Positions 1 through 64,000 of a DNA stretch of 64,000 nucleotides are shown here, piece by piece. The stretch spans positions 32,001 through 96,000 of IMG/VR virus record IMGVR_UViG_3300043775_001610. One strand, written 5' to 3'. Below the pieces are notes generated by a model. That model saw only the letters and a list, made by a program, of their open reading frames with translations, was not told the DNA's origin and did not search any database. The position numbers and the translations under genes are program-made. Each line of letters starts with the position of its first letter. Positions within the stretch are counted from its first letter, which is position 1. The stretch comes from a virus.

Positions 1-16
1 CTGGTGACATAAAGCC

Positions 17-871
17 ATGACCCTTGAATATAAAGAGATATATCCAAAGATATGGGTATTTAAAAATCCATGGAAAGACATAGACCTATTAACAAAAACA
101 ATAATTGATTCGGAACAAAACCCAGAAGGCTCTGCTTTAAATTGGCATGGCTGGTACACCTTTGGAAAAGAAGCTGATCAGTTTAACCATTCAATTGAAT
201 CATCTGAAAGAACTGAATTAGAAAAACGTTTCTGGGATGAAATAATTGAGGTTTTTAATAAAACAACAAGTCAGTATGCGGATACTTTTAGCGTACCACT
301 TGATAGAGACGCAATAGTTTTTAACGAAGAAACTGGAAACGATGATCCTATGTGGAAAAGAATGGGACCTTCAATATGTAAGTATGAAGTCGATGGAGGA
401 ATTGAAGATTCCGACCTTGCAATGCATGTACATACAGACTACCAAAGAGACTATCATGATTTTAGAGGATATAAGTTTACGTTTACCTGCACCATGTATT
501 TAAATGGAGACTATGAAGGCGGAGGACTTACTTTTTTGGTAGACAATAAAACTCTTTATTACAAACCAGAAAAGGGCGACATTTTGTTATTCCCAGCAGG
601 AGACCCAGATTTTCTTTCCGATGCTGGACAATTTTATATGCATGGAGTTGAAAAAGTTAAGGGCACCCCTAAGTATTTTGTAAGAAACCATTGGGTTAGA
701 TTTTATCCTGGATCGCCAGAATGGCTAGAAAACGAAAAACTTTATGGAAAAGAAATATGGAAAGAAATGGAAATTGCCAGAACTAAAGAAGAAAGAAAGT
801 CTGGAGCTTATCAAACAATAAACTATGATGAACTTAAAAAGCTAGAAAGGATTAATTTAAATGACATTTAA
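17..871 (+). CDS. 2OG-Fe(II) oxygenase (prolyl 4-hydroxylase-like)
   Basis: HTD motif, YLNGDYEGG, distal MHGV. Confidence 0.85.
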   Translation: MTLEYKEIYPKIWVFKNPWKDIDLLTKTIIDSEQNPEGSALNWHGWYTFGKEADQFNHSIESSERTELEKRFWDEIIEVFNKTTSQYADTFSVPLDRDAIVFNEETGNDDPMWKRMGPSICKYEVDGGIEDSDLAMHVHTDYQRDYHDFRGYKFTFTCTMYLNGDYEGGGLTFLVDNKTLYYKPEKGDILLFPAGDPDFLSDAGQFYMHGVEKVKGTPKYFVRNHWVRFYPGSPEWLENEKLYGKEIWKEMEIARTKEERKSGAYQTINYDELKKLERINLNDI

Positions 872-1613
872 TTTAGAAAATCAGAATAGAGTTAAAGAAG
901 ACATAGTGTTTTTTGAAAATTTTCTTAGTCCAGAAGATTGCGAAAAAGTTATTAAATATTGGGAGCATTCTGTAGAAAAAGGAACTCTTCCATGGGCACC
1001 AATATCATTCTACGATTCCTTTGCTTCAAATTTACCAGACGATGAAGACAAGGAAAAGTTTGGCCTTCCTTCTGATTTTTTTACTAAGCTTCAAGATAAA
1101 ATACAAGAGGCTACAGAAATATGTAGAGGCGATAAGGTTAGACTAGTTAGCTATCACGCACAGAAATGGGTAGAGGGAGCTTATGCAGGTTACCATTCAG
1201 ACAATACCCCAATAGATTCTCCAGAATACAACTCTTTTGAAAGAAGCAAGTGGGCAGCATTCCTTTACTTAAATGATGATTTTGAAGGTGGCGTTTTAAA
1301 CTTTAGGGATCATGATATTTCTTTGCAGCCAAAAACTGGAATGCTAGCAGCATTTGCTGGAGGTCATCACAATATACATGAAGTACAAATGATTACTAAG
1401 GGAACAAGAATAACTATAGGATCATTTTGGGATAATGAAGAGGCTGTTTATAGCGAAGAAAAGCAGGCTATGTGGGAAACCGATATAGCAGATCAAAGAA
1501 AAAGACAGGCAGAGGACGCAGAGCTTTGGGCAGAACTTAAAGCAAGAGGTGAAAGACTAAAGCCTGGACCAGATCAAACTGCTAAAAAAGAAGTAGCATT
1601 GGAGATAGAATGA
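861..1613 (+). CDS. 2OG-Fe(II) oxygenase
   Basis: HSD...YLNDDFEGG...HEV...R motifs. Confidence 0.9.
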   Translation: MTFNLENQNRVKEDIVFFENFLSPEDCEKVIKYWEHSVEKGTLPWAPISFYDSFASNLPDDEDKEKFGLPSDFFTKLQDKIQEATEICRGDKVRLVSYHAQKWVEGAYAGYHSDNTPIDSPEYNSFERSKWAAFLYLNDDFEGGVLNFRDHDISLQPKTGMLAAFAGGHHNIHEVQMITKGTRITIGSFWDNEEAVYSEEKQAMWETDIADQRKRQAEDAELWAELKARGERLKPGPDQTAKKEVALEIE

Positions 1614-2419
1614 TAAAAACGACTGTATTAGAAAACGGAATGATTAGAGAAGAGCTTCACCCGCAAGTTTATTATTATAGAAATGCTATCCCTAATGTAA
1701 AAGAATGGCTAGATCTTGTAAATGATTCTGAAAATCATGAAGACCTTTATTCGATTATCACACCATGGAACACATGGGATGTAGATGAAAACAGAGCTTT
1801 TGGAAACCCTTATGTTTACGGATATAAAAAATTATGTTTGTTAAATAGTGTTTTTAATATAGATAAAGACGTCACAGAAGAAACAAAAGAGTTCTTTATT
1901 AAAATTAGAGATCCACTTTTTAATGCAATTAAGGCAGTTTGTGAAGATTATAAAGAGTCTCAAGGAATTAAAGAAGATATTATATTGCTAGAGCAATTTG
2001 GAGTTCATAGATATAGGTCTGGTAACTTTATGGGAGTTCATCATGATTCACAAGAAGGTGACACTAGACTTCTTTATTCCATGGTAGTTTGGCCTAATGA
2101 TGACTATGAAGGTGGAGAACTATCTTTTTCTATAAAAGACGGAGTTCTTACTAGCACAGAGCTTTCTTTGCAGGGCGATCTTTTTGATCCTAAAAATGAA
2201 GGCTTGTATGATTTTTATATTAAGCCAGAAGCGGGGAGCATAGTAATATTCCCTTCACCTTCTCCATTTAGCCATACAGCACATGTTGTTAAATCTGGAT
2301 GGAAGTATATGTTACCAATGTTTTGGATAGACCCTAATGGAGAAGATGCATTGTTTAAGCAAGATCCAGAGTGGCGGCCAGAGTTTGTTTACCCAGATAA
2401 AGAAGATTTATTTAAGTAA
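1610..2419 (+). CDS. 2OG-Fe(II) oxygenase
   Basis: HHD...NDDYEGGE...HTAH. Confidence 0.85.
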   Translation: MIKTTVLENGMIREELHPQVYYYRNAIPNVKEWLDLVNDSENHEDLYSIITPWNTWDVDENRAFGNPYVYGYKKLCLLNSVFNIDKDVTEETKEFFIKIRDPLFNAIKAVCEDYKESQGIKEDIILLEQFGVHRYRSGNFMGVHHDSQEGDTRLLYSMVVWPNDDYEGGELSFSIKDGVLTSTELSLQGDLFDPKNEGLYDFYIKPEAGSIVIFPSPSPFSHTAHVVKSGWKYMLPMFWIDPNGEDALFKQDPEWRPEFVYPDKEDLFK

Positions 2420-2464
2420 AAATATCTGGTACAATTATTACAAAAGTTATAAATAGGAGGAAGT

Positions 2465-3181
2465 ATGAAAAGCGAAGAATTATTTGATAAGGTGTATTAC
2501 TACACGGATGTTATAAAGGAGCCTAAAAAGCTTGTTGATTTAATCGAATCAACAGAATCTGATAAATACTCAAGCTTCATCACCCCCTGGGAAGAGTGGG
2601 GTGCATGTAGTGGACAAATGTACATTTATGGATCACACAAAAGAATAAAGTGTTTGTCTTCTGAAGATATAGAAAAAAATATATCCGAAGATGTTATAGA
2701 TGATTGCAACTATATTTTCAATGAGATATTTGATGGTATGAAAAATGTCTGTGAAGATTATGCTTCAAAAATCGGTGATGATGCTGAGATAATTTTAATG
2801 ACAGATACAGCAATTAAGAAATACATGCCTGGAACTTTTATGGGATCCCACTTTGATCAGCAGGAGGGGGATAGAAGACTTAGGTATTCTATGGTAATGT
2901 ATTTAAATGATGATTACGAAGGCGGAGAAATATCTTTTAATGTAAAAGATGGAGTATTGACTTCTACAGATGATGCCGCTGCAGAAGATTTTGATAGCCC
3001 ACTTAATCATGATAGAATTATGTTTCACGTTAAGCCGAAGGCTGGAAGCGTAATAATCTTTCCTTCAACAGATCCATATAGTCATACAGCACACCTTATA
3101 AAAGGCGGATCTAAGTATATGGTCCCTTCGTTTTGGCTTAACACTGGTAAATTCGTAGATGGCGTTTTTATTCCAAACTAG
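2465..3181 (+). CDS. 2OG-Fe(II) oxygenase, paralog of 1610..2419
   Basis: HFD...YLNDDYEGGE...HTAH; shares the KDGVLTST insert with the previous gene. Confidence 0.85.
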   Translation: MKSEELFDKVYYYTDVIKEPKKLVDLIESTESDKYSSFITPWEEWGACSGQMYIYGSHKRIKCLSSEDIEKNISEDVIDDCNYIFNEIFDGMKNVCEDYASKIGDDAEIILMTDTAIKKYMPGTFMGSHFDQQEGDRRLRYSMVMYLNDDYEGGEISFNVKDGVLTSTDDAAAEDFDSPLNHDRIMFHVKPKAGSVIIFPSTDPYSHTAHLIKGGSKYMVPSFWLNTGKFVDGVFIPN

Positions 3182-3193
3182 AAAGAGTTAATT

Positions 3194-3739
3194 ATGGCAA
3201 TGTACGTTTTTCAAGAAATTGCACCAAAGACATTTTATTTTACATATTGTCTTCAAGAGATTGGGAACTATATAAGCTTCCTTGAAGAAAGCGAAAAGAA
3301 TCCAAGTAATTTAATTAGTCAGTGGCAAGACACAGAGTATGGATATGAGAAGAAGGTATCTTCTGATTTTTCTAACGAGTCTGGTCCAGTAGACACTCGT
3401 AGCCTTTTTATTATTAATAACTTGAAGGCGACATTCCATCACTGTTTTAGTCAGTATAAGATATTTAACAATATAGAAGAAGAAGTTAATCTAAGCACCG
3501 ACTATTTTGTAAGAAAACATAATGAAGGACAAGTAAAAAATAATTGTGGAGCAAAGGGCAAGTATACTGCTAGACTATATATTAACGATTCTTTTTCTGG
3601 TGGAGAAATTTCAATACCTGGAAAGCCTAAGTTTAAGCCAGAGGCAGGCAGCATAATTATCTCTCCATCAGATGTACAGGTGACAGCAGAACCAGCAAAT
3701 GGTAATTCAAGATACATTGCAATAGGTCATTGGGTTTAA
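3194..3739 (+). CDS. Degenerate 2OG-Fe(II) oxygenase-fold protein
   Basis: YINDSFSGGE and KPEAGS retained; HxD and distal His absent. Confidence 0.65.
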   Translation: MAMYVFQEIAPKTFYFTYCLQEIGNYISFLEESEKNPSNLISQWQDTEYGYEKKVSSDFSNESGPVDTRSLFIINNLKATFHHCFSQYKIFNNIEEEVNLSTDYFVRKHNEGQVKNNCGAKGKYTARLYINDSFSGGEISIPGKPKFKPEAGSIIISPSDVQVTAEPANGNSRYIAIGHWV

Positions 3740-3750
3740 TTCCCACCCTC

Positions 3751-3759
3751 TGATATAAT
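3751..3759 (+). promoter_or_regulatory. Extended -10 promoter (TGATATAAT), probably leaderless
   Basis: TGnTATAAT 6 nt before ATG 3766, no SD. Confidence 0.6.
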
Positions 3760-3765
3760 TAAAAG

Positions 3766-5526
3766 ATGTCATACTACCTAGATGTAATAAAAGATTCTCC
3801 GATTGGCTTGTGGAAGTTAGATGAGCTTTCTGGGTCTATTGCTTATGATATTTCTGGTTGCGACAATCATGCATCTTACGTAGGTCAGATAGTTAAATTT
3901 GGAATGCCAATCGTATCGGGTGGAAACCATTCAAATAAAATTGATAGTTCTAATTATATACAGTTTACTATATCAAAAGACTTTTCTGGGACAAATGGAA
4001 CTGGAGGATTTGCAACATCGGATACTTACGATAATGATTTCTCCCTTGAAGCATGGATTCATCCCAAAACATTAACATCTCTTACGCCAATTTTAGCAGA
4101 TTCTTCTGGGATTGGATTATATTGGGATAACGGAAATGTTGTATTTAAATTAGAATCCGAAAGAATTGATTATTCTGTGCCTAATCCAAATAGAGTTATT
4201 CATGTCGTTGGAGTTTACTCTATAAGATCAATGAGTCTTTATGTAGATGGGCTACTTGTAGCAACGCAAAGTGTATCTAATAAATTTACAAATACCAGCG
4301 TTACTCTTTTATCTGGACCGACTACTGCTGGTCAATATTTCTTAATCGACAGTCCAGCTGTGTACAGGTACGCCTTGTCTAACAAATCTATATCTTCACA
4401 CTATAATAATTTGTTTTTAGACAAAGATGAGCAAATTGTTGTCCCAGATTTTGGTCAGCTACTTGTTGTTTCAGAAAAACATTACAATCCAGAAACAGAA
4501 TATCTTTATCCAGAAAGAGAAAGTTGGAGGTCCCTATCTTTTGATAGTACCAACCTTTCTTACAATGAAAAAAATAATAGTTTATGCTTAAGCTCTGGAT
4601 CTTCTGGAGAAATGATAAAAGTTTTAGGTTTAAATATTATAAAGCCTTATGTGTCTTCAAAGATTGATTGGGTTGCCTCTACTGGAGTTTCTATTTATGT
4701 TTCAGATGTTTCTGAGGCTGGGCCATGGAGCATATGTACAAATGGATCCTCTATACCAGGATTTACACAAGGGTCTAACTTTTCTACAAAAAAAATTCTA
4801 TATTTTAAAATTCAATTTGCTTCTTCAAATTTAAATATTTATATGCCAGAGTTATACTCCTTAAAAATTTCTTTTTACAATGAGAAAAAGGTGTTTGCAC
4901 ATAATGGGGGCAATATCCTATCGGTGCCACAGCCAACATCTGGATCCACTTGGGATGTAGATTTGTCAAGCAATAGCTATCCAGTAAGAACTAAAAATTA
5001 TTATAATGGAGTTAGGCCTAAATCCTCAGTGTTTTGCGTAAGCTTATCAGAAGAAGCAAAAAGCTTAGAGATGATATTTACCCCCAAGTCCCTGTCTAGC
5101 GGATTTCTTTTATTTAATAAAACTGGTCTAGTTGAAACCTACCTATCCTGGTCGGCTAACGGCGACATAACAAAATCAAATATTAGTAGCATATATATAA
5201 ATGGGCAAGATATATCCTCAGCAACTAACATTTCTTCTTATCTATATTTAGATGATCCAAACTATATATTTATTAAGGCCTCCTCTTTGTTTTCTGGAGA
5301 ATTATGGTTAAACGGCAAACAATTATTAGGGGTAAGGTCTGGAGTTCTAGACGACAACTTATACCAAAATATTGCCACCTATCTGTCAGACACGATCAAC
5401 CCATCTGAGCATTATAATCTTTATATTGGAAAATCAGCAGCAATTGGCCAGGGTTCGTCTATATCGATGACAGAAGAGTCTGTTTCTACGTACTCTAGAG
5501 ACAGGGTTGTGTTCCAAATCATATAA
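3766..5526 (+). CDS. LamG/concanavalin A-like domain virion protein
   Basis: FSLEAWI, HVVGVY, LYVDG, AVYRYALS motifs. Confidence 0.7.
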   Translation: MSYYLDVIKDSPIGLWKLDELSGSIAYDISGCDNHASYVGQIVKFGMPIVSGGNHSNKIDSSNYIQFTISKDFSGTNGTGGFATSDTYDNDFSLEAWIHPKTLTSLTPILADSSGIGLYWDNGNVVFKLESERIDYSVPNPNRVIHVVGVYSIRSMSLYVDGLLVATQSVSNKFTNTSVTLLSGPTTAGQYFLIDSPAVYRYALSNKSISSHYNNLFLDKDEQIVVPDFGQLLVVSEKHYNPETEYLYPERESWRSLSFDSTNLSYNEKNNSLCLSSGSSGEMIKVLGLNIIKPYVSSKIDWVASTGVSIYVSDVSEAGPWSICTNGSSIPGFTQGSNFSTKKILYFKIQFASSNLNIYMPELYSLKISFYNEKKVFAHNGGNILSVPQPTSGSTWDVDLSSNSYPVRTKNYYNGVRPKSSVFCVSLSEEAKSLEMIFTPKSLSSGFLLFNKTGLVETYLSWSANGDITKSNISSIYINGQDISSATNISSYLYLDDPNYIFIKASSLFSGELWLNGKQLLGVRSGVLDDNLYQNIATYLSDTINPSEHYNLYIGKSAAIGQGSSISMTEESVSTYSRDRVVFQII

Positions 5527-5589
5527 TTTTGTCAGGCTAGATGACAAAAAGCTGGACTTATGTCTACAAAGATGGTAAAATAATTAACT

Positions 5590-5934
5590 ATGGATATAAA
5601 AAGAATTAATGCTCAAATGAAGTCTGGTGAAACCAGGCTTGGGGTTTATGTATGGGAAATGCCTGACGGACGTTGGGTTGGCGACGAAGACAATAACTTT
5701 TTATCCATACAATCAATGATAGGTAATAAAGAGAGAATTGCCCTTTTAGCTTCAGCTGTAGCACACTATGGAATTGATGTTGGTCAGCCTAAGTTTATTG
5801 AAGGAAGCCGACAAATTGATGAAGAAGAATTCGAGTACCAAAAGCAAAGATTAAGATGGGGATTGACTCCAGATCCATTAGACATTGGTGTTCATAAAGA
5901 AGAGATGGCTAGACTGAATGGTGGTAAAAAATGA
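5590..5934 (+). CDS. Hypothetical protein upstream of portal
   Basis: ORF overlapping portal start (ATGA). Confidence 0.6.
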   Translation: MDIKRINAQMKSGETRLGVYVWEMPDGRWVGDEDNNFLSIQSMIGNKERIALLASAVAHYGIDVGQPKFIEGSRQIDEEEFEYQKQRLRWGLTPDPLDIGVHKEEMARLNGGKK

Positions 5935-7511
5935 AAGAATATGAAGAGAATTTAGTTTCTAACAATGTAGAGATATCTAATGTTGCGGATTGGATGAGAT
6001 TTAGCAATCCTACAACACAAAAATCTGACGACTTGTTTGATATAGATGCCGAAGAAGTTTTAAAGCTATCGGGCCTTGGGGCATCATTTAGAAGAAAAGT
6101 ATCTAGAGATATTCAGAAAGCATTTACTGGTAAAGATGGATCTGTAAGCCAGCAACTTCAGCACCAACAAGCAGTTAGCGGATACGCGACCTTTGACTTA
6201 ATTCAGCCAGAATACAACCTTGACTATTTGTCAACAATTTATGAAATTTCTCCATATAACTATGCAGCCATAAATGCAAAAGTTGCAAATATTGTCGGAC
6301 TAGGATTTGATTTTATCGAGTCAAAAAAGACAACAGATGCACTAGACGAAATTACCGATGAGAAGCAATTAGAAAGAGCACGTAAAAAGCTAAATAGAAT
6401 TAAGCAAGACTTGCACAGATGGCTTGAAGATTGCAATGAAGATGAAACTTTCAAGGAAACTCTTATCAAGTTCTACACCGACATAGAGGCTACTGGTAAT
6501 GGCTATCTGGAGGTCGGTAGAACGACAACTGGTAAGATTGGGTACATCGGCCATATCCCTTCAAAGACAATGCGTGTAAGACGCCTTAGAGACGGTTTTA
6601 TACAGCTTCTTTATGGCAAGGCGGTATACTTTAGAAACTTCGGGGACACAGAAACAATAAACCCTATAGCAGGTCAAGAAGATAGACCTAATGAAATTAT
6701 TCACTTGAAGAAGTACACCCCAAAGAATAACTATTACGGAATCCCAGATATTATTGCTGCACAAAATGCAATGGCTGGAAATGAATTTGCTGGTAAATAT
6801 AACCTAGACTATTTTGAAAATAAGGCAGTCCCACGATATATCATTACAGTTAAGGGAGCAAAGCTTTCTACAGAATCTGAAAGAAAACTACTTGAATTTT
6901 TCCAGGTTGGGCTAAAGGGCAAAAACCACAGATCTTTGTATATCCCTCTGCCACCAGACTCTCCAGACTCAAAAACTGAATTTAAAATGGAGCCAATTGA
7001 GGCAGGAGCGCAAGAAGGCTCATTTGAAAAATATAGAAATTCAAATAGAGATGAAATCCTAATGGCTCATAGAGTTCCAATTAATAAAATTGGAACTCCA
7101 GCTGGAATAAACTTAGCCGCAGCTAGAGATGCAGACAAGACATTTAAGGAGCAGGTTTGCCTTCCAGCACAACAAAATCTAGAAAAGAAATTAAATAAAA
7201 TAATTCAAGAAATGACTGATGCCTTGGAGCTTAAGTTCAACGAGCTTTCCTTGACCGATGCAGATACTCAGTCTAAGATCGATGAAAGATATCTTAGATT
7301 CCAGGTAATTACTCCAAATGAAATTAGGGTAAGAATGGGAATGGTTCCAAGAGAAGGCGGGGATGTCCCAGTAGATCTTGCAGCCCAAGCAGCCGAAGTT
7401 AAGGCTCAGGCAAATCAAAGCAGAGCTCGTGACCAAGAAAGGTCAGCAAATTCTCCAGATAAATCGGGTGAAGGCAGAAATGCTAAGGGAGATGGAAGAC
7501 AAGTCAACTAG
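5931..7511 (+). CDS. Portal protein
   Basis: DIEATGNGYLEV, EIIHLK, YYGIP, ITPNEIR motifs; position. Confidence 0.9.
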   Translation: MKEYEENLVSNNVEISNVADWMRFSNPTTQKSDDLFDIDAEEVLKLSGLGASFRRKVSRDIQKAFTGKDGSVSQQLQHQQAVSGYATFDLIQPEYNLDYLSTIYEISPYNYAAINAKVANIVGLGFDFIESKKTTDALDEITDEKQLERARKKLNRIKQDLHRWLEDCNEDETFKETLIKFYTDIEATGNGYLEVGRTTTGKIGYIGHIPSKTMRVRRLRDGFIQLLYGKAVYFRNFGDTETINPIAGQEDRPNEIIHLKKYTPKNNYYGIPDIIAAQNAMAGNEFAGKYNLDYFENKAVPRYIITVKGAKLSTESERKLLEFFQVGLKGKNHRSLYIPLPPDSPDSKTEFKMEPIEAGAQEGSFEKYRNSNRDEILMAHRVPINKIGTPAGINLAAARDADKTFKEQVCLPAQQNLEKKLNKIIQEMTDALELKFNELSLTDADTQSKIDERYLRFQVITPNEIRVRMGMVPREGGDVPVDLAAQAAEVKAQANQSRARDQERSANSPDKSGEGRNAKGDGRQVN

Positions 7512-7529
7512 TCCTACTCAACTAGTTAT

Positions 7530-7558
7530 TTGCCTTTTGATACAACAATCTCTATAAT
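7530..7558 (+). promoter_or_regulatory. Sigma70-type promoter TTGCCT-N17-TATAAT
   Basis: Consensus-like boxes, 17-nt spacer. Confidence 0.65.
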
Positions 7559-7567
7559 ATATAACAT

Positions 7568-8881
7568 ATGATCATAGAAAAGTCACATTGGTCTTCTAAT
7601 GGAAATGCTATTAATTTATCAGTTCCTTTTACGAAGGTCAACAGAGAAAAAAGAACAGTCTCAGGTTTTGCAACATTAGATAACCTGGATCAGACTGGTG
7701 ATGTCGTTACCCAAGAAGCTAGCATGAAAGCGTTTGAAAGCTTTAGAGGTAATCTAAGAGAGATGCATCAACCTCTTGCAGTTGGTAAGGTTGCATCATT
7801 CAGACCAGAAACCTTTTATGATCCAACAACAAAAGAGTTTTACAATGGAGTTTATGTAGACGCTTATATCTCAAAAGGCGCACAAGACACATGGGAAAAA
7901 GTTTTGGACGGGACCTTAACAGGATTTTCAATCGGCGGAAAGATTCTTGATTCAGAAAACGAAGTAAACAAATCAACAGGAGCATCAGTAAGATTTATTA
8001 AAGATTACGCACTAGTTGAATTATCAATCGTTGATTCACCAGCAAATGAACTATGTAACATTCTATCTATTGAAAAAGTAAACGGACAAATGATTTTTAA
8101 AGGCATCGCAGCAGATGTTAAAATGGAAAATATTTTTTATTGTGCAGATAGTGATTCTGTTTTTATGTCAACAGAATCAGAATACCTTTCTCCAGTTACT
8201 GGTAAAAAAACAGAACTAATTGGATGGGTAGAATCAAACGACGTAAACAAAGCAAAAGAAATAGAGAAGATTCTTGATTCACGTAGATCAAGATTGCAAA
8301 CATTGCCTGACAACACAAACATAAATATGGCAATTGCAGAAGGAGGAAATGAAGTGGAAAAGCTTAATGTAACAGAAGCAACTCCAGTAGTAGAAGAAGC
8401 AGTTGTAGAAACACCTGCAGAAATTATTGAAGAAGTTGCACCAGTAGAACAAGAGTCTGCTGAAGTTGTAGCTGAAGTAACTTCTGCCGAAGTTCTGGAA
8501 AAATCAGCAGAACTAACAGAACAGGAATCACCTGACTTTGTTAAGATGCTAGGCGACCTTAAGGGTTTCTTCTCAGAGACTTTGGAAAAGGCCTCTGAGG
8601 CAAACGCTGCTCAGGTTTCAACAATCAAGGAGACAGTCGAAGCTTTTAGCAAGAATGTTGATTTGAGAATTTCAGAATTAGCAGAGAAGCACACAGAACT
8701 CTCAACAGCAGTTGATTCAATTAAGTCCATCATGGACACAGTTGAAAAAAGAGTAGACGCAGTAGAATCAGACACTGCAATTAAGAAGTCCTCTGACCTT
8801 GGCGGGTCAACAGGAGTAACAATCAAAAAATCAAAATGGAACGGCACTTTCCTCGGTTCCGTTAGCGAATTAACAAAATAA
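7568..8881 (+). CDS. Prohead protease with C-terminal scaffold-like region
   Basis: HK97-type protease motifs (EMH, GFSIGG, ELSIVDSPAN); acidic coiled-coil C-terminus. Confidence 0.85.
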   Translation: MIIEKSHWSSNGNAINLSVPFTKVNREKRTVSGFATLDNLDQTGDVVTQEASMKAFESFRGNLREMHQPLAVGKVASFRPETFYDPTTKEFYNGVYVDAYISKGAQDTWEKVLDGTLTGFSIGGKILDSENEVNKSTGASVRFIKDYALVELSIVDSPANELCNILSIEKVNGQMIFKGIAADVKMENIFYCADSDSVFMSTESEYLSPVTGKKTELIGWVESNDVNKAKEIEKILDSRRSRLQTLPDNTNINMAIAEGGNEVEKLNVTEATPVVEEAVVETPAEIIEEVAPVEQESAEVVAEVTSAEVLEKSAELTEQESPDFVKMLGDLKGFFSETLEKASEANAAQVSTIKETVEAFSKNVDLRISELAEKHTELSTAVDSIKSIMDTVEKRVDAVESDTAIKKSSDLGGSTGVTIKKSKWNGTFLGSVSELTK

Positions 8882-8899
8882 GGGTATGGTGAAAAACTA

Positions 8900-9949
8900 A
8901 TGAGTAATGAACTATTAGCAAAAGCAGCTGAAGCAGGCACAACACTAACAGGTGGAATGACTGGCGCAGCAAACCCTACCGACGGAATTCACGTAGGTTC
9001 CGAGGGTAAGGGAGGCTTGCTCAATCCTGAGCAATCCGCAAGATTCCTAGATTACATGTTCGATGCAACAGTAATCGGTAAGGTAGCACGTACAGTTCGA
9101 ATGAGAGCTGACACTACAGAGATTGATCGTATCGGCGTCGGAGAGAAGCTTATGAAGCTTGCATCCGAAGCAGAGAACACTGGCTCAAACGCAGCAGTAC
9201 AGTTCTCAAAGATTTCTCTCACAACAAAGAAGCTTCGCCTAGATTGGGAACTTTCAACTGAGTCTCTAGAAGACAACATTGAAGGTGCAGATCTAGAAGA
9301 TCACATTGCAAGACTGATGGCAACACAGGCTGGTAATGACCTAGAGGACGTAGTCCTTAACGGTAACACAGCTCTATCTTCAGATAACCTATACAAGGCA
9401 TTTGATGGTATTGTCAAGATTGCAAAGACAAATGGTCGTGTAGTAGCTGGAGCGGGCGCAAACGTGTCTCGTGACATCTTCAACAAGGCACTAAAGGCTA
9501 TGCCACGTAAGTACAAGCAGCGTCGTCCAGACCTACGCTTCCTTGCAGGCTCAAACCTAATTCAAGACTACTTGTACTCAACATCACAGAACATCCAGAA
9601 CGTTAACCCACAAGATATTGCTTCAAGCATTATCCGTGGAGACCAGGGTGGTCTAGGTGGTCCAGCAGGATATGTGGCACCATTCGCATTTGGTATTCCA
9701 ATTGTTGAAGTTCCACTACTTAAGGAAACACAGACAGGTTCATATGCAACACCAACAGGAGAGCACGGAGACGTCCACTTGACATTCCCAAATAACGTTG
9801 TTATTGGTATCAAGCGTGATGTAACTGTTTACCGCTTCTTCTGGCCAAAGAAGGACTCAATCGAATATACAATGTATACTCGTGTGGGTACCCAAATTGA
9901 GCAGGCAGATGCATGGGTAGTCGTAAAAGACGTTAAGGTTGCTTCTTAA
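8900..9949 (+). CDS. Major capsid protein (HK97 fold)
   Basis: Follows protease; GGLLNPEQ, LNG, FGIPIVEVP motifs; terminator follows. Confidence 0.9.
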   Translation: MSNELLAKAAEAGTTLTGGMTGAANPTDGIHVGSEGKGGLLNPEQSARFLDYMFDATVIGKVARTVRMRADTTEIDRIGVGEKLMKLASEAENTGSNAAVQFSKISLTTKKLRLDWELSTESLEDNIEGADLEDHIARLMATQAGNDLEDVVLNGNTALSSDNLYKAFDGIVKIAKTNGRVVAGAGANVSRDIFNKALKAMPRKYKQRRPDLRFLAGSNLIQDYLYSTSQNIQNVNPQDIASSIIRGDQGGLGGPAGYVAPFAFGIPIVEVPLLKETQTGSYATPTGEHGDVHLTFPNNVVIGIKRDVTVYRFFWPKKDSIEYTMYTRVGTQIEQADAWVVVKDVKVAS

Positions 9950-9970
9950 TTAAATAAGAAATAACTACCG

Positions 9971-10000
9971 AAAGGCCCCCAATTAATTTTGGGGGCTTTT
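9971..10000 (+). terminator. Rho-independent terminator
   Basis: AAAGGCCCCCAA-loop-TTGGGGGCTTTT hairpin. Confidence 0.8.
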
Positions 10001-10052
10001 CATTTTAATTTTATAGTGCTATAATTTATATACATACCAAAGGAGTATACAC

Positions 10053-10451
10053 ATGTCATTTGACACACTTAAGGTCAAAGATCTAAAGACATTAGCAGCG
10101 GACTTCGCAGTTGATGTTGATGGACTAAAAAATAAAGCAGATGTTATTGCAGCCCTAACAGAAGAAGGAGTAACTTGGTCAGTTTATCAAGGTACACTCA
10201 AAAACATAGAGAACGCAAAAGAAGATGCAGATGAAATTCTTCCTAGACTTGATCCAAATCAAAAGCTTGATGAAGATATGGTTCTTGTAAAGATGGATCG
10301 ACCAAACTACAGATATGATGCACTTGGATTTACATTCACGATTGAGCACCCATTTGTAGCAATGAAGCCAGATTTGGCTCAAGAAATTTTTGATAAGGAG
10401 GAAGGGTTTAGATTGGCTACACCTAGAGAAGTACAGGAGTACTACAACTAA
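10053..10451 (+). CDS. Head-associated protein with Rho-N/HeH-like N-terminus
   Basis: LKVKDLKTLA...KADVIAAL pattern; GGAG RBS. Confidence 0.55.
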   Translation: MSFDTLKVKDLKTLAADFAVDVDGLKNKADVIAALTEEGVTWSVYQGTLKNIENAKEDADEILPRLDPNQKLDEDMVLVKMDRPNYRYDALGFTFTIEHPFVAMKPDLAQEIFDKEEGFRLATPREVQEYYN

Positions 10452-10460
10452 GCCTAATAC

Positions 10461-11444
10461 ATGGCAGAGATATACATAAACACAAGCACGGCAGCAACAA
10501 CAAAACTTTACGTAAAAGGTGAAGCTGTAACGCCAACATCATCAGTAGTTGTAAAATTCTATGACATAACTGGAGATCCGCTTGTTTCACCACAAATTAG
10601 CCCCTCATCGATTGTTGCAACTGTAACAGCAGAAGCAAGCGAAGTTGATCAAGGATCCTTTAGTGCTTATCTGCCAGTGCAGCATGCAACAAGAAATAGA
10701 AAGTTTAAGTTAGTATGGGATTGGCAGTTCAACTCAGTTGAATACTCCACTACAACTTACCTAGATGTTGTTACTCCATACGTTGATATTCAAGAGGCAG
10801 CTCAAGAGATGGGTCTTGGTTCAGATGCAAATGATCCAAGTCATAAAACATACCAGGAATTAAAGCTAGCGGAAAGATATGCTAGAAACATAATTGATGG
10901 ACATACTGGGCAAAAGTTTTATTTGCATGATGATAGCTTTTTTACGATAGGAAGTGATTCAGATACACTTTCAATGCCTAAAAAAATAAATCGGCTACAT
11001 ACGCTACATGCCAATGATGAATTGCTTATAGACAATATCAATAACATTAATAATGTTGGAATATCTGTTGAAAATACAGTAAGCGGTTTTGGAATAAGAG
11101 CAAGCCATACATCATTATTAGACAATGATGTATATATTGCAAATGGAATGGTTCCGCCATCTATCAATGATTTATCTCCAAATATTTTTAGAAGATCAAA
11201 GTCGTACAAGGTTTATGCAAGATTTGGTTGGGACTATGTACCAAATGAAATTAGAGATGCAGCAGTTGAACTAATGAAGATGTACTTTGCAAAAGATCGT
11301 ATATGGAGAGAAAGATATGTTAAAAAGATATCTACAACAGACTGGGATTTTGAATATTCTTCAGAGGCGTTTGGCGGAACTGGATCTTCTTACGCAGATA
11401 AACTTCTAGCAGATTATGTTATAACACAAATGGTATTGGTATAA
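10461..11444 (+). CDS. Head-tail adaptor
   Basis: Synteny; FGWDYVPNEIRDAAVEL motif. Confidence 0.7.
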   Translation: MAEIYINTSTAATTKLYVKGEAVTPTSSVVVKFYDITGDPLVSPQISPSSIVATVTAEASEVDQGSFSAYLPVQHATRNRKFKLVWDWQFNSVEYSTTTYLDVVTPYVDIQEAAQEMGLGSDANDPSHKTYQELKLAERYARNIIDGHTGQKFYLHDDSFFTIGSDSDTLSMPKKINRLHTLHANDELLIDNINNINNVGISVENTVSGFGIRASHTSLLDNDVYIANGMVPPSINDLSPNIFRRSKSYKVYARFGWDYVPNEIRDAAVELMKMYFAKDRIWRERYVKKISTTDWDFEYSSEAFGGTGSSYADKLLADYVITQMVLV

Positions 11445-11869
11445 TGTTTGAAATAGTTGATGGTTTAATGACCATGAAAATGGATGTCTATCGTCAATCT
11501 GAACGGCAAGATCCAAATACTGGTGCAATGGTTAGAGAGTTTTCTTATATAAAAACAATAGACTGCTATGCTAGAGGAGTAATTACAGAAAGCCGAAATA
11601 GATCTAACGATAGCCAAAAGTTTTCAAACAAGTATTCAAATAACCAATATATAGAGGTCAGAACATCTGAAAGGCTAACTGCCAGAGATAAGGTTAAAAA
11701 TATTGTTGATGTTAATGGTAAACCAATTTGGTATGAGTTAAACTATCCAAACGATACCGACACAGTGTTTGATGTTATAGGAACAACTCCAATAGCAGAA
11801 CCATTTGGAAATGTCGTTGGGTATAACTCATCACTACAAAGAGCGGAGAATCAGCAAATTGGCATCTGA
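11444..11869 (+). CDS. Head closure/stopper protein
   Basis: Synteny and size. Confidence 0.55.
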   Translation: MFEIVDGLMTMKMDVYRQSERQDPNTGAMVREFSYIKTIDCYARGVITESRNRSNDSQKFSNKYSNNQYIEVRTSERLTARDKVKNIVDVNGKPIWYELNYPNDTDTVFDVIGTTPIAEPFGNVVGYNSSLQRAENQQIGI

Positions 11870-12650
11870 AATTTTAGCTATTAAAGCAGCAAGCGGTCTA
11901 GTTAGCTTAATGTCTAACAAGCCCGCAAGCGGTGCTATAAAAGATAGCACAGTAGCTCAGATATCTGCAGCATTATTTTATAAAACAAATGTTATGGCAA
12001 AGCTAGCATCAAATCCTCAATTTCAATCTGCATTTAGAAATATAATTTTTGATCAGTTGCAAGTTGATTTTGGAGACTACATTGATGCAAAATCAAGAAC
12101 TTCACCAAAGTCTTTTCACCACGTTTATGAGTGGGGTAGAATTGGCGAAGATGAAGCAAGACTATTTAAACTAAAAAAGCTACCAGCAGATGGACTATCT
12201 CTAAAAGTTAATTATGAATTGACTGACTCTAAATCTTTTGTACCATCTGAAAATTCTAATAATAAACATGTCTTTGTAAAAAAGGCTGAAATAATGGAGC
12301 AGGGAAAGACTGTAGTTATTGCTCCAAGATTTTCAGAAAGACTTGTTTTTGATATAGATGGATATACTGTATTCATGCCAAAGGGACAATCGGTTACTGT
12401 TAGAAAGCCAGGCGGAGCGGCAACTAAAAATGCATTTTTTGCACAGTATAGGTATTTCTTTACTGGACAGCTAGTCAACATGTCAATAAAAAAATCGGGA
12501 TTTCAAAGATTATTTAACTCATCATTATCTAGAGCATTAGGTGTTCCAGCACAAGTTAGAACAGTTAAATATAGCTTCTCGCCAAATCAGCTGGCAAATG
12601 AAGCAGAAGCTGCCACATCAGCAGCATTTGCGAGGTTCGTAAATGGCTAA
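11859..12650 (+). CDS. Neck/tail completion protein
   Basis: Synteny; TTG start at 11859 after GGAG (ORF track starts at 11805). Confidence 0.5.
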   Translation: MASEILAIKAASGLVSLMSNKPASGAIKDSTVAQISAALFYKTNVMAKLASNPQFQSAFRNIIFDQLQVDFGDYIDAKSRTSPKSFHHVYEWGRIGEDEARLFKLKKLPADGLSLKVNYELTDSKSFVPSENSNNKHVFVKKAEIMEQGKTVVIAPRFSERLVFDIDGYTVFMPKGQSVTVRKPGGAATKNAFFAQYRYFFTGQLVNMSIKKSGFQRLFNSSLSRALGVPAQVRTVKYSFSPNQLANEAEAATSAAFARFVNG

Positions 12651-13152
12651 TTATAAATTAGATTCAATGTTTGAAATAAGAAAGTTTTTATGGAACAGAC
12701 TAACTTGGCTTGGCATATTTGACGAGAATGATTATTATTCAGACAACCTAGGCGAAGCCCTTATCCCAATAGTACCAGTTCAACAACAGCCAGAAATGAA
12801 TCAATTCTTAAGCGGCAAGAAGCACATAGTCTACGACAAGGTAGGAATGTCCTATGAGAATAACTGGATGATATGTTGCGAGCAAATCCTATTAACCCTA
12901 TATTCACCAGACATCTTGGATATTGTTGAAATAAGAAACTTCCTAACTGATGAATTTAGAAGAATGGATGAGTCTGCCAGAGATGTCAATAAATGGACGG
13001 GATTATCAGATAAGTTCAAGTTTCATAGCATCCAGGTAGCAGACATATCATCTACATCACCATCAGAAGAGATCCAAGGATTCTATGCAGCAGATGTAGT
13101 ATTGGAGATAAAATACTCCAGAATACTGGATGGCAAAGGCAGGTTTGCCTAG
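12643..13152 (+). CDS. Tail terminator-like protein
   Basis: Position directly before major tail protein. Confidence 0.5.
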   Translation: MANYKLDSMFEIRKFLWNRLTWLGIFDENDYYSDNLGEALIPIVPVQQQPEMNQFLSGKKHIVYDKVGMSYENNWMICCEQILLTLYSPDILDIVEIRNFLTDEFRRMDESARDVNKWTGLSDKFKFHSIQVADISSTSPSEEIQGFYAADVVLEIKYSRILDGKGRFA

Positions 13153-13153
13153 T

Positions 13154-13182
13154 TTGCCTTTTATAAGCTAGTAGAGTAAAAT
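13154..13182 (+). promoter_or_regulatory. Promoter TTGCCT-N17-TAAAAT
   Basis: Same -35 as the 7530 promoter, 17-nt spacer. Confidence 0.6.
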
Positions 13183-13255
13183 TAGAACAGAGGAAAGGGC
13201 CTAGCCAGCCAAATATATATATTAATTTCATATGAAATCAGGAGGAAATACAATT

Positions 13256-14038
13256 ATGGCATATCAAAATACAGGTGACGCTAAGAATATTCTTGTTGGC
13301 GCATCACCACTATTTTTGTCAGTAGAAGACTCAACAACATCAGGTTACAACACAAACATGGAAGCGGGACTAGCGAAAGCTTTCGTTGCAGATAAAAACC
13401 GTCTTGTACCAGCATTTGTAGAAGCAGAGTCTTATACTACAACACTAAACAAAGTTTTACCAGTTACAGCAGCTACACAACAGACAACACCAACAGAGGC
13501 AAACCCTCTAAAGGGTGCAGCATACCGTAACGTTGGTTACACAAATAACGGTCTTCAGATCAGTTACCAACCAACATACGATTCTGTAACAGTTGATCAG
13601 CTTCTAGATACAGCTAAGCTATTTAAATCTGCAATGCAGGTTCAAATTTCAACTGAAATGGCAGAAGGAACCCTAGAAAATATTCTTGCAGTATTTGGAC
13701 AGAAGTCAGATACACTAAAGCCAAAGAAGGGTGGAACTCCAGAAGCAGTCCTAACAGGACTAGCAGCAGAAGATCACCTTGGCCTAGAAGCAGGTGCACT
13801 TGGTTCAGCTCCAACAGAGCGTCAACTAATTGCAATTGGACAGGCTCCAACATCAGAAGCAGCAGAAACTGAGCGTGTATACTATGCACGTCGTGTTTTG
13901 TCTGTTGAGCAGTCACAGTTCTCTTTGGCTCGTACAGCAGCAACAACATTCCCAGTAACATTCCGTCTTCTACCAGACGGTAATTATGCTGGTTCAGAAT
14001 ACGGTAAGATTATTGACCGTGTACTAAGACTAAACTAA
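13256..14038 (+). CDS. Major tail (tube) protein
   Basis: NVGYTNNG, VDQLLD, FPVTFRLLP motifs; AGGAGG RBS before ATG 13256. Confidence 0.8.
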   Translation: MAYQNTGDAKNILVGASPLFLSVEDSTTSGYNTNMEAGLAKAFVADKNRLVPAFVEAESYTTTLNKVLPVTAATQQTTPTEANPLKGAAYRNVGYTNNGLQISYQPTYDSVTVDQLLDTAKLFKSAMQVQISTEMAEGTLENILAVFGQKSDTLKPKKGGTPEAVLTGLAAEDHLGLEAGALGSAPTERQLIAIGQAPTSEAAETERVYYARRVLSVEQSQFSLARTAATTFPVTFRLLPDGNYAGSEYGKIIDRVLRLN

Positions 14039-14056
14039 TTATATAAATAATTATAA

Positions 14057-14086
14057 GTAAAGCCTCCAAGAAATTGGGGGCTTTAC
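14057..14086 (+). terminator. Rho-independent terminator
   Basis: GTAAAGCCTCCAA-GAAA-TTGGGGGCTTTAC hairpin. Confidence 0.7.
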
Positions 14087-14088
14087 TG

Positions 14089-14117
14089 TTGTATCCGTAT
14101 AATGGTTATGCTATAAT
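14089..14117 (+). promoter_or_regulatory. Promoter TTGTAT-N17-TATAAT (extended -10)
   Basis: Consensus-like boxes upstream of chaperone/TMP operon. Confidence 0.55.
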
Positions 14118-14145
14118 AATTTAGACGATCCTTAAGGAGGATAAA

Positions 14146-14478
14146 TTGGCAACAACAGTATATGATGTAGAAGAGATTGAACTACAAAGCGGAGCTAAAG
14201 TAAAGCTCAAGCCATTATCAATCAAGCAACTGCGTAAGTTTATGGAAGTAATCAAGAAGGTTCAAGATGCGGAAGATGAAGCTGCTACTCTTGGAATTTT
14301 AGTTGAAGCATGCGGAGTTGCACTAGAAGTTCAGCTGCCAGATCTTGTTCAAGATATCGATAAGCTTGAAGAAGCATTAGATGTTCCAACAATTAATCGC
14401 ATCCTTGAAGTTTGCGGAGGAATTAAGATGGACGACCCAAACCTAATAGCGGCAGCGGTACTGGCTGGTCAGAACTAG
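14146..14478 (+). CDS. Tail assembly chaperone (gpG-like)
   Basis: Between tail tube and TMP; AGGAGG RBS, TTG start. Confidence 0.8.
   Translation: MATTVYDVEEIELQSGAKVKLKPLSIKQLRKFMEVIKKVQDAEDEAATLGILVEACGVALEVQLPDLVQDIDKLEEALDVPTINRILEVCGGIKMDDPNLIAAAVLAGQN
14436..14442 (+). other. -1 programmed ribosomal frameshift site C CCA AAC
   Basis: X XXY YYZ heptamer in frame; -1 frame open from 14424 to stop at 14813. Confidence 0.8.
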
Positions 14479-14813
14479 ATTTAGCCGCTTTAGAAGGCCA
14501 AGTTTTTCTTTTAGGTCACTGGAAGAATTACGAAGAGCTAGAAGAAAATTTATCGATGCCAGAATTGGTTCAAACCATAACAGCGATAAATGAAAAAGAG
14601 CATAACCAAAGAAGATTCGCAGCATCTCTAAAAGGAATACAATTAGATGATGATGTAGAAGAAAAAGAAAAAGGTTCTACCTTTGAGGATATCCAAAGAA
14701 GAGCTCTTGGAATTAAAGCATCAGCAGATGATGTTGTTGGTTTACAAGGTCCCTTCGCAGCGCAAGCTGGATTTGGAATTGGCGCAGGGTTAGGATACTC
14801 TAGGAGTAATTAG
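14442..14813 (+). CDS. Frameshifted C-terminal part of tail chaperone (gpGT-like)
   Basis: Open -1 frame PNSGSGTGWSELDLAALEG... continuous with ORF 14556..14813. Confidence 0.75.
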   Translation, partial: PNSGSGTGWSELDLAALEGQVFLLGHWKNYEELEENLSMPELVQTITAINEKEHNQRRFAASLKGIQLDDDVEEKEKGSTFEDIQRRALGIKASADDVVGLQGPFAAQAGFGIGAGLGYSRSN

Positions 14814-17800
14814 TGGCTGACGAACAAATCGTAACCAGTATAGTCGCCAAAGCCGACTTGTCTAGCCTTGTGTCTGAAGTACACAGGGCTAGCGCTAGTC
14901 TACAACAATTACAAAGAGAGCTTCTTTCTTCAAACAGAGCAATAGCTGCTTCAACAAAGTTAGCAAATAACTTATTTAGAGATACACTGACTGGTAGTGG
15001 ACAATACTCCAGCCACTTTGTAAACCTTAATTCTGATGTAGATAAGTTTGGTAAAAACTTAGACGCTGGTAGATTAAAACTTAAAAACTATTTTTCAACA
15101 TTTAGAGAGCATGCTACAACACAAAAGGGCATGATCAGGGAGCTTGCCAAAGAGCAGGTAATGCTTCAGAATGCAGTACTTCAACCATTGGGTAGAAATG
15201 CTCAAGGTTTAATGCAGTACAATGTTATGATTCCTAGAGGTTTAGATGCTGTAAGAAATAGCGCACAACTAGCTCGAATGGAAATGCAGATAATGAATCG
15301 TGCATTGTCTGAAGGAGCAGGATCTTTAATTAACTGGGGTAAGAATACTCAGTGGGCAGGTAGACAGCTAACAGTTGGATTAACCGTTCCACTTACAATG
15401 TTTGGAGCGGCAGCTGGTAAAGCATTTAGAGAAGCAGATGCTGAATTAGTAAGATTAACAAAGGTTTACGGAGGACTAGCATCAACATCTGCACAAGATC
15501 TCAAAGCAATTAGAGAAGAAGTTGTGCAAACAGCAAAGTCTTTATCCCAAACAATGGGAGCCTCATTTAAAGATACAATTGCATTGGGTGCTGATATTGC
15601 AGCGACTGGAAAGATGGGCAACGATCTTTTAGAGTCAATTTCAGAAACTACTAGACTTTCTATTTTGGGTGAAGTTGACAGACAAGATGCTATGAAAGCA
15701 ACTCTATCAATTCAAACAGCATTTAAACAGAATACAGAAGAGCTTACAGAATCAATTAACTTTTTAAACGCAGTTGAAAACCAGACATCAACTACACTTG
15801 CGGATTTAGTAGAAGCAATTCCAAAAGCAGGTCCAGTAATTCAGCAACTAGGCGGAGATGTCAAAGACTTAGCTCTTTATTTGACAGCAATGCGAGAAGG
15901 TGGAATTAATGCATCAGAAGGTGCTAACGCATTAAAGTCTGGACTTGCATCTCTTATAAACCCAACAAAACAAACTGTCGGTATGATGTCAGACTTTGGC
16001 ATAGATGTTATGGGTATGGTTGCAAAAAATACTGGAGACACAACAGGCTTATTAACAGACTTACAAAAAGCTTTAGACAGCCTTGACCCGTTAAGCAAAG
16101 CAAGGGCAATGGAGCAAATGTTTGGAAAGTTTCAGTTTGCAAGAATGAGCGCCTTGCTTAATAACCTAGGCAAAGAAGGTAGCCAGACACTTCAGGTTAT
16201 GGAATTGATGAAAGCAAGCACTTCAGATTTAGCAGGAATTGCTGAGCGAGAATTAGGAATGATAACGGAATCCGCTTCTGGAAAATATAGAAGAGCTATG
16301 GAATCCCTAAAAGCATCTCTGGCAGATATTGGAGAAGATTTCCTACCAGTTGCAACAAAGCTTGTAAATGCAGCAGCAAAGATATTAGACTTCTTTAGTA
16401 ATTTACCATCCCCAATTAAAAAAGCAGTTACTTTCTTAGCAGGATTTACCGCATTAGTTGGACCACTTATTATGTTAACTGGTGTTCTTGCTAACTTCTT
16501 TGGATACATAACTAAGGGTATTGTTCAACTAAGAGCATTCTTTATGAAAGCTAATGGATGGAAGATGCTTACTCCAGAAATTATTGCCGCTCAAAAAGCA
16601 GCAGAAATGGTGGAGAACGCATTTTATTCAGATGCAGCAGCAGCTCAAGTTCTTCACAATGCATTACAAAAACTTGTTTTAGATTATCAAAATTTGCAAG
16701 CAGCTTCGATGAAAAATGCTGTTCCTGTAAACCCAGGAGTAAGTACAGTTGGCGGTGCACCAGTAATGGTTGCTGGAAGAAGAGTTGTTGACCCTAATGA
16801 TCCTTATGTAGGAGATGTTAACACTAGAGCAATGTCTCACATTAACCCTAGAGATCCTAATAATCCTGCAACAATATTTGGTGGTGTTCCTGGCGCAGTT
16901 CCAGTTAACAGAGGAATATCAAGAACCCCTCAAGTATACATGCATGATAGACTTCCAAATATTGAAGGACTAACAAGTATAAAAGGAATATCGACAGGAA
17001 TTGTTCCAGGAGAAGCAGCTAAATTTCACGCATTGATGGCAACACTTGGTATGCAAACCAAGCAAGAGGTTGCGGAATTAAAGAAAACAATTGCTATGGG
17101 TGGAACAGTAAGCAGAGAGCTACTAGACACATTTGATGACATATTGCCAATAACTCAAAGATTTGCAGATAGTGCAGCAACACAAGCAGCAGTAATTGTG
17201 CAGCAAATGAGAAATGCAGAAATAACAGTTGAGCAGGCAAAGGCAAGAATCTTAGCACTCAATGCACAAATAGAGGCAGACATGGGTACAGCGGTAAGCA
17301 TGTATGCTGCAGGCCGAGGAAGAACGCTAGATTTAACAAGAGCTCCGATGATGGATCAACCAGTTGTTGATGCAAATGGTCAGTTTACACTAAGAGATCT
17401 TTATAAGAAAAAAGCAAATGCTTCTGTGATGGAAGAGTTTGGAAGACTTCGTGGAGTAAGAACATTCGGCGCACCATATAGTATTCAAACAACAAGAATG
17501 CCTAGATTTAATACTGGAGGAGACGTAGAGTCGTTTGGCCCAAATAAAACTATGGTGTCTGGTCCATCTTCAATTAACTATGACGATAGGTTGGGAGAGG
17601 TCCCTCTCGGTGGATATGTTTTAAATCAGCAGGCTTCCATGGATCCAGCAAATGCTGATTTGGTTGCTATGGCTCCATCTACTTATTTGAATAATGGTGG
17701 AAGCATTACCGCAGCTCTTACCCCACGGGAGGTTGTCTTTGGTCCACAAATTCAAAGAATGCCTGAGCTTTATGCAGCCGTAGATGCAGCAAATAGTGGA

Positions 17801-20800
17801 TATAATTTCGGCGGGCAGATTATGGCTGGTATTACTGGATATGGAAAGAAAACATCTAATACTCCAGGAAGCAAAATGGATGAAAGACTGTTTAAAAAAC
17901 AGTACAAGGAATATTTAAGATTTATTAATAACCCACGATATGAAGATGACATGAGAGTAAGAATGATCATGTTGGACGCAGCAGAACTATCTTATACAGC
18001 AAAGATGCCTATGGATCAAGCTATAAAGACAGCAACATCTAATTTTGATTCTGCTAAAATACAATCTGGTGGATCTGATGAGAAATTTGTAAAGATAAGA
18101 ATTAAACAGGTACAAGATTTAGAAAAAAAGCATAAAGAGCTAAAAGTTAAAAATGCTAGAACTGCCGACACAAGCAGTAGCAAGGCTCTTAACTATAATT
18201 TAAACAAGGTCAGAGATGCAATGCTGGCTGACAAAAGCTTTGCTGCCGTCCATGATTTAATAAAAGATGTTTCCCCAACAACATTTAAAAATCGTAAAGG
18301 AATGCCAATCATCCAAGGATTGCATGATAGAGCACACTTTAGGCGTCGAGGTACACTTGGTTATATGACCAGCGGATACATGGGTCTTGCTGCAGTTATG
18401 CCTTCAGGAATAAATAATATAATGAGCAGGCTTGAAACTCTAGGACTATCAAGAGATGTTTTAAATTTAAATGCAGCAGATGCAAGAGAAAATTTTGCAT
18501 TAGCTTTAAAGAAAACAGGTATGGATAAGTTTGCAACAGTAGACGATCTTTATGCAGCAGTTATGGACGACGGTAAGTTTAAGACCAAGGCGCAAATAGA
18601 GTCTGGTAATGTTGTAAGAGCAAATAGAAAGCAGAGAGATTCTTGGAGCATGTTCTTACGAGCTGCAGCAACAAGACAGAAATGGATTCCAGGAAGACCA
18701 CCTAGACTTGTACCAGCTGGATACAACCTTGGCGGAATGATTCCAGGAGGGGCTATATCTAGAAATAGATTAAACTACGGCAACATCGCTCCGCTGCTTA
18801 GGTTATTAACACCAAGTCAACAGCTAAAGGTTTTAGGTCATGCCCGTGCAATGTCTTTTACAGGACGTTCTCCATACCCAAATACATCATATAGCCACAT
18901 AATATCGCCAAGCACAGGTCGTAGTTTCCCTGTACCTGGAGTTGGTGGAGTTTATGATGATGATCAAAAGAACAGAGTGTTTTTTAAAGCGGTTCCAAAT
19001 GAAAAAAGTTTAGTTGCAGAAACTCATGGAACAGCGATAGGAAGAATACTAAAAGTAATTACTCCAGTTCAAACTAGAAAAACAATTCCTAACCCACTAG
19101 ATCCAACTGGAAAATCAAAGTTCCTTGGTGCAGAATCACCTTATGATGAAGGATTTATTAATCCTAATACATCTATACCTGGAAAATTTAGTCAAGATGA
19201 AGTTTTAGATCAGCTTATTACATCTCTTATTTTTGGAAATAAAGATTTATCAAGAGCAAATGTTCATGGAAGACGACTAGCCGATGTTGGAAATGGAGGA
19301 GTATTAGCTAAGGCATCTATGAATGATGACTATGCAAAAACAATGCCTTCTATGGAAGAGATGGCAATGATCAATTTGCTGCAAGTTCGTGGAGGGGCTA
19401 GAAAAGATTTTGCTCATGACACCGCTCCTATTATTGCACAAATGACTCCAAAGCAGTATGGGGATGCCATAAGAGAAAAAATGAAAGCGGCTTATCCAGA
19501 ACTAAAGAAATATATACTTGCTATTCCTAAAAAAGAAAGAAAGCCTTACTTAGCTATGCTTGAAAGGTTTGAAACTGGCATGGATGTCGATTGGGCCAAA
19601 TATCATTCTATGCATGCTAATCCTAAATTTAATGCTGGAGGACCAGTTGGTGGAGGTCCAGTTCAAAGAAACAGATATGCTTATGGACGCAAAAAAGATG
19701 GATCAAGAAGACTAGGTAACCCAGCTGCAAGAGCAGCGCAAGAAAGAGCAAGAGCAGAGAGATCTGCAGCTTATAACCCAAGCAGCGGATCTTCATATAC
19801 AGCGACTGGAAATCCTCAGATGCAGGTAGCACGTGTTCCGTTTGTTGGAGGAACTGGAGTTCGTGGTAATGCTTACACTGGAGTTCCTACTGAATCTATG
19901 GCCAGAACAGTTGGTGTGATGAGACTTGCACAATTCCCTCATATGAATATGCCAACAATGCCAATGAATATTCCAGGAATAGGTAACACGTCAGCAATAA
20001 CAGCAGCATTTGCATCAATGGGAAATTCAATTAAAAGAGATTCAATGCAATTAGCAAAAGCTATAAAATTTAATGCACAATATATCTCTATGTCAACTAA
20101 AGAAAGTGCAATGTCTATTGTTAATAGAACAAAGTCTGCAGCAAATACAGTAATGACTTATACAAAAGCTATATCAAGTCAAGTTCTGGCTTCATCAAAA
20201 GCACAAGTTTCAAGACTTAAATCAGCTGGTTCAAGGTTTTATAATTCAATTGTAGCTGAGCAAAATGCTTACGCAGCAACAAGATATCCAGTTGGACAAG
20301 CCCCACCACAAGGATTTTTTGGCCCAGGCTATGTTGGTAAATATAAAGATTTAGGTGAGGGGCTACAGTCTAGAAAAGTAGGAAGCCTAGGTTTTAGAAG
20401 AACAGAGTATCTAGTTAATGGCGTAAGCATGACTGCAAAGCAGGCAAAAGCAGAGGGAGTTAGAATACCTCAAAGAGCCAATGGAATGAGCGTGGGTGCT
20501 CAAATGGGAATTGGTATGGCTGGATCAATGGGTGGCATGGCATTGATGCAACAAGAAAAGGTAAAGGTTTTTGGAACAGAGATGTCTGGAATGACTGCTG
20601 GAATGGGATTAATGGCTGCTACATCAATAATTCCAATGCTCCCTTTGGCAAAAATGCTTGCTGGAATTAAAGCTGGTGCAGCTTCAGCTAAAGCTGCAAT
20701 ACAGGGATTCTCAATGACAATGAAAGGCCTAAGAGCAGGAATTGCTTTACTAGCCAGATTTGCAAAAGGCTTTGGCCCAATTGGAATAGCTATAACAATA

Positions 20801-23800
20801 GCAACAGCAGGATTTAAAATTTATAAGGCAATTCAAGATGACTGGCAAGATGCCAGAATGGGTCTTTCAATGACTGCAAAAGCTGCAGAACAGGCAGGAG
20901 TGAAATACTTTAACTTGCAAGAAACAATGCAAGGCTATCTAGATAAGCAAAAAGCTGTAGCAGTTGCAGCTAAAGCATCACAATTTAATTCAATAGGAAT
21001 GCCTGGACTTCCTAAATCTGTAGAAGATGTAAAAAAGGCTAAAGAAGAAGGAAAGGCCTTAAAAGAAGTTATTGAGTCTATTAATAGATCAACTAGTACA
21101 GAAGAAACAAAGAGACTTCTATCAACTCAAAAGGCTCAATATATTGCAGGCGGAATGAGTGTTGAAGAAGCAAACAGAAAGCTATATGGGGCATTGCTTA
21201 ATAGTAATAAGGCTATGCAGGCATATGACATTCTAGGAAACAGTGCATTTGGAAAAATTGTAGACAAAGCAACGGCTGCAGAGTATGCTGTTGGAAACTT
21301 GATAAACACATTAAACAAAGGCTCAGGAACAGCTGATTGGTATAAAGAGGTTGCTGTAGGATTTGAAGGATTGATAAATACTTTCCAGGCAGCAACATCA
21401 AGCTTAATTGGAACAAAAGATGCAATGGGAAATGTTATAGATGATTATAAGGCTTATGACATGGTCATGTCTAGTTCAGAAAAAATGTATCCAGGGTTTA
21501 CTGCCCCAATTGGTGAAGAGGCATATGATAACCTTAGCAAGACAAACAAGCTGTTGGCTGGAATTGTAACTAAATCAGATAGCGTAAAAAGTATATTAGC
21601 AAAATGGAGTTTATTTACATCTGGAGTTAGTTATGATTTAAGTAAGATTGGTCCAGAGTTGGCAATTCAGTTAGCTGGATTTTCTGAAGCAGTTGGATCA
21701 GGAATTACTCAATTAACTAAGGCAGGTGGAGACGCTACTACTTTTGGAAAAGTTGGGTCTGCTTTAGAAAAATTGAAAAAGCAAGTAAATGCTGTTAGCG
21801 CCGCTTCTCAAAGGGCTGCAGCTGCAGCTCAAAGAAGCGCACAAGAAGAATTAAAGCTGCTTGATAAAAAACTTAAAGCTATTGATGATGAAAAAAATAA
21901 AAAACTAGAATCTTTAAGAGCAACTCAAGAGGCATCAAATTACGCATTAGAGTTACAGAAACTTCAGATTGAGTATGCTGATGCTGTTTCTCGTGGAGAT
22001 ATGGCAGCAGCAAATCGTGCCCAATTAGAAATAGACCAGCTTACTTTAAACAGACAGTCAGAACTTGCTCAAAAAGCAATTGAAGATGCAGCAAATAGGG
22101 CAAAAGCTCCTATAGAAAAATCTAAAAATGCTATACAAGATAAAGCTGACAGAGATAATAACGCTAATCAAAATGCTACAGATAATGCAGCACAAGCGGC
22201 AGAAGTTTCTGAAAAGCTAGTTGGCTTCCAGCAATCATATAATGAGTTAATTGAGCGTGGAATAAAGGCAAAGCTTATGCCAGACCCAGAAAGAATAAGA
22301 GAAGAAAAGAAAGTGCAGGAAGGTCTCCTTGCACTAGCCAAAGAACTTCAGACAGCTGGAACTGGAAACACAGCACTTGCTAAAGCAGTTCGTGAAGGAT
22401 TCCAAAAATTAAAACTATTTGATAAAGATGGAAATCCTGTAAGCCTTACAACAAAAGCGCCAGCAACAACTGGATCTGGAATGCCAAAAATTGGTCCAGA
22501 TGGAAAAGTTGTAACTCCATCTCCAATAATAAACCCAGATCTTCTTAAGCAATTTAGTAAAGATATGTTGGCAGTATCTGATATTGCAGAAAAAATAACT
22601 GGTGGTAAAACTAACTTAGATAGACTTAGAGTAGATTTGCTTCAAGCTTTAGGAGTTAATCCAGACAAATTATCAAAGACTGGTGTTGCTGGAAAAACTA
22701 CTGGAACAGGTTTGCCAGGAGATCCTAAAAAATATTTTGATTCATCTGGCAGAGAGATATCAGAAAAAGAATATAAGAGTCTACCAGTAGGAGCACCTAA
22801 AGGCGCAAATGGTGTATCTGGAGAAACTTATATAGTCCCTATAAAAGGTCTAAGCAATAGAGAGTTTACAGGATATCCCGATGTTAGCTTAAAATTTGCT
22901 AAAGCAAATGGTGGCAAACTTACTTTCCAGGATACAAACGGATACATTTACTATTCAAATGGTAAAGTTACGAAGGATGGAAAAACAGTTGGCGCATGGC
23001 TTGCTGCTCTACCAGGTGGAAACGGAAGATTAAAGTCTTACCATGAAGGCGGAAAAGTATTTGGCGAAGGAACTGCAACATCAGATTCTATTCCAGCAAT
23101 GCTTTCGGATGGAGAATATGTATTTAGTGCAAAGGCTGTAGACGCTGCTGGCGGACCAGATGTTGTTGACAACTGGCACAAAGCACTTAGAAGAGCAGAT
23201 GGCGGACCAATTTATCCTTTAGGTAAAAAACCAAAGTCTGCATACAACTCTAAGAATCAACCTACTGGAAGTCCTTACGGAAGATACTGGGGAGAATTAG
23301 AAAGACTATATCAAAGCTCACCAATCGGTTTTGATAAAAATGGAAAGCCTATATTTAATAATGCTGGAAAAGATCCATGGGGCGGAGTAGAGATACCAGG
23401 ACTTCCATTTAGTGGCAAGGTAGGACAATTCTCAGATTACTGGCATCAGCTAGCAGAGCAACCAAGAAAGTATAGCGGTCCTGGAATGGGTCTTGACAAG
23501 GATCCAATGCGTTACGCAGGCTCTGGAGCTTCTATGGGAGGCATTGGAAACGGTGCTTACGGAGTTGGTCCACTTATGTTCCACGCAGGTGGGGCAGTCG
23601 GTCATAAGCATGATGTAAATCCAATTACAAAGGCATTTAGGTTCTTTAAGAATGCAATGAATAATGGAACAAATCCAGCATCATCAATGATTATGGATAT
23701 TATAAATCAGGCAGGGTACTTAGGGCAAACTGGCCTAAGCAGCCTGACAAAGGGCATAGTTCCTAAGCCTACTAAAGTCCAAGATAAGGATTTCCAAGAG

Positions 23801-25357
23801 TTTACAGGAATACCTTCAATATATAGATCTGTCACTAATAAAACAGATGAGGGCCCAGTTGGACAAGTTGATCCTACTGCTGGAAAGATTGTAGATTACG
23901 CTGGGGCATTAACATTTTTAACTCCGTGGCGTTCATCTAGTCGTATGGCTGCAAATGCCGCAGCTTCTGCAGCACTACCAGCAGCTCCACCATTATCACC
24001 AATCGAAATGTTCAGAGGACAGTTTGATAGTTTTGATGTAAGTGGGTTACCAAAAGGCACTATGAGCACAGGACCAAGAGTAAAACCTTGGGAATATGAA
24101 ACATACAAAAAAATACTTGCAAGACATTATTTAGCGAAAAAACCAGACCCAAGAACATTGACTCAACACGAAGTCGCAGTTCTTGCACACCAGAAGGTTC
24201 CTGGCTTTGAAGGGTTAAGGGTTCATGACGAATACACTGCAGAGTCAATTGCCGACAGCTTAAAGTTAAGAGCTACCTTTAATTACACTTCTCCATTGAC
24301 GAAATCGGTATCCACAGTAGAAGAGCTTTTAAGCAAGTCTTTATTTCATGGTGGAAACCTACCAACGGTAGATGGAAAAATTGATTTAAAAAATAGAACT
24401 GGATTAAACAGCTGGTACGGCGGTCAGATGTTTGCCGCAGAAGATTACAAGCAGGCCTTAGCATACCTTATGAGATCTCCAGAGAATACAGTCTATTCTG
24501 TTACATCTGCATTAAAGAAAGAAGATGTAATAGACCTTAGACATAATGCAAACACGCTAGCTTCACAGCAGCCTTATGTATTTGCAAAATTACTAAGAGA
24601 CATAGAGTCTGGTAAAATTGCACTTCAAGACCATCAGTCAAAGGACTATGTTATACAAATGTTGATAGGTCAAGAGGGTGGAAGATATCCACGTGCTGCA
24701 GGCTCTGGAGCACTTAGAGATAGAATTTTCCAAAGATACTTCCAAGACATTTCTCCATGGTTAGCAGAAAACGGAATAAAGGCAATTATTCATAGAAATG
24801 GAACAAGAGTTGCTATCCCAGAAATAGGAAAATCCGTAGCAGATAACCCAACTAAGGTGCAAGATTTTAGCGAGCTAGGTACCGATGCAATAGCCTACAC
24901 CACGGTAGAAAATTCAATTGCACAAATACAAAAGCATACTATAACTGGCCAAATGGTTAAGGATCTTATTGAAAAAATGGGCAAGGGACAACTACCCTCC
25001 TCACTTGAGTCACAAATACTTGCAATGCTTAGAAATCCTACATTAGTACCTCATAAAGCATTAGGTGGATTAATTAAATCAACAGGAATGAGACTACCTA
25101 AATTTGAGGCGGGAATCAATATGGTTCCACAAGACATGCTAGCGTTAATTCATAAAAATGAAGCTGTGATCCCAGCCAATATGAATCCATTTAATCCAAA
25201 TGCTAAATCTTCAGCAGTAGCATCAGGATCAGTATATAATATTAATGTAGAGCTAAATGGAACTACAGTAACAGCAAAAGACGTTGCAATGGAAATACAT
25301 AGAGAAATGAGAATTAAAGAAATGGCATCTGGAGTAAATAGAAAGGTTGGTGGGTGA
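14813..25357 (+). CDS. Tape measure protein (3514 aa) with inserted enzyme-like modules
   Basis: Position; TP901-type N-terminal core; hydrophobic segments; TSDSIPAMLSDGEYV motif. Confidence 0.9.
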   Translation: MADEQIVTSIVAKADLSSLVSEVHRASASLQQLQRELLSSNRAIAASTKLANNLFRDTLTGSGQYSSHFVNLNSDVDKFGKNLDAGRLKLKNYFSTFREHATTQKGMIRELAKEQVMLQNAVLQPLGRNAQGLMQYNVMIPRGLDAVRNSAQLARMEMQIMNRALSEGAGSLINWGKNTQWAGRQLTVGLTVPLTMFGAAAGKAFREADAELVRLTKVYGGLASTSAQDLKAIREEVVQTAKSLSQTMGASFKDTIALGADIAATGKMGNDLLESISETTRLSILGEVDRQDAMKATLSIQTAFKQNTEELTESINFLNAVENQTSTTLADLVEAIPKAGPVIQQLGGDVKDLALYLTAMREGGINASEGANALKSGLASLINPTKQTVGMMSDFGIDVMGMVAKNTGDTTGLLTDLQKALDSLDPLSKARAMEQMFGKFQFARMSALLNNLGKEGSQTLQVMELMKASTSDLAGIAERELGMITESASGKYRRAMESLKASLADIGEDFLPVATKLVNAAAKILDFFSNLPSPIKKAVTFLAGFTALVGPLIMLTGVLANFFGYITKGIVQLRAFFMKANGWKMLTPEIIAAQKAAEMVENAFYSDAAAAQVLHNALQKLVLDYQNLQAASMKNAVPVNPGVSTVGGAPVMVAGRRVVDPNDPYVGDVNTRAMSHINPRDPNNPATIFGGVPGAVPVNRGISRTPQVYMHDRLPNIEGLTSIKGISTGIVPGEAAKFHALMATLGMQTKQEVAELKKTIAMGGTVSRELLDTFDDILPITQRFADSAATQAAVIVQQMRNAEITVEQAKARILALNAQIEADMGTAVSMYAAGRGRTLDLTRAPMMDQPVVDANGQFTLRDLYKKKANASVMEEFGRLRGVRTFGAPYSIQTTRMPRFNTGGDVESFGPNKTMVSGPSSINYDDRLGEVPLGGYVLNQQASMDPANADLVAMAPSTYLNNGGSITAALTPREVVFGPQIQRMPELYAAVDAANSGYNFGGQIMAGITGYGKKTSNTPGSKMDERLFKKQYKEYLRFINNPRYEDDMRVRMIMLDAAELSYTAKMPMDQAIKTATSNFDSAKIQSGGSDEKFVKIRIKQVQDLEKKHKELKVKNARTADTSSSKALNYNLNKVRDAMLADKSFAAVHDLIKDVSPTTFKNRKGMPIIQGLHDRAHFRRRGTLGYMTSGYMGLAAVMPSGINNIMSRLETLGLSRDVLNLNAADARENFALALKKTGMDKFATVDDLYAAVMDDGKFKTKAQIESGNVVRANRKQRDSWSMFLRAAATRQKWIPGRPPRLVPAGYNLGGMIPGGAISRNRLNYGNIAPLLRLLTPSQQLKVLGHARAMSFTGRSPYPNTSYSHIISPSTGRSFPVPGVGGVYDDDQKNRVFFKAVPNEKSLVAETHGTAIGRILKVITPVQTRKTIPNPLDPTGKSKFLGAESPYDEGFINPNTSIPGKFSQDEVLDQLITSLIFGNKDLSRANVHGRRLADVGNGGVLAKASMNDDYAKTMPSMEEMAMINLLQVRGGARKDFAHDTAPIIAQMTPKQYGDAIREKMKAAYPELKKYILAIPKKERKPYLAMLERFETGMDVDWAKYHSMHANPKFNAGGPVGGGPVQRNRYAYGRKKDGSRRLGNPAARAAQERARAERSAAYNPSSGSSYTATGNPQMQVARVPFVGGTGVRGNAYTGVPTESMARTVGVMRLAQFPHMNMPTMPMNIPGIGNTSAITAAFASMGNSIKRDSMQLAKAIKFNAQYISMSTKESAMSIVNRTKSAANTVMTYTKAISSQVLASSKAQVSRLKSAGSRFYNSIVAEQNAYAATRYPVGQAPPQGFFGPGYVGKYKDLGEGLQSRKVGSLGFRRTEYLVNGVSMTAKQAKAEGVRIPQRANGMSVGAQMGIGMAGSMGGMALMQQEKVKVFGTEMSGMTAGMGLMAATSIIPMLPLAKMLAGIKAGAASAKAAIQGFSMTMKGLRAGIALLARFAKGFGPIGIAITIATAGFKIYKAIQDDWQDARMGLSMTAKAAEQAGVKYFNLQETMQGYLDKQKAVAVAAKASQFNSIGMPGLPKSVEDVKKAKEEGKALKEVIESINRSTSTEETKRLLSTQKAQYIAGGMSVEEANRKLYGALLNSNKAMQAYDILGNSAFGKIVDKATAAEYAVGNLINTLNKGSGTADWYKEVAVGFEGLINTFQAATSSLIGTKDAMGNVIDDYKAYDMVMSSSEKMYPGFTAPIGEEAYDNLSKTNKLLAGIVTKSDSVKSILAKWSLFTSGVSYDLSKIGPELAIQLAGFSEAVGSGITQLTKAGGDATTFGKVGSALEKLKKQVNAVSAASQRAAAAAQRSAQEELKLLDKKLKAIDDEKNKKLESLRATQEASNYALELQKLQIEYADAVSRGDMAAANRAQLEIDQLTLNRQSELAQKAIEDAANRAKAPIEKSKNAIQDKADRDNNANQNATDNAAQAAEVSEKLVGFQQSYNELIERGIKAKLMPDPERIREEKKVQEGLLALAKELQTAGTGNTALAKAVREGFQKLKLFDKDGNPVSLTTKAPATTGSGMPKIGPDGKVVTPSPIINPDLLKQFSKDMLAVSDIAEKITGGKTNLDRLRVDLLQALGVNPDKLSKTGVAGKTTGTGLPGDPKKYFDSSGREISEKEYKSLPVGAPKGANGVSGETYIVPIKGLSNREFTGYPDVSLKFAKANGGKLTFQDTNGYIYYSNGKVTKDGKTVGAWLAALPGGNGRLKSYHEGGKVFGEGTATSDSIPAMLSDGEYVFSAKAVDAAGGPDVVDNWHKALRRADGGPIYPLGKKPKSAYNSKNQPTGSPYGRYWGELERLYQSSPIGFDKNGKPIFNNAGKDPWGGVEIPGLPFSGKVGQFSDYWHQLAEQPRKYSGPGMGLDKDPMRYAGSGASMGGIGNGAYGVGPLMFHAGGAVGHKHDVNPITKAFRFFKNAMNNGTNPASSMIMDIINQAGYLGQTGLSSLTKGIVPKPTKVQDKDFQEFTGIPSIYRSVTNKTDEGPVGQVDPTAGKIVDYAGALTFLTPWRSSSRMAANAAASAALPAAPPLSPIEMFRGQFDSFDVSGLPKGTMSTGPRVKPWEYETYKKILARHYLAKKPDPRTLTQHEVAVLAHQKVPGFEGLRVHDEYTAESIADSLKLRATFNYTSPLTKSVSTVEELLSKSLFHGGNLPTVDGKIDLKNRTGLNSWYGGQMFAAEDYKQALAYLMRSPENTVYSVTSALKKEDVIDLRHNANTLASQQPYVFAKLLRDIESGKIALQDHQSKDYVIQMLIGQEGGRYPRAAGSGALRDRIFQRYFQDISPWLAENGIKAIIHRNGTRVAIPEIGKSVADNPTKVQDFSELGTDAIAYTTVENSIAQIQKHTITGQMVKDLIEKMGKGQLPSSLESQILAMLRNPTLVPHKALGGLIKSTGMRLPKFEAGINMVPQDMLALIHKNEAVIPANMNPFNPNAKSSAVASGSVYNINVELNGTTVTAKDVAMEIHREMRIKEMASGVNRKVGG

Positions 25358-25950
25358 TGAGTTTTCAAAATCTATCTAAAGGGTCAATATTATACATAGA
25401 AGCACCAGACCCATTTGCAATTGATTCAGCTACTAACACATTTGACTACAAAGGAGCAACAGTAACTGCTCCAGGAAACACATATGATGCTACAACTGCA
25501 ACTAGAAACGGCCTTGCATATGCTAATAAAACAACTACGACAAAGTTTAGGAGAGTTACTGAGCACAATAGAGGCCCACTGACATTAGATAACACTAGAA
25601 TTGAGCAGTCAGCCAGAATGTCAAATGGAACTATGAGAAAGTATTTTATTGCAGACAAGATAAGTGTTAGCGCTTCTTGGGACATGCTTCCTTCTTTTAG
25701 AAACGAAACAGTTGATGGTGGCTGGGGAGCGGAAGATATAAAGAATTTTTATGAAAGCGCAGCTGGTAGAGGAGCATTTAAAATAAAGCTTAACCCAACC
25801 GTTTTTTCAACAGATCTTATAGAGCAATCAGACGGAGCTCTTGCAGATGACTACACTTATACCGTAATGTTTACATCTGCTGATTTTACAGTTGCAAAAA
25901 GAGGACTTCAGACTTATTGGGATGTAAGTATAACTTTGGAGCAGGTATGA
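25354..25950 (+). CDS. Distal tail/minor tail protein
   Basis: Immediately after TMP; RMSNGTMRKY motif. Confidence 0.6.
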   Translation: MMSFQNLSKGSILYIEAPDPFAIDSATNTFDYKGATVTAPGNTYDATTATRNGLAYANKTTTTKFRRVTEHNRGPLTLDNTRIEQSARMSNGTMRKYFIADKISVSASWDMLPSFRNETVDGGWGAEDIKNFYESAAGRGAFKIKLNPTVFSTDLIEQSDGALADDYTYTVMFTSADFTVAKRGLQTYWDVSITLEQV

Positions 25951-28900
25951 TATCCGTAACAACCGCTACAAGCGATTTGCTTAAAAAGGGATATTCAGTT
26001 TCAACATCAGCTGGTGCTACAATTGAGTATAATTTAAACACAATGGTGGAATATATAACTGCAACATCTGATGCAATGGAAAACAACTATACAGTTGCTT
26101 TCCAAAAGTTGTTTCCAATAGACACAATATATAAACCATTCAGGCCTTTATCTGCAGGCATTAAATATTTAGTTCATACAACTGGATACACAGATACTCC
26201 AGTAGATTCTTTTGAAAATCCTAGAGATATACAAATGGGAACAAAACCAAGACTCTACTATCCTGGCCCAGACATGGTATACAAATATTGGCTTGCCCCT
26301 AAGAATGAAGACATTAATATATCATTGCAATATTTTTCCGATGAGGCAAAAACTACAGCCAAGCTAATACCTACAAATAAAATTATTGCTAGGTTTGAAA
26401 TTAATCACGATACCCCAACTTCTTGGACCATAACTGGAGTAAAGGAAGATAATACAGCTATACCTTTAGCAACTGGTCCTGGCTCTGCGATTAACATAAT
26501 AACTGGTGAAGTAGCAATATATTATAATGGATCAACATGGTCAACTGACTCATCAACAATAAATTATACTAGTTCTCAAAAATTAAAAAAGATATCTTTG
26601 TCTGCAGTAAATTCTAATAATGACAAGCTAATTGGTGTTATTGAGCTTAGCCCTAGGTGGGTACTTTCCCTTGATTCAGACGTTGTTTCATTTTTAGTTA
26701 ATAAAGAAACTACGTCAGATGATACATCTGTTGTTCCAGTAGGAGTAATAACAGCAAACTATTTAAACTTATCTATAATAAAACCACACTCTACATCTAA
26801 ATCAATTATTGAGTATGATAGGTTTTCTACTACAATAGATGACACTAAAATTTACTTGTTTAAAAATGCTATTATCAGACCTTATGTAAATATAGGCGAA
26901 GGCTCTTCAAGTCAAAAGGTTTACCAAGGCCTATTTTATATAAACTCTTGGAGCCTTTCAGAATTTGGAGAAGCTTCAATAGATGCTACAGACTCAGCAA
27001 AAATATTACAAGATACTTTATGCCCACAATTGCTAGTTGAAGACTCACCAGTAACTTCAATTATTAAAAGAATACTAGACTCAGTTGGATTTTCTACTTA
27101 TAAAATTAATTTAAAAAGAGGGCTTTTGAATAAAGTTGATGATAACTCAATACCATCACTAGCATATTGGTGGTCAGATGGAGATAAAACAGTTTGGGAC
27201 GTGCTGCAAGAATTATGCAGAGATATTCAAATGAACGCTGTAGTTGATGAGAATAACATTTTAAACTTCTATAGTAGAGATTTTATGTATGATAAGAATA
27301 GATCTTCTGTTTGGACATTTACTAGTGAAGATATAAAATCTGGAACAAATTTATTATACGCACCAAACATACAGTCTTTATCAACAAAAGAACTTTTTTC
27401 TGCAAATCAAGTTAGAGTAAGGTATGCAACAGCATTTACATCTACAAATAATGAATCATCTTCACCATTATGGAAATCAGATACATCGTTTCTAGGAGCT
27501 GGGGCGCTTGCAAAACCAATAACACTTTCTAGTACAGACTTCGAGCTTAATCCAAATACGGTAATTGGCGCCAGAACAGATAGAATCATGGATCAGTTCA
27601 ACGGATATGTTTTAATTAATGGAGAAATTATTGAATATGATGGAGTATATTATCAATATGTGCCAAAGGGAGAAGATGAATTTGCACCTCCAGTTCTAAT
27701 TAAAACTCAGTCAGATATATGGAAATATTCATCATTAGCAAAACCAGGATATGAATTTTTTAAGCCAATAAATAAATACAATATTAAAACAAGAGGAGCA
27801 TTGAAAACTTCTCCAGATACACATGATCCAGCGCCAGATTCATATATAAATGAAAAACCACCTGCCACGCAATATCCAAACAAGTTTAACATGTTGGGTA
27901 TAACTTTGGCCACACCAGATACCGCTAAGTCTAAAAAAGAATCAGGAAATTATTATATTCCATCTGCACAAGAAGGAAGAAAGATTAAAAAGGGATTTTT
28001 GTCAATTCCTAATTTAGATAAAGACAAAAAAAGTTTTAGTATTGCTGTTAAAGAATTTAACTCAATTGACACATCTAAAAACTATTTTGCATTTGGAACA
28101 AGAATGTTTTTTGAAAGCCAGCTTAACACTATAGAGCAAGTAGGAGGAATAGGATTTTGTTTAAACTCTACTGGAACTAATGGATACTTTTTACTAGTAA
28201 GAACAACAGCATTTGCAGGATTACAGAAAAACATAATGATTGTAAGAGTTAATCAAAATGGAAAACTTACAGTTTTAAAAGATAGTCAGCAAATTTCTAC
28301 AAAAACAATGGGAGCAGTAGATCCTGGAGTAGAGTACGGAATCGACGTGTTTGTTAAAAAAACTAGCCCACTTAAAAATGAAATAACAGTTTTTATTAAT
28401 GGGTTTAAGATAACAGCAACCGATAGCGGATCAGATTCCCCAAGTACTTATATACCTCCAATAGCAATTACTAAAAATGTAGGACTTCACTGTGGTCAAG
28501 GAACTGCTTATTTTGAGTATGTTTATGCAGATGACATTACTGAAGAGGTATATGAAAAGAATAAAAGCCGTTCTGCTTATGAGCATAATGGTGTTTATTC
28601 AGACGATACCCTTTCAATGCTTTATGGAGATATCATTTATAATGATGGAGATACTAATTCGGATAATGCTGGACCAGTCTTTGAGTTTGGAACAACAGCT
28701 AGAGAAATTAAAAAAACAAAAATTTCATATGATGACAGGCCAGCAAAGCCTATTATGTTTAGAACATCTTTAAATAAATATGTAACTCTTTTAGACCAAA
28801 AATTGCAGCCATTTGGAGCAGAAGGATATGTTCTAAATAATAGCTCTGTAACAGTACCACTAGACGATAGCAACAACACAAGCTTTTACGTACTTGGAAA

Positions 28901-29231
28901 TTCAATTACTAGGTCTGGTTTTATAGATTACGATACAGATCAGTCAGAAGATTCTTCAAATAAAGAGCCAGTAATATTTCAATCAACCTGGATTCAATCA
29001 GAAGCAGACGCTAAAGCGCTAGCAGAATGGATAAAGGCAAGCGTATTGAACAAAGGAAGAGTTGTTGAGATGAGCGTGTTTGGCAATCCTTTAATATCTG
29101 CTGGAGATATGGTTAGCATAAGCTACCCAATATTGGGCATGACAGAATTAAACAATAAATATATAGTCACAAAATGCACACTAGAATATAGGGAAGGATT
29201 AACTACCTCAATTTCGTGTAGAGCAATCTAA
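25947..29231 (+). CDS. Baseplate hub/minor tail protein
   Basis: Synteny; VWDVLQEL and C-terminal GNPLISAGD tail-tip motifs. Confidence 0.65.
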   Translation: MISVTTATSDLLKKGYSVSTSAGATIEYNLNTMVEYITATSDAMENNYTVAFQKLFPIDTIYKPFRPLSAGIKYLVHTTGYTDTPVDSFENPRDIQMGTKPRLYYPGPDMVYKYWLAPKNEDINISLQYFSDEAKTTAKLIPTNKIIARFEINHDTPTSWTITGVKEDNTAIPLATGPGSAINIITGEVAIYYNGSTWSTDSSTINYTSSQKLKKISLSAVNSNNDKLIGVIELSPRWVLSLDSDVVSFLVNKETTSDDTSVVPVGVITANYLNLSIIKPHSTSKSIIEYDRFSTTIDDTKIYLFKNAIIRPYVNIGEGSSSQKVYQGLFYINSWSLSEFGEASIDATDSAKILQDTLCPQLLVEDSPVTSIIKRILDSVGFSTYKINLKRGLLNKVDDNSIPSLAYWWSDGDKTVWDVLQELCRDIQMNAVVDENNILNFYSRDFMYDKNRSSVWTFTSEDIKSGTNLLYAPNIQSLSTKELFSANQVRVRYATAFTSTNNESSSPLWKSDTSFLGAGALAKPITLSSTDFELNPNTVIGARTDRIMDQFNGYVLINGEIIEYDGVYYQYVPKGEDEFAPPVLIKTQSDIWKYSSLAKPGYEFFKPINKYNIKTRGALKTSPDTHDPAPDSYINEKPPATQYPNKFNMLGITLATPDTAKSKKESGNYYIPSAQEGRKIKKGFLSIPNLDKDKKSFSIAVKEFNSIDTSKNYFAFGTRMFFESQLNTIEQVGGIGFCLNSTGTNGYFLLVRTTAFAGLQKNIMIVRVNQNGKLTVLKDSQQISTKTMGAVDPGVEYGIDVFVKKTSPLKNEITVFINGFKITATDSGSDSPSTYIPPIAITKNVGLHCGQGTAYFEYVYADDITEEVYEKNKSRSAYEHNGVYSDDTLSMLYGDIIYNDGDTNSDNAGPVFEFGTTAREIKKTKISYDDRPAKPIMFRTSLNKYVTLLDQKLQPFGAEGYVLNNSSVTVPLDDSNNTSFYVLGNSITRSGFIDYDTDQSEDSSNKEPVIFQSTWIQSEADAKALAEWIKASVLNKGRVVEMSVFGNPLISAGDMVSISYPILGMTELNNKYIVTKCTLEYREGLTTSISCRAI

Positions 29232-29254
29232 TAGCGTAATGGTATAATAAATAA

Positions 29255-29578
29255 ATGGGAATTCAATCAGGAAAGATATCCGTAATATATGACGATGATC
29301 CACGCCTAGCCGATGTTTGGAAGGGTAATATTGGAGACACTAAATCTGTTGGAGAGTCAGATGGCTTTGGCGGAGGCGGGGGCGGAGATGATGGCCCAGG
29401 AGGCCCAGAAAGACCACAACTCAGCGATATAATTTTTAAAGGGTTTCTTCCTTATAGCGACTCTTCTAATGTACAAAGAATAAAAGCAAAATTTAGAATT
29501 TACAATTCAAGCAAAGAAGAGATAGATGGGTTCGCTCTTGCACTAACTAAGCCAGACACACAGGGAGGAAGACCGTGA
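29255..29578 (+). CDS. Small tail protein
   Basis: ORF with Gly linker; TGGTATAAT 6 nt upstream. Confidence 0.5.
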   Translation: MGIQSGKISVIYDDDPRLADVWKGNIGDTKSVGESDGFGGGGGGDDGPGGPERPQLSDIIFKGFLPYSDSSNVQRIKAKFRIYNSSKEEIDGFALALTKPDTQGGRP

Positions 29579-30435
29579 TAACAAAATTTGGAAAAAGATT
29601 TTTAACTAGCTATATTGCAGGAACCTCCTCTCTGGATTCAAAAGAGATGGCTTTGGGTATTGCAACAAATTCTGAGTATCCAATATCTGATACAAACTCA
29701 AGATTAGGGTTTGAATTCTATAGGGTTCCAATTAGGCAAGGCGGAATTAATATTGATACAACAACATCTCCAACAACTTATACCGTAATTTTTTCTGCTA
29801 CTCTTCCTACAAACATATCTGGAAAAATTAATGAGATTGGTATATATTCTGGACAATCATATGCTAGACATCTTTATAGCAGCAAGTTTATTTCAAATTT
29901 CGAATTGCCTTATGAATGGACTCCAGAGCCAGCGCTAGATCAAGTTAACAGTAGAGTTTTAGATAGCTCTTTAACGTTTACTTCAAACTCTACATCCCCA
30001 CAAGAGTATACTTATCCACTGTCAAATTTAGATATTTCTGGGTATAACCCACTTGATACAATGTGCCTTTGCTATAAAGCAAATGATGCAAACCTGTCTT
30101 CTATAAAAGTTAGACTCTACAGTTCTGATTCAGACTATATACAGTTTACTTTTTCTGGTCATTCGGTAGGAGATAACATTAAGTCTGTATTTATGTCTAG
30201 CGGAGTAACAACAGGAACATTTAATCCAGAGAGCGTTAGTAAGGTTGGAGTAATAATTACACCAACATCAGCTCAAACATCTGTATCTATGGATGGCCTT
30301 AGAATAAATGACGAGGACACCTTTGACCCAGAATACGGATTAATTGCCAGATCGATACTTGACTCAACAATGATCAAGGTCCTTGGAAGAGAATCTAAGA
30401 TAGAGTTTAAACTAGATCTGTCGTTTGGAGTCTAG
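29575..30435 (+). CDS. Baseplate/minor tail protein
   Basis: MITKFGKRFL...MALG...EFYR...INEIG pattern. Confidence 0.6.
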   Translation: MITKFGKRFLTSYIAGTSSLDSKEMALGIATNSEYPISDTNSRLGFEFYRVPIRQGGINIDTTTSPTTYTVIFSATLPTNISGKINEIGIYSGQSYARHLYSSKFISNFELPYEWTPEPALDQVNSRVLDSSLTFTSNSTSPQEYTYPLSNLDISGYNPLDTMCLCYKANDANLSSIKVRLYSSDSDYIQFTFSGHSVGDNIKSVFMSSGVTTGTFNPESVSKVGVIITPTSAQTSVSMDGLRINDEDTFDPEYGLIARSILDSTMIKVLGRESKIEFKLDLSFGV

Positions 30436-33400
30436 TGTGACTGAACAGTATAAAGATTTAGGAAGAATTACCCAGAGTAAAGACGGAGACTACTGGGAGG
30501 TAGAGATATCCGATTTAGATTTTGATACTCAATACTCTCTAGAAGCAGCCTGGGTATTTTCAGATAAGACCAAAGGCACAAGCCCTTTTTCAGATCCATA
30601 TAATTTTACAACACCTGAACAAGAAGGCCTTCTGGCCCCACAGTTTAGAGAACAAGACTTAGATGCAATAAGCTCAATACTATACATCAACTGGAGCGGA
30701 TTAAACTCTAGCCTTGTTCCGTATGATTCTTCAATATTTAAACAAGTTAATGTCTGGATTAAAGGCGGAGATTTTGGAGAACAGTATGTACGCTATGCAT
30801 CATTTTTTACAAAGGCGGGAACGATACAGATCAATGCAACAAAAGTATCTACATACTGCGTAAAACTTCAGGCAGAAACTAAAGATGGAAAATTTTCACC
30901 ATTTTCAAATGAATTTTGTGTGACCCTATTAGAGCAGCCAGATCCAGTTTATGAAGTTAGACATGAATGGGTTAAAAGAGATTTGGTTTTATTTTGGAAA
31001 TTCCCTGTAAATTTGCCTAAAAACAGCATGGCTGACTCGTTTGCAGTTCAACTAATTGCGGATGGCAAAGACATTACTTTGTATACAAGTGTTGATAAAA
31101 CTAAAATTCCTCCATTAGAGCATAAAATTGTATTTACCGAAGGACGACTGGCAGCTATATTTGGTCAAGTAACTGCATTTCAAACAGACTATGACGCATT
31201 TATTTTTGTAAGAGATAAAAATCTGCAAACAAGCACAGTAGTTGGATACAATGTGACTGCATATGTAGATCCACTAACACCACCAGTTATTTCAGCAATA
31301 AAAGGTCCCATGTCCTATAGTGTTTCATTTACAAATAACTCTGAGTTTGATAGAATATATATAGAAGATAGCACAGACAACGGAGTTACTTGGGTAGATC
31401 AGGGCTCGTCTACTTCAAATCCAGTTTATGTTCAACCTACAAACTCTCTTACACGTCAAGTAAGAGCAAGATTTTCTAGAGTGCGTGGAGGGCTTACTGG
31501 GTATAGCAATATAGTTTCTGTCACTCCAGATAAAATTGATCCAACAGATGAAACTCCGCCAGCAGTACCCACAGTCAACTTCGTATCTTCAACATCATCA
31601 ACTATAACTGTTAATATTGTTAACTCAGATACAAGTACTAAAGCTCATAGATTAAGATTTAGAGAGAGTGGCGCTACCCTTTACCAAACAGACATTGTTC
31701 CGTATACAGCAGCAACTACCCCATATACTTTTGGCGGGCTAAAGCCAAATACAACCTACAATATATCAGCAGCATCATATGATAGCTTAAATAATTTGAG
31801 CGCATTTTCTTCAGATATAAATAGCGTAACGCAATCATTAGCGGCAAATCCTCCAAGTTCAGTTTCTTTAACTGCTGCAGCATCTGGAGTTCTAGGCTCA
31901 TGGACAGCGCCATCAGTTCAGCCAGCAAGAGTTGACAGGTATAAGATAGAGCTGTGGCAAGATTTATCAACTGATGTTTTAATTACTACACAATTTGCCT
32001 TTAGCACAAATATATCATTTGGCGGTCTATCTGCAGGATCATATTACATTAAAGTTCAAACTCAAGATATGTATGGAACACTTAGTGATCCTGTTCAAAG
32101 CAGTAGCGTATCGGTATCTGGAGTTGAACCTACCGATGGTCAGGTACCTTCTAGCTCTCCTGCAGCCACAGTAAATCCTTTATACGGAGCACTTGAAGTT
32201 AAGTGGACAGCAATAACAAATTCAGATCCTGTAACATATGAAATTCATTTATCCACAACAAATAATTTTACTCCTTCAGTATCAACATTAGCTCTACAGG
32301 TTACTGGAACGTTTGCAATAATAAAAACTCTTCCAGGAACATCAACTTCCTTAACATATGGAACAACTTACTATGTAAAAATATTAGCTAAAGATGCAGA
32401 TGGTCCTGCAACATCTTATGGAACCCAGGGCTCAGGAATACCATCTGCAATTGATAATGGAGATATTGCTGCAAATGCAATTCGTGCAAACGTAATACGA
32501 GCTGGAGAAATAACAGCAGACCAAGTAAACTCCTCAGCCTTACTTGCAAATAAAGTTATTACTGTAGGTGCCAGGTCTGCAGTGGTTACAGGAGCCTCTG
32601 TATCTGCAGGAAATATAACATATACAACTTCTGATACTCATGGATTTGGAAACGGGACACTGGTATCAGTAACTGGTATGTCCAACACAGCATTTAATAT
32701 TACAAGTTTTGCGATACAATCCACAACAACTAATACATTTGTTGTTGTAGTTGGTGGATCTGGAGCTAGTGGGTCTTTATCAAATCAAACAGGAGTTGCA
32801 ACTTCTACTGTAAATACTGCTATAAAAATAGATGCTTCGGGAACAGGTCTTTCTGCTAGCCCATTTAAGTTATATAGCGGAGCTGGTACATATGCAGATG
32901 CTGGAACAAATCCAGGAACTCCCTTTTATCTAGACACTACTGGAAAATTTTCTTTAAGAGATAGACTGTATTTTGACGGTGCGGGCTTAACGGTTAATGG
33001 AGTGATAAAAGCATCATCTGGTAATTTTGATGGGGCTATGACCGTAAACAATGGAACCATGAAGATAGGAACTTCAGCTGGCGGAGCAACGGGAACCGAT
33101 GGCTTATATATAAATGCAAACAACTATTGGTACAGCTCTGGAAATATTAAAATAGGAAGTGCTTCTAATCATTTAATTTGGGAGGGTGCAACTCTAAAAG
33201 TAACAGGAGAAATAAATGCTGCTTCAGGAAGCATAACTGGCAACTTAACAATGACTGGCGGCGGATCAGTAATTGCCAGAACTGTAGCTAACTCTAATAA
33301 CAGAGTGAATCTAAATTATCTAGGACTTTATGCTTACGATGCAAGTGGAGCAGAAACAACACAAATAATTTCAAATGCTGAAGCTAACGCTCCTACTTTT

Positions 33401-34849
33401 AGAACAGATAGAGCTAGAATAGGAAATTGGACTGTAGCGCCAAATACAATATCTTCAAGTAATATAACTCTAACATCTGGATCAAATGCTTCTTCTACAT
33501 CTATTATTGCTACAAATGGTGGCTCTTATGTTGGAATAAGGCCAAGGGCTACTGATGGCTCAGATATTGTTTTGTGGGCTGGTACAACCAATACTCCAGC
33601 AATAAATAGTTCTACAGTAGGCGGACAAGCTGGTTTCCAGGTAAATGCAGATGGTCAACTGTATGCTACTGGAGCAATAATATCTGGAAAGATTACAGTG
33701 CAAGAGGGTTCATCACTTGGCGGACTATTAAATGATACATCTAAAATTTATTATTCATCAAGTATTCCCACAGTTCCTGCTACAGGACATAAGAGTGGAG
33801 ATGCTTGGGTTGATACTGGAAACAACTATATTCTAAAGATATGGAATACTACACTTAATCCACCAGCATGGACGATAGCACAAGATTCAGAATCAGCAAG
33901 AACAATAGCTAATTTAAAGAATAGAACATTTTATGCTACACAATTAACAACCCCAACTAGACCTAATCTATCAGGACAATCATTTGTCTCTGGAGATTTG
34001 TGGATAAACTCTTCTAATAAAAATAAGCCTTATAGGTATGACGGCTCATCCTGGGTAATAGTCGCAGACGCAGATGCTACAGACGCAATAGAGAAAGCTA
34101 ATTCAGCATTAGCAAAAGTTACAAACTATGAAGATAGATTTGGTACTGGTGTAAATGCTGGTCTGCTTGAAGATTTAAAAGTAAATACTCAAGGAAGAGG
34201 AATATATTCTTCATTTGTAGAATCAGGCAATACTTATGCTAAAAGTTCATATGATAGTACAGTAACTGGATTTTATATTGGATGGGACTCTGGAGCTGGA
34301 GTATTGTACCCATCATTAAATATAGGAAACAATAATGCTTTTGTTAAATGGACCAGTAGAGGAACAGGAACTTTAGAAGTAAAAGGAACAATAAGAGCAA
34401 CAGCGGGAGCGTTTGAAGGAAATGTAACAGCTGGTGCAGGAGCAATAACAATTGGAGCTGGTGGAATTTCTACTGCAAGTGGTAAATTTAGTATTGATAC
34501 AGCAGGCAATGCATATTTTGGTGGGTCGCTTACATCTGGAACTACATTCAGTCTTGGAAATGGAACATTGTCATATGGTGGTGGAACTAGTGATGTTGTA
34601 TTAAATGGAGCAACATTAAGTTTTACAGGAGCATCTAATATAATATTTGGAGATGATAATAACTATGGTGGAGATGCGACAGTTGTACTTAATCAAAATG
34701 CACAATTAACAAAAGGAAGAGCCTTTCATTATGGAGGAACGACTATACCTACCGTAGCTAACCAGTCAAGACAAATTTATAATAGCAAATTGTCACGGTA
34801 CGATACGGTACCCTTTGTTGCGGGAGATATATGGATGACGGTAGACTAA
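30425..34849 (+). CDS. Tail fibre/host-specificity protein with FN3 repeats
   Basis: FN3 motifs (GLKPNTTYNI, GLSAGSYYIKV, LTYGTTYYVKI); GDAW/GDLW/GDIW repeats; start uncertain. Confidence 0.75.
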   Translation: MESSVTEQYKDLGRITQSKDGDYWEVEISDLDFDTQYSLEAAWVFSDKTKGTSPFSDPYNFTTPEQEGLLAPQFREQDLDAISSILYINWSGLNSSLVPYDSSIFKQVNVWIKGGDFGEQYVRYASFFTKAGTIQINATKVSTYCVKLQAETKDGKFSPFSNEFCVTLLEQPDPVYEVRHEWVKRDLVLFWKFPVNLPKNSMADSFAVQLIADGKDITLYTSVDKTKIPPLEHKIVFTEGRLAAIFGQVTAFQTDYDAFIFVRDKNLQTSTVVGYNVTAYVDPLTPPVISAIKGPMSYSVSFTNNSEFDRIYIEDSTDNGVTWVDQGSSTSNPVYVQPTNSLTRQVRARFSRVRGGLTGYSNIVSVTPDKIDPTDETPPAVPTVNFVSSTSSTITVNIVNSDTSTKAHRLRFRESGATLYQTDIVPYTAATTPYTFGGLKPNTTYNISAASYDSLNNLSAFSSDINSVTQSLAANPPSSVSLTAAASGVLGSWTAPSVQPARVDRYKIELWQDLSTDVLITTQFAFSTNISFGGLSAGSYYIKVQTQDMYGTLSDPVQSSSVSVSGVEPTDGQVPSSSPAATVNPLYGALEVKWTAITNSDPVTYEIHLSTTNNFTPSVSTLALQVTGTFAIIKTLPGTSTSLTYGTTYYVKILAKDADGPATSYGTQGSGIPSAIDNGDIAANAIRANVIRAGEITADQVNSSALLANKVITVGARSAVVTGASVSAGNITYTTSDTHGFGNGTLVSVTGMSNTAFNITSFAIQSTTTNTFVVVVGGSGASGSLSNQTGVATSTVNTAIKIDASGTGLSASPFKLYSGAGTYADAGTNPGTPFYLDTTGKFSLRDRLYFDGAGLTVNGVIKASSGNFDGAMTVNNGTMKIGTSAGGATGTDGLYINANNYWYSSGNIKIGSASNHLIWEGATLKVTGEINAASGSITGNLTMTGGGSVIARTVANSNNRVNLNYLGLYAYDASGAETTQIISNAEANAPTFRTDRARIGNWTVAPNTISSSNITLTSGSNASSTSIIATNGGSYVGIRPRATDGSDIVLWAGTTNTPAINSSTVGGQAGFQVNADGQLYATGAIISGKITVQEGSSLGGLLNDTSKIYYSSSIPTVPATGHKSGDAWVDTGNNYILKIWNTTLNPPAWTIAQDSESARTIANLKNRTFYATQLTTPTRPNLSGQSFVSGDLWINSSNKNKPYRYDGSSWVIVADADATDAIEKANSALAKVTNYEDRFGTGVNAGLLEDLKVNTQGRGIYSSFVESGNTYAKSSYDSTVTGFYIGWDSGAGVLYPSLNIGNNNAFVKWTSRGTGTLEVKGTIRATAGAFEGNVTAGAGAITIGAGGISTASGKFSIDTAGNAYFGGSLTSGTTFSLGNGTLSYGGGTSDVVLNGATLSFTGASNIIFGDDNNYGGDATVVLNQNAQLTKGRAFHYGGTTIPTVANQSRQIYNSKLSRYDTVPFVAGDIWMTVD

Positions 34850-34850
34850 T

Positions 34851-37800
34851 ATGGGAATATATAGAAAAACAACTCCATCATCTTATCCAAATACACCAGC
34901 ATCAAATTTTACAGATTCTTCAAAACATTGGCGCAAGCATAAAAATATGTATAGAAGGACTAGCGATAACGAAACAGCTAGTTTAACTACAGTTCCAGGA
35001 AGATATACGGATGACACGAGATCCTGGAGAAGAATTAGAGCCTTATACAGATTTACTTCTTCTGGAACATGGCAAAAGATCTTTGGTAAATTTGCTGGAC
35101 AGCCATATCCTGAGACCTCCGCTTCAATAAGGTATGATAGTTATACTGGTACAGTAGTAGGCGACTTTGCAGAGATGGGGCCTGGATCTACATCTATTGC
35201 TCAAGGAAGTACTGCTACAACATTTTTGTGGGGAAGAGATGGTCAAGATTGGCAGAATATTGAGACCCTTGCTTCAAGAAGCAGAACTTTTGTGCAGGCT
35301 AGCACTCCTGTTGCGGAAACGGCACAACCTATTACAAATGACGAAGGAAACTTTGATGGAGACAAGCTAAGAAATAGTGAATCTGTAATTTTACAATATG
35401 ACGGAAAGTATGTTTGGTACAGAGACAGAATTACATTATCAAATGGATCAACTGGAACTTCATATAGCCAGCCAGTTAGAATTATTAAGCAGCAACCAGT
35501 TATTAACAATTTAGCATTTAAAACAAATAATGATGTTTCAGCAGGCGAAAGAAAAGATGTATCCTTTTCTATTGCAAATCAATGGTACAGATCTATTGAC
35601 AAAACTAATTCTATGTTTAGATGGTATATATTAGATAGTCAATATGAAACTCCTACACAATCTAAATTGTGGAACTCAACATCTGTATCTTCTGTTATAT
35701 TAACTGAAAATACTACTGTTCTTACAGGAGAAGATTTTTTTACAATACCAACAACATTTGGTGGAGTATCTACAACTGGCAAATGGCTTCATGTTGAATT
35801 AAGATTAAAAAACTCATCATCAGATACTGATCTTGATTATGCATTAGCTCCATACAATGATGTCACAGACTATGTAGTTGCACAAATTGGTGCAAGTATG
35901 CCTTCATTTACATATTCTTTAACTAATATAAGTTCTGTAACCACTCCATCTGCGCCTGTCCAGCAGAGGGTATCTACAACATCAAATACTGTGCTTGTTG
36001 AGATGGGTTCATCGTTTCCTTCTGATACAGAGTCTTATGAGCTTTGGAGTTATGGAGCTGGATCATCAGCTGGAGGAACTTTAGCAAATCCATCTGTTCA
36101 AACGGTATCAACTTTAAATCAGTATAACTCTTCAGGAAACTTTGTTCCAACTGGAGGTTCATTTGATACGGTTACAGGCATATCTTCTACAGCATCAAAT
36201 TCTCCAATAAGTACATTTACTAAAGCAATTGGAACATCTAGAGCACTTCGTTTTAACGTTAGCTCAACATCTGGAGCTCAGAGCTGGAAAATAAATTATA
36301 CAATATCTGGAGCATCTAGCGGTAATGGTACATTTGCACTAAACACAAATTCTATGCCAGCATCAATTACAATATCTGGTGCTGCTAACCCTACCGTAAC
36401 AATAACTGGTGTAACAGCATATTCTGATTTAAATCAGATGGGTACCACTAAAGCAGGAACCGTAGGATCTCAAGTCTCTTTATCAACTATAACAAAGCCT
36501 GTTGCCTTTTCTACCACAGCTACATCTAACTACACTTTTTATACAAACGTTCAAGTTACTGGGTCTAAAAGAAGAGTAACCCTTCCTTCAGTATTTAATT
36601 CAGGAACGACTATCTATGTTTCAACTAATGGGTATATTAACTGGGGAGGATCATCACTTCCTGAAGCAGAACGAGGTATTTCTATATCCATACCAGCGCT
36701 TGACAATTCTGGAATAACAATAGCACCACTAAATGGAGATTTAAGGCAGGGTGCAGTTTCAGCTACTTCAAACACATCAACTGGAGGCCTATGGTATTTT
36801 TCAGACGCTTCTAATTTCTGGGTAACTTGGTGGGGAAATTACTACCAGGATGCAGCACAAGTTGCAAGGTATCAAGTTAAATTTTATTGGGGAAGCAACG
36901 TTGCTGATGTATATATTGTAAATAATAGTTTAACTACAATCACACCAAGTACAACTGCAGTCCAAAATAATACAAGCCAATATCAGAGCTGGTCTGATAC
37001 AACAGTACAAGATTCCGTCCTACTATCAACTGCAACTATGAATAGAGTTTCAACTCAAGATGGAGCTGATGACAACAGAACAGTAATTGTGGCATCTCCT
37101 CCAGTTTTAACATGGACTGTTACATGGGATGCCGCTGGTGGAGAAGGTGGTACGCAATTTACAACACAAAATAGAGGCCTTTCTCACACAGCTCCTTCTC
37201 CAGGTGACAGAGATGGTTTTAATTTTGTCAGCTATCGTTATCCAGCAAGCGGTGGAACAGATCCAGTATTTGTTGGATCAGGAGGAAGCTATACTCCAAC
37301 ATCAAGTGTTACATTTGGAGCCATATGGGCAACAAAAACATATTCGGTTTCTTACAATGCAAACCTAGGCACTGGTGCCCCATCACCTCAAACTAAAACT
37401 CACGGAGTTGCATTAACATTAAGCTCTACAACTCCAACTCGTTCAACAGTTGGAAACACTTCTTATGCTTTTAACGGATGGAACACTGCATCCGATGGAA
37501 CTGGAACTAACTATTCTGCTGGAGGATCATATACTGCAAATGCTGCAGTTATTTTATATGCTAAATGGACCGCTACTACTACAGAATCTGCCACAAAACT
37601 TGCAACACCAACAGGAGTATCTGCTTCTAGAACCTTTACAGACAAAATTCGTATTAGTTGGAATGCTGTCTCAAATGCTTCTAGCTACGGGGTTTGGTAC
37701 AGAGGTGGCGCCCCTTCATACAACAATGTTCCAGATTTTCCAACTACAACAGGGCTGTATCTTGACGACACTTCTGTCGGATCTGGCGTAGAGCGTGAAT

Positions 37801-38186
37801 ACGATGTTCAAGCTTATCCAGCTTCAGGAAGCACTCTTTATCTAAAAAGTGATTGGGGAGGTCCTTCAAATCTTGGATTAAGGGCTACTGCTCCTGCCAC
37901 ACCAGCACCAGTCCTTTCCACTATAACTGGAGACAACAGTTTAATTCTTGGAGGAACTTTTTCTTGGTCTTTTACAAACTCTCCAACCTCGTACTCTGTT
38001 TTTTGCACAGGACCTACGGGAACTGTTTTTACTACAAGTAACCAATACACCTACACTGGAACAACCTTTCGACCAGGATACGATGGAACTGGATGGCAAG
38101 GACCTGGAAGCTATACAATTTATGTATCTGCTAGAAATGCTGGCGGAGACTCCGCTGTTGCATCATATACTAGATCTATGAGCTGA
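34851..38186 (+). CDS. Tail fibre/receptor-binding protein with InlB B-repeat-like and FN3 domains
   Basis: YSVSYNAN...FNGWNT...LYAKW repeats; Ser/Thr-rich. Confidence 0.7.
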   Translation: MGIYRKTTPSSYPNTPASNFTDSSKHWRKHKNMYRRTSDNETASLTTVPGRYTDDTRSWRRIRALYRFTSSGTWQKIFGKFAGQPYPETSASIRYDSYTGTVVGDFAEMGPGSTSIAQGSTATTFLWGRDGQDWQNIETLASRSRTFVQASTPVAETAQPITNDEGNFDGDKLRNSESVILQYDGKYVWYRDRITLSNGSTGTSYSQPVRIIKQQPVINNLAFKTNNDVSAGERKDVSFSIANQWYRSIDKTNSMFRWYILDSQYETPTQSKLWNSTSVSSVILTENTTVLTGEDFFTIPTTFGGVSTTGKWLHVELRLKNSSSDTDLDYALAPYNDVTDYVVAQIGASMPSFTYSLTNISSVTTPSAPVQQRVSTTSNTVLVEMGSSFPSDTESYELWSYGAGSSAGGTLANPSVQTVSTLNQYNSSGNFVPTGGSFDTVTGISSTASNSPISTFTKAIGTSRALRFNVSSTSGAQSWKINYTISGASSGNGTFALNTNSMPASITISGAANPTVTITGVTAYSDLNQMGTTKAGTVGSQVSLSTITKPVAFSTTATSNYTFYTNVQVTGSKRRVTLPSVFNSGTTIYVSTNGYINWGGSSLPEAERGISISIPALDNSGITIAPLNGDLRQGAVSATSNTSTGGLWYFSDASNFWVTWWGNYYQDAAQVARYQVKFYWGSNVADVYIVNNSLTTITPSTTAVQNNTSQYQSWSDTTVQDSVLLSTATMNRVSTQDGADDNRTVIVASPPVLTWTVTWDAAGGEGGTQFTTQNRGLSHTAPSPGDRDGFNFVSYRYPASGGTDPVFVGSGGSYTPTSSVTFGAIWATKTYSVSYNANLGTGAPSPQTKTHGVALTLSSTTPTRSTVGNTSYAFNGWNTASDGTGTNYSAGGSYTANAAVILYAKWTATTTESATKLATPTGVSASRTFTDKIRISWNAVSNASSYGVWYRGGAPSYNNVPDFPTTTGLYLDDTSVGSGVEREYDVQAYPASGSTLYLKSDWGGPSNLGLRATAPATPAPVLSTITGDNSLILGGTFSWSFTNSPTSYSVFCTGPTGTVFTTSNQYTYTGTTFRPGYDGTGWQGPGSYTIYVSARNAGGDSAVASYTRSMS

Positions 38187-38193
38187 TTATATT

Positions 38194-38403
38194 ATGCTAA
38201 GTAATGAAGAAAAAATATACTTAATTGATTTAAAGATAGGTTTCTGGGATAAACGCCTGGAGGAAAGTATTAGGGCTAAGCCAATCTTAAATAATTTTGG
38301 TAACCAAGGGAAAATAGAAGAAAATCTGATAGACATAGATAACTATGTTAGAATTATAGAGGCGCTAAGCCAAGAAAAAAGTACCTTGACTAATCAAGGT
38401 TAA
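38194..38403 (+). CDS. Small hypothetical protein
   Basis: ORF in operon. Confidence 0.5.
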   Translation: MLSNEEKIYLIDLKIGFWDKRLEESIRAKPILNNFGNQGKIEENLIDIDNYVRIIEALSQEKSTLTNQG

Positions 38404-38430
38404 ATGCTATAATATGAAAGGAGGAATAAA

Positions 38431-38655
38431 ATGACAACAACACTAACTAATATAGAAAAAAAATCTATTATTGACCAGGCTATTAAGCAGCTAGACTACT
38501 CTATTTATGCTTCTGAAATAGAAGTTATTCAGATTTCGGCTGTAACGCCAAGAGACCAAGAGCAGTTTGATGCTTATACGGCAAGAATTGCAAATCTAAA
38601 TGCCAAGAGATCAGCTCTTGTCGCAGAAGAATTACTATTAACAGAAGAGGAATAA
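38431..38655 (+). CDS. Small coiled-coil protein
   Basis: Strong GGAGG RBS. Confidence 0.6.
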   Translation: MTTTLTNIEKKSIIDQAIKQLDYSIYASEIEVIQISAVTPRDQEQFDAYTARIANLNAKRSALVAEELLLTEEE

Positions 38656-38658
38656 AAA

Positions 38659-38847
38659 GTGGTAGATAAAGCTGAATTAATTATTACTGCATTGCAACAA
38701 AGAATTGGTGAAATAGTTTCTAACTATGAAACTCAAATTGCTGTACTCCGTGCAGAATTAACACAGCTGTCTGAAGAAAAGGATAGCCATCAAAAAGCTG
38801 TTGATGAATATTCAAAATCACTAGAGACTAAAATAGAAGAGGTTTAA
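38659..38847 (+). CDS. Small coiled-coil protein
   Basis: GAGG RBS; heptad pattern. Confidence 0.6.
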   Translation: MVDKAELIITALQQRIGEIVSNYETQIAVLRAELTQLSEEKDSHQKAVDEYSKSLETKIEEV

Positions 38848-38848
38848 A

Positions 38849-39274
38849 ATGACAGAGGTATTTCAAGATGGTGAGCCAGTAGACGCTCAGAAGTTAAGAA
38901 AGATGCAAGCCGATATTTCTGCAGCCCTGATGAAAGCAGAAGATACCTATAGCCTTAGCAAAGCTACAGCAAATGATGTGTCTGTTTTAAATGTTACTCA
39001 TACAAAAGCATACAGAGTTGTATTTGAAAATGGATTAAATAAAGACAGCGCTGGTAATACAGAGGACATTATCATGGATTGGAATGGATATACGGATGTA
39101 TTCCTTACAGCCACACCAAGAGGAAATCTTTATAAGTATAATCTTCAATGGTCAATTACTGGAGGAATAGGTTCTTTTAAGCTTACCGTTAACAACAAAA
39201 GTGGTGCAGCAATTGGCGGAACTCCAACATTTGATATTATTGCTGCTGGTACAAAACCAAGCAAAACAGCATAA
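38849..39274 (+). CDS. Hypothetical virion protein
   Basis: Last ORF before terminator; FQDGEPVDAQKL N-terminus. Confidence 0.5.
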   Translation: MTEVFQDGEPVDAQKLRKMQADISAALMKAEDTYSLSKATANDVSVLNVTHTKAYRVVFENGLNKDSAGNTEDIIMDWNGYTDVFLTATPRGNLYKYNLQWSITGGIGSFKLTVNNKSGAAIGGTPTFDIIAAGTKPSKTA

Positions 39275-39280
39275 CTTCTA

Positions 39281-39308
39281 TTGACAATCTCAATAAATAT
39301 GTTACAAT
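39281..39308 (+). promoter_or_regulatory. Promoter TTGACA-N16-TACAAT overlapped by a palindrome
   Basis: Perfect -35; ATGTTACA-N5-TGTAACAT at 39299-39319. Confidence 0.55.
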
Positions 39309-39320
39309 TAATGTAACATC

Positions 39321-39345
39321 AAAGTCACGTACCCGTGACTTTTTT
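39321..39345 (+). terminator. Rho-independent terminator
   Basis: AAAGTCACG-TACC-CGTGACTTT plus T run. Confidence 0.75.
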
Positions 39346-39362
39346 ACATATTAAGGTAAATA

Positions 39363-40163
39363 ATGAGCAACGATTTAAAGTGGATGATTTCATCCGACCA
39401 GCAATTCCCATATCAGGATGATAAAATGATTTCACTTTGGTTTAAGGTAATGAAGTGGTTTAAGCCAGATGTTGTTGATTATCTTGGCGACACAGATGAT
39501 CAAGCATGCTATAGCAAATATACAGAAGGCCGTTCAGCAGAATTTTTAAATCTTCATAAGACAGATAGCCGAGATTTAATTGTTCCAATGATGCGACATG
39601 AAGCAAAAGGCGCAAGAGATTTTTATACAAAGACTAGAGAGATGCTCCCAGAGGCACAGCTATTTTCTGCTCTTGGAAATCACGATGTTAGAATTTTTAA
39701 TTATGTAGATGCAAAGCTTCCAGATTATATTAATGAGGTTACTCCAGAAGCTCTATGGGGATTAGATTCACTAGGGTATGAATATATTCATTATAATGAA
39801 TTGCCTAAGCGCCGCTTTGGAGACATCCATGTTCATCATGGTCTCTCTATTGCATCAACAGGATCAGTCCGAAAAGATATGGAAGATCTTCAAATTTCTT
39901 TAATTAGAGGGCACTCTCATAGAATTGCTTCCCACTTAGTTACATATGAATTAAGAAATAATGGAGAGGGAGAAACTCTTCGTGGCTATGAACTTGGTCA
40001 CATGTGCGATGAAAAGGGTCCAGGAATGAAGTACATGCAGCACCACGATTGGCAAAAAGGTTTTGCCATTGCACATATTGTAAATGATTATCCACATATT
40101 CAGATGATCCATGTGGCACCAGATTACTCATGTGTTGTTGATGGGAAACTATTTACGCTATGA
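39363..40163 (+). CDS. Calcineurin-like metallophosphoesterase
   Basis: SDQQ, GDTDD, GNHD, HHG, GHSH motifs. Confidence 0.85.
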   Translation: MSNDLKWMISSDQQFPYQDDKMISLWFKVMKWFKPDVVDYLGDTDDQACYSKYTEGRSAEFLNLHKTDSRDLIVPMMRHEAKGARDFYTKTREMLPEAQLFSALGNHDVRIFNYVDAKLPDYINEVTPEALWGLDSLGYEYIHYNELPKRRFGDIHVHHGLSIASTGSVRKDMEDLQISLIRGHSHRIASHLVTYELRNNGEGETLRGYELGHMCDEKGPGMKYMQHHDWQKGFAIAHIVNDYPHIQMIHVAPDYSCVVDGKLFTL

Positions 40164-40348
40164 TGAAATGCAATAAATGCCAGGGGAGAGTTTTTGTCGA
40201 TAGAGTGTTTTCACAAAAATTACACGTAGAGCTTTTCTGCATGATGTGCGGTAAAAGATGGATGATTAATAAGGATACGAGTGCACTAGGTAAATGGATA
40301 GAAAAAAGAGAAAACAATCAGCTAAGAGCATTCGGTATTTCTTCTTAA
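40160..40348 (+). CDS. Zinc-ribbon protein
   Basis: CNKC...CMMCG. Confidence 0.65.
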   Translation: MMKCNKCQGRVFVDRVFSQKLHVELFCMMCGKRWMINKDTSALGKWIEKRENNQLRAFGISS

Positions 40349-40776
40349 ATAACAAGATACATAAAGTATTAAGTCATTCAAGATCTAAAGACCAGATGGT
40401 TGCTTGGTGCTATCCAGATAAAAAGAGATTGCTATACTCTTATTCACAAGTTTTAAAAACTATGGAGAATGCATACTCAACTAGTCAGGTAGCTCAAATG
40501 CTTGGTAAGCATAAGGTTACTATAGAAGATTATATTTTGGACGGCAAGATAAGATATCCTCAGAAAGTATATCCAATAGGTAATCCAGATAGTACATGGT
40601 ATAAGTTTATGTATAGTGAATCGGACATTATGGACATTCATGAGTTTATATTAGAATCAGGGTATTCTAATAATATGCCTTCAAAAAATGAGATGAAGGC
40701 TCTTCTCAAACACAACACTATATTGTATACTAAGACAACAGAAGGGAACTTTGTGCCAGTATGGAAAGCAGAGTAG
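40294..40776 (+). CDS. HTH DNA-binding protein (MerR/excisionase-like)
   Basis: YSTSQVAQMLGKHKVTIEDYILDGKI. Confidence 0.7.
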   Translation: MDRKKRKQSAKSIRYFFLNNKIHKVLSHSRSKDQMVAWCYPDKKRLLYSYSQVLKTMENAYSTSQVAQMLGKHKVTIEDYILDGKIRYPQKVYPIGNPDSTWYKFMYSESDIMDIHEFILESGYSNNMPSKNEMKALLKHNTILYTKTTEGNFVPVWKAE

Positions 40777-40883
40777 CACCAGCAAGAGTTGTAGTATGTG
40801 AAATATGTAAAAAAGAATTAGTAGTGCGTTGGGGCATTTTTGCCCATGACACTTTAAGCAGACATAGAAAGGCGGAGCACTAA
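40761..40883 (+). CDS. 40-aa C2H2 zinc-finger protein (not in ORF track)
   Basis: MESRVAPARVVVCEICKKELVVRWGIFAHDTLSRHRKAEH; TAATG coupling to next gene. Confidence 0.6.
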   Translation: MESRVAPARVVVCEICKKELVVRWGIFAHDTLSRHRKAEH

Positions 40884-41092
40884 TGGAAAAAGGAACTCAA
40901 GTTAGAGTAGATCTATCTTTTACACGCAACCTTGGAAACTTTGAAAGCATTAAGATTGGTATCGGAGTTGACGACTTTGTTAGAGAAGGCGAAACAGTAG
41001 ATGCCGCAGCAGATCGAGTCTATAAGTTTGTAGAAGATAAGCTAATTCAAAAGACACAAGAAGTAGAAGAGGAATTGCGTGGCAGTAAATAA
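40883..41092 (+). CDS. Hypothetical protein
   Basis: TRNLGNFESIKI motif; coupled ORF. Confidence 0.6.
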   Translation: MEKGTQVRVDLSFTRNLGNFESIKIGIGVDDFVREGETVDAAADRVYKFVEDKLIQKTQEVEEELRGSK

Positions 41093-41393
41093 AGAACCCT
41101 ACATCCTACTTTCTTTGTATTCTAATTTATATGAGGAGGCTTATAAGTCAAAGCCAACCATCAATAGGTACAAGGAGAAGTGGGCGATGCAAGATGTTAT
41201 AGACAGCATAGGGTTTGACAGAGCTAAAGAAGTTTTAGAGTATTATTTTAAAACTGGAAAGAATAGGCACCCGCTAAATTTCTTTTACAACAACTTTGAT
41301 CGAATAGAGGATATGATGATTCAGATTAAAGAAGATAGAATTAACAGAAGCCGTCTGTTGCAAGAGACTAAAAGAATGGTTGAGGATAATTAG
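41079..41393 (+). CDS. Hypothetical protein, possible helicase loader
   Basis: Directly upstream of DnaB. Confidence 0.45.
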   Translation: MAVNKEPYILLSLYSNLYEEAYKSKPTINRYKEKWAMQDVIDSIGFDRAKEVLEYYFKTGKNRHPLNFFYNNFDRIEDMMIQIKEDRINRSRLLQETKRMVEDN

Positions 41394-42628
41394 TGAATAC
41401 AGAAGCAGAACTAATTTCAGCAGTTTGTAAAAACAAAGACATAAGCACCATTCTTGCAGATAATTCAGACGACCTATTTGTATCTCATAAAGATATCTGG
41501 GAAGGCCTCAAGTCATACTATTATAAGTTTAGGGCAGTTCCAGAGGCTGGAATTTTGCAGGATAAGTTTAAAGACTTTGAGCCAGTTGAAACAAAAGGGG
41601 AGACTGGATACTATTTAGACAAACTAAAAAATGAATTTGTTGGCAACAAGCTAAAGACAATTCTTATGCAGGCTGGCTCATCTCTGAAAGAAGATGCACC
41701 ATCTAGAGTGCTTGGAACAATGCAGTCTCAACTAGCAAACTTAAGTAGATACACTAATAATGTTAAAGACTTAGATATCACAGACCTTGACTCAGCTGAA
41801 AGACACTATGAGTCAGTTAAAACTAGATCTCTAGCAATGGGAGGAAGCCCAGGAATTTTAACTGGCTTTGAAGCTATAGATAAGGCCTACCCAACTGGTA
41901 TGGCTCCAGGTCACCTCATTGTTGCAATTGGATGGCCAGGACGAGGAAAGACATGGTTCACATCTTATTTAGCATGCAAAGCTTGGGAGCAAGGGTTTAA
42001 GCCAATGATTGTTTCTCTTGAAATGGCTCCAGAAAATATGCGAGATCGAATTTACACAATGTTAGGATCTGGATTATTTAGAGCCAGCGATCTTTCTAAG
42101 GGTGATATTAACATTGATGATTTTAAAACTTGGGGAAAGAAAAAAACCGAAGGTAAGAATAGTTTTATCCTTGTCTCAAATGAAGGTGCTGGAGAAGTAA
42201 CACCAGCAACTATTCAAGGAAAGATCGATCAACATAAACCAGATCTAGTTATCCTTGACTACCATCAGCTGTTCAATGATAATAAGAGAAGTAATTCTGA
42301 AGTTGAAAGAAATAGAAATATCTCAAGAGACTTCAAACTCCTTGCCGTAACAAATGGAATTCCTATTATTGATATCACTGCTGCAACTGCAGATGATATC
42401 TCAGATCAAAAGGAACCCCCAATGATGAGTCAGGTTGCATGGTCAAAAGCCATTGAGTATGATGCTGATATGGCTATTGCAATTCATAAGCATGCTAATA
42501 CAGATCTTATTGAGGTTGTCTCTAGAAAGAATAGACATGGACATGACTTTAGGTTCTTCCTTGACTGGGATATAAATAGGGGAGTAATTACTCCAATCTA
42601 TGAAGACCTTCCAGAGCTGAGCAAGTGA
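41393..42628 (+). CDS. dnaB: DnaB-like replicative helicase
   Basis: GWPGRGKT Walker A, SLEM, VILDY, IEYDAD, KNRHG. Confidence 0.9.
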   Translation: MNTEAELISAVCKNKDISTILADNSDDLFVSHKDIWEGLKSYYYKFRAVPEAGILQDKFKDFEPVETKGETGYYLDKLKNEFVGNKLKTILMQAGSSLKEDAPSRVLGTMQSQLANLSRYTNNVKDLDITDLDSAERHYESVKTRSLAMGGSPGILTGFEAIDKAYPTGMAPGHLIVAIGWPGRGKTWFTSYLACKAWEQGFKPMIVSLEMAPENMRDRIYTMLGSGLFRASDLSKGDINIDDFKTWGKKKTEGKNSFILVSNEGAGEVTPATIQGKIDQHKPDLVILDYHQLFNDNKRSNSEVERNRNISRDFKLLAVTNGIPIIDITAATADDISDQKEPPMMSQVAWSKAIEYDADMAIAIHKHANTDLIEVVSRKNRHGHDFRFFLDWDINRGVITPIYEDLPELSK

Positions 42629-42915
42629 CCCATAAAAATATTAAAAGGTTTCAGATAAGAGTTGAGTTTTTAGATGATTCTGACATGATCAGAATTAAAA
42701 AACAATATGAAGATTTGCTTGTAAGCCAAATGAAAGATTCTGGATACGCCAGGGTACTTGACATAGACCCAGCTTTTTCGGTAGAATTTGACGGACAGAC
42801 ATGGAAGTTCTTAATGACTCTCCATGGAGTTTATGTAGGAAAGAAGAAGGCATGGCAATTAGAGGGTATGACACAAGGAAAGTTGATACAACGGAATATT
42901 CCCATGCCCACATAA
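42625..42915 (+). CDS. Hypothetical protein
   Basis: Coupled ORF between helicase and primase. Confidence 0.55.
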   Translation: MTHKNIKRFQIRVEFLDDSDMIRIKKQYEDLLVSQMKDSGYARVLDIDPAFSVEFDGQTWKFLMTLHGVYVGKKKAWQLEGMTQGKLIQRNIPMPT

Positions 42916-43841
42916 GGTCAATAGTACAAGGCCTAGGAATAGATATGGTTGGAGAAACATCCAACGACTTTTTAGCATACTGCCCATTTCATTCAAATAG
43001 ACACACATCAAGCTTTAGTATAAGTAAAACAAAGGGTGCCTACATTTGTTTTAACCCTTCTTGCGGTGAGGCTGGAACCTTAAGCGATCTAGTAAAAAAG
43101 ATTTTAAACAAAAATGAATTTCAGTCTTTAAGATATATTGAATCAAAGCAGTCTGAGTCGCTAGAAAATTTTGATGAATCATTAAAGGATATCTTAGAAG
43201 ATAAGCCAGACTTTATTGAATTTCCAGCAGACAAATTGATTAACTTGCATAATGGATTAATTAACAGCAACAAAGCTCAGGAATATTTAAAGTCTCGTGG
43301 TATTGATTTAGATTCAATTAAACATTTTTCATTAGGATATTCAGAAAATATGGACATGATAACTGTTCCAGTTCATAGTCCAGACGGAATAGCCGTAGGT
43401 GTTGTTGGAAGATCTATTTCTGATAAGAGGTTTAAGAATAGCAAAGACCTTCCAAGAAGTAAGACTATGTTTAATATACACCGTGCTAAAAAAATTGGAG
43501 ATAGGGTTATTGTTGTAGAGTCCAGTTTTGATGCAATTCGTGTTCACCAAGCTGGATTTCCAAATGTTGTTGCTACGCTTGGTGGTCATATATCTGGACA
43601 AAACCTTAGTCTATTGAATAGATATTTTAATACAGTTATTATTATGACAGATGCAGACAAGGCGGGGAGAGATTTAGGCTCAACAATTGCATATAAACTA
43701 AGTAACAAAAACATCTTGTGGGCATCGCATTCTTATGGTAGAATATATCCAGAGGGTGTAAAAGATGCAGGTGATATGTCTGATGAAGATATTAAAGCCT
43801 GTATAACAAATGCCATATCTAATTTCGAATACAGAACTTAA
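42852..43841 (+). CDS. dnaG: DNA primase
   Basis: CPFH...C zinc finger; TOPRIM VES..D and DAD; start likely ATG 42852. Confidence 0.9.
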   Translation: MAIRGYDTRKVDTTEYSHAHIRSIVQGLGIDMVGETSNDFLAYCPFHSNRHTSSFSISKTKGAYICFNPSCGEAGTLSDLVKKILNKNEFQSLRYIESKQSESLENFDESLKDILEDKPDFIEFPADKLINLHNGLINSNKAQEYLKSRGIDLDSIKHFSLGYSENMDMITVPVHSPDGIAVGVVGRSISDKRFKNSKDLPRSKTMFNIHRAKKIGDRVIVVESSFDAIRVHQAGFPNVVATLGGHISGQNLSLLNRYFNTVIIMTDADKAGRDLGSTIAYKLSNKNILWASHSYGRIYPEGVKDAGDMSDEDIKACITNAISNFEYRT

Positions 43842-43893
43842 AAAATACGTGGTTACAAACGGATATATACCGTTACATACATAAGGAGAAAAA

Positions 43894-44568
43894 ATGGGAA
43901 TAGTAAAAGGTTTGTCAGGAATGACAAAAGCAATGGACAAGGTTACATACACTAGTTCAGAAGATAGCAAGGCAAAATGGTTAAAGATTGAAGATGGAGA
44001 AGCTGTCAAGATTCGCTTCTTACAAGAGCTTGATCCAGATTCACCACACTATAATGAAAAAATGGGTTGCGGATTTTTTGCAATTGAGCACACGAACCCT
44101 AAAGATTACCGCCGTAAGGCATTAGATACAATGGAAGATGAAGGCCGTGACTGGGCTCAAGAGCAGCACCGCAAGGATCCAAAGGCTGGATGGGGTGCAA
44201 GAAAGCGTCTCTACATTAATGTTCTAGTCGATGACGGAAAGACTGAGCCATATGTAGCAATTCTTTCTCAGGGAGTAAGTGGTAAAACAATTACACCAAC
44301 ACTGATTGAGTATGCAAATGAAATGGGAAGTATAACAAACCTAATGTGGCGTGTAAAGCGCAGTGGTCTTAAGACAGACACAAGCTATACTATTATCCCT
44401 TTGGCTAAAGATGAAAAGCCATTTGACTTTTCTGCTGTTGAGCTTTTTGATTTAGAAAAGACAGCAGTGCGTAGTGTTCCATACGCAGAGCAGGAAGCAT
44501 TTTATACTGGTGAGTCAGCTCCAGAAGAGCGAGATTCATCTTCAACAAGTAGCAGCGTCGACTGGTAA
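43894..44568 (+). CDS. Phage ssDNA-binding protein (gp32-like)
   Basis: KIRFL, LYINVLV, TSYTIIP, acidic tail; between primase and polymerase. Confidence 0.6.
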   Translation: MGIVKGLSGMTKAMDKVTYTSSEDSKAKWLKIEDGEAVKIRFLQELDPDSPHYNEKMGCGFFAIEHTNPKDYRRKALDTMEDEGRDWAQEQHRKDPKAGWGARKRLYINVLVDDGKTEPYVAILSQGVSGKTITPTLIEYANEMGSITNLMWRVKRSGLKTDTSYTIIPLAKDEKPFDFSAVELFDLEKTAVRSVPYAEQEAFYTGESAPEERDSSSTSSSVDW

Positions 44569-44593
44569 CAGAGAGTATAGGCGGAGAATTAAG

Positions 44594-47500
44594 TTGAACT
44601 TCACACATTTGCATGTGCATTCTTTCTATTCATTAATGGATGGGCTTAATTCTCCTGCCGAACTTGTAAAGGCTGCTAAAGAGGCTGGTCAAACTTTCTT
44701 GGCAATTACTGATCATGGAACATTATCTTCTCACCGTGAAATGCAAATAGCATGCAAAGAGCAAGGAATCAAGCCGATACTTGGCGTTGAAGCATATATT
44801 TCACCGACAGATAGATTTGATAGATCTTCAAAAACTGATAAATCTATTCAGGCTTACAATCATATTATTCTTTTAGCTAAAAATAAAAAGGGTCTAGAGA
44901 ATATAAACACACTCCAAGAGCTTGCTTGGACAGAAGGCTTTTATCACAAGCCAAGAATTGACAGAGAGGTTTTAAACGATTATGCAGAAGGTATTATTGT
45001 ATTGTCTGGATGTCTTAACGGTCTTATTTCTAAGGCTATTGAAAAAGGCGAGTTCTCTGAAGCTAAAATGGTTCTCAAAGATTTTCAGAAAACTTTTGGT
45101 AAAGACTTTTATGTTGAGGTTCAATCTCACAACCCCGAAGAAATAAACTCAAAGCTGCTTGAATTTGCAGATGAGTTGGGAATCAAGGCGGTGGCAACAG
45201 GTGATGCCCACTTCGCTAAAGAAGAAGATAGAGTTTTAGAAGAAGCAATGCTTATTCTATCAACATCTCCTAAATCAGATAAAGATGCTGACTTTGATAT
45301 ATCTAGACAAATGCCAAACATGATAGACAGATTTAATTATCTCTATCCAGACCGTAGAATATCGTTTCAAGACTATAATCTATTTATTCAAAGCAGGTCT
45401 GAAATTGAGGCGGACTTTAATAAAGTAGGCATTACTCGTACAGATATATATGATAATACAATGGAAATTGCTAATAAGATTGGTGAGTATGACTTCCATG
45501 AGGGCCTAGATCTGCTGCCTATCCCAAAGACCAATGCTGATAAGAAACTGTCTGATATGGCCTTAGAAGGCCTTAAAAGACTATCTCTTGACAAAGATCA
45601 GGTCTACTTAGATAGAATTGCAGAAGAGTTATCTATAATTAAAGATAAGGCATTTGCCTCATATTTCCTAGTTGTAGCAGATATGATTACATGGGCTAAA
45701 TCAAATAATATTATGGTTGGTCCAGGTCGTGGTTCTGCAGCAGGCTCATTAGTTTGCTATGCTCTTGGAATTACGGATGTAGATCCAATTAAATATGATT
45801 TACTTTTCTTTAGATTTATTAACCCTGAGCGTAATGACTTCCCAGACATTGATACAGATTTTGAAGACCGCCGACGTAAAGAAGTAAAAGATTATTTAAA
45901 GAAGAAGTTTAAACACGTTGCATCTATTTCCACATTTACTTATTTTAAAGATAAGGGTGTTATTAGAGATGCTGCTAGAGTGTTTATGGTTCCTCTTTCA
46001 GATGTTAATCGTGCAATGAAATCTATCGATACGTTTGAAGATTTTATGGATTCACCAAACACAAAAGAGTTCAGAGCAAAGTACCCAGAGGTGACTTGGC
46101 TTGCGGAAAGGCTTCGTGGAAAGATTCGAAGTGTTGGAGTGCATGCTGCAGGTGTTGTCGTAGCAAAAGATGATTTAAGAAAGTATGCACCAATAGAGTC
46201 TAGAGCCGATGCAAATGATGAGGTATCTGGAAGAATTCCAGTCGTGGCATACGATATGGATACGGTTGCAGATATAGGTCTTATTAAGCTAGATGCCCTA
46301 GGTCTTAAGACTTTATCTGTGATCTCAGATACATTAAAATCAGTTAAGGATAGACACGGTAAAGAAATTGATCTTTACTCCATACCACTTGACGATCAAA
46401 AAGTTTACAAGATGTTTAATGATGGATATACAAAGGGTGTTTTCCAAGCAGAAGCAACACCATACACAAACCTTCTAATCAAAATGCAGGTAGATAAGTT
46501 TGAAGATCTTGCAGCATCCAATGCTCTGGTTAGACCAGGTGCAATGAATACTGTCGGTGCTTCATATATTAAGCGTAAGCATGGAAATGAAGCAGTTAAC
46601 TATATCCACCCAATTATGAAACCATTTACAGAAAACACATATGGGGTTATTATTTATCAAGAGCAGGTTATGCAAGCATGCGTACACCTTGGAGGAATGA
46701 CTTGGTCAGAAGCTGATAAGGTTAGAAAGGTTATTGGTAAAAAGCAAGATGCAAAGGAACTCAGTCCGTTCAAAGATAAGTTTATTCAAGGCGCTAAAAA
46801 GCATATCAGCTCCGATGAAGCAGAAAGTCTCTGGAAAACATTCGAAGCTCACGCTGGATACTCATTCAATCGTAGTCACGCTGTCGCTTATTCTATGCTT
46901 TCTTATTATACCGCTTGGCTTAAGTGCTATTATCCTTTGGAATTTTTATTCTCGATCCTTAAGAATGAAGGAGACAAGGACGCCAGAACAGGTTATTTGA
47001 TTGAGGCTAAAAGGCTTGGTATTAAAGTTAAGCTGCCACATGTAAATGAATCAGATGTAAACTTTTCACTACAAAAAGATTCAATTAGATTTGGTTTAGC
47101 TGAAGTTAAATTTATTTCAGACAGCATTGCAAATAAAATTATTGAAAAGAGACCGTATGAAAACTATAAAGATTTTGTTGACAAAGCATCCAAAAAGGGT
47201 AGCGGCATTAACTCTAGGGCCGTTAATTCTCTCAATGCTATTGGGGGTGCTGCTTTTGATGATAATCCTAGAAGCGGTAAAGAAGGAGAGTCTTATTACG
47301 AATTTTTAGGAATACCTTCGTTTAATCTTTCTAACTTAGAGCCAAGGGTCAAGGCACAAGCTAGACCTATTGATGAGTTTGAAGAGCTAGGATCGTTTGT
47401 TATGTTTGGTATGGCTAAAAGCATAAAGCGTGGGAATGGTTGGTCACGAATAGAACTTGTTGATGAAAGTGGATCAGTTGGGCTGTTCGATATTGAGCAG

Positions 47501-47863
47501 ACAAAAATAGAAACAAACAAAATGTATTTTGTTTTAGTTGGAGACAATAGAATATCTAGATATATAGATGTAGATTCTATTACCAAAGATTCAGATGATC
47601 CATTTGTAAAGTATTTATATGCAAAGTCTTACCCTATTGACGAAAATCAAAGGTTTGTGATAAGCTATACTCCATATAAAACAAAAGCTGGAAAAACCAT
47701 GGCTCACCTTGTAATGTCAGATAAAGATAAGAATCTAAATAGAGCAATTGTATTTTCAAGCATGTATCCGATTTCTTTGGCAAAAATGCGAGAGGGAATG
47801 ATATGCGAGCCAGTTCTAAAAACTTTAGAAGATGGAACACTTATGGTTAAGGAAGTAAAATGA
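44594..47863 (+). CDS. dnaE: DNA polymerase III alpha subunit
   Basis: PHP domain (HLHVHS, TDHG), GRGSAAGS, PDIDTD, YSFNRSH; TTG start after GGAG. Confidence 0.95.
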   Translation: MNFTHLHVHSFYSLMDGLNSPAELVKAAKEAGQTFLAITDHGTLSSHREMQIACKEQGIKPILGVEAYISPTDRFDRSSKTDKSIQAYNHIILLAKNKKGLENINTLQELAWTEGFYHKPRIDREVLNDYAEGIIVLSGCLNGLISKAIEKGEFSEAKMVLKDFQKTFGKDFYVEVQSHNPEEINSKLLEFADELGIKAVATGDAHFAKEEDRVLEEAMLILSTSPKSDKDADFDISRQMPNMIDRFNYLYPDRRISFQDYNLFIQSRSEIEADFNKVGITRTDIYDNTMEIANKIGEYDFHEGLDLLPIPKTNADKKLSDMALEGLKRLSLDKDQVYLDRIAEELSIIKDKAFASYFLVVADMITWAKSNNIMVGPGRGSAAGSLVCYALGITDVDPIKYDLLFFRFINPERNDFPDIDTDFEDRRRKEVKDYLKKKFKHVASISTFTYFKDKGVIRDAARVFMVPLSDVNRAMKSIDTFEDFMDSPNTKEFRAKYPEVTWLAERLRGKIRSVGVHAAGVVVAKDDLRKYAPIESRADANDEVSGRIPVVAYDMDTVADIGLIKLDALGLKTLSVISDTLKSVKDRHGKEIDLYSIPLDDQKVYKMFNDGYTKGVFQAEATPYTNLLIKMQVDKFEDLAASNALVRPGAMNTVGASYIKRKHGNEAVNYIHPIMKPFTENTYGVIIYQEQVMQACVHLGGMTWSEADKVRKVIGKKQDAKELSPFKDKFIQGAKKHISSDEAESLWKTFEAHAGYSFNRSHAVAYSMLSYYTAWLKCYYPLEFLFSILKNEGDKDARTGYLIEAKRLGIKVKLPHVNESDVNFSLQKDSIRFGLAEVKFISDSIANKIIEKRPYENYKDFVDKASKKGSGINSRAVNSLNAIGGAAFDDNPRSGKEGESYYEFLGIPSFNLSNLEPRVKAQARPIDEFEELGSFVMFGMAKSIKRGNGWSRIELVDESGSVGLFDIEQTKIETNKMYFVLVGDNRISRYIDVDSITKDSDDPFVKYLYAKSYPIDENQRFVISYTPYKTKAGKTMAHLVMSDKDKNLNRAIVFSSMYPISLAKMREGMICEPVLKTLEDGTLMVKEVK

Positions 47864-48084
47864 CATATAATGCAGAAGATGTATTTAAGACAATGAATGC
47901 CTCTAGAGTTTTAGTGGCTATATTAAGCAAGATGGGTTCTGTTGAAATATCAACTGAAGATTTTATAAAAAGTACTAATGACGATATGCAGCTTTCAGTT
48001 ACATACAATGATGAGTCACTATCTTTTGAGTTTAAGCTAGAGCCACTAGGATTTAAATCTGATTATGAATTGGCTAACGATTAA
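47860..48084 (+). CDS. Hypothetical protein
   Basis: Coupled ORF. Confidence 0.55.
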   Translation: MTYNAEDVFKTMNASRVLVAILSKMGSVEISTEDFIKSTNDDMQLSVTYNDESLSFEFKLEPLGFKSDYELAND

Positions 48085-48088
48085 TTAA

Positions 48089-49093
48089 ATGGACATTAAC
48101 CTAGATGATATTCTGGCAAAGCTGGACCCTAAAACTAGAGCAAGGGTTCAGTCTGCAGTCGATATTCAAATCGAAAAGCAGCCAACGCCAAGCATAGGTT
48201 TAAACTTTGCCTTGAATGGCGGATTTGCTTATGGACGACAGATATTGGTTTGGGGAAATAAGTCAGCAGGAAAATCTTCATTTTGCTTGCAAATGATAGC
48301 ACTTGCACAAAAAGAAGGTAAGACTTGTGCTTGGATTGATGCTGAGCATTCTTATGATCCAGAGTGGGCAGAAAAACTAGGAGTTAATTCAAAAGAACTA
48401 ATTTATTCTCCAGCTAAAACTGTTAATGACATGGTAGATGTTGCAACAAAGCTTATGGAAGCAGGAGTTGATTTAATAGTAGTTGATTCTATTTCAGCAT
48501 TACTACCAGCAATCTACTTTGAAAAAGATGGAAATGAAATGAAGGATTTGCAAGACACTAAGCAAATCGGCGCAGAAGCAAAGGATATGACTCACGCAGT
48601 CAAGATGTTAAATTATGCAAACAAAAACACACTACTTGTTCTCATCTCGCAACAGCGAAATCAATTTGGATCTATGCATGCTAGTCACATCCCAACAGGT
48701 GGCATGGCAGTCAAGTTCTTTTCTTCCACGGTCATCAAGCTCTGGTCTTCAGAAGCTGAGGCTAATGCTATTAAAGCTGGCATTAAGGTTGGCGACAAAA
48801 TTATTGAACAAAGAGTTGGGCGACCAGTTAATTGGATTGTTGATTACAACAAAGTCGGCCCCCCAAATTTATCAGGACAGTACGACTTTTACTACCAAGG
48901 GCAAGCTCTTGGTATAGATTATGTTGGAGAAACATTAGATGTTGCAGAAATGTGCGGCATTATTGAAAAGGGTGGAGCATGGTATACAGTAAATGGAGAA
49001 CGTTTTCAAGGACGTGCAAAGGCTGTAGCATATTTAAAGGAAAATCCAGATGTTGTAGACAGCTTAATAGGAGAAATAAATGCCAAACATTAA
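48089..49093 (+). CDS. recA: RecA-like recombinase
   Basis: GNKSAGKS, WIDAEH, VVDSISAL, GGAWY. Confidence 0.9.
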   Translation: MDINLDDILAKLDPKTRARVQSAVDIQIEKQPTPSIGLNFALNGGFAYGRQILVWGNKSAGKSSFCLQMIALAQKEGKTCAWIDAEHSYDPEWAEKLGVNSKELIYSPAKTVNDMVDVATKLMEAGVDLIVVDSISALLPAIYFEKDGNEMKDLQDTKQIGAEAKDMTHAVKMLNYANKNTLLVLISQQRNQFGSMHASHIPTGGMAVKFFSSTVIKLWSSEAEANAIKAGIKVGDKIIEQRVGRPVNWIVDYNKVGPPNLSGQYDFYYQGQALGIDYVGETLDVAEMCGIIEKGGAWYTVNGERFQGRAKAVAYLKENPDVVDSLIGEINAKH

Positions 49094-49271
49094 TGAGTTT
49101 TTTGGTTCAAAGAATGAAGAGCCTGTAGATAGCAGAGTTGAAAAGATAGAGCAGCAAAGACCATGCAGTAAATGTGAATTGTATGCTCCATATTATAATT
49201 TTAATCAGGCTACTTTAGAGATGTACTGGAAATGCCCATCTGGTCATGAGACAAAGCACAAGCTTAACTGA
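49080..49271 (+). CDS. Small zinc-binding protein
   Basis: CSKC...CPSGH. Confidence 0.55.
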   Translation: MPNINEFFGSKNEEPVDSRVEKIEQQRPCSKCELYAPYYNFNQATLEMYWKCPSGHETKHKLN

Positions 49272-49579
49272 TGTCAGAAAGAGCAGAAGTAAAAAGAGAT
49301 GGCGCCAAGGCACAGAAGAATAGTGGCCGTGGGGAATATCAAAAAGGTGATGCTAAGTGGAAAAATTTTGTAGTAGACTACAAAGAATCCAAAGCTTCAT
49401 TTAATTTAAATAAAGATGTATGGGCTAAAATCTGTACAGATACTTTTAAGGTTAGCAGGGACATGCATCCAGCCCTTAAAATTATTATTGGTGGGGATTC
49501 CAAGGTCCGTCTTGGAATCATAGAGTGGTCAGTACTAGAAGAACTGATCACATTTTGGGAGGAAAATAAAAATGGCTAA
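49271..49579 (+). CDS. PD-(D/E)xK Holliday junction resolvase-like nuclease
   Basis: E...SGRG..KGD...VDYK. Confidence 0.65.
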   Translation: MSERAEVKRDGAKAQKNSGRGEYQKGDAKWKNFVVDYKESKASFNLNKDVWAKICTDTFKVSRDMHPALKIIIGGDSKVRLGIIEWSVLEELITFWEENKNG

Positions 49580-49964
49580 TCCGATTATTACAATCGTTGG
49601 AAGAGTTGGCAGTGAACCAGAATCTGTTGGATCAAACGGTCTTAGATTCAGAGTTGCAACCAATGATCGTGTCAAGAATGATACTACTGGTGAGTGGGAA
49701 GACAAAAACACTTCATGGTGGACTGTCAAGGCTTGGCGTACCCTTGCAGATCAATCAAAGTCTGTGATTAAAAAGGGCATGGAAGTTATTATCGTTGGAA
49801 AGATTTATGAAGAAAACTGGACAGATAAGGATGGCGTTAAGAGAAGCTCATATGAAATTAACGCAGACTCAATCTCAGTAACAGCATACACGTTGTCTAA
49901 GGACAAGTCTCCAAGTAATAACGACTTCCCTTCATACAAGACATATGCTGAGGTTCCATTCTAA
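49572..49964 (+). CDS. ssb: Single-stranded DNA-binding protein
   Basis: OB fold FRVATN..VKAWR..KKGMEVIIVG; C-terminal EVPF. Confidence 0.9.
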   Translation: MANPIITIVGRVGSEPESVGSNGLRFRVATNDRVKNDTTGEWEDKNTSWWTVKAWRTLADQSKSVIKKGMEVIIVGKIYEENWTDKDGVKRSSYEINADSISVTAYTLSKDKSPSNNDFPSYKTYAEVPF

Positions 49965-50068
49965 TGCTATACTTTGTTTATGGAACCCTGTTTGGTTTTG
50001 TTGTTGGATATGGAGTCGGTCTATTAATGGATAAGTGGGATAAAAAGATTAAAAATGACAGAGGATAA
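49964..50068 (+). CDS. 34-aa single-TM membrane protein (not in ORF track)
   Basis: MLYFVYGTLFGFVVGYGVGLLMDKWDKKIKNDRG; TAATG coupling. Confidence 0.5.
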   Translation: MLYFVYGTLFGFVVGYGVGLLMDKWDKKIKNDRG

Positions 50069-50393
50069 GAATACATTAGAGTTAATTAATTCTATAACAG
50101 AGTTTAATGATCTACATGAGTATATGAACGATGCTCAGTTAGACAGAGCACTAGCTGTTATAGTAAAACTTTTATTAAATCCAGATGTACCTGCTGCAAA
50201 AGCTCCTCAACTTATTATTGAGCTTCAAGCTATGTCAACTAAGTTTGCTATGATGGCATCTTACTATTCAACAATAGCAAAAGATAAAGCGGGGACAATG
50301 AACAATAATAAGAAAAATATATATTATTCAGCAAAGGAGTCCATAGACAAACTTGTAGATGCACTTAAGTATGTCGTTAGGTATAATTTGTAA
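50055..50393 (+). CDS. Hypothetical protein
   Basis: Helical ORF in recombination block. Confidence 0.55.
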   Translation: MTEDKNTLELINSITEFNDLHEYMNDAQLDRALAVIVKLLLNPDVPAAKAPQLIIELQAMSTKFAMMASYYSTIAKDKAGTMNNNKKNIYYSAKESIDKLVDALKYVVRYNL

Positions 50394-51181
50394 TGGGTAG
50401 AAACATAGTTAAAAATTTAAAGTTTAAAAAGCATACTGGCAAGTTCTTTGACCCAGAGCTTTTTGCATCAATGCTTGATGAGTCATATAAAAATACTAAA
50501 AGAGCAGATGGTGAAATGACAAAGAAGTCTTTCAGCCCAAGCTCTTTGGGTTACGGTCATGGAACATGCCCAAGGTATTGGTATATGGCTTTTTCTGGCG
50601 CAGTCTTTATTGACAATAATGATGCTGTTGCAGTCGCTAACATGGCTCAGGGAACCCAAGCCCACGAGAGACTTCAGAACTTAATTAAAACTATGCCTCA
50701 GTGGGTTGCCGAAGAAGAAGAAATTATAAATGAGTATCCTCCAATTCGTGGCTTTATTGATCTTATCATGGAGTATGATGGCGAAACTGTTATTGGTGAA
50801 ATAAAAACAGCAAAGCAAGAGGTGTGGGATACAAGGCAGGCAGAGATGAGCCCATCCCCAAACCATCTGCTGCAGCTCTTAACATATATGAAGCTTAAGG
50901 ATGCTAAAGAAGGATTCTTCCTGTATGAGAATAAAAATACTCAAGAGATCTTAATTATTCCAGTATCAATGAATGATAGGAATAAAAAGATTATAGAAGA
51001 CACTTTCTTGTGGATGAGAGAGGTCTGGGATAACTTTAAGGAAGGCGACCTTCCTATGAAGCCAGAAGGTGCAACAAAAACTAAGATGCCTTGTACATAC
51101 TGCCCAATTAAAAAAGAGTGTTATTCAAAAGACACACCAGTTGGAACGGTACAGATAGAAAGATTTAAGGTCCTCCTGTAA
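50393..51181 (+). CDS. Cas4-like PD-(D/E)xK exonuclease
   Basis: CPR, GFID, EIKT, QLLTY, CTYCPIKKEC Fe-S ligands. Confidence 0.85.
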   Translation: MGRNIVKNLKFKKHTGKFFDPELFASMLDESYKNTKRADGEMTKKSFSPSSLGYGHGTCPRYWYMAFSGAVFIDNNDAVAVANMAQGTQAHERLQNLIKTMPQWVAEEEEIINEYPPIRGFIDLIMEYDGETVIGEIKTAKQEVWDTRQAEMSPSPNHLLQLLTYMKLKDAKEGFFLYENKNTQEILIIPVSMNDRNKKIIEDTFLWMREVWDNFKEGDLPMKPEGATKTKMPCTYCPIKKECYSKDTPVGTVQIERFKVLL

Positions 51182-51474
51182 TGATATGCGCTAATTCAGA
51201 TTGCATAAATGGAAAAGAGTTTACCCCAAAAACACATAATCAAAAATATTGTTCAGATGATTGCTGCAGAATTGCAACAAATAAAAAGATTATGGAGAAA
51301 TACTATGAAAAAAAAGCAATTAGATCTGGACAAAAAAGACTATGCAAGTCATGCAGCTCAAGTTTGAGCAGATATAATACTTTAGACATATGCTCTAGAT
51401 GTGAAAAAAATAACTCTAAGTCTGATAGAAGCAAGATATTAAGGATGATACGTGACTCTGGCGAAATTATCTAG
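51181..51474 (+). CDS. Cys-rich zinc-binding protein
   Basis: Multiple CxxC; KYCSDDC. Confidence 0.6.
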   Translation: MICANSDCINGKEFTPKTHNQKYCSDDCCRIATNKKIMEKYYEKKAIRSGQKRLCKSCSSSLSRYNTLDICSRCEKNNSKSDRSKILRMIRDSGEII

Positions 51475-52018
51475 GACAAAAGCAAGCAGAGTCCTTGGGA
51501 TAGATGCATCAACATCATCTGTTGCCTTTTGTTTAATCGAAGGTAGCACACCAATTAAATGGGGTAAGATTAATTTAGTTGGAAATGATATATACGAAAA
51601 AATTTATAATGCTAAAAGTAGAGTTGCGATGATGCTAGATGAGCTAAAAAGCGATTACATTGCCGTAGAAGGAGCTATACTTGTCAGATCACCAGATGCT
51701 GTGATAAAATTATCATATGTTTATGGTGTTGTCATTGCTGAGCTTATGTCTACGGGTGCTTCAGTTATCACTATATCTCCTAGCTCTTGGCAAGCGTATA
51801 TTGGAAACAAAAACCCTACCAAAGAAGAGAAGGCAGCAATACGTTTAGCCAATCCAGGATACGCAGACTCATGGTACAAAAACCAGTTAAGGAATATGCG
51901 TAAGCAAAGAACGGCAGATTACTTTAATAAAAAACATGGTTTATCTATAGAAGATTTTGATGTAGCTGATGCATTCGGCATCGCTTATTATGCTAGAGAG
52001 GTTCTCACAAATAAATGA
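51452..52018 (+). CDS. RuvC-like resolvase
   Basis: LGIDAS, AVEG, DVADA. Confidence 0.8.
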   Translation: MTLAKLSRTKASRVLGIDASTSSVAFCLIEGSTPIKWGKINLVGNDIYEKIYNAKSRVAMMLDELKSDYIAVEGAILVRSPDAVIKLSYVYGVVIAELMSTGASVITISPSSWQAYIGNKNPTKEEKAAIRLANPGYADSWYKNQLRNMRKQRTADYFNKKHGLSIEDFDVADAFGIAYYAREVLTNK

Positions 52019-52605
52019 CACAAGTATGGAACGATAGAAGTGCACAGGAAGAGTTTGTTTTAGAACTTCTAGATAATAAAAAAGAAGGATACTATGTTGA
52101 GCTAGGAGCATTTCATTCAAAAAATGGAAGCAACACTAATAGACTAGAGAATGAGTTCGGTTGGAAAGGTGTCTCCTTTGAAATTAAAGAAGACCTAAGA
52201 AAAGAATTTAATGAAAATAGATCTAACCCATGTATGGGTGATGCTCTGGATTTTAATTACATATCTTACTTTGAAGAAAATTCATTCCCTAAACAAATAG
52301 ATTACCTTCAGGTAGATATTGATTCTGGGTACCAGCTAAATGGAAGGCCAGACGGCAACGCATACACAAGTTTGCACGGACTACTAGCAGTACCGCTAAA
52401 TTCTTATAGATTTACAGTAATTACATTTGAGCATGATGCAAATATGTATTGGCGCAACGCTGCAATGAGAGATGTTCAGAGAGAAATATTAGACTCACTT
52501 GGGTATTCAATTGTTGTTAGAACGGAATCAGAAGACTGGTGGGTTGACCCAACAGTTATTGATTTAGAATCATACAGAAAGCATTTTAGATGGGATCATC
52601 TGTGA
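52015..52605 (+). CDS. FkbM-like SAM-dependent methyltransferase
   Basis: YVELGA...SNT, IDYLQVDID, TFEH. Confidence 0.7.
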   Translation: MTQVWNDRSAQEEFVLELLDNKKEGYYVELGAFHSKNGSNTNRLENEFGWKGVSFEIKEDLRKEFNENRSNPCMGDALDFNYISYFEENSFPKQIDYLQVDIDSGYQLNGRPDGNAYTSLHGLLAVPLNSYRFTVITFEHDANMYWRNAAMRDVQREILDSLGYSIVVRTESEDWWVDPTVIDLESYRKHFRWDHL

Positions 52606-52742
52606 AAATGTATAAAAATAAAGATTGGCTACATAGAAGATACGTTGTTCAAAGAAAAAGTATGGAAGAAATTGCACAAGAATGTGGCGTAACAGTTATG
52701 ACCATATACAGAGCATTAAAAGAAAAGGGCTTAATTAAATGA
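52602..52742 (+). CDS. 46-aa HTH protein (not in ORF track)
   Basis: KDWLHRRYVVQRKSMEEIAQECGVTVMTIYRAL. Confidence 0.65.
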   Translation: MKMYKNKDWLHRRYVVQRKSMEEIAQECGVTVMTIYRALKEKGLIK

Positions 52743-53080
52743 CACCTACACCAGTTTTCGAAGATTCAAAAGTATTTAAATACGATGACCTTTATTTGCT
52801 TACAGTAGGGACAGAAGCTGGTAAAGAAATTCTATCAACATGCCTTGATATTGCTCATATGCTTATAAAGAAAAATATTTCATATGGAAATTCAGCCCTA
52901 GATCCAGTTCGTATATTTTCCAAGGCGGGCCCAAGAGAGCAGCTATACGTCAGAATTGATGATAAGTTAAATAGATTAATTAAGGGAGAAGAATATCCAG
53001 GTGATAATGATATTGATGACCTTATTGGATATTTGATATTACTCAAGGTTGCTAAGGAATTTGCTATTTCAGTCGACTAG
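52739..53080 (+). CDS. Nucleotide-modification-associated (DUF1599/MazG-like) protein
   Basis: KKNISYGNS...RIDDKLNRL...DLIGY. Confidence 0.65.
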   Translation: MTPTPVFEDSKVFKYDDLYLLTVGTEAGKEILSTCLDIAHMLIKKNISYGNSALDPVRIFSKAGPREQLYVRIDDKLNRLIKGEEYPGDNDIDDLIGYLILLKVAKEFAISVD

Positions 53081-53097
53081 AAGTATAATGTATTTAT

Positions 53098-53634
53098 ATG
53101 GAAATTGAACTAGCTGATCATTTTGATCGTATGAATAAAGTAGTTGAAGAACTACTTAGGGGCAACAGCCCTACACAGATTGCTACCCTGACTGGTCTTA
53201 AGAGGGCAGAAGTCATTGAGCTAATAGATGAGTGGAAAAGTGTTGTCCACAACGATACATCAGCCCGTGAACGTGCTAAGGAGGCTATCTCTGGAGCTGA
53301 CCAACACTATGCGATGCTGATAAAAGAAGCATGGAAAACAGTTGAAGACGCTGATCAAGCAGGTCAGCTTAGTGTTAAATCTGGTGCACTTAAGCTAATC
53401 GCTGACATTGAGGGCAAAAGAATTGGAATGTTACAAGAAGTCGGTTTGCTTGACAACGCAGAGATGGCAGGACAGATAGCGGAGGCGGAAAGAAAACAAG
53501 AAGTTCTAGTTAAGATTCTAAAAGAAGTTACTGCAACATGTCCTAAGTGTAAGATGGAAGTAGCTAAACGTTTATCACAAATTACTGGAATTGTTGAGCC
53601 TATAGAGATTATTGAGGAAGTCAGTGGAATTTAA
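53098..53634 (+). CDS. Probable terminase small subunit
   Basis: N-terminal HTH; directly upstream of TerL. Confidence 0.55.
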   Translation: MEIELADHFDRMNKVVEELLRGNSPTQIATLTGLKRAEVIELIDEWKSVVHNDTSARERAKEAISGADQHYAMLIKEAWKTVEDADQAGQLSVKSGALKLIADIEGKRIGMLQEVGLLDNAEMAGQIAEAERKQEVLVKILKEVTATCPKCKMEVAKRLSQITGIVEPIEIIEEVSGI

Positions 53635-55414
53635 TTTTGATGACCTCATTGATATACTTGATGGAGAAGAGTTTGAAGAAAGACCTGTCGATCTAAGAAC
53701 ATTTGTAACAGACAAGAATTATTTAGGTCTTCCTGAGTTGTCAGAAAATCAGTATACTTTAATTGAAAAATCTTCTCAGATTTATAAAGAGTCAACTCTA
53801 ATTAAACTTTTTGGTGAAAAAGAAGGTTCTTTAAGATATAAACAGACATGCAATGAAGTTGTTGCTCAACTAGGTAAGGGCAGCGGTAAAGACTATTGTT
53901 CAACCATATCTGTTGCTTATATAGTTTATCTGCTTCTATGTTTAAAAGACCCAGCGTCATACTACGGAAAGCCACCTGGCGACTCAATTGATATTATCAA
54001 CATCGCCATAAACGCTCAACAAGCAAACAATGTTTTTTTCAAGGGGTTTAAAAACAGAGTAACACATTCTCCATGGTTTGTAGGGAAATACTTTGAAAAA
54101 GCTTCTGAGATAAAATTTGATAAGAATGTTACTGTTTACTCTGGACACTCAGAAAGAGAAGCTTTTGAAGGTTACAACGTTTTAGTTGCAGTACTCGATG
54201 AAATCTCTGGCTTTGCCCTAGACAGTACTAGTGGGCACGACCAGGCAAAAACTGCAAGTGGTATTTACGATATGTATAGGGCATCTGTAGACTCTCGTTT
54301 TCCAGATTACGGAAAAGTAATTCTTCTTTCGTTTCCACGTTTTAAGAATGACTATATTCAGCAAAGATATGACGAAATTATTTCAGAAAAAGAAGTTATA
54401 TCAAGATCACATAGATTTAAACTAGATCCAGACCTTCCAGAAAATACAGTAGGTAATGAGTTTGATATATTTTGGGATGAAGATCAAATTATTTCTTACA
54501 AGTATCCAAGAGTCTACGCAATACGTAGGCCCACCTGGGAAGTTAATCCAACAAGAAGTATAGAAGATTTTAAAATTGCATTCTACAGAGACGTAACAGA
54601 TGCTCTTGGAAGATTTGCATGTATGCCACCAGAAGCAATTGATGCTTTCTTTAAGTCTCGTGAGAAGATTGAGATGGCATTTAAAGATCTATCTATAGCA
54701 GTTGATGGTTTTGGAAGATTTGAAGATTGGTTCTTGCCAGAAGAAGATAAAGATTACTATATACACGTTGACTTAGCTCAAAAACATGACCATTGTGCTG
54801 TATCTATGGCCCACATTGAAAAGTTTGTTAGTGTAAAAGTTACTGATACTTACTCTCAGCCAGCACCAATTGTTAAGGTTGATGCTGTTATGTACTGGAC
54901 ACCTACTTCAGACAAGTCAGTGGATTTTGCTGAAGTAAGAGATTATATTCTGTCTCTTAGATCTAGGGGATTTAACATTAAGATATGCACATTTGACAGA
55001 TGGAACTCTCACGACATGATGCAACAGCTCAAGCAGTATGGAATAAATACTCAAACTTTATCTGTTGCAAAAAAACATTACGATGACATGGCTATGGTAG
55101 TTTTAGAAGAAAGATTAAATGGACCTCATATACCATTGCTTGTGGATGAATTATTAGAGTTAAGAATTATGCGTGATAAAGTTGACCACCCAAGAAAAGG
55201 GTCTAAAGACTTAGCTGATGCTGTTTGTGGTTCAATATATAATGCGATTAGTTTAACAAGAGAAGCTTTTGGAGACATTGAGGTTCATGACTATGCTTCT
55301 GTAAAAAAACAATATAGAGAAAGTTTAACACAAGAAAGCCCAAATTTAATTAAGGCACCCTCAGCAATGCCTAGGGATCTTTCTGAAGCACTAAGTGGAA
55401 TGGAAATAGTATGA
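53624..55414 (+). CDS. Terminase large subunit
   Basis: GKGSGKD Walker A, VLDE Walker B, HVDLA, FDRWNS, KDLADA nuclease motifs. Confidence 0.9.
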   Translation: MEFNFDDLIDILDGEEFEERPVDLRTFVTDKNYLGLPELSENQYTLIEKSSQIYKESTLIKLFGEKEGSLRYKQTCNEVVAQLGKGSGKDYCSTISVAYIVYLLLCLKDPASYYGKPPGDSIDIINIAINAQQANNVFFKGFKNRVTHSPWFVGKYFEKASEIKFDKNVTVYSGHSEREAFEGYNVLVAVLDEISGFALDSTSGHDQAKTASGIYDMYRASVDSRFPDYGKVILLSFPRFKNDYIQQRYDEIISEKEVISRSHRFKLDPDLPENTVGNEFDIFWDEDQIISYKYPRVYAIRRPTWEVNPTRSIEDFKIAFYRDVTDALGRFACMPPEAIDAFFKSREKIEMAFKDLSIAVDGFGRFEDWFLPEEDKDYYIHVDLAQKHDHCAVSMAHIEKFVSVKVTDTYSQPAPIVKVDAVMYWTPTSDKSVDFAEVRDYILSLRSRGFNIKICTFDRWNSHDMMQQLKQYGINTQTLSVAKKHYDDMAMVVLEERLNGPHIPLLVDELLELRIMRDKVDHPRKGSKDLADAVCGSIYNAISLTREAFGDIEVHDYASVKKQYRESLTQESPNLIKAPSAMPRDLSEALSGMEIV

Positions 55415-55647
55415 GTATATATCAAGAAAAAGCTAAAGAGTGCAAGTGCTGCAGCAAGCATGTGCCTCTACCTACAAGGCTTAAGGAGTATTCTGGAATA
55501 CTAGTCTGCCCAACAACATTCGACAATATACATGAGTATAGAAGAGTTTGGTCGGAAATTGGGAAAAGACCTCCAGGCAGCATAAGAAAACATTTTTCAG
55601 AGTATGTTCAGGACATAGTTGAAAAGTCTATTGACAAAACTGATTAA
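55411..55647 (+). CDS. Small Cys-containing hypothetical protein
   Basis: CKCC...CP. Confidence 0.5.
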   Translation: MSIYQEKAKECKCCSKHVPLPTRLKEYSGILVCPTTFDNIHEYRRVWSEIGKRPPGSIRKHFSEYVQDIVEKSIDKTD

Positions 55648-55660
55648 TAAATACTATAAT
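55631..55660 (+). promoter_or_regulatory. Promoter TTGACA-N18-TATAAT
   Basis: Perfect consensus boxes upstream of tRNA. Confidence 0.75.
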
Positions 55661-55668
55661 TCAACTAA

Positions 55669-55742
55669 GCAACAATAGCTTAGTTGGTTAAAGCCCCGAA
55701 CTCATAATTCGGTAATCGTAGGTTCAAGTCCTACTTGTTGCA
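55669..55742 (+). tRNA. tRNA-Met/Ile2 (CAT), non-initiator
   Basis: Acceptor GCAACAA/TTGTTGC; anticodon arm CCGAA-CTCATAA-TTCGG; GTTCAAG T loop; no CCA. Confidence 0.85.
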
Positions 55743-55755
55743 CAGAAAGGTAGCA

Positions 55756-56094
55756 ATGTCAAAACCGTTTGATGAAGAAGATGAAGAAGAGCTGATGATT
55801 AAGATCCAGCACTATCTAGATATTGGTGCAATAAAGATTGCTGGCTTTTCAAAAGATGGTGAAGCAATATTTGAGCTTAACGAAGACGTAACTCCACTTT
55901 TAGCACCAGATTTATGGGAAGCTCATGAGCATTATGTAGAGTCAGAACTAATAGATCTATTAAATACCGACCTTATGCAGGTAGAGTATGACGAAGATCT
56001 TCGGGTAACATATAATTTTACAGAAGAGGGATACAATATAGCAAAACAAAAGGGAATAATTCCTTTAAATACTATTGAAGATTTTGATTTTTAA
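55756..56094 (+). CDS. Acidic hypothetical protein
   Basis: ATG 55756 after AAAGG; ORF-track start overlaps the tRNA. Confidence 0.55.
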   Translation: MSKPFDEEDEEELMIKIQHYLDIGAIKIAGFSKDGEAIFELNEDVTPLLAPDLWEAHEHYVESELIDLLNTDLMQVEYDEDLRVTYNFTEEGYNIAKQKGIIPLNTIEDFDF

Positions 56095-56111
56095 TAGTAT
56101 AATTTAATTTT

Positions 56112-56183
56112 ACCTCTGTAGCTCAGAGGAAGAGCAACAGACTTCTAATCTGTTGGCCGCTGGTTCGAATCCAGCCAGGGGTG
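56112..56183 (+). tRNA. tRNA-Arg (TCT)
   Basis: ACCTCTG/CAGGGGT acceptor; ACAGA-CTTCTAA-TCTGT; GTTCGAAT. Confidence 0.9.
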
Positions 56184-56220
56184 CGATATGAAATATCATC
56201 ACTTATAAACAAGGAGAAAA

Positions 56221-56757
56221 ATGAAAACAGTAGGAGATAAGTTAGGAAATTTTGCAGTTACTGGTGTTAAGCCAGGAGCTTTGTCATATGAAGATTCCTC
56301 TTTTGAGGTAATTACACAGGATTCGTTCCCAGGTAAATGGAAGGTTATTGCATTTTATCCAAAAGATTTTACATTTGTATGCCCAACAGAGATTGTTGCT
56401 TACGATGCTTTAGTTAATGACTTTAACGATAGAGATGCTGTCTTGATGACTGGATCAGTGGACAATGAGTTCTGTAAAATTGCTTGGAGAAATGCCCACG
56501 AGGACCTAAAGAAGACTAATTCATGGTCATTTGCAGATACAGCACACCATTTGGCTAATGATCTTGGGGTTCAACACTCTTCTGGTGTAACTTACCGTGC
56601 CACATTTATTGTTGATCCAGACAATATTATTCAGCATGTTACAGTAAACAACCTAGATGTAGGTAGAAACCCAGATGAAACTCTTCGTGTTCTAGATGCT
56701 TTGCAAACAGGAGAGCTGTGTGCATGTAATCGATCACTAGGTGGAGAAACTTTGTAA
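56221..56757 (+). CDS. ahpC: Peroxiredoxin AhpC
   Basis: FYPKDFTFVCPTE; GRN; C-terminal LCACN. Confidence 0.95.
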   Translation: MKTVGDKLGNFAVTGVKPGALSYEDSSFEVITQDSFPGKWKVIAFYPKDFTFVCPTEIVAYDALVNDFNDRDAVLMTGSVDNEFCKIAWRNAHEDLKKTNSWSFADTAHHLANDLGVQHSSGVTYRATFIVDPDNIIQHVTVNNLDVGRNPDETLRVLDALQTGELCACNRSLGGETL

Positions 56758-57269
56758 TGTTGTGGGTTGACCAGCTAAAAGATTCCTTGCCAGAGTATGC
56801 TAAAGACATTAAGTTAAACCTAGATGCTGTAATCAACAGGTCAACTATTGATCCAGAGCATGCAACATACCTTTCTATTGCTGCAGCATTTGCTACAGGA
56901 AACTCTAAGCTACTTACTTTTATTGTCGCTAGCGCCACAGATGAAGTTGAAAAAAATGCAGCTTTAACGGCAGGAGCCATAATGGCTCAAAACAATGTAT
57001 GGTATCCATTCATTGAAATGGCAGACGATCAAAATCTAAAAGGCTTGCCAGCACAGCTAAGAATGAATTCAATTGCTTCTCATGGTGGAACAACAAAAGG
57101 AAAGTTTGAAGCTTACTCTCTAGCATCATCAATTATTGGCAAATGTCATTTTTGTGTTAAAGCACATTATGAAACATTGAAAGAAGAAGGATACACAGTT
57201 GAGCAGTTGCGTGATATCGGAAGAATTGCAGCAACAATTAATGCGTTAGCAAAGATCCTTTCGGCTTAA
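56757..57269 (+). CDS. ahpD: Alkylhydroperoxidase AhpD
   Basis: LPEYAKDIKLNL, MAQNNVWY, CHFCVKAH. Confidence 0.9.
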   Translation: MLWVDQLKDSLPEYAKDIKLNLDAVINRSTIDPEHATYLSIAAAFATGNSKLLTFIVASATDEVEKNAALTAGAIMAQNNVWYPFIEMADDQNLKGLPAQLRMNSIASHGGTTKGKFEAYSLASSIIGKCHFCVKAHYETLKEEGYTVEQLRDIGRIAATINALAKILSA

Positions 57270-57272
57270 TGC

Positions 57273-57300
57273 AAGTCCTTGGTATGACTTAAAACTACCA
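57273..57300 (+). ncRNA. Candidate H-type RNA pseudoknot (copy 1)
   Basis: AAGTC/GACTT and TGGTA/TACCA stems; covaries with copy 2. Confidence 0.55.
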
Positions 57301-57304
57301 GCTT

Positions 57305-57377
57305 TGCCCTATAGCTCAGTTGGTAGAGCGTCGAACTGTTAATTCGAATGTCCCTGGATCGAGGCCAGGTGGGGCAG
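57305..57377 (+). tRNA. tRNA-Asn (GTT)
   Basis: TGCCCTA/TGGGGCA acceptor; TCGAA-CTGTTAA-TTCGA; atypical T loop ATCGAGG. Confidence 0.85.
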
Positions 57378-57378
57378 C

Positions 57379-57451
57379 GCTCCTATAGCTCAGCTGGTAG
57401 AGCAGCAGACTTTTAATCTGCGGGTCGATGGTTCGATACCATCTGGGGGCA
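57379..57451 (+). tRNA. tRNA-Lys (TTT)
   Basis: GCTCCTA/TGGGGGC acceptor; GCAGA-CTTTTAA-TCTGC; GTTCGAT. Confidence 0.9.
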
Positions 57452-57474
57452 CAATAAAATGATTGGATAATGAT

Positions 57475-58143
57475 ATGAAAAAAGCAATTGTTACAGGTGT
57501 AAGTGGCGGTGTAGGAAACCTGCTTGCTCATACGCTATGCAATAATGGTTATTTTGTTATAGGAACATCAAGAAATCCAGAAGCAATAAAGAATCTAAAC
57601 CATGAAAATATCAAGGTAGAACGACTGGACCTTTTAGATGAGGAAAGTATAAATAGTTTTTATAATAGGTATAAGGATGAAGCAATAGATCTAATTGTAA
57701 ATAATGCATCATGCGCTGGAATTGATGGTGCTAAACATTTGTCTTCAGAAACTCCTAAAAACTTTTTGCATTCATATATGGTTAATGTTGCTGGCCCAAT
57801 GTATTTGTCAAAACTTTTTATACCCAACCTAAAAAAATCTGATAACGCTACAATCATATTTATATCCTCATTTGCAAAAAAACATTTCTATGCTGGTGGA
57901 GGAAACTATGCCACCTCAAAGCTGTCAATATCTGGACTTGCAAAACTATTTAGGCTGGAGCTATCTCATTTTAAGGTAAAGGTTACAGAAATATGTCCAG
58001 CAGCAATTAATACCCATCAACATAATGATGGGGCGTTGGAAGCAGAAGATATAGTAGATGCTATATTGTGGATCAGCAAATTACCTCAGAGATGCAATAT
58101 AGACCTTATTGAGATATCACCTTCTATTGTTTCGCAGGGCTAG
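57475..58143 (+). CDS. Short-chain dehydrogenase/reductase
   Basis: TGVSGGVG, NNA, YATSK. Confidence 0.85.
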   Translation: MKKAIVTGVSGGVGNLLAHTLCNNGYFVIGTSRNPEAIKNLNHENIKVERLDLLDEESINSFYNRYKDEAIDLIVNNASCAGIDGAKHLSSETPKNFLHSYMVNVAGPMYLSKLFIPNLKKSDNATIIFISSFAKKHFYAGGGNYATSKLSISGLAKLFRLELSHFKVKVTEICPAAINTHQHNDGALEAEDIVDAILWISKLPQRCNIDLIEISPSIVSQG

Positions 58144-58211
58144 ATGTGATATAATTATAAAGGCTGCCAAATGGGGCCTAAATTAAATTATTCGCTTGAA
58201 AGGGGAATAAA

Positions 58212-58628
58212 ATGGTAACTACAACACTGGATCTTTTTAGAGATCCATTTTTTATTGGCTTTAATCGTGAGTTGGAAAGAATGGCACATGTTCATCAAAT
58301 AGCAACACGCCAAACATATCCACCGTATGATGTATTAAAGCTAGATGAGGATACCTTCCAGGTATCAATTGCAGTAGCTGGTTTCACAAAAGAAGATATA
58401 GATGTATCAGTAGAAAATGGTACACTTATCGTTAAGGGTGAAATCACAGAGGTGACCGACGGCGAGTACCTGCACAAGGGTATTGCTGCACGTAAATTCA
58501 CACGAACATTTGCTTTGGGTGAGTATATGGAAGTCATTGGGGCAAGTATTGAAGATGGAATGCTTCATGTAAATGTAGAAAGAATCATTCCAGAAGAAAA
58601 AAAGCCTAAAAAAATTAAAATTAAATAA
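58212..58628 (+). CDS. Small heat-shock protein (Hsp20/IbpA-like)
   Basis: YPPYDV, AVAGF, YLHKGIAARKF, DGML. Confidence 0.9.
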   Translation: MVTTTLDLFRDPFFIGFNRELERMAHVHQIATRQTYPPYDVLKLDEDTFQVSIAVAGFTKEDIDVSVENGTLIVKGEITEVTDGEYLHKGIAARKFTRTFALGEYMEVIGASIEDGMLHVNVERIIPEEKKPKKIKIK

Positions 58629-58631
58629 ATC

Positions 58632-58660
58632 AATGACCTGAGCATGTCTTTAAACTGCTC
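58632..58660 (+). ncRNA. Candidate H-type RNA pseudoknot (copy 2)
   Basis: GAC/GTC and GAGCA/TGCTC stems; overlaps anti-SD CTCCT. Confidence 0.55.
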
Positions 58661-58675
58661 CTTAAATTAGGAGGA

Positions 58676-59086
58676 ATGATGTTCGAGTACTATGTAAAAA
58701 AAGTCAGCAAGGTCGTAGATGGAGACACTATAGATGTCGATATCGATCTAGGCTTTGATATTTCATTTAGCTCTAGAGTTAGATTGGCTGGCATAGATAC
58801 TCCAGAAAGTCGTACTACTGATAAAATGGAAAAAGCTTTAGGGCTAGAAGCAAAAGCATATTTAAAGAATGCAATTGACTCAGCTAAAACTGTTGTTATT
58901 AAAACAGAAAAAATGGACTCATCAGAAAAATATGGTCGCATTTTGGGTTGGGTTTTCTTGGACGGATCAGATAAATCTATTAATGAAAAAATGATTGAAG
59001 ATGGTCATGCATGGGGCTATATGGGAGAAACAAAGATTAAAGACTTTGATGCATTAGCAAAAGCAAGGAAGAAAAGCGGGAAGTAA
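58676..59086 (+). CDS. Thermonuclease (SNase) family nuclease
   Basis: VVDGDT, RLAGIDTPE, KYGRIL. Confidence 0.9.
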   Translation: MMFEYYVKKVSKVVDGDTIDVDIDLGFDISFSSRVRLAGIDTPESRTTDKMEKALGLEAKAYLKNAIDSAKTVVIKTEKMDSSEKYGRILGWVFLDGSDKSINEKMIEDGHAWGYMGETKIKDFDALAKARKKSGK

Positions 59087-59274
59087 TGCCAGTATATGAA
59101 TATAAGTGCTCATATGATGAAGCACATGCATTAATGTCAGTAAATAGATCAATTGCAGATAGTGATCCAGGTTATACATGTGTTGAATGTGATTCAAGTA
59201 TGATAAGACATTTTACCCCATTTGGTATACAATTTAAAGGTAATGGCTTTTATAAAACAGATAATCCTAAATAG
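59086..59274 (+). CDS. FmdB-family zinc-ribbon protein
   Basis: MPVYEYKC...CVEC...FKGNGFYKTD. Confidence 0.8.
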   Translation: MPVYEYKCSYDEAHALMSVNRSIADSDPGYTCVECDSSMIRHFTPFGIQFKGNGFYKTDNPK

Positions 59275-59325
59275 CTAAAGTGGTATAATTGCTAGGTAGA
59301 CATATTGTTTACTTAGGGGCCCTAC

Positions 59326-61527
59326 TTGACAAGGAATAAGTTATTTAGAATAACAGCAGCCACAATGCTTGCATTTGGTTGGCTCTTTATGTCACCCGCT
59401 TATTCTGATGATCCACTAAGCTTAGCAGCTCAAGAAATTGAAGAGCTAAACAATAGCGTTGACGACCTTGGTTACAAGGATGAATTTATATCCTTAATCC
59501 AAGAAGCAAAAGACAAATATGATCTTGCCGTATCTGCAGAAGAAGCCAAGACACAAACCTATGACCTATATGACGACTCCCTTGACGCAAAAGCCACGGC
59601 ACTTGAAGAAAAAGACTTAGCCCAATCAGCAGTAGACGGACAAACAGTAACAGTAGACACTGCTTTAGACAATAAGAATGATGCCTACGATGCCCTTGGA
59701 GTAGCAAACATCAATCTGTCAAACGCTCAGCAAGCATTAGACAGTGCTGGTTCTGCTGGTCTGGCATATGATGTTTATAGTTTAATTAGGGTTGATGGCC
59801 TTGCAGCCACAGATGAATTCTTATGTAGTGGAACACTAAATGGAAACTATATGACTCGCCCAGTTTGTGGTAATAGATATGAAAACTTTATAGTTAAATT
59901 TACTGGACAGATAACTGTACCATCATGGTTTACACAAACTTATTTTGCTGGTTATACAGATGATGGTTTTAGAATGTATATTGATGGAGCATTAGTTGTT
60001 AATAATTGGATAGAGCAAGGAACAACTTGGAGTGCTTATTCTCCTGTATATGATGTAACTGTAGACAAAACATTTGATGTAGAGATATGGTGGTACAACG
60101 GTGGAGGTCCTGGATCCTATCATCTTGGATGGGCTATCCCTGGAGGATGGACTGGTGCAGGTTGTGACTATGCTGGCAACCCAAGAGTATGGGGACAAGA
60201 CTTTAGTTGCAATCTTAATACATTTTCTCATGGATCTGGAGCAACCCAAGAACAAACAAACGCCTACAACAACGCACTTGCTGCAAAGAACTCAGCACAA
60301 GATGTATATAATGACAAACTAAATGTTTATAATCAAGCAGTTTCAACATTAAATAATTATAATCAAATATTAGTTAATAAAACAAACGAATATAACAACG
60401 CAGTTTTAAATGTTGCCACTGCATTGCAAAATAAAAATAATGCTGAAGATGCATACGAGCAGTCAATAAATAATCTTAATAGTGCGATTGATAACGCATG
60501 GCGTTACTATGAAGAACAATTACAAAGAGAGATTCAGTCTGCTATTGCTCAGGCAGCAGCTAACGCTGCAGCCAATCAGCCTACTCCAGAACCAACTCCA
60601 GAACCAACTCCAGAACCTACCCCAGAACCAAGTACTGAACCTACAGATGAACCTACAGATGATCCATCTCCAAAGCCTACAGAGGAACCTACAAATGAGC
60701 CAACAGAGGAGCCAAGCCCTGAGCCTACAGAAGAGCCTACTGAGGAACCAAAGCCCACTCCTACGCCAAAGCCCACTCCTACACCAAAGCCATCTACTGA
60801 GCCTACAGCAGAGCCTACAGAGGAACCAACTCCTGAACCTACAGTAGAACCTACACCAGACCCAGAACCAACTACAGAACCAACTACAGAGCCTACTGAG
60901 GAACCCACAGAAGAGCCTACGCCTGAACCCTCACCAGAACCAGGACCAGATCCTGAGCCTGAAGAAAACCCATGGACTGAGCCAGATGTAGAAGTTAAAG
61001 ATCAGGTTTTAGCAGAACTTATTCCTGAAAAGGGTACAGGAACAGCAGAAGATTTATCTGGAGTTATTGCTAACCTTACAAGCAAGGATAACAAGTTAGT
61101 TACTCTTTCCCCTGAACAAGTAACAGCAGTTAGCCAAACACTTAGAGCCTTGACTCAAGAAGCAAAGGCTGAGGTTGCAGAAGACCTTGGGATTAAGCCT
61201 TCAGAGGTTGCACAAATTGCTGAGCAGATGAAGTCTAACCCAGCACTGGCAGAAGCATTCGTTGAGTTTACAGATAGACAGGCGGAGGCAGGAGAAACTC
61301 CAATGCCATTTACATTAGCAGATGCAGTAACAGAAGTACAAACAGAAGCATTCTTAGCAGACCCACTTGGAACGGTATTTGCGGTGGACCCAGTAGAACT
61401 ACTATCTAATTTTTCTGAATTAGGTATGGATATGACAGATGATCAAAGAGAAAAAGCGCAGGAAGTAATTGTCCCAGTGGTCATTGCATCACAAATTGCA
61501 GGGGCAATGATAAGGAGGAACAAATGA
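59326..61527 (+). CDS. Secreted/membrane protein: signal peptide, coiled coil, PA14 domain, Pro-Thr-Glu stalk
   Basis: Signal-like N-terminus; YTDDGFRMYIDG PA14 motif; PTPE/PTEE repeats; hydrophobic C-terminus. Confidence 0.75.
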   Translation: MTRNKLFRITAATMLAFGWLFMSPAYSDDPLSLAAQEIEELNNSVDDLGYKDEFISLIQEAKDKYDLAVSAEEAKTQTYDLYDDSLDAKATALEEKDLAQSAVDGQTVTVDTALDNKNDAYDALGVANINLSNAQQALDSAGSAGLAYDVYSLIRVDGLAATDEFLCSGTLNGNYMTRPVCGNRYENFIVKFTGQITVPSWFTQTYFAGYTDDGFRMYIDGALVVNNWIEQGTTWSAYSPVYDVTVDKTFDVEIWWYNGGGPGSYHLGWAIPGGWTGAGCDYAGNPRVWGQDFSCNLNTFSHGSGATQEQTNAYNNALAAKNSAQDVYNDKLNVYNQAVSTLNNYNQILVNKTNEYNNAVLNVATALQNKNNAEDAYEQSINNLNSAIDNAWRYYEEQLQREIQSAIAQAAANAAANQPTPEPTPEPTPEPTPEPSTEPTDEPTDDPSPKPTEEPTNEPTEEPSPEPTEEPTEEPKPTPTPKPTPTPKPSTEPTAEPTEEPTPEPTVEPTPDPEPTTEPTTEPTEEPTEEPTPEPSPEPGPDPEPEENPWTEPDVEVKDQVLAELIPEKGTGTAEDLSGVIANLTSKDNKLVTLSPEQVTAVSQTLRALTQEAKAEVAEDLGIKPSEVAQIAEQMKSNPALAEAFVEFTDRQAEAGETPMPFTLADAVTEVQTEAFLADPLGTVFAVDPVELLSNFSELGMDMTDDQREKAQEVIVPVVIASQIAGAMIRRNK
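60580..60960 (+). repeat. Coding tandem 12-nt repeats (PTPE/PTEE)
   Basis: CCAACTCCAGAA / CCTACAGAGGAA-like units. Confidence 0.85.
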
Positions 61528-61754
61528 AGATAATCAAAAATATGCTTAATCTTACAGGCAAGGCAATTAAGGGCTTGGCTAAATGGTTCAAAGACGCGGG
61601 AATGGAGCTAATTGCCCAGGCATTCACCCTCCTAGGCTTCTTTATAGCATGGCTAACTTTGACGGGCTCAGCTAGAGATATTGTTGGAATTGCAGTATTA
61701 ATAACTACTGTAATTTGGCTAATAACTATACCACTTAGAAAAGACGATAAATAG
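61524..61754 (+). CDS. Small 2-TM membrane protein
   Basis: Two hydrophobic stretches. Confidence 0.6.
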   Translation: MKIIKNMLNLTGKAIKGLAKWFKDAGMELIAQAFTLLGFFIAWLTLTGSARDIVGIAVLITTVIWLITIPLRKDDK

Positions 61755-61768
61755 TGTATAATTGTACT

Positions 61769-61990
61769 ATGAGGAAAATATTTTCTATTGCTTTAGCAGG
61801 CTTACTAATGATATCATTAAGTGCATGTTCACCAGAATCTTTAAATAGATACCGATATCCATGCCAAGATCCTAAAAATTGGGAAATTGCAGAATGTAAT
61901 CCTCCAGAATGCGAAGCTACGCAGACTTGCACAAAAGATGTAATAAAAATTACACCTAACACACCAGAACAGGAAATAACAAATGGCTAA
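61769..61990 (+). CDS. Small Cys-rich lipoprotein
   Basis: Lipobox LSAC; TATAAT 6 nt before ATG 61769. Confidence 0.65.
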   Translation: MRKIFSIALAGLLMISLSACSPESLNRYRYPCQDPKNWEIAECNPPECEATQTCTKDVIKITPNTPEQEITNG

Positions 61991-62393
61991 ACAAAAACTA
62001 ACGCCCGCAGATTTAGATGCTCGATTAAAGTTTATTCTAGGAATAACTCTTGGAAGTATTCTTTTTATGACAGCTCTTGGAATTATCTATGGGCTGTTGT
62101 TTGTAACACAACCTATTGGAGCTCAGTCAGAAAATGACAAAATGTTCTTCAATGTTCTAGGTAGCATTGCAACATTTATTACAGGAACACTTGCAGGAAT
62201 TCTAATTGGTAACTCAGGCGCTAAAGATATTATGGCAGCACAGATACAAAATAAAGAAGTAGATGCAAAAAATACACAGGCAGATAAAAAATTAGAAGCA
62301 GAAATTGATGCAACTGCAGCTCGTTTGGCAGCAAAGCCAGATGGAGCAATGCCAGAAGAGCAACCAGTTGATCTAGATTGGGATAAAGACTAA
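61983..62393 (+). CDS. 2-TM membrane protein, possible holin
   Basis: Two TM segments, directly upstream of endolysin. Confidence 0.5.
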   Translation: MAKQKLTPADLDARLKFILGITLGSILFMTALGIIYGLLFVTQPIGAQSENDKMFFNVLGSIATFITGTLAGILIGNSGAKDIMAAQIQNKEVDAKNTQADKKLEAEIDATAARLAAKPDGAMPEEQPVDLDWDKD

Positions 62394-63022
62394 TGGCAGA
62401 ACAAGGTACAGCAGCTCGTCTAATAGAAGTTGCTACAGCAGAGCTAGGAACTATTGAAGGTCCTAAAGACAACGAAACTAAATACGGTGCTTTTATGAAA
62501 GCAAACTTCCAACCATGGTGCGGAAGTTTCGTAAACTGGTGCGGGTCAGAATCTGGCGTAAAGATTCCTAATACTGTTTACACACCAGGAGGTGCAGCAG
62601 CATTTAAAAAAGCTGGTGCTTGGATTGATGTAGATGTTGCAGATCCAGAGCCAGGAGATATAGCGTATTTTGATTTCCCTTCAGATGGCGTCGATAGAAT
62701 TTCTCACGTAGGTATTGTTGTTAAAGACAATGAGGATGGAACTGTTTGGTGTATAGAAGGAAACACATCTTCAAAAAAGTCTGGAAGCCAAAGAAATGGC
62801 GGAGAAGTTTGCAAACAACTTCGTGCTTACAAGAAAAATAAAGCTGGTGTTCTTATTTCAATCGTAGGATTTGGAAGACCAAAGTTTGGGGCTTCAGCAA
62901 CTACAGCAAAAAAGGCGGCGGCATCAAAAGATACTGCACAAAAGATACCAGCAAAGGTAGACCCTAAAGTTAAAGCAGCAATTGATTTATTAACTAAAAA
63001 CGGATATACTGTATCTAAATAA
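62393..63022 (+). CDS. CHAP-domain endolysin/cell-wall peptidase
   Basis: PWCGSFV, PGD, SHVGIV, IEGNT. Confidence 0.85.
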   Translation: MAEQGTAARLIEVATAELGTIEGPKDNETKYGAFMKANFQPWCGSFVNWCGSESGVKIPNTVYTPGGAAAFKKAGAWIDVDVADPEPGDIAYFDFPSDGVDRISHVGIVVKDNEDGTVWCIEGNTSSKKSGSQRNGGEVCKQLRAYKKNKAGVLISIVGFGRPKFGASATTAKKAAASKDTAQKIPAKVDPKVKAAIDLLTKNGYTVSK

Positions 63023-63178
63023 ATGAATAAGTATTTAATAAAGCTAGAAATTTCAGCAGAAGTAGAAGCTTTTGATGAAAACGATGCTAAAGAATATATC
63101 TCTGATATATTTGGTACAGATGATGAAGTAAAATCTGTAAAAATCTCTTCAATAAGAGTAAAAGGGGAAAAAAAATGA
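63023..63178 (+). CDS. 51-aa hypothetical protein (not in ORF track)
   Basis: MNKYLIKLEISAEVEAFDENDAKEY...; ATGA overlap with next gene. Confidence 0.55.
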   Translation: MNKYLIKLEISAEVEAFDENDAKEYISDIFGTDDEVKSVKISSIRVKGEKK

Positions 63179-64000
63179 AATCACTATATGATCTAGAATT
63201 AAATGCAGCAGACGGTACACCAGACTTTTTGAAAAAGTATAAGGGTAAGGTTACAATGTTTGTAAACACTACAGTAGGTTGTGGAAATGCAAACCAAATG
63301 GAGGTCTTAGAGTGGCTTCAGCAGAAATACAAGGACAGAGGCTTTGAGATTGTAGCTCTTCCAACAAATGATTACTGCGGTCCAGGAGTTACAAAGGGAG
63401 CATGGTCACAAGGATTAGTTGAAGGAATGGATTCACAAAACTATGGTTGCGATGTATACGGGACTACATTTGGATTCTCTGAAAAAGTAAACTCAATTCC
63501 AAACAGAGAGATAGTCGGAGATCTAAATGGGATAGACCAGCCATTTGGAGAGCCAAGCGAAGTTTTTAATGTAATTTCAGATCACGCAAATAATTTATGG
63601 GGTAAGGCCCTAGAGCTAGGAATACAATTCCCATTTGACCAGTATTACTCATGGTGGCTATGCCAAGGATTTTATGCTGGAGCAATCCAAGCTGCAAATT
63701 TTGAAAAGTACTTAGTGGACAAAGATGGTTTTGTAGTTAAGCACTATTCTCCTTCAGTTCTAAATCTTGATGTAGAGAAAACACTGAAAGACAATTTGAT
63801 TAAAGATTTAGGATTAGACTACGGAGATTTTGGTGCAGATCTGTCTAGAATACAGCATGGGTCTAATGTTTCTATAGGAGATGGAGGCAGGGTCGAGCTT
63901 GCTGCAGACCATGTATTAATGGTTTCTCATAGACAGCAAATTGCACCAGGTCCAGGACACGGAAGATCATACAAGTTATTTGAAGAAGAATGGTCAGTAG
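63175..64000 (+). CDS. Glutathione peroxidase-like protein (runs off the window end)
   Basis: YKGKVTMFVNTTVGCG, RGFEIVALPTN, NFEKYLVDKDG. Confidence 0.8.
   Translation, partial: MKSLYDLELNAADGTPDFLKKYKGKVTMFVNTTVGCGNANQMEVLEWLQQKYKDRGFEIVALPTNDYCGPGVTKGAWSQGLVEGMDSQNYGCDVYGTTFGFSEKVNSIPNREIVGDLNGIDQPFGEPSEVFNVISDHANNLWGKALELGIQFPFDQYYSWWLCQGFYAGAIQAANFEKYLVDKDGFVVKHYSPSVLNLDVEKTLKDNLIKDLGLDYGDFGADLSRIQHGSNVSIGDGGRVELAADHVLMVSHRQQIAPGPGHGRSYKLFEEEWSV

Follow-up and report, generated by a model that had tools for sequence, protein, structure and literature searches.

A giant tape measure protein of an uncultured siphophage, parted by conserved Gly-Gly joints and carrying a predicted kinase-like module

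Tape measure proteins and other injected proteins as enzyme carriers

Thermus phage P23-45 possesses a 5,002-aa tape measure protein (TMP), gp96, fused to a virion RNA polymerase that was shown to work on the incoming genome (PMC10770324), a precedent which demonstrates that a TMP-borne enzyme can work in the host. The TMP described here resembles gp96 as a giant TMP with a putative non-structural enzyme, but gp96 has a single N-terminal RNA polymerase, with no cassette array or joint exchange described, whereas in our protein a kinase-like domain lies in the middle and a variable cassette zone occupies the C-terminal part. In T5 pb2, lambda gpH and JBD30 gp46 the tail tip accommodates the C-terminal tail, upstream of which lies a hook element (PMC10038345, PMC11445458), and JBD30 residues 1019-1063 match the YHEGG element of our TMP. 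The TMP C-termini of T5, JBD30 and Douge are located in the baseplate hub. These proteins contain a single hook and no more than one small muralytic domain, whereas here there are several joints and up to about 870 aa of cassettes (~1960 aa in relatives).

In actinobacteriophage TMPs, for instance gp21 of Rhodococcus phage Shagrat, NlpC/P60 and SLT domains located within the final third of the protein are bordered by the same [FY]AxGG and hook elements, but the cargo consists of wall hydrolases only, and neither a kinase-like module nor dozens of cassette families are described there. Piuri and Hatfull reportedly found in 2006 a cell-wall hydrolase motif embedded in the TMP of mycobacteriophage TM4. 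Polyvalent proteins of phages and conjugative elements (Iyer et al. 2017, PMC5512222) combine several unrelated domains, including kinases and ADP-ribosyltransferases (ARTs), in one polypeptide that presumably enters along with the DNA; variability resembling that of cassettes was noted for them too, and the BFVD structural neighbours of our kinase-like module are such large phage proteins. Polyvalent proteins are described as accompanying the DNA into the cell, which in phages means injection via the tail, but their prototypes Alt and the N4 virion polymerase are packaged in the head, and they usually carry a processing metallopeptidase, whereas no peptidase was found in our TMP; the word 'tape' is absent from that paper (PMC5512222). 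Sle1-type TMP-related effectors of actinobacterial contractile injection systems (PMC13277306, PMC11126660) likewise consist of a membrane-active, TMP-like scaffold whose C-terminal functional domain is exchangeable, and are ejected from a tail-like tube, but they are short cargo of a bacterial nanomachine with one functional domain, unlike the ruler of an infectious phage. From our analysis it seems fairly probable that the giant TMP is a conserved ruler scaffold which carries modules between short conserved Gly-Gly joints.

The tape measure gene and its joints

The source is an uncultured siphophage with a ~110-kb genome, known from metagenomes alone, of which a window of 64,000 nucleotides was analysed. 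The long ORF of Table 1 is a genuine TP901-family TMP gene, as the sequence-only reading had stated with the same coordinates and length: it matches PF10145 with 91.1 bits against a cut-off of 33.2, as well as 13 TMP PHROGs, and its GTG start overlaps the stop codon of a chaperone-like ORF upstream. The family of giant TMPs has 183 members of 2024-4576 aa, and one relative (P0002) has 3512 aa and 94% identity to our protein. Across the family (100 relatives) identity over residues 1-1000 is ~90%. Glycine zippers, the pattern of the Gly/Met-rich region, have been linked in TMPs with membrane translocation (PMC10240207). The following conserved region (aa ~2000-2600) is possibly a helical ruler, judging from its composition, and the C-terminal tail, whose residues 3468-3514 are kept in nearly all relatives, would dock in the tail tip by analogy with T5, JBD30 and Douge.

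Table 1. Features of the tape measure gene, in window positions
Feature	Position	Strand	Remarks
TMP gene	14813..25357	+	3514 aa; PF10145; 13 TMP PHROGs; relative P0002
N-terminal TMP unit, ultra-conserved (aa 1-898)	14813..17506	+	PhageMin_Tail aa 239-438; hydrophobic stretch aa 537-567; ~90% identity, 100 relatives
Three GG elements FNTGG, LNNGG, YNFGG (aa 899-1001)	17507..17815	+	GG kept 99-100%
Module A (aa 1002-1303), modelled as mostly helical	17816..18721	+	site of claimed His-Me nuclease
N-type joint YNLGG, then PGG..RNR..YG unit (aa 1304-1323)	18722..18781	+	left copy of ~20-aa repeat beside kinase-like module
Predicted protein-kinase-like domain (aa ~1337-1605)	18821..19627	+	G-loop G1376/G1379, K1392, E1403, D1478-x4-N1483, D1491-V-G
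N-type joint FNAGG and repeat unit (aa 1606-1625)	19628..19687	+	right copy of ~20-aa repeat beside kinase-like module
Gly/Met-rich hydrophobic region, glycine-zipper pattern (aa ~1885-1960)	20465..20692	+	
Conserved region, helix-favouring residues abundant (aa ~2000-2600)	20810..22612	+	composition; kept in 119-120/120 relatives
Hook-type GG element YHEGG, then G.GT.TSDSIPAMLSDGEYV (aa 2743-2793)	23039..23191	+	PDB matches
Cassette D, RADGG to FHAGG (aa 2794-2927)	23192..23593	+	in about one third of relatives
Sub-module C1 (aa 2928-3071), starts with His-type joint continuation AVGHKH	23594..24025	+	leader common to several different cassettes
Sub-module C2 (aa 3146-3419), rare cassette	24248..25069	+	site of claimed ART; pLDDT 59
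Conserved C-terminal tail (aa 3420-3514) with degenerate hook KFEAG..VP..L..NEAVIP	25070..25354	+	

A short recurrent Gly-Gly motif had been noticed in this protein, and all ten of its coordinates are correct: FNTGG 17507 (aa 899), LNNGG 17687, YNFGG 17801, YNLGG 18722, FNAGG 19628, YHEGG 23039, RADGG 23192, FHAGG 23579, KALGG 25055 and FEAG 25103; the lengths of the segments between motifs (303, 297, 124 and 487 aa) agree as well. The strict pattern [FY][NHA]xGG occurs 6 times with 0.34 expected and a looser GG pattern 10 times with 1.4 expected, neither count being reached by any of 5000 shuffles of the TMP, for a pattern defined post hoc, after the data had been seen. Independent support comes from conservation: GG at aa 902, 933, 962, 1000, 1307, 1312 and 1609, comprising five core joints, is retained by 99-100 of the 100 full-length relatives.

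The joints fall into an N-type unit ([FY]NxGG), a His-type unit ([FY]H[KD]GG-PVGH[KR]H) and a hook-type unit (GG..G.GT.TSDSIPA.LS.GE.V), which the FNTGG and LNNGG elements resemble. The hook-type element at aa 2743-2793 is the only part of the TMP matching those of isolated phages, with hits in the PDB to Douge gp16 (twice) and JBD30 gp46, and it is widespread, occurring also in JBD30, Douge and actinophage TMPs, in the latter beside cell-wall hydrolases. It was called 'hook' in the JBD30 paper, with anchoring, not cleavage, as its proposed role (PMC11445458). We suggest that the joints serve mainly as flexible, conserved linkers which permit cassette exchange by recombination, and that the hook-type ones may additionally be anchoring points within the tail tip.

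Exchange of modules at the joints

Relatives gain, lose, replace and reorder modules, and the breakpoints are concentrated at the joints; the proposed architecture of modules parted by conserved GG joints is supported. Relatives cease to resemble the query at q2790/2800 and q2929/2933 and resemble it again from q3416/3428 onwards, coordinates that coincide with RADGG, FHAGG and KALGG. An all-versus-all comparison placed 17% of the breakpoints no more than 5 aa from a GG joint, against 3.8% of random positions (4.5x), where the pairs are non-independent and a conserved motif alone tends to end alignments nearby. A DNA match to genome L004 covers exactly aa 2746-2923, and in the 96%-identical genome L001 a diverged patch starts at the joint of cassette D.

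The swapping of segments between a constant scaffold and constant motifs, as had been predicted, holds for the C-terminal zone; the middle modules (aa 1001-1605) are constant in the close family and are swapped only in distant relatives, hence most cassette exchange concerns the C-terminal zone. In distant relatives the kinase-like module and module A are missing or replaced exactly at the joints: similarity ends at q905, 945, 990 and 1023 in the stretch of three GG elements and breaks at q1305 and q1310 by the YNLGG joint, one relative (P0119) has module A replaced, and another (P0117) has a 187-aa insertion exactly after q1613, at the FNAGG joint.

The hypervariable zone spans residues ~2600 to 3468 and is minimal (152-221 aa) in 53 of 111 relatives and expanded (529-1960 aa) in the other 58. 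About 43 cassette clusters were distinguished in it, combined in 39 arrangements, and 8-12 changes are required for the cassettes on the tree of the TMP core, a FastTree phylogeny read with branch support disregarded and from a core that may itself be recombinant. The only recognisable cassettes of relatives are cell-wall modules (CHAP and LysM), so the 'host-takeover or anti-defence' function given to the cargo by the sequence-only reading stands as an inference. That the sole identifiable cargo of this zone, where most exchange occurs, is directed to the cell wall speaks against our overall reading.

Two of the three enzyme signatures claimed for the inter-motif segments found no HMM, profile or fold support. 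Module A, where a His-Me nuclease had been seen, gave no match in Pfam, PDB or PHROG, and the proposed nuclease His 1175 is kept in only 62% of relatives; its model is mostly helical at low confidence (pLDDT mostly under 50), which goes against describing the segment at aa 1001-1303 as unlike helical TMP sequence. For C2, the claimed ART, neither Pfam nor fold comparison of its model gave a match, and a language model offered a lead to ART-PolyVal alone; a search with aa 2927-3419 against 1.84 billion representatives returned only 13 clusters, about six of them covering C2.

The kinase-like module and its possible delivery

The third signature, a HipA-like kinase, fared well. According to fold prediction one TMP module is a protein-kinase-like domain, and 99-100% of relatives retain its Lys, Glu, D-x4-N and D-V-G, whereas identity in the surrounding sequence is about 50%. 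The model is of moderate quality (pLDDT 60-94 within the domain, 52.9 overall), and it matches CotH (VIA Z 10.6), CtkA (9.6), PI4KII-alpha (9.4) and HipA (9.1). All top Foldseek matches in the PDB are kinases, with weak E-values (4e-3); the BFVD neighbours are PI3K/PI4K-like phage proteins (E 4e-5), large ones with annotations as ART or portal fusions, and language-model neighbours are PI3_PI4_kinase, LepB_N and HipA_2. With CotH (5jda), CtkA (3akj), HipA (4pu3), PI4KII-alpha (4pla) and MavQ (7m7a) the module shares a bilobal kinase-like fold, alignable over about 190-230 residues (Z 9.1-10.6), and the order of Lys, Glu, D-x4-N and D-x-G, but identity is 9-12% and no Pfam kinase model, of those families or otherwise, matches it. 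The module looks like an intact atypical kinase, so at least one ready-made enzyme is probably brought into the host by the tail. From the cassette-loaded vehicle that had been proposed to release enzymes, the modular TMP, the exchange at joints and the kinase-like module remain, without the ART and the nuclease.

As in other siphophages, the TMP trimer would leave the tail before the DNA does, with its C-terminus leading, so that C-terminal cassettes would reach the cell wall and periplasm first, and the Gly/Met-rich region may help to form a membrane channel. A kinase needs ATP and would hence act on the cytoplasmic side, conceivably as an enzyme made beforehand and brought in together with the genome, its target being a host protein or lipid. 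Against the overall reading it must be said that a folded ~30-kDa domain, in three copies, has to fit a ~4-nm tail lumen and cross the membrane.

It is conceivable, if on the unlikely side, that all cassettes including C2 act on the wall or membrane to let the DNA in, with the kinase-like domain working on a membrane lipid or wall precursor and no host re-programming. CHAP and LysM as the only recognisable cassettes, NlpC/P60 and SLT flanked by the same joints in actinophage TMPs, and lipid kinases among the nearest folds (PI4KII-alpha, MavQ, LepB_N-like) would all fit; but ATP is absent from the periplasm, Pfam and domain searches revealed no recognisable wall hydrolase in the TMP of this phage, and the phage PI3K/PI4K-like domains found by structure belong to large proteins annotated as ART or as portal fusions.

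We regard as unlikely a true polyprotein, in which GG joints are proteolytic sites and a free kinase and other enzymes are released in the host during or after ejection. T5 pb2 is indeed cut, between the hydrophobic stretch and the muralytic domain, which separates its enzyme domain by processing, but the cut follows R1127 and not GG, a motif present at no known TMP cleavage site. Lambda gpH is likewise processed, the JBD30 authors proposed cleavage right after the hook element (PMC11445458), joints stand on both sides of each module, including the ~20-aa repeat on either side of the kinase-like one, and the window has an S78 prohead protease gene; yet no peptidase motif or domain (HExxH, JAB or MPTase) was found in the TMP or its tail-gene neighbours, and the joint classes differ in sequence, which linkers fit better than one protease site. 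In the P23-45 paper no TMP processing is reported, and the polymerase is hypothesised to remain associated with the TMP pore (PMC10770324).

Quite improbable is a purely structural role, with modules as lumen filler or length-setting parts, joints as hooks or ratchets by which ejection is staged, and the kinase-like domain serving late in the producing cell or as scaffold, since the proposed anchoring by the hook (PMC11445458), the scaling of Douge and JBD30 tail length with the whole TMP (about 0.155-0.16 nm per residue) and the helical model of module A stand against kinase catalytic residues kept in 99-100% of relatives, the free loss of cassettes in half of the family, unexpected for parts that are structurally necessary, and CHAP cassettes that are enzymes.

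With regard to the module which the ruler scaffold would carry under our preferred reading, its catalytic loop, K-D-L-S-R-x-N, is nearer to the eukaryotic-type R-D-L-K-x-x-N than to the HipA loop.

A tape measure protein of modular architecture

The gene under study is a single unbroken ORF of 3,514 codons, and its product is a phage tail tape measure protein (TMP) of the TP901 family, as is evident from the domain score, the place of the gene and the hydrophobic and C-terminal features. PhageMin_Tail (PF10145) matches it with 91.1 bits against a gathering cut-off of 33.2, and 13 TMP PHROGs match as well (best E 2e-121), covering about aa 15-1056, with the stronger ones stopping by about aa 860. 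Two hydrophobic stretches are present, and nearly every relative conserves the final 47 residues; by analogy, we infer that this C-terminal tail docks in the tail tip. The C-terminal 104 aa had no match among PDB sequences. Upstream of the gene lie a portal, an S78 prohead protease, a major capsid protein, a weak tail-tube match that stays below threshold (PF25681, E 0.004, 17.3 bits versus a cut-off of 27) and two small ORFs. The PHROG matches of these two ORFs have no assigned function, and we regard the pair as chaperones from their position, which is the usual one for such genes. Downstream follow a 198-aa protein and then a minor tail protein of 1,104 aa.

The source virus record comprises 110,252 bp and is estimated to be 92% complete. 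Megablast of the TMP gene against 50,697 phage records gave no match, and the nearest isolated phages, Streptomyces phages of about 130 kb with 33% identity over aa 55-670, are not close. With aa 640-3514 as a query we collected a family of 183 giant TMPs, 2,024-4,576 aa long, on contigs of up to about 117 kb. Compared with the 100 full-length relatives, the first zone of the protein is about 90% identical and the second 40-70% identical, followed by a hypervariable zone, after which the C-terminal tail is conserved again. The variable zone is 868 aa long here; it is short in 53 relatives (152-221 aa) and long in 58 (529-1,960 aa). Among the 12 relatives scanned, six carry CHAP in this zone and two carry LysM. 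The step in identity between the first two zones is sharp and falls at the YNFGG joint; it may reflect constraint through contacts with chaperones, the tube or the DNA end, or else recent sweeps.

Coordinates of the features discussed, in the window and in the TMP
Feature	Window position	TMP residues (aa)
Weak tail-tube match	13232-14038	
TMP gene	14813-25357 (+)	1-3514
Zone about 90% identical among relatives	14813-17812	1-1000
Zone 40-70% identical among relatives	17813-22600	1000-2600
PhageMin_Tail match		239-438
Hydrophobic stretches		537-567; 1934-1952
Core GG pairs		902; 933; 962; 1000; 1307; 1312; 1609
N-type joints with the longer unit		997; 1304; 1606
Module A		1002-1303
Kinase-like module		~1337-1605
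Gly/Met-rich hydrophobic region		~1885-1960
Hypervariable zone		~2600-3468
RADGG joint		2794-2798
FHAGG joint		2923-2927
Last cassette		2928-3414
C2		3146-3419
KALGG joint		3415-3419
C-terminal tail		3468-3514
Patch diverged in L001 (L001:13131-13700)	23036-23600	
Two very large downstream ORFs	30425-38186	

Modules exchanged at Gly-Gly joints

The strict motif [FY][NHA]xGG occurs six times in the TMP against 0.34 expected, a count reached in 0 of 5000 shuffles, and every motif position of the sequence-only reading was correct on checking. Conservation of the motifs is a stronger argument than their enrichment: in the alignment the core GG pairs are kept in 99-100 of the 100 full-length relatives, where an aromatic residue occupies position -3 and Asn position -2. 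Three N-type joints have a longer common unit, [FY]NxGG..[GA]G....YG, and the latter two of them, bracketing the kinase-like module, form a repeat of about 20 aa.

The commonest joint in the variable zones, found in 65 distinct contexts, is [FY]-H-[KD]-G-G-P-V-G-H-[KR]-H, and FHAGG-AVGHKH of the window TMP belongs to this class. This His-rich joint, which matched no known motif, could form a metal-binding clasp, given three chains per tail; in the variable zones of relatives P0003-P0093 a stretch like GGLLGGGGG often stands ahead of it. A hook-type class with 29 contexts, represented here by YHEGG, reads GG-x-V-x-G-P-G-T-G-T-S-D-S-I-P-A-M-L-S-x-G-E and is the sole part of aa 900-3514 that matches isolated phages (tblastn). 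Among solved structures it occurs twice in gp16 of mycobacteriophage Douge and once in gp46 of JBD30, and it is present in at least 13 TMP PHROG families. In JBD30, residues 1022-1066 were modelled by the authors as a 'hook', proposed to anchor the TMP in the baseplate once the C-terminal domain has left, a role that a similar hook has in T5 (PMC11445458). The TMP of Rhodococcus phage Shagrat has the same motifs on either side of its NlpC/P60 and SLT domains. Cargo delimited by GG is thus general among TMPs, and it is greatly expanded in the window TMP.

The GG motifs had been read as either cleavage sites or module-swap junctions, and the comparison of relatives supports the second of these. 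Alignments with relatives pile up their ends at residues 2790/2800 and 2929/2933 of this TMP, next to the RADGG and FHAGG joints, and resume at 3416/3428, at KALGG, and at 3468. In an all-versus-all comparison of 58 long zones, 17% of the internal breakpoints fall no more than 5 aa from a strict GG motif (3.8% for random positions) and 27% no more than 10 aa (7%), a statistic that is supportive and not decisive because the pairs are non-independent and alignments tend to stop at conserved motifs. When the zones were cut at the motifs and pieces of at least 60 aa were clustered, about 43 clusters of exchangeable modules (cassettes) were obtained in 39 arrangements among 101 proteins. Single cassette families show 8-12 changes on the core tree, close to shuffled labels (FastTree, residues 1000-2590, branch support disregarded).

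The same picture is seen in DNA. The match to L004, a piece of DNA from a relative, has its two ends exactly at the GG of YHEGG and at FHAGG (aa 2746-2923). L001, the DNA of a relative that is 96% identical at this level, has a strongly diverged patch starting at a joint, with RLHKGG-PVGHRH against RRADGG in the window, and this looks like a recent local replacement. The diverged patch itself extends about 70 aa from the RADGG joint and contains small indels.

Exchange also reaches the middle of the protein in distant TMPs. P0120 has no kinase-like module, residues 1310-1576 being replaced by about 130 aa; P0117 carries an insertion of 187 residues exactly after residue 1613; in P0119 module A (residues 1023-1305) is replaced, and in five other distant TMPs everything is replaced from about residues 905-1000 (631 in P0130) to about 1950-2020. 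The ends of these replacements, at residues 905, 945, 990, 1023, 1305, 1310 and 1613/1614, lie mostly at, or a few residues from, a GG motif. It is the alignment ends, the breakpoint excess, the arrangements, the DNA mosaic and the distant replacements together that support the reading of GG motifs as swap junctions.

A kinase fold with conserved catalytic residues, and the other proposed enzymes

The TMP had been proposed to carry three enzymes, a His-Me nuclease, a HipA-like kinase and an ADP-ribosyltransferase (ART), and according to our analysis it is the kinase that stands. The AlphaFold model of aa 1000-1610 was built from 16 sequences and is poor overall (pLDDT 52.9), reaching 60-94 in the kinase-like domain. 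An exhaustive structural search (VIA) returned CotH (Z 10.6), CtkA (9.6), PI4KII-alpha (9.4), MavQ (9.3) and HipA (9.1), and about 40 of the 50 best rows were kinases. All top rows of Foldseek against the PDB were kinases at a weak E of about 4e-3, the matches among predicted viral structures (BFVD), at E 4e-5 to 8e-4, were PI3K/PI4K-like domains from large phage proteins, and those language-model neighbours that bear the name of a family were PI3_PI4_kinase, LepB_N and HipA_2. The module is therefore predicted to have a bilobal atypical-kinase fold of the CotH / HipA / PI3K-PI4K-like superfamily.

The catalytic motifs follow one another in order, as a glycine loop, K1392, E1403, K-D1478-L-S-x-x-N1483 and D1491-V-G, the residues having been assigned by order and predicted secondary structure, without residue-level superposition. 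In a surrounding of about 50% identity, D1478 and N1483 are kept in 100% of the 100 relatives and K1392, E1403, D1491 and G1376/G1379 in 99%, and the module is probably enzymatically active. No kinase family was matched in Pfam at E <= 10 (HipA_C, PI3_PI4_kinase, CotH and Pkinase were sought), and there was no match in PHROGs at E <= 1, nor among PDB sequences at E <= 10 with the 16-sequence profile of aa 1000-1610. Since all the curated models of named families were unmatched, we file the module as kinase-like by fold and motif and not as a member of a named family. When the module was sought as a protein on its own, among proteins of similar length, only five short, fragment-like hits came up; the contigs of four of these measure 0.7-5.5 kb.

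The reading of module A as a His-Me finger (beta-beta-alpha-metal) nuclease found no support. The candidate catalytic residue, His 1175 in the D-R-A-H motif, is present in only 62 of the 100 relatives (Ser in 17, a gap in 15), and module A had no Pfam or PDB profile match, nor a match anywhere. Asn 1201, the candidate metal ligand of the same module, is kept in 100 of 100. The model of module A is largely helical, with low confidence, and because the pLDDT of its hairpin-helix region is below 50, the fold search is uninformative for that region.

The last cassette is composed of a leader of about 145 aa common to other cassettes and a rare domain, C2, of about 270 aa. A search of 1.84 billion representatives with aa 2927-3419 found only 13 clusters. 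About six of these cover the rare domain, whose homologues, where this can be judged, are all TMPs or TMP fragments. The model of C2, built from 7 sequences with a pLDDT of 59, is too weak to rule on an ART fold; with this low-confidence fold neither Foldseek against the PDB nor the wide VIA search gave a match (best E 0.36 and best Z 3.4). Pfam at E <= 10 had no hit for aa 2927-3419, aa 3146-3419 or six homologues, PF18760 was absent from the whole phage record at E <= 1, and the sequence profile of C2 had no match in the PDB. What is left for the ART claim is a closeness to ART-PolyVal clusters in a language model (score 0.80-0.87) and a motif likeness: H3179-G-G, F-A, A..Y3218 and Q-E3288-G-G, invariant among 5-7 C2 homologues, resemble a PARP-like order, these residues being unplaced on a reliable structure. 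We regard C2 as a tentative, somewhat doubtful candidate for an ART of the ART-PolyVal PF18760 / H-Y-E class. By eye, P0126, a C-terminal TMP fragment of 999 aa from a metagenome, seems to have two H-G ... F-F-A-T ... Y modules like C2, the extra copy sitting upstream of the aligned one.

Eight joint-delimited pieces of the TMP yielded nothing meaningful in Pfam at E <= 10, and joint-delimited pieces had no PHROG match at E <= 1.

Proposed delivery through the tail and its meaning

The tail of other siphophages is filled by a trimer of the TMP, which forms or lines the DNA channel and whose C-terminus, lying in the tip, exits first (PMC10038345, PMC11445458). By this order the C-terminal cassettes would act first, at the wall or in the periplasm, the Gly/Met-rich hydrophobic region may contribute to membrane passage, and the kinase-like module would act on the cytoplasmic side, where ATP is. 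One may go further and suggest that the tail lumen is an effector-delivery device with exchangeable cargo, in which the joints are cut or unfolded at ejection and a free, active kinase is released with the cassettes into the host before phage gene expression, there disabling defence or re-programming host machinery; we consider this full scheme unlikely. A search for peptidases (JAB, gpK-like or other) among the neighbouring tail genes found none, the S78 prohead protease upstream being the only one, and the TMP has neither an HExxH motif nor a peptidase domain. The one mapped TMP cut, that of T5, is after Arg (PMC10038345).

Head-borne polyvalent proteins with kinases and ARTs have been published (PMC5512222), and so have TMP-like injection-system effectors with swappable ends (PMC13277306, PMC11126660). 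The polyvalent proteins of Iyer et al. 2017 (PMC5512222) have a processing MPTase and a head context (MuF or portal), whereas the window TMP has neither and the carrier is a tail protein; of the several unrelated catalytic domains that characterise them, one, the kinase-like, is supported here, and CHAP is added in relatives. TMPs with wall hydrolases, processed TMPs and one TMP-polymerase fusion are already published. In the literature that we searched, neither a kinase within a phage TMP nor a cassette system based on joints is described.

In the usual view TMPs are rulers and channel formers, carrying at most a wall hydrolase. The single experimental case of a TMP bringing in a working cytoplasmic enzyme is that of P23-45, whose TMP-fused RNA polymerase transcribes the incoming genome (PMC10770324). 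The present family extends this in its span of more than 180 sequence clusters, in a conserved and apparently active kinase and in a recombination-prone cassette zone with about 40 module families, mostly unknown. If the cargo acts in the host, these phages would be a large and as yet unexploited reservoir of effectors that act early, and would also offer a natural scaffold of modular build for protein delivery. The question is also sharpened for the ruler function itself: either close relatives have tails that differ in length by hundreds of nanometres, or the cassettes are excluded from tail length. At the 0.155-0.16 nm or so per residue of Douge and JBD30, a tail of about 440 nm would be expected for a TMP of 2,800 aa, one of about 550 nm for 3,514 aa and one of about 720 nm for 4,576 aa.

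There is no cysteine among the 3,514 residues of the TMP, which may fit unfolded travel through tail and periplasm. Further downstream stand two very large ORFs without a PHROG match, one of 1,474 aa that contains fn3 domains and one of 1,111 aa. They presumably encode tail fibres or baseplate components of a kind not yet described. All 45 ORFs of at least 120 aa in window 1-64000 lie on the + strand, and the cumulative GC skew climbs almost steadily over these 64 kb.

Follow-up and report, generated by a model that had tools for sequence, protein, structure and literature searches.

In the -1 frameshifting pseudoknot of the luteovirus BWYV, a first stem (S1) of about 5 bp is combined with a 2-nt first loop (L1) that starts with C, a single extruded U at the junction, and an A-rich last loop that lies in the minor groove of S1. 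REP elements and the intergenic C(UUCG)G hairpins of phage T4 are small stable structures repeated after operon genes; the role ascribed to them is to halt 3' exonucleases and so give the segments of a message different stabilities. ToxI-type antitoxin RNAs form a tandem array of ~36-nt repeats beside a gene for a ToxN-like endoribonuclease. In beny-, cucumo- and other eukaryotic RNA viruses, the coremin motif (GUCCGAAGACGUUAAACUAC) has four parts: a short hairpin whose loop reads YGAD or YGNNAD, a spacer of conserved sequence, a pseudoknot between loop and spacer, and a second hairpin, hp2 (PMC10520033, PMC10321173). Coremin is equivalent to xrRNA-C and has a Watson-Crick variant, xrRNA-WCC (PMC6546385, PMC10520033, PMC10321173). 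Hairpin hp2 is strictly required for Xrn1 resistance (PMC10321173); xrRNA-WCC, which pairs GAG with CUC(A), still stalls ribosomes without it (PMC10520033, PMC10321173). Phages and bacteria go unmentioned in both of these papers. The locus described here carries a small pseudoknot that resembles the luteovirus, preQ1-I and coremin elements in build and differs from each of them in sequence, context or carriers.

Four copies in one viral genome

The window, by which we mean the whole 64,000-nt stretch of DNA analysed, comprises bases 32001-96000 of a single 110,252-bp contig of 37.8% G+C. We found that this genome contains a total of four copies of an H-type pseudoknot of 26-28 nt, two in the window and two outside it on the minus strand. 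Each copy has helices P1 and P2, loops L1 and L3, and a junction U. The copies and their neighbours are as follows.

56757-57269, plus strand: AhpD-like gene of the CMD family (PF02627, E 1.1e-8), with its TAA stop at 57267-69, 3 nt ahead of copy 1 P1 and 7 nt ahead of CCU
57273-57300, plus strand: pseudoknot copy 1, AAGTC-CT-TGGTA-T-GACTT-AAAAC-TACCA (covariance-model score 30.3 bits, E 1.3e-5)
57273-77/57286-90, plus strand: copy 1 P1, 5 bp
57278-79, plus strand: copy 1 L1, CU
57280-84/57296-300, plus strand: copy 1 P2, UGGUA/UACCA
57285, plus strand: copy 1 junction U
57291-95, plus strand: copy 1 L3, AAAAC
57305-57378, plus strand: tRNA-Asn, starting 4 nt past copy 1
57379-57452, plus strand: tRNA-Lys
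58212-58628, plus strand: Hsp20 gene (PF00011, E 8.3e-21), with its TAA stop at 58626-28, 8 nt ahead of copy 2 CCU, the modal distance of the family
58635-58660, plus strand: pseudoknot copy 2, with CU, U and AAAC as in copy 1 (42.1 bits, E 1.8e-8)
58635-37/58646-48, plus strand: copy 2 P1, GAC/GUC, 3 bp
58638-39, plus strand: copy 2 L1, CU
58640-44/58656-60, plus strand: copy 2 P2, GAGCA/UGCUC, the canonical P2 type
58645, plus strand: copy 2 junction U
58649-55, plus strand: copy 2 L3, UUUAAAC
58658-58673, plus strand: alternative hairpin CUCCU/AGGAG, overlapping the last 3 nt of the copy 2 P2 3' strand
58676-59086, plus strand: staphylococcal-nuclease-like (SNase) gene (PF00565, E 5.7e-18), downstream of copy 2
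C1:1281-1308, minus strand: pseudoknot copy 3, AATTC CT GAGCA T GAATA AAAAC TGCTC; DUF932 gene upstream, stop-to-CCU 11 nt; tRNA-Asp downstream, 13 nt past the knot
C1:2811-2838, minus strand: pseudoknot copy 4, ACGAC CT GAGTA T GTCGC CAAAC TGCTC, with one G-U pair; 140-aa ORF upstream, stop-to-CCU 12 nt; a hairpin and then an 84-codon ORF downstream

An earlier note on this DNA had proposed an H-type pseudoknot at copy 1, and the sequence confirms it, with both helices at the positions listed. For copy 2, which the note had placed at 58632-58660, P2 and the loops stand, but the long P1 does not: the helix has only 3 bp, and the outer two pairs hold a U-U mismatch. The proposed link to stress genes proved incidental, as the other two copies follow the DUF932 gene and the 140-aa ORF. 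All four copies lie on the sense strand, shortly after a stop codon, and are dispersed singletons 1.3-88 kb apart. With no tandem array beside a toxin gene, and with AhpD, Hsp20, DUF932 and SNase as neighbours, they do not fit the ToxI-like decoy that the note had also entertained.

A covariance model built from 150 family members, with all four genome copies in the training set, retrieved exactly four copies from the whole genome at 30-43 bits, with a runner-up at 11 bits; since the training set held all four, only the gap to the runner-up is informative. The bare skeleton CCT-N5-TG-N5-AAAC occurs three times in the window, against 0.51 expected, and both helices pair only at the two reported sites. 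At the skeleton match 34981-34999 (minus strand) pairing fails, and a candidate fifth copy at 38558-38584 of the window (minus strand) was rejected because it carries AAACUGCUC but its loop has no partner strand. A generic scan for the pseudoknot shape, without the loop letters, gave ~25 chance matches in the genome, indicating that the signal lies in the conserved letters together with pairing and that shape alone is uninformative. The nested-only folding energies of the four copies were unremarkable (z -0.04 to -2.3; ViennaRNA, with the pseudoknot itself left out of the score), and the stability of the knot would therefore have to come from putative tertiary contacts. No close relative was found among 50,697 GenBank phages, in which only tRNA and nuclease fragments matched.

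Consensus, covariation and spread of the family

The consensus of the family is NNN-C / CU / NNNNA / U / G-NNN / NN-AAAC / U-NNNN, followed by A in 62% of copies. P1 has 3-5 bp (mode 4) and is closed by C-G, P2 has 5 bp and is usually GAGCA/UGCUC, and loop lengths of 2, 1 and 5-6 nt over 5- and 4-bp helices fit classical H-type geometry. The closing C-G, the CU, the junction U and the AAAC were fixed by the search pattern, and the invariance of the closing C-G is therefore not a test; the U following AAAC is more than 90% conserved.

We assessed P1 in 134 unique viral instances gathered without any P1 condition. At the two positions adjoining the closing C-G, Watson-Crick pairs made up 134/134 and 133/134 and drew on all four pair types; the third position was paired in 112/134. 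When the partner strand was slid by 1-3 nt or permuted, pairing dropped from 94% to 31-43%. A fifth P1 pair, as proposed for copy 1, is no family feature: 102 of 149 members leave it unpaired. For P2, we re-collected instances without a P2 condition and obtained 224 unique copies, 182 with GAGCA/UGCUC and 42 non-canonical, frequencies that are biased because canonical P2, or the P2 of copy 1, served as the seed for collecting instances. All five pairs were kept in 37 of the 42 non-canonical variants, among them GAGUA/UGCUC, UGGUA/UACCA, AAGCA/UGCUU, GGACA/UGUCC, GGGCG/CGCCC and AGGCA/UGCCU. P2 was 99.1% paired, with two-sided changes at all five pairs. In alignment A2, 90.7% of cells were paired, compared with 73.6% in shuffles and 26-44% in slid controls; the covariation score was 0.488 versus 0.161, and 0 of 500 shuffles scored as high, although many loci are homologous and counts and p-values thus overstate independence. 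G-U pairs, which become A-C mismatches on the opposite strand, are common on the sense strand, identifying the sense strand as the folding strand. These data demonstrate that the pseudoknot fold is selected, with both helices supported by covariation. The compensatory changes in both stems on which the earlier note had relied are upheld and extend far beyond this genome, and the search for further homologs with covariation that it had called for succeeded, clearly the opposite of an outcome that would count against a selected structure.

To measure the spread of the family, we scanned for the exact pattern CCTGAGCATG-N4-7-AAACTGCTC, in which the canonical P2 is fixed. The pattern is present in at least 120 IMG/VR viral contigs and in at least 119 contigs of a set of prokaryotes with one genome per species. 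The prokaryotic matches listed include many from Saccharibacteria, Firmicutes, Chloroflexi and Bacteroidota and a few from archaeal MAGs, and the MAG contigs among them may really be phage DNA. The carriers are diverse: phages of actinobacterial, firmicute, cyanobacterial and Bacteroidota hosts, elements of Saccharibacteria, and some archaeal contigs, with Mycobacterium phage Labelle (Patiencevirus), Arthrobacter phage Molivia, Nostoc phage NMeng1 and Synechococcus phage S-EIVl among the cultured ones. We argue that such diversity favours a target in the universal machinery over a single phage protein. The P2 variant of copy 1 (TGGTA/TACCA) occurs in 12 viral contigs, 8 of them relatives with the same ahpD-knot-tRNA-Asn order and 4 with unrelated contexts and a different P1. 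A slightly different form of the knot matched in 85 Staphylococcus phage records. In the one record opened, that of phage vB_Sau_IS1, the variant knot (L253, 1200-1226), with L1 CUU or with P2 UAGCA/UGCUU of 4 bp, belongs to the late operon: it lies 12 nt past a stop, with the minor-head-protein gene on one side and the scaffold gene on the other. Early and accessory genes are thus not the only sites of the family. Matches in Pseudomonas were set aside as probable coding coincidence, as they share one context, pair weakly in P1 and have no upstream stop.

In the bacterial contigs, the gene ahead of the knot often encodes DUF3768, DUF7249 or DUF932, which we take to be typical of mobile elements. 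Saccharibacteria contribute about a quarter of the prokaryotic matches listed, and a conserved element in this group (L135, L168, L216, L219, L228) carries two knots ~580 nt apart: a DUF7249 gene is followed by a knot with P2 GAGCA/UGCUC, and a DUF3768 gene by one with P2 GGGCG/CGCCC, in which C rather than U follows AAAC. In Nocardia nova (L179, 6639-6692) two knots stand in tandem, 2 nt apart, one with P2 GAGAG/CUCUU and one canonical.

In agreement with the earlier note, which could assign the structure to no named family, Rfam 15 gave nothing at the knots, whether at the gathering score on the window or at E<=10 on 57000-59000, and text searches on the sequence or on xrRNA in bacteriophages returned no published description. 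For the structured-RNA catalogue this is a gap: an RNA of 26-28 nt that covaries strongly and recurs across hundreds of unrelated phages and mobile elements is absent from Rfam and from the literature searched.

Likeness to known pseudoknots

The -1 frameshifting pseudoknots of luteoviruses (BWYV, PLRV and PEMV-1; 28 nt) follow nearly the same blueprint as the phage knot, and lie 5-8 nt past the A-site codon. They stand 5-8 nt behind a slippery heptamer, where two ORFs overlap, and give rise to a -1 fusion product. The phage knot, however, follows a stop codon and not a slippery heptamer, has 5 bp in place of the 3 bp of S2, occurs in many copies per genome and comes without a consistent -1 or +1 extension: past the stop, the median open length is 9 codons in the -1 frame and 5 in the +1 frame. 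We therefore rejected recoding by frameshifting or readthrough, as there are no consistent extended frames and the open frame past the stop has a median of 5-13 codons.

The preQ1-I riboswitch (RF00522) is another H-type pseudoknot of minimal size: in ~30 nt it combines a P1 of 5 bp with an A-rich tail, which ends in AAAC-U and folds back to pair with the loop. It lies in the 5' leader of queuosine/preQ1 genes, whereas the phage knot lies 3' of unrelated genes, and identity of the two was rejected: Rfam gave no match, and the ligand-recognising loop is replaced by one U. It is very unlikely that the knot binds a protein, such as a regulator or processing nuclease, or a small ligand, in the manner of a riboswitch-like aptamer, or that it is an antitoxin of the ToxI kind. 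Ligand binding is known for small pseudoknots, preQ1-I among them, and the loop letters and P2 sequence (GAGCA/UGCUC in 182/224) are unusually conserved for a purely structural element; yet P2 varies with compensation, no Rfam riboswitch matches, the genes ahead of the knot are unrelated, its hosts span many phyla, and it has neither a tandem array nor a single linked neighbour gene. The one-U junction, which leaves no pocket-forming loop, and the many unrelated upstream genes likewise lend little support to the ligand-binding element suggested in the earlier note.

Coremin and the phage knot both have a short hairpin closed by C-G (3-4 bp in coremin, a P1 of 3-5 bp in the phage knot), a C as first loop nucleotide, and a spacer ending in AAAC and then U. 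Both measure ~20-28 nt, lie after ORFs or between genes and occur in many unrelated viruses, and the Watson-Crick variant shares with the phage knot a GAG/CUC pairing followed by A. The loop of the phage knot, however, has 8 nt (CU-NNNNA-U; canonical CU-GAGCA-U) and is neither YGAD nor YGNNAD: when it was tested against the coremin consensus, the first Y and the last A-D fitted, but the obligatory G at position 2 is U. The coremin spacer measures 8-10 nt (...UUAAACUAC) and touches the loop with its 3' portion; the phage knot has NNAAAC-U, its AAAC being fixed by the search pattern. The rest of the phage spacer forms a 5-bp Watson-Crick helix, its register one nucleotide off that of xrRNA-WCC, and the phage P2 has five Watson-Crick pairs and a one-nucleotide junction U rather than three pairs or non-canonical contacts. 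We found no excess of hp2 after phage knots, with a hairpin 0-3 nt downstream in 30/259 copies compared with 45 in a window shifted by 25 nt and 23 in shuffled sequence, and in this genome only copy 4 has an hp2-like hairpin. Furthermore, the phage knot is carried by dsDNA phages and mobile elements of prokaryotes, which lack Xrn1, and its context suggests a tie with the gene upstream and not a shield for RNA downstream. Judged from sequence, the phage knot appears coremin-like in build and not a member of that class: its loop fails the consensus, and hp2 is no family feature.

Position relative to genes and candidate functions

We found knots inside a sense ORF in only 8 of 163 copies. Among 173 copies, the distance from stop to CCU (D) was below 8 nt in only 9, exactly 8 nt in 41, 9 nt in 20 and between 10 and 12 nt in 27, a distribution with a sharp lower bound at 8 nt and a long tail, while the distance from the knot to the next start codon was broad (20-40 nt and beyond). 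ORFs were called crudely, as at least 40 open codons, and on this definition 86 of 259 unique copies have no ORF ending within 50 nt upstream. The sharp stop distance, the broad start distance and the rarity inside ORFs together indicate that the knot is attached to the upstream ORF. The genes ahead of knots are unrelated, and include those for AhpD, Hsp20, DUF932, DUF3768, DUF7249, head proteins and DNA polymerase.

From the observed fold, copy number, distribution and positions relative to stops, starts, tRNAs and promoters, we tentatively favour a reading in which the knot, mechanically stable and independent of proteins, would cap the upstream cistron at its 3' end, although we would put it somewhat short of an even chance; the triple-helix geometry, the nuclease block and the direction of that block are inferred. 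Under this model, the knot would act in cis within polycistronic phage messages. Its conserved loop letters (the first C of L1, the single junction U and the AAA of L3) would probably lock the two short helices by base triples, in the arrangement solved for the BWYV knot. Belonging to the preceding gene and lying just beyond the footprint of a terminating ribosome, it could stay folded on a translated message. The message would be cut downstream of the knot, by RNase P at an adjacent tRNA or by RNase E, Y or J in a G-poor, A/U-rich stretch, and the knot would then halt 3'-to-5' exonucleases and leave a defined, stable 3' end on the upstream cistron, a gene-boundary cap that would need no phage-specific protein. 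The 10 nt past the knot are in fact G-poor (5-12% G), with A at +1 in 62% of copies, and appear to form an unstructured landing or cutting zone. Intercistronic stabilisers of the REP and C(UUCG)G type are simple hairpins, whereas the phage knot is a pseudoknot conserved in sequence across phyla. Of the functions listed in the earlier note, a 3'-end stabiliser or processing signal is the best fit to the context (upstream stop, tRNAs behind, inside operons), and is plausible if still somewhat doubtful.

Several observations weigh against a 3'-end cap. No upstream ORF lies near 86/259 unique copies, the instance set is pattern-biased with homologous loci and crude ORF calls, and the stability of the knot depends on putative tertiary contacts, its nested energies being unremarkable. 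In S. aureus siphophages, protecting the highly expressed downstream genes would make more sense. Finally, coremin, the closest relative studied by experiment, blocks a 5'-to-3' enzyme and not a 3'-to-5' one (PMC6546385, PMC10321173).

The main rival, which we consider unlikely, is a translation insulator or termination aid: the knot would abut the mRNA entry channel and wall off ribosomes that miss the stop, or post-termination 70S or 30S particles sliding into the next cistron or tRNA, and would so uncouple the translation of neighbouring genes. At D=8, P1 starts 5-6 nt past the stop; from the extent of the mRNA channel when a stop codon occupies the A site, such a knot would sit just outside the channel of the terminating ribosome. 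This modal spacing is also the geometry of pseudoknots that stimulate frameshifting or readthrough. In addition, the leaky stop UGA is depleted ahead of knots, where TAA, TAG and TGA number 75, 35 and 12, compared with 611, 275 and 408 for sense-strand ORFs of the same loci (TGA 12/122 versus 32%), and TAG is enriched. The depletion could stem from selection for tight termination beside a ribosome obstacle, but could also come from gene class or shared ancestry. Watson-Crick coremin without hp2 resists ribosomes, with 30% frameshifting, and coremin blocks scanning ribosomes (PMC10321173, PMC10520033). On the other hand, in half of the copies that have an ORF nearby, 13-49 nt separate the knot from the stop, beyond the reach of the terminating ribosome, and a sharp minimum with a long tail is the pattern of a structure that merely avoids the ribosome.

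We found a knot at 16 of 74 ORF-to-tRNA junctions, 4-13 nt ahead of the tRNA, but at none of 68 tRNA-to-ORF junctions (Fisher p = 1.5e-5). At the former, RNase P cutting would leave the upstream message ending in the knot, as a 3'-end cap predicts; the lack of knots after tRNAs argues against a protector of downstream RNA, which would be expected there too. These counts bear on a further possibility, which we regard as quite unlikely: a coremin-like 5'-to-3' roadblock that stalls RNase J or 5'-end-dependent RNase E scanning and protects the next gene or tRNA, as xrRNA-C does against Xrn1 in eukaryotic RNA viruses. The 5'-monophosphate entry site for such enzymes arises at tRNA-to-ORF junctions, where 0/68 have a knot, and the position of the knot is tied to the upstream stop and not to the downstream start. 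In its favour are the features common to coremin and its Watson-Crick variant (C-G-closed hairpin, leading loop C, AAAC-U, GAG/CUC(A)) (PMC10321173), the position ahead of scaffold and capsid genes in the S. aureus phage, and the hairpins of differing sequence that directly follow copy 4 and its orthologue in L093. However, the loop misfits YGAD/YGNNAD, and hp2, without which neither coremin type resists Xrn1 (PMC10321173), is not enriched after phage knots.

A promoter/terminator scan placed copy 1 inside the predicted unit tRNA-Arg-ahpC-ahpD-[knot]-tRNA-Asn-tRNA-Lys-SDR and copy 2 inside the predicted unit hsp20-[knot]-nuclease; by inspection, copies 3 and 4 likewise lie within transcription units. 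All four are flanked by co-oriented genes or tRNAs that leave neither space nor a sequence match for a promoter, and no terminator-like site was found at any of them. The gap between copy 1 and the two tRNAs contains no promoter-like site, so both tRNAs would be transcribed through the knot. As tRNAs and genes directly behind knots lack a promoter of their own, polymerase must read through, which argues against an efficient terminator. We give little credence to a leaky intrinsic terminator or pause element, in which P2, locked by P1, would serve host RNA polymerase as a terminator hairpin and grade transcription across gene boundaries. Runs of at least four T within 10 nt past the knot are commoner than in a control window (49/259, 19%, versus 10/259, 4%), and copy 3 is followed by ACAA-UUUUUU. 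Still, 81% of copies lack a T run, including copies 1, 2 and 4, where the terminator scan also finds nothing, and a 5-bp P2 with an 11-12-nt 'loop' is a weak hairpin. A full Rho-independent terminator was rejected at copies 1 and 2, which have no G+C-rich hairpin followed by a U tract. Elsewhere in the window, a perfect TTGACA-18-TATAAT promoter match at 55631-55660 lies immediately ahead of tRNA-Met; in the ARAGORN output, tRNA-Asn and tRNA-Lys abut with zero spacer (57378/57379).

If the knot does cap message ends, it would explain the differing stabilities of neighbouring genes on one phage transcript and how phages join protein genes to tRNA genes; it would also provide a cheap annotation marker of gene ends and strand, and a very small, host-independent insulator or stabiliser for synthetic biology. 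In a broader reading, possible but on the doubtful side, a portable 'mechanical stop' RNA that needs no protein would be common to phages and other mobile elements of prokaryotes, in bacterial phyla and some archaeal ones. It would be a prokaryotic counterpart of the coremin/xrRNA knots of eukaryotic viruses, and its resistance to exonucleases and/or ribosomes would set the ends of messages and the boundaries of genes. The same minimal pseudoknot would then have emerged, or been passed on, among viruses of every cellular domain. Because the phage knot resembles coremin, knots that resist nucleases and ribosomes can be compared across kingdoms in direct tests, and cultivable carriers exist in Mycobacterium phage Labelle, Arthrobacter phage Molivia and S. 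aureus siphophages.

At copy 2, the Shine-Dalgarno of the SNase gene (ATG at 58676) lies 8 nt past the knot, and gene and knot belong to one predicted transcription unit. The hairpin at 58658-58673 sequesters this Shine-Dalgarno and is mutually exclusive with P2; the nested minimum-free-energy fold consists of this hairpin and P1, in preference to P2. An anti-Shine-Dalgarno switch is thus real at copy 2, but was rejected as the function of the family: the C it requires at +1 is present in only 11% of members, making the hairpin a local feature. Related viral contigs have the same arrangement of P2 and Shine-Dalgarno hairpin as copy 2.

Copy 4 is directly followed by the hairpin UCCC-UUUU-GGGA (L001, 2810-2797, minus strand), and its orthologous site in L093 by ACACC-UUCG-GGUGU, the structure being kept while the sequence has changed; this coremin-hp2-like arrangement is confined to the copy 4 locus. 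In the same region (L001, genome C1:1-8000), a promoter-region module is repeated ahead of early genes, at ~2520-2340 and ~1200-1100 of the minus strand; it reads CAAAGCTAAGGGG ... GTTACGAC ... CCCTGGAA ... AATGTCAG and contains TGTCAG boxes.
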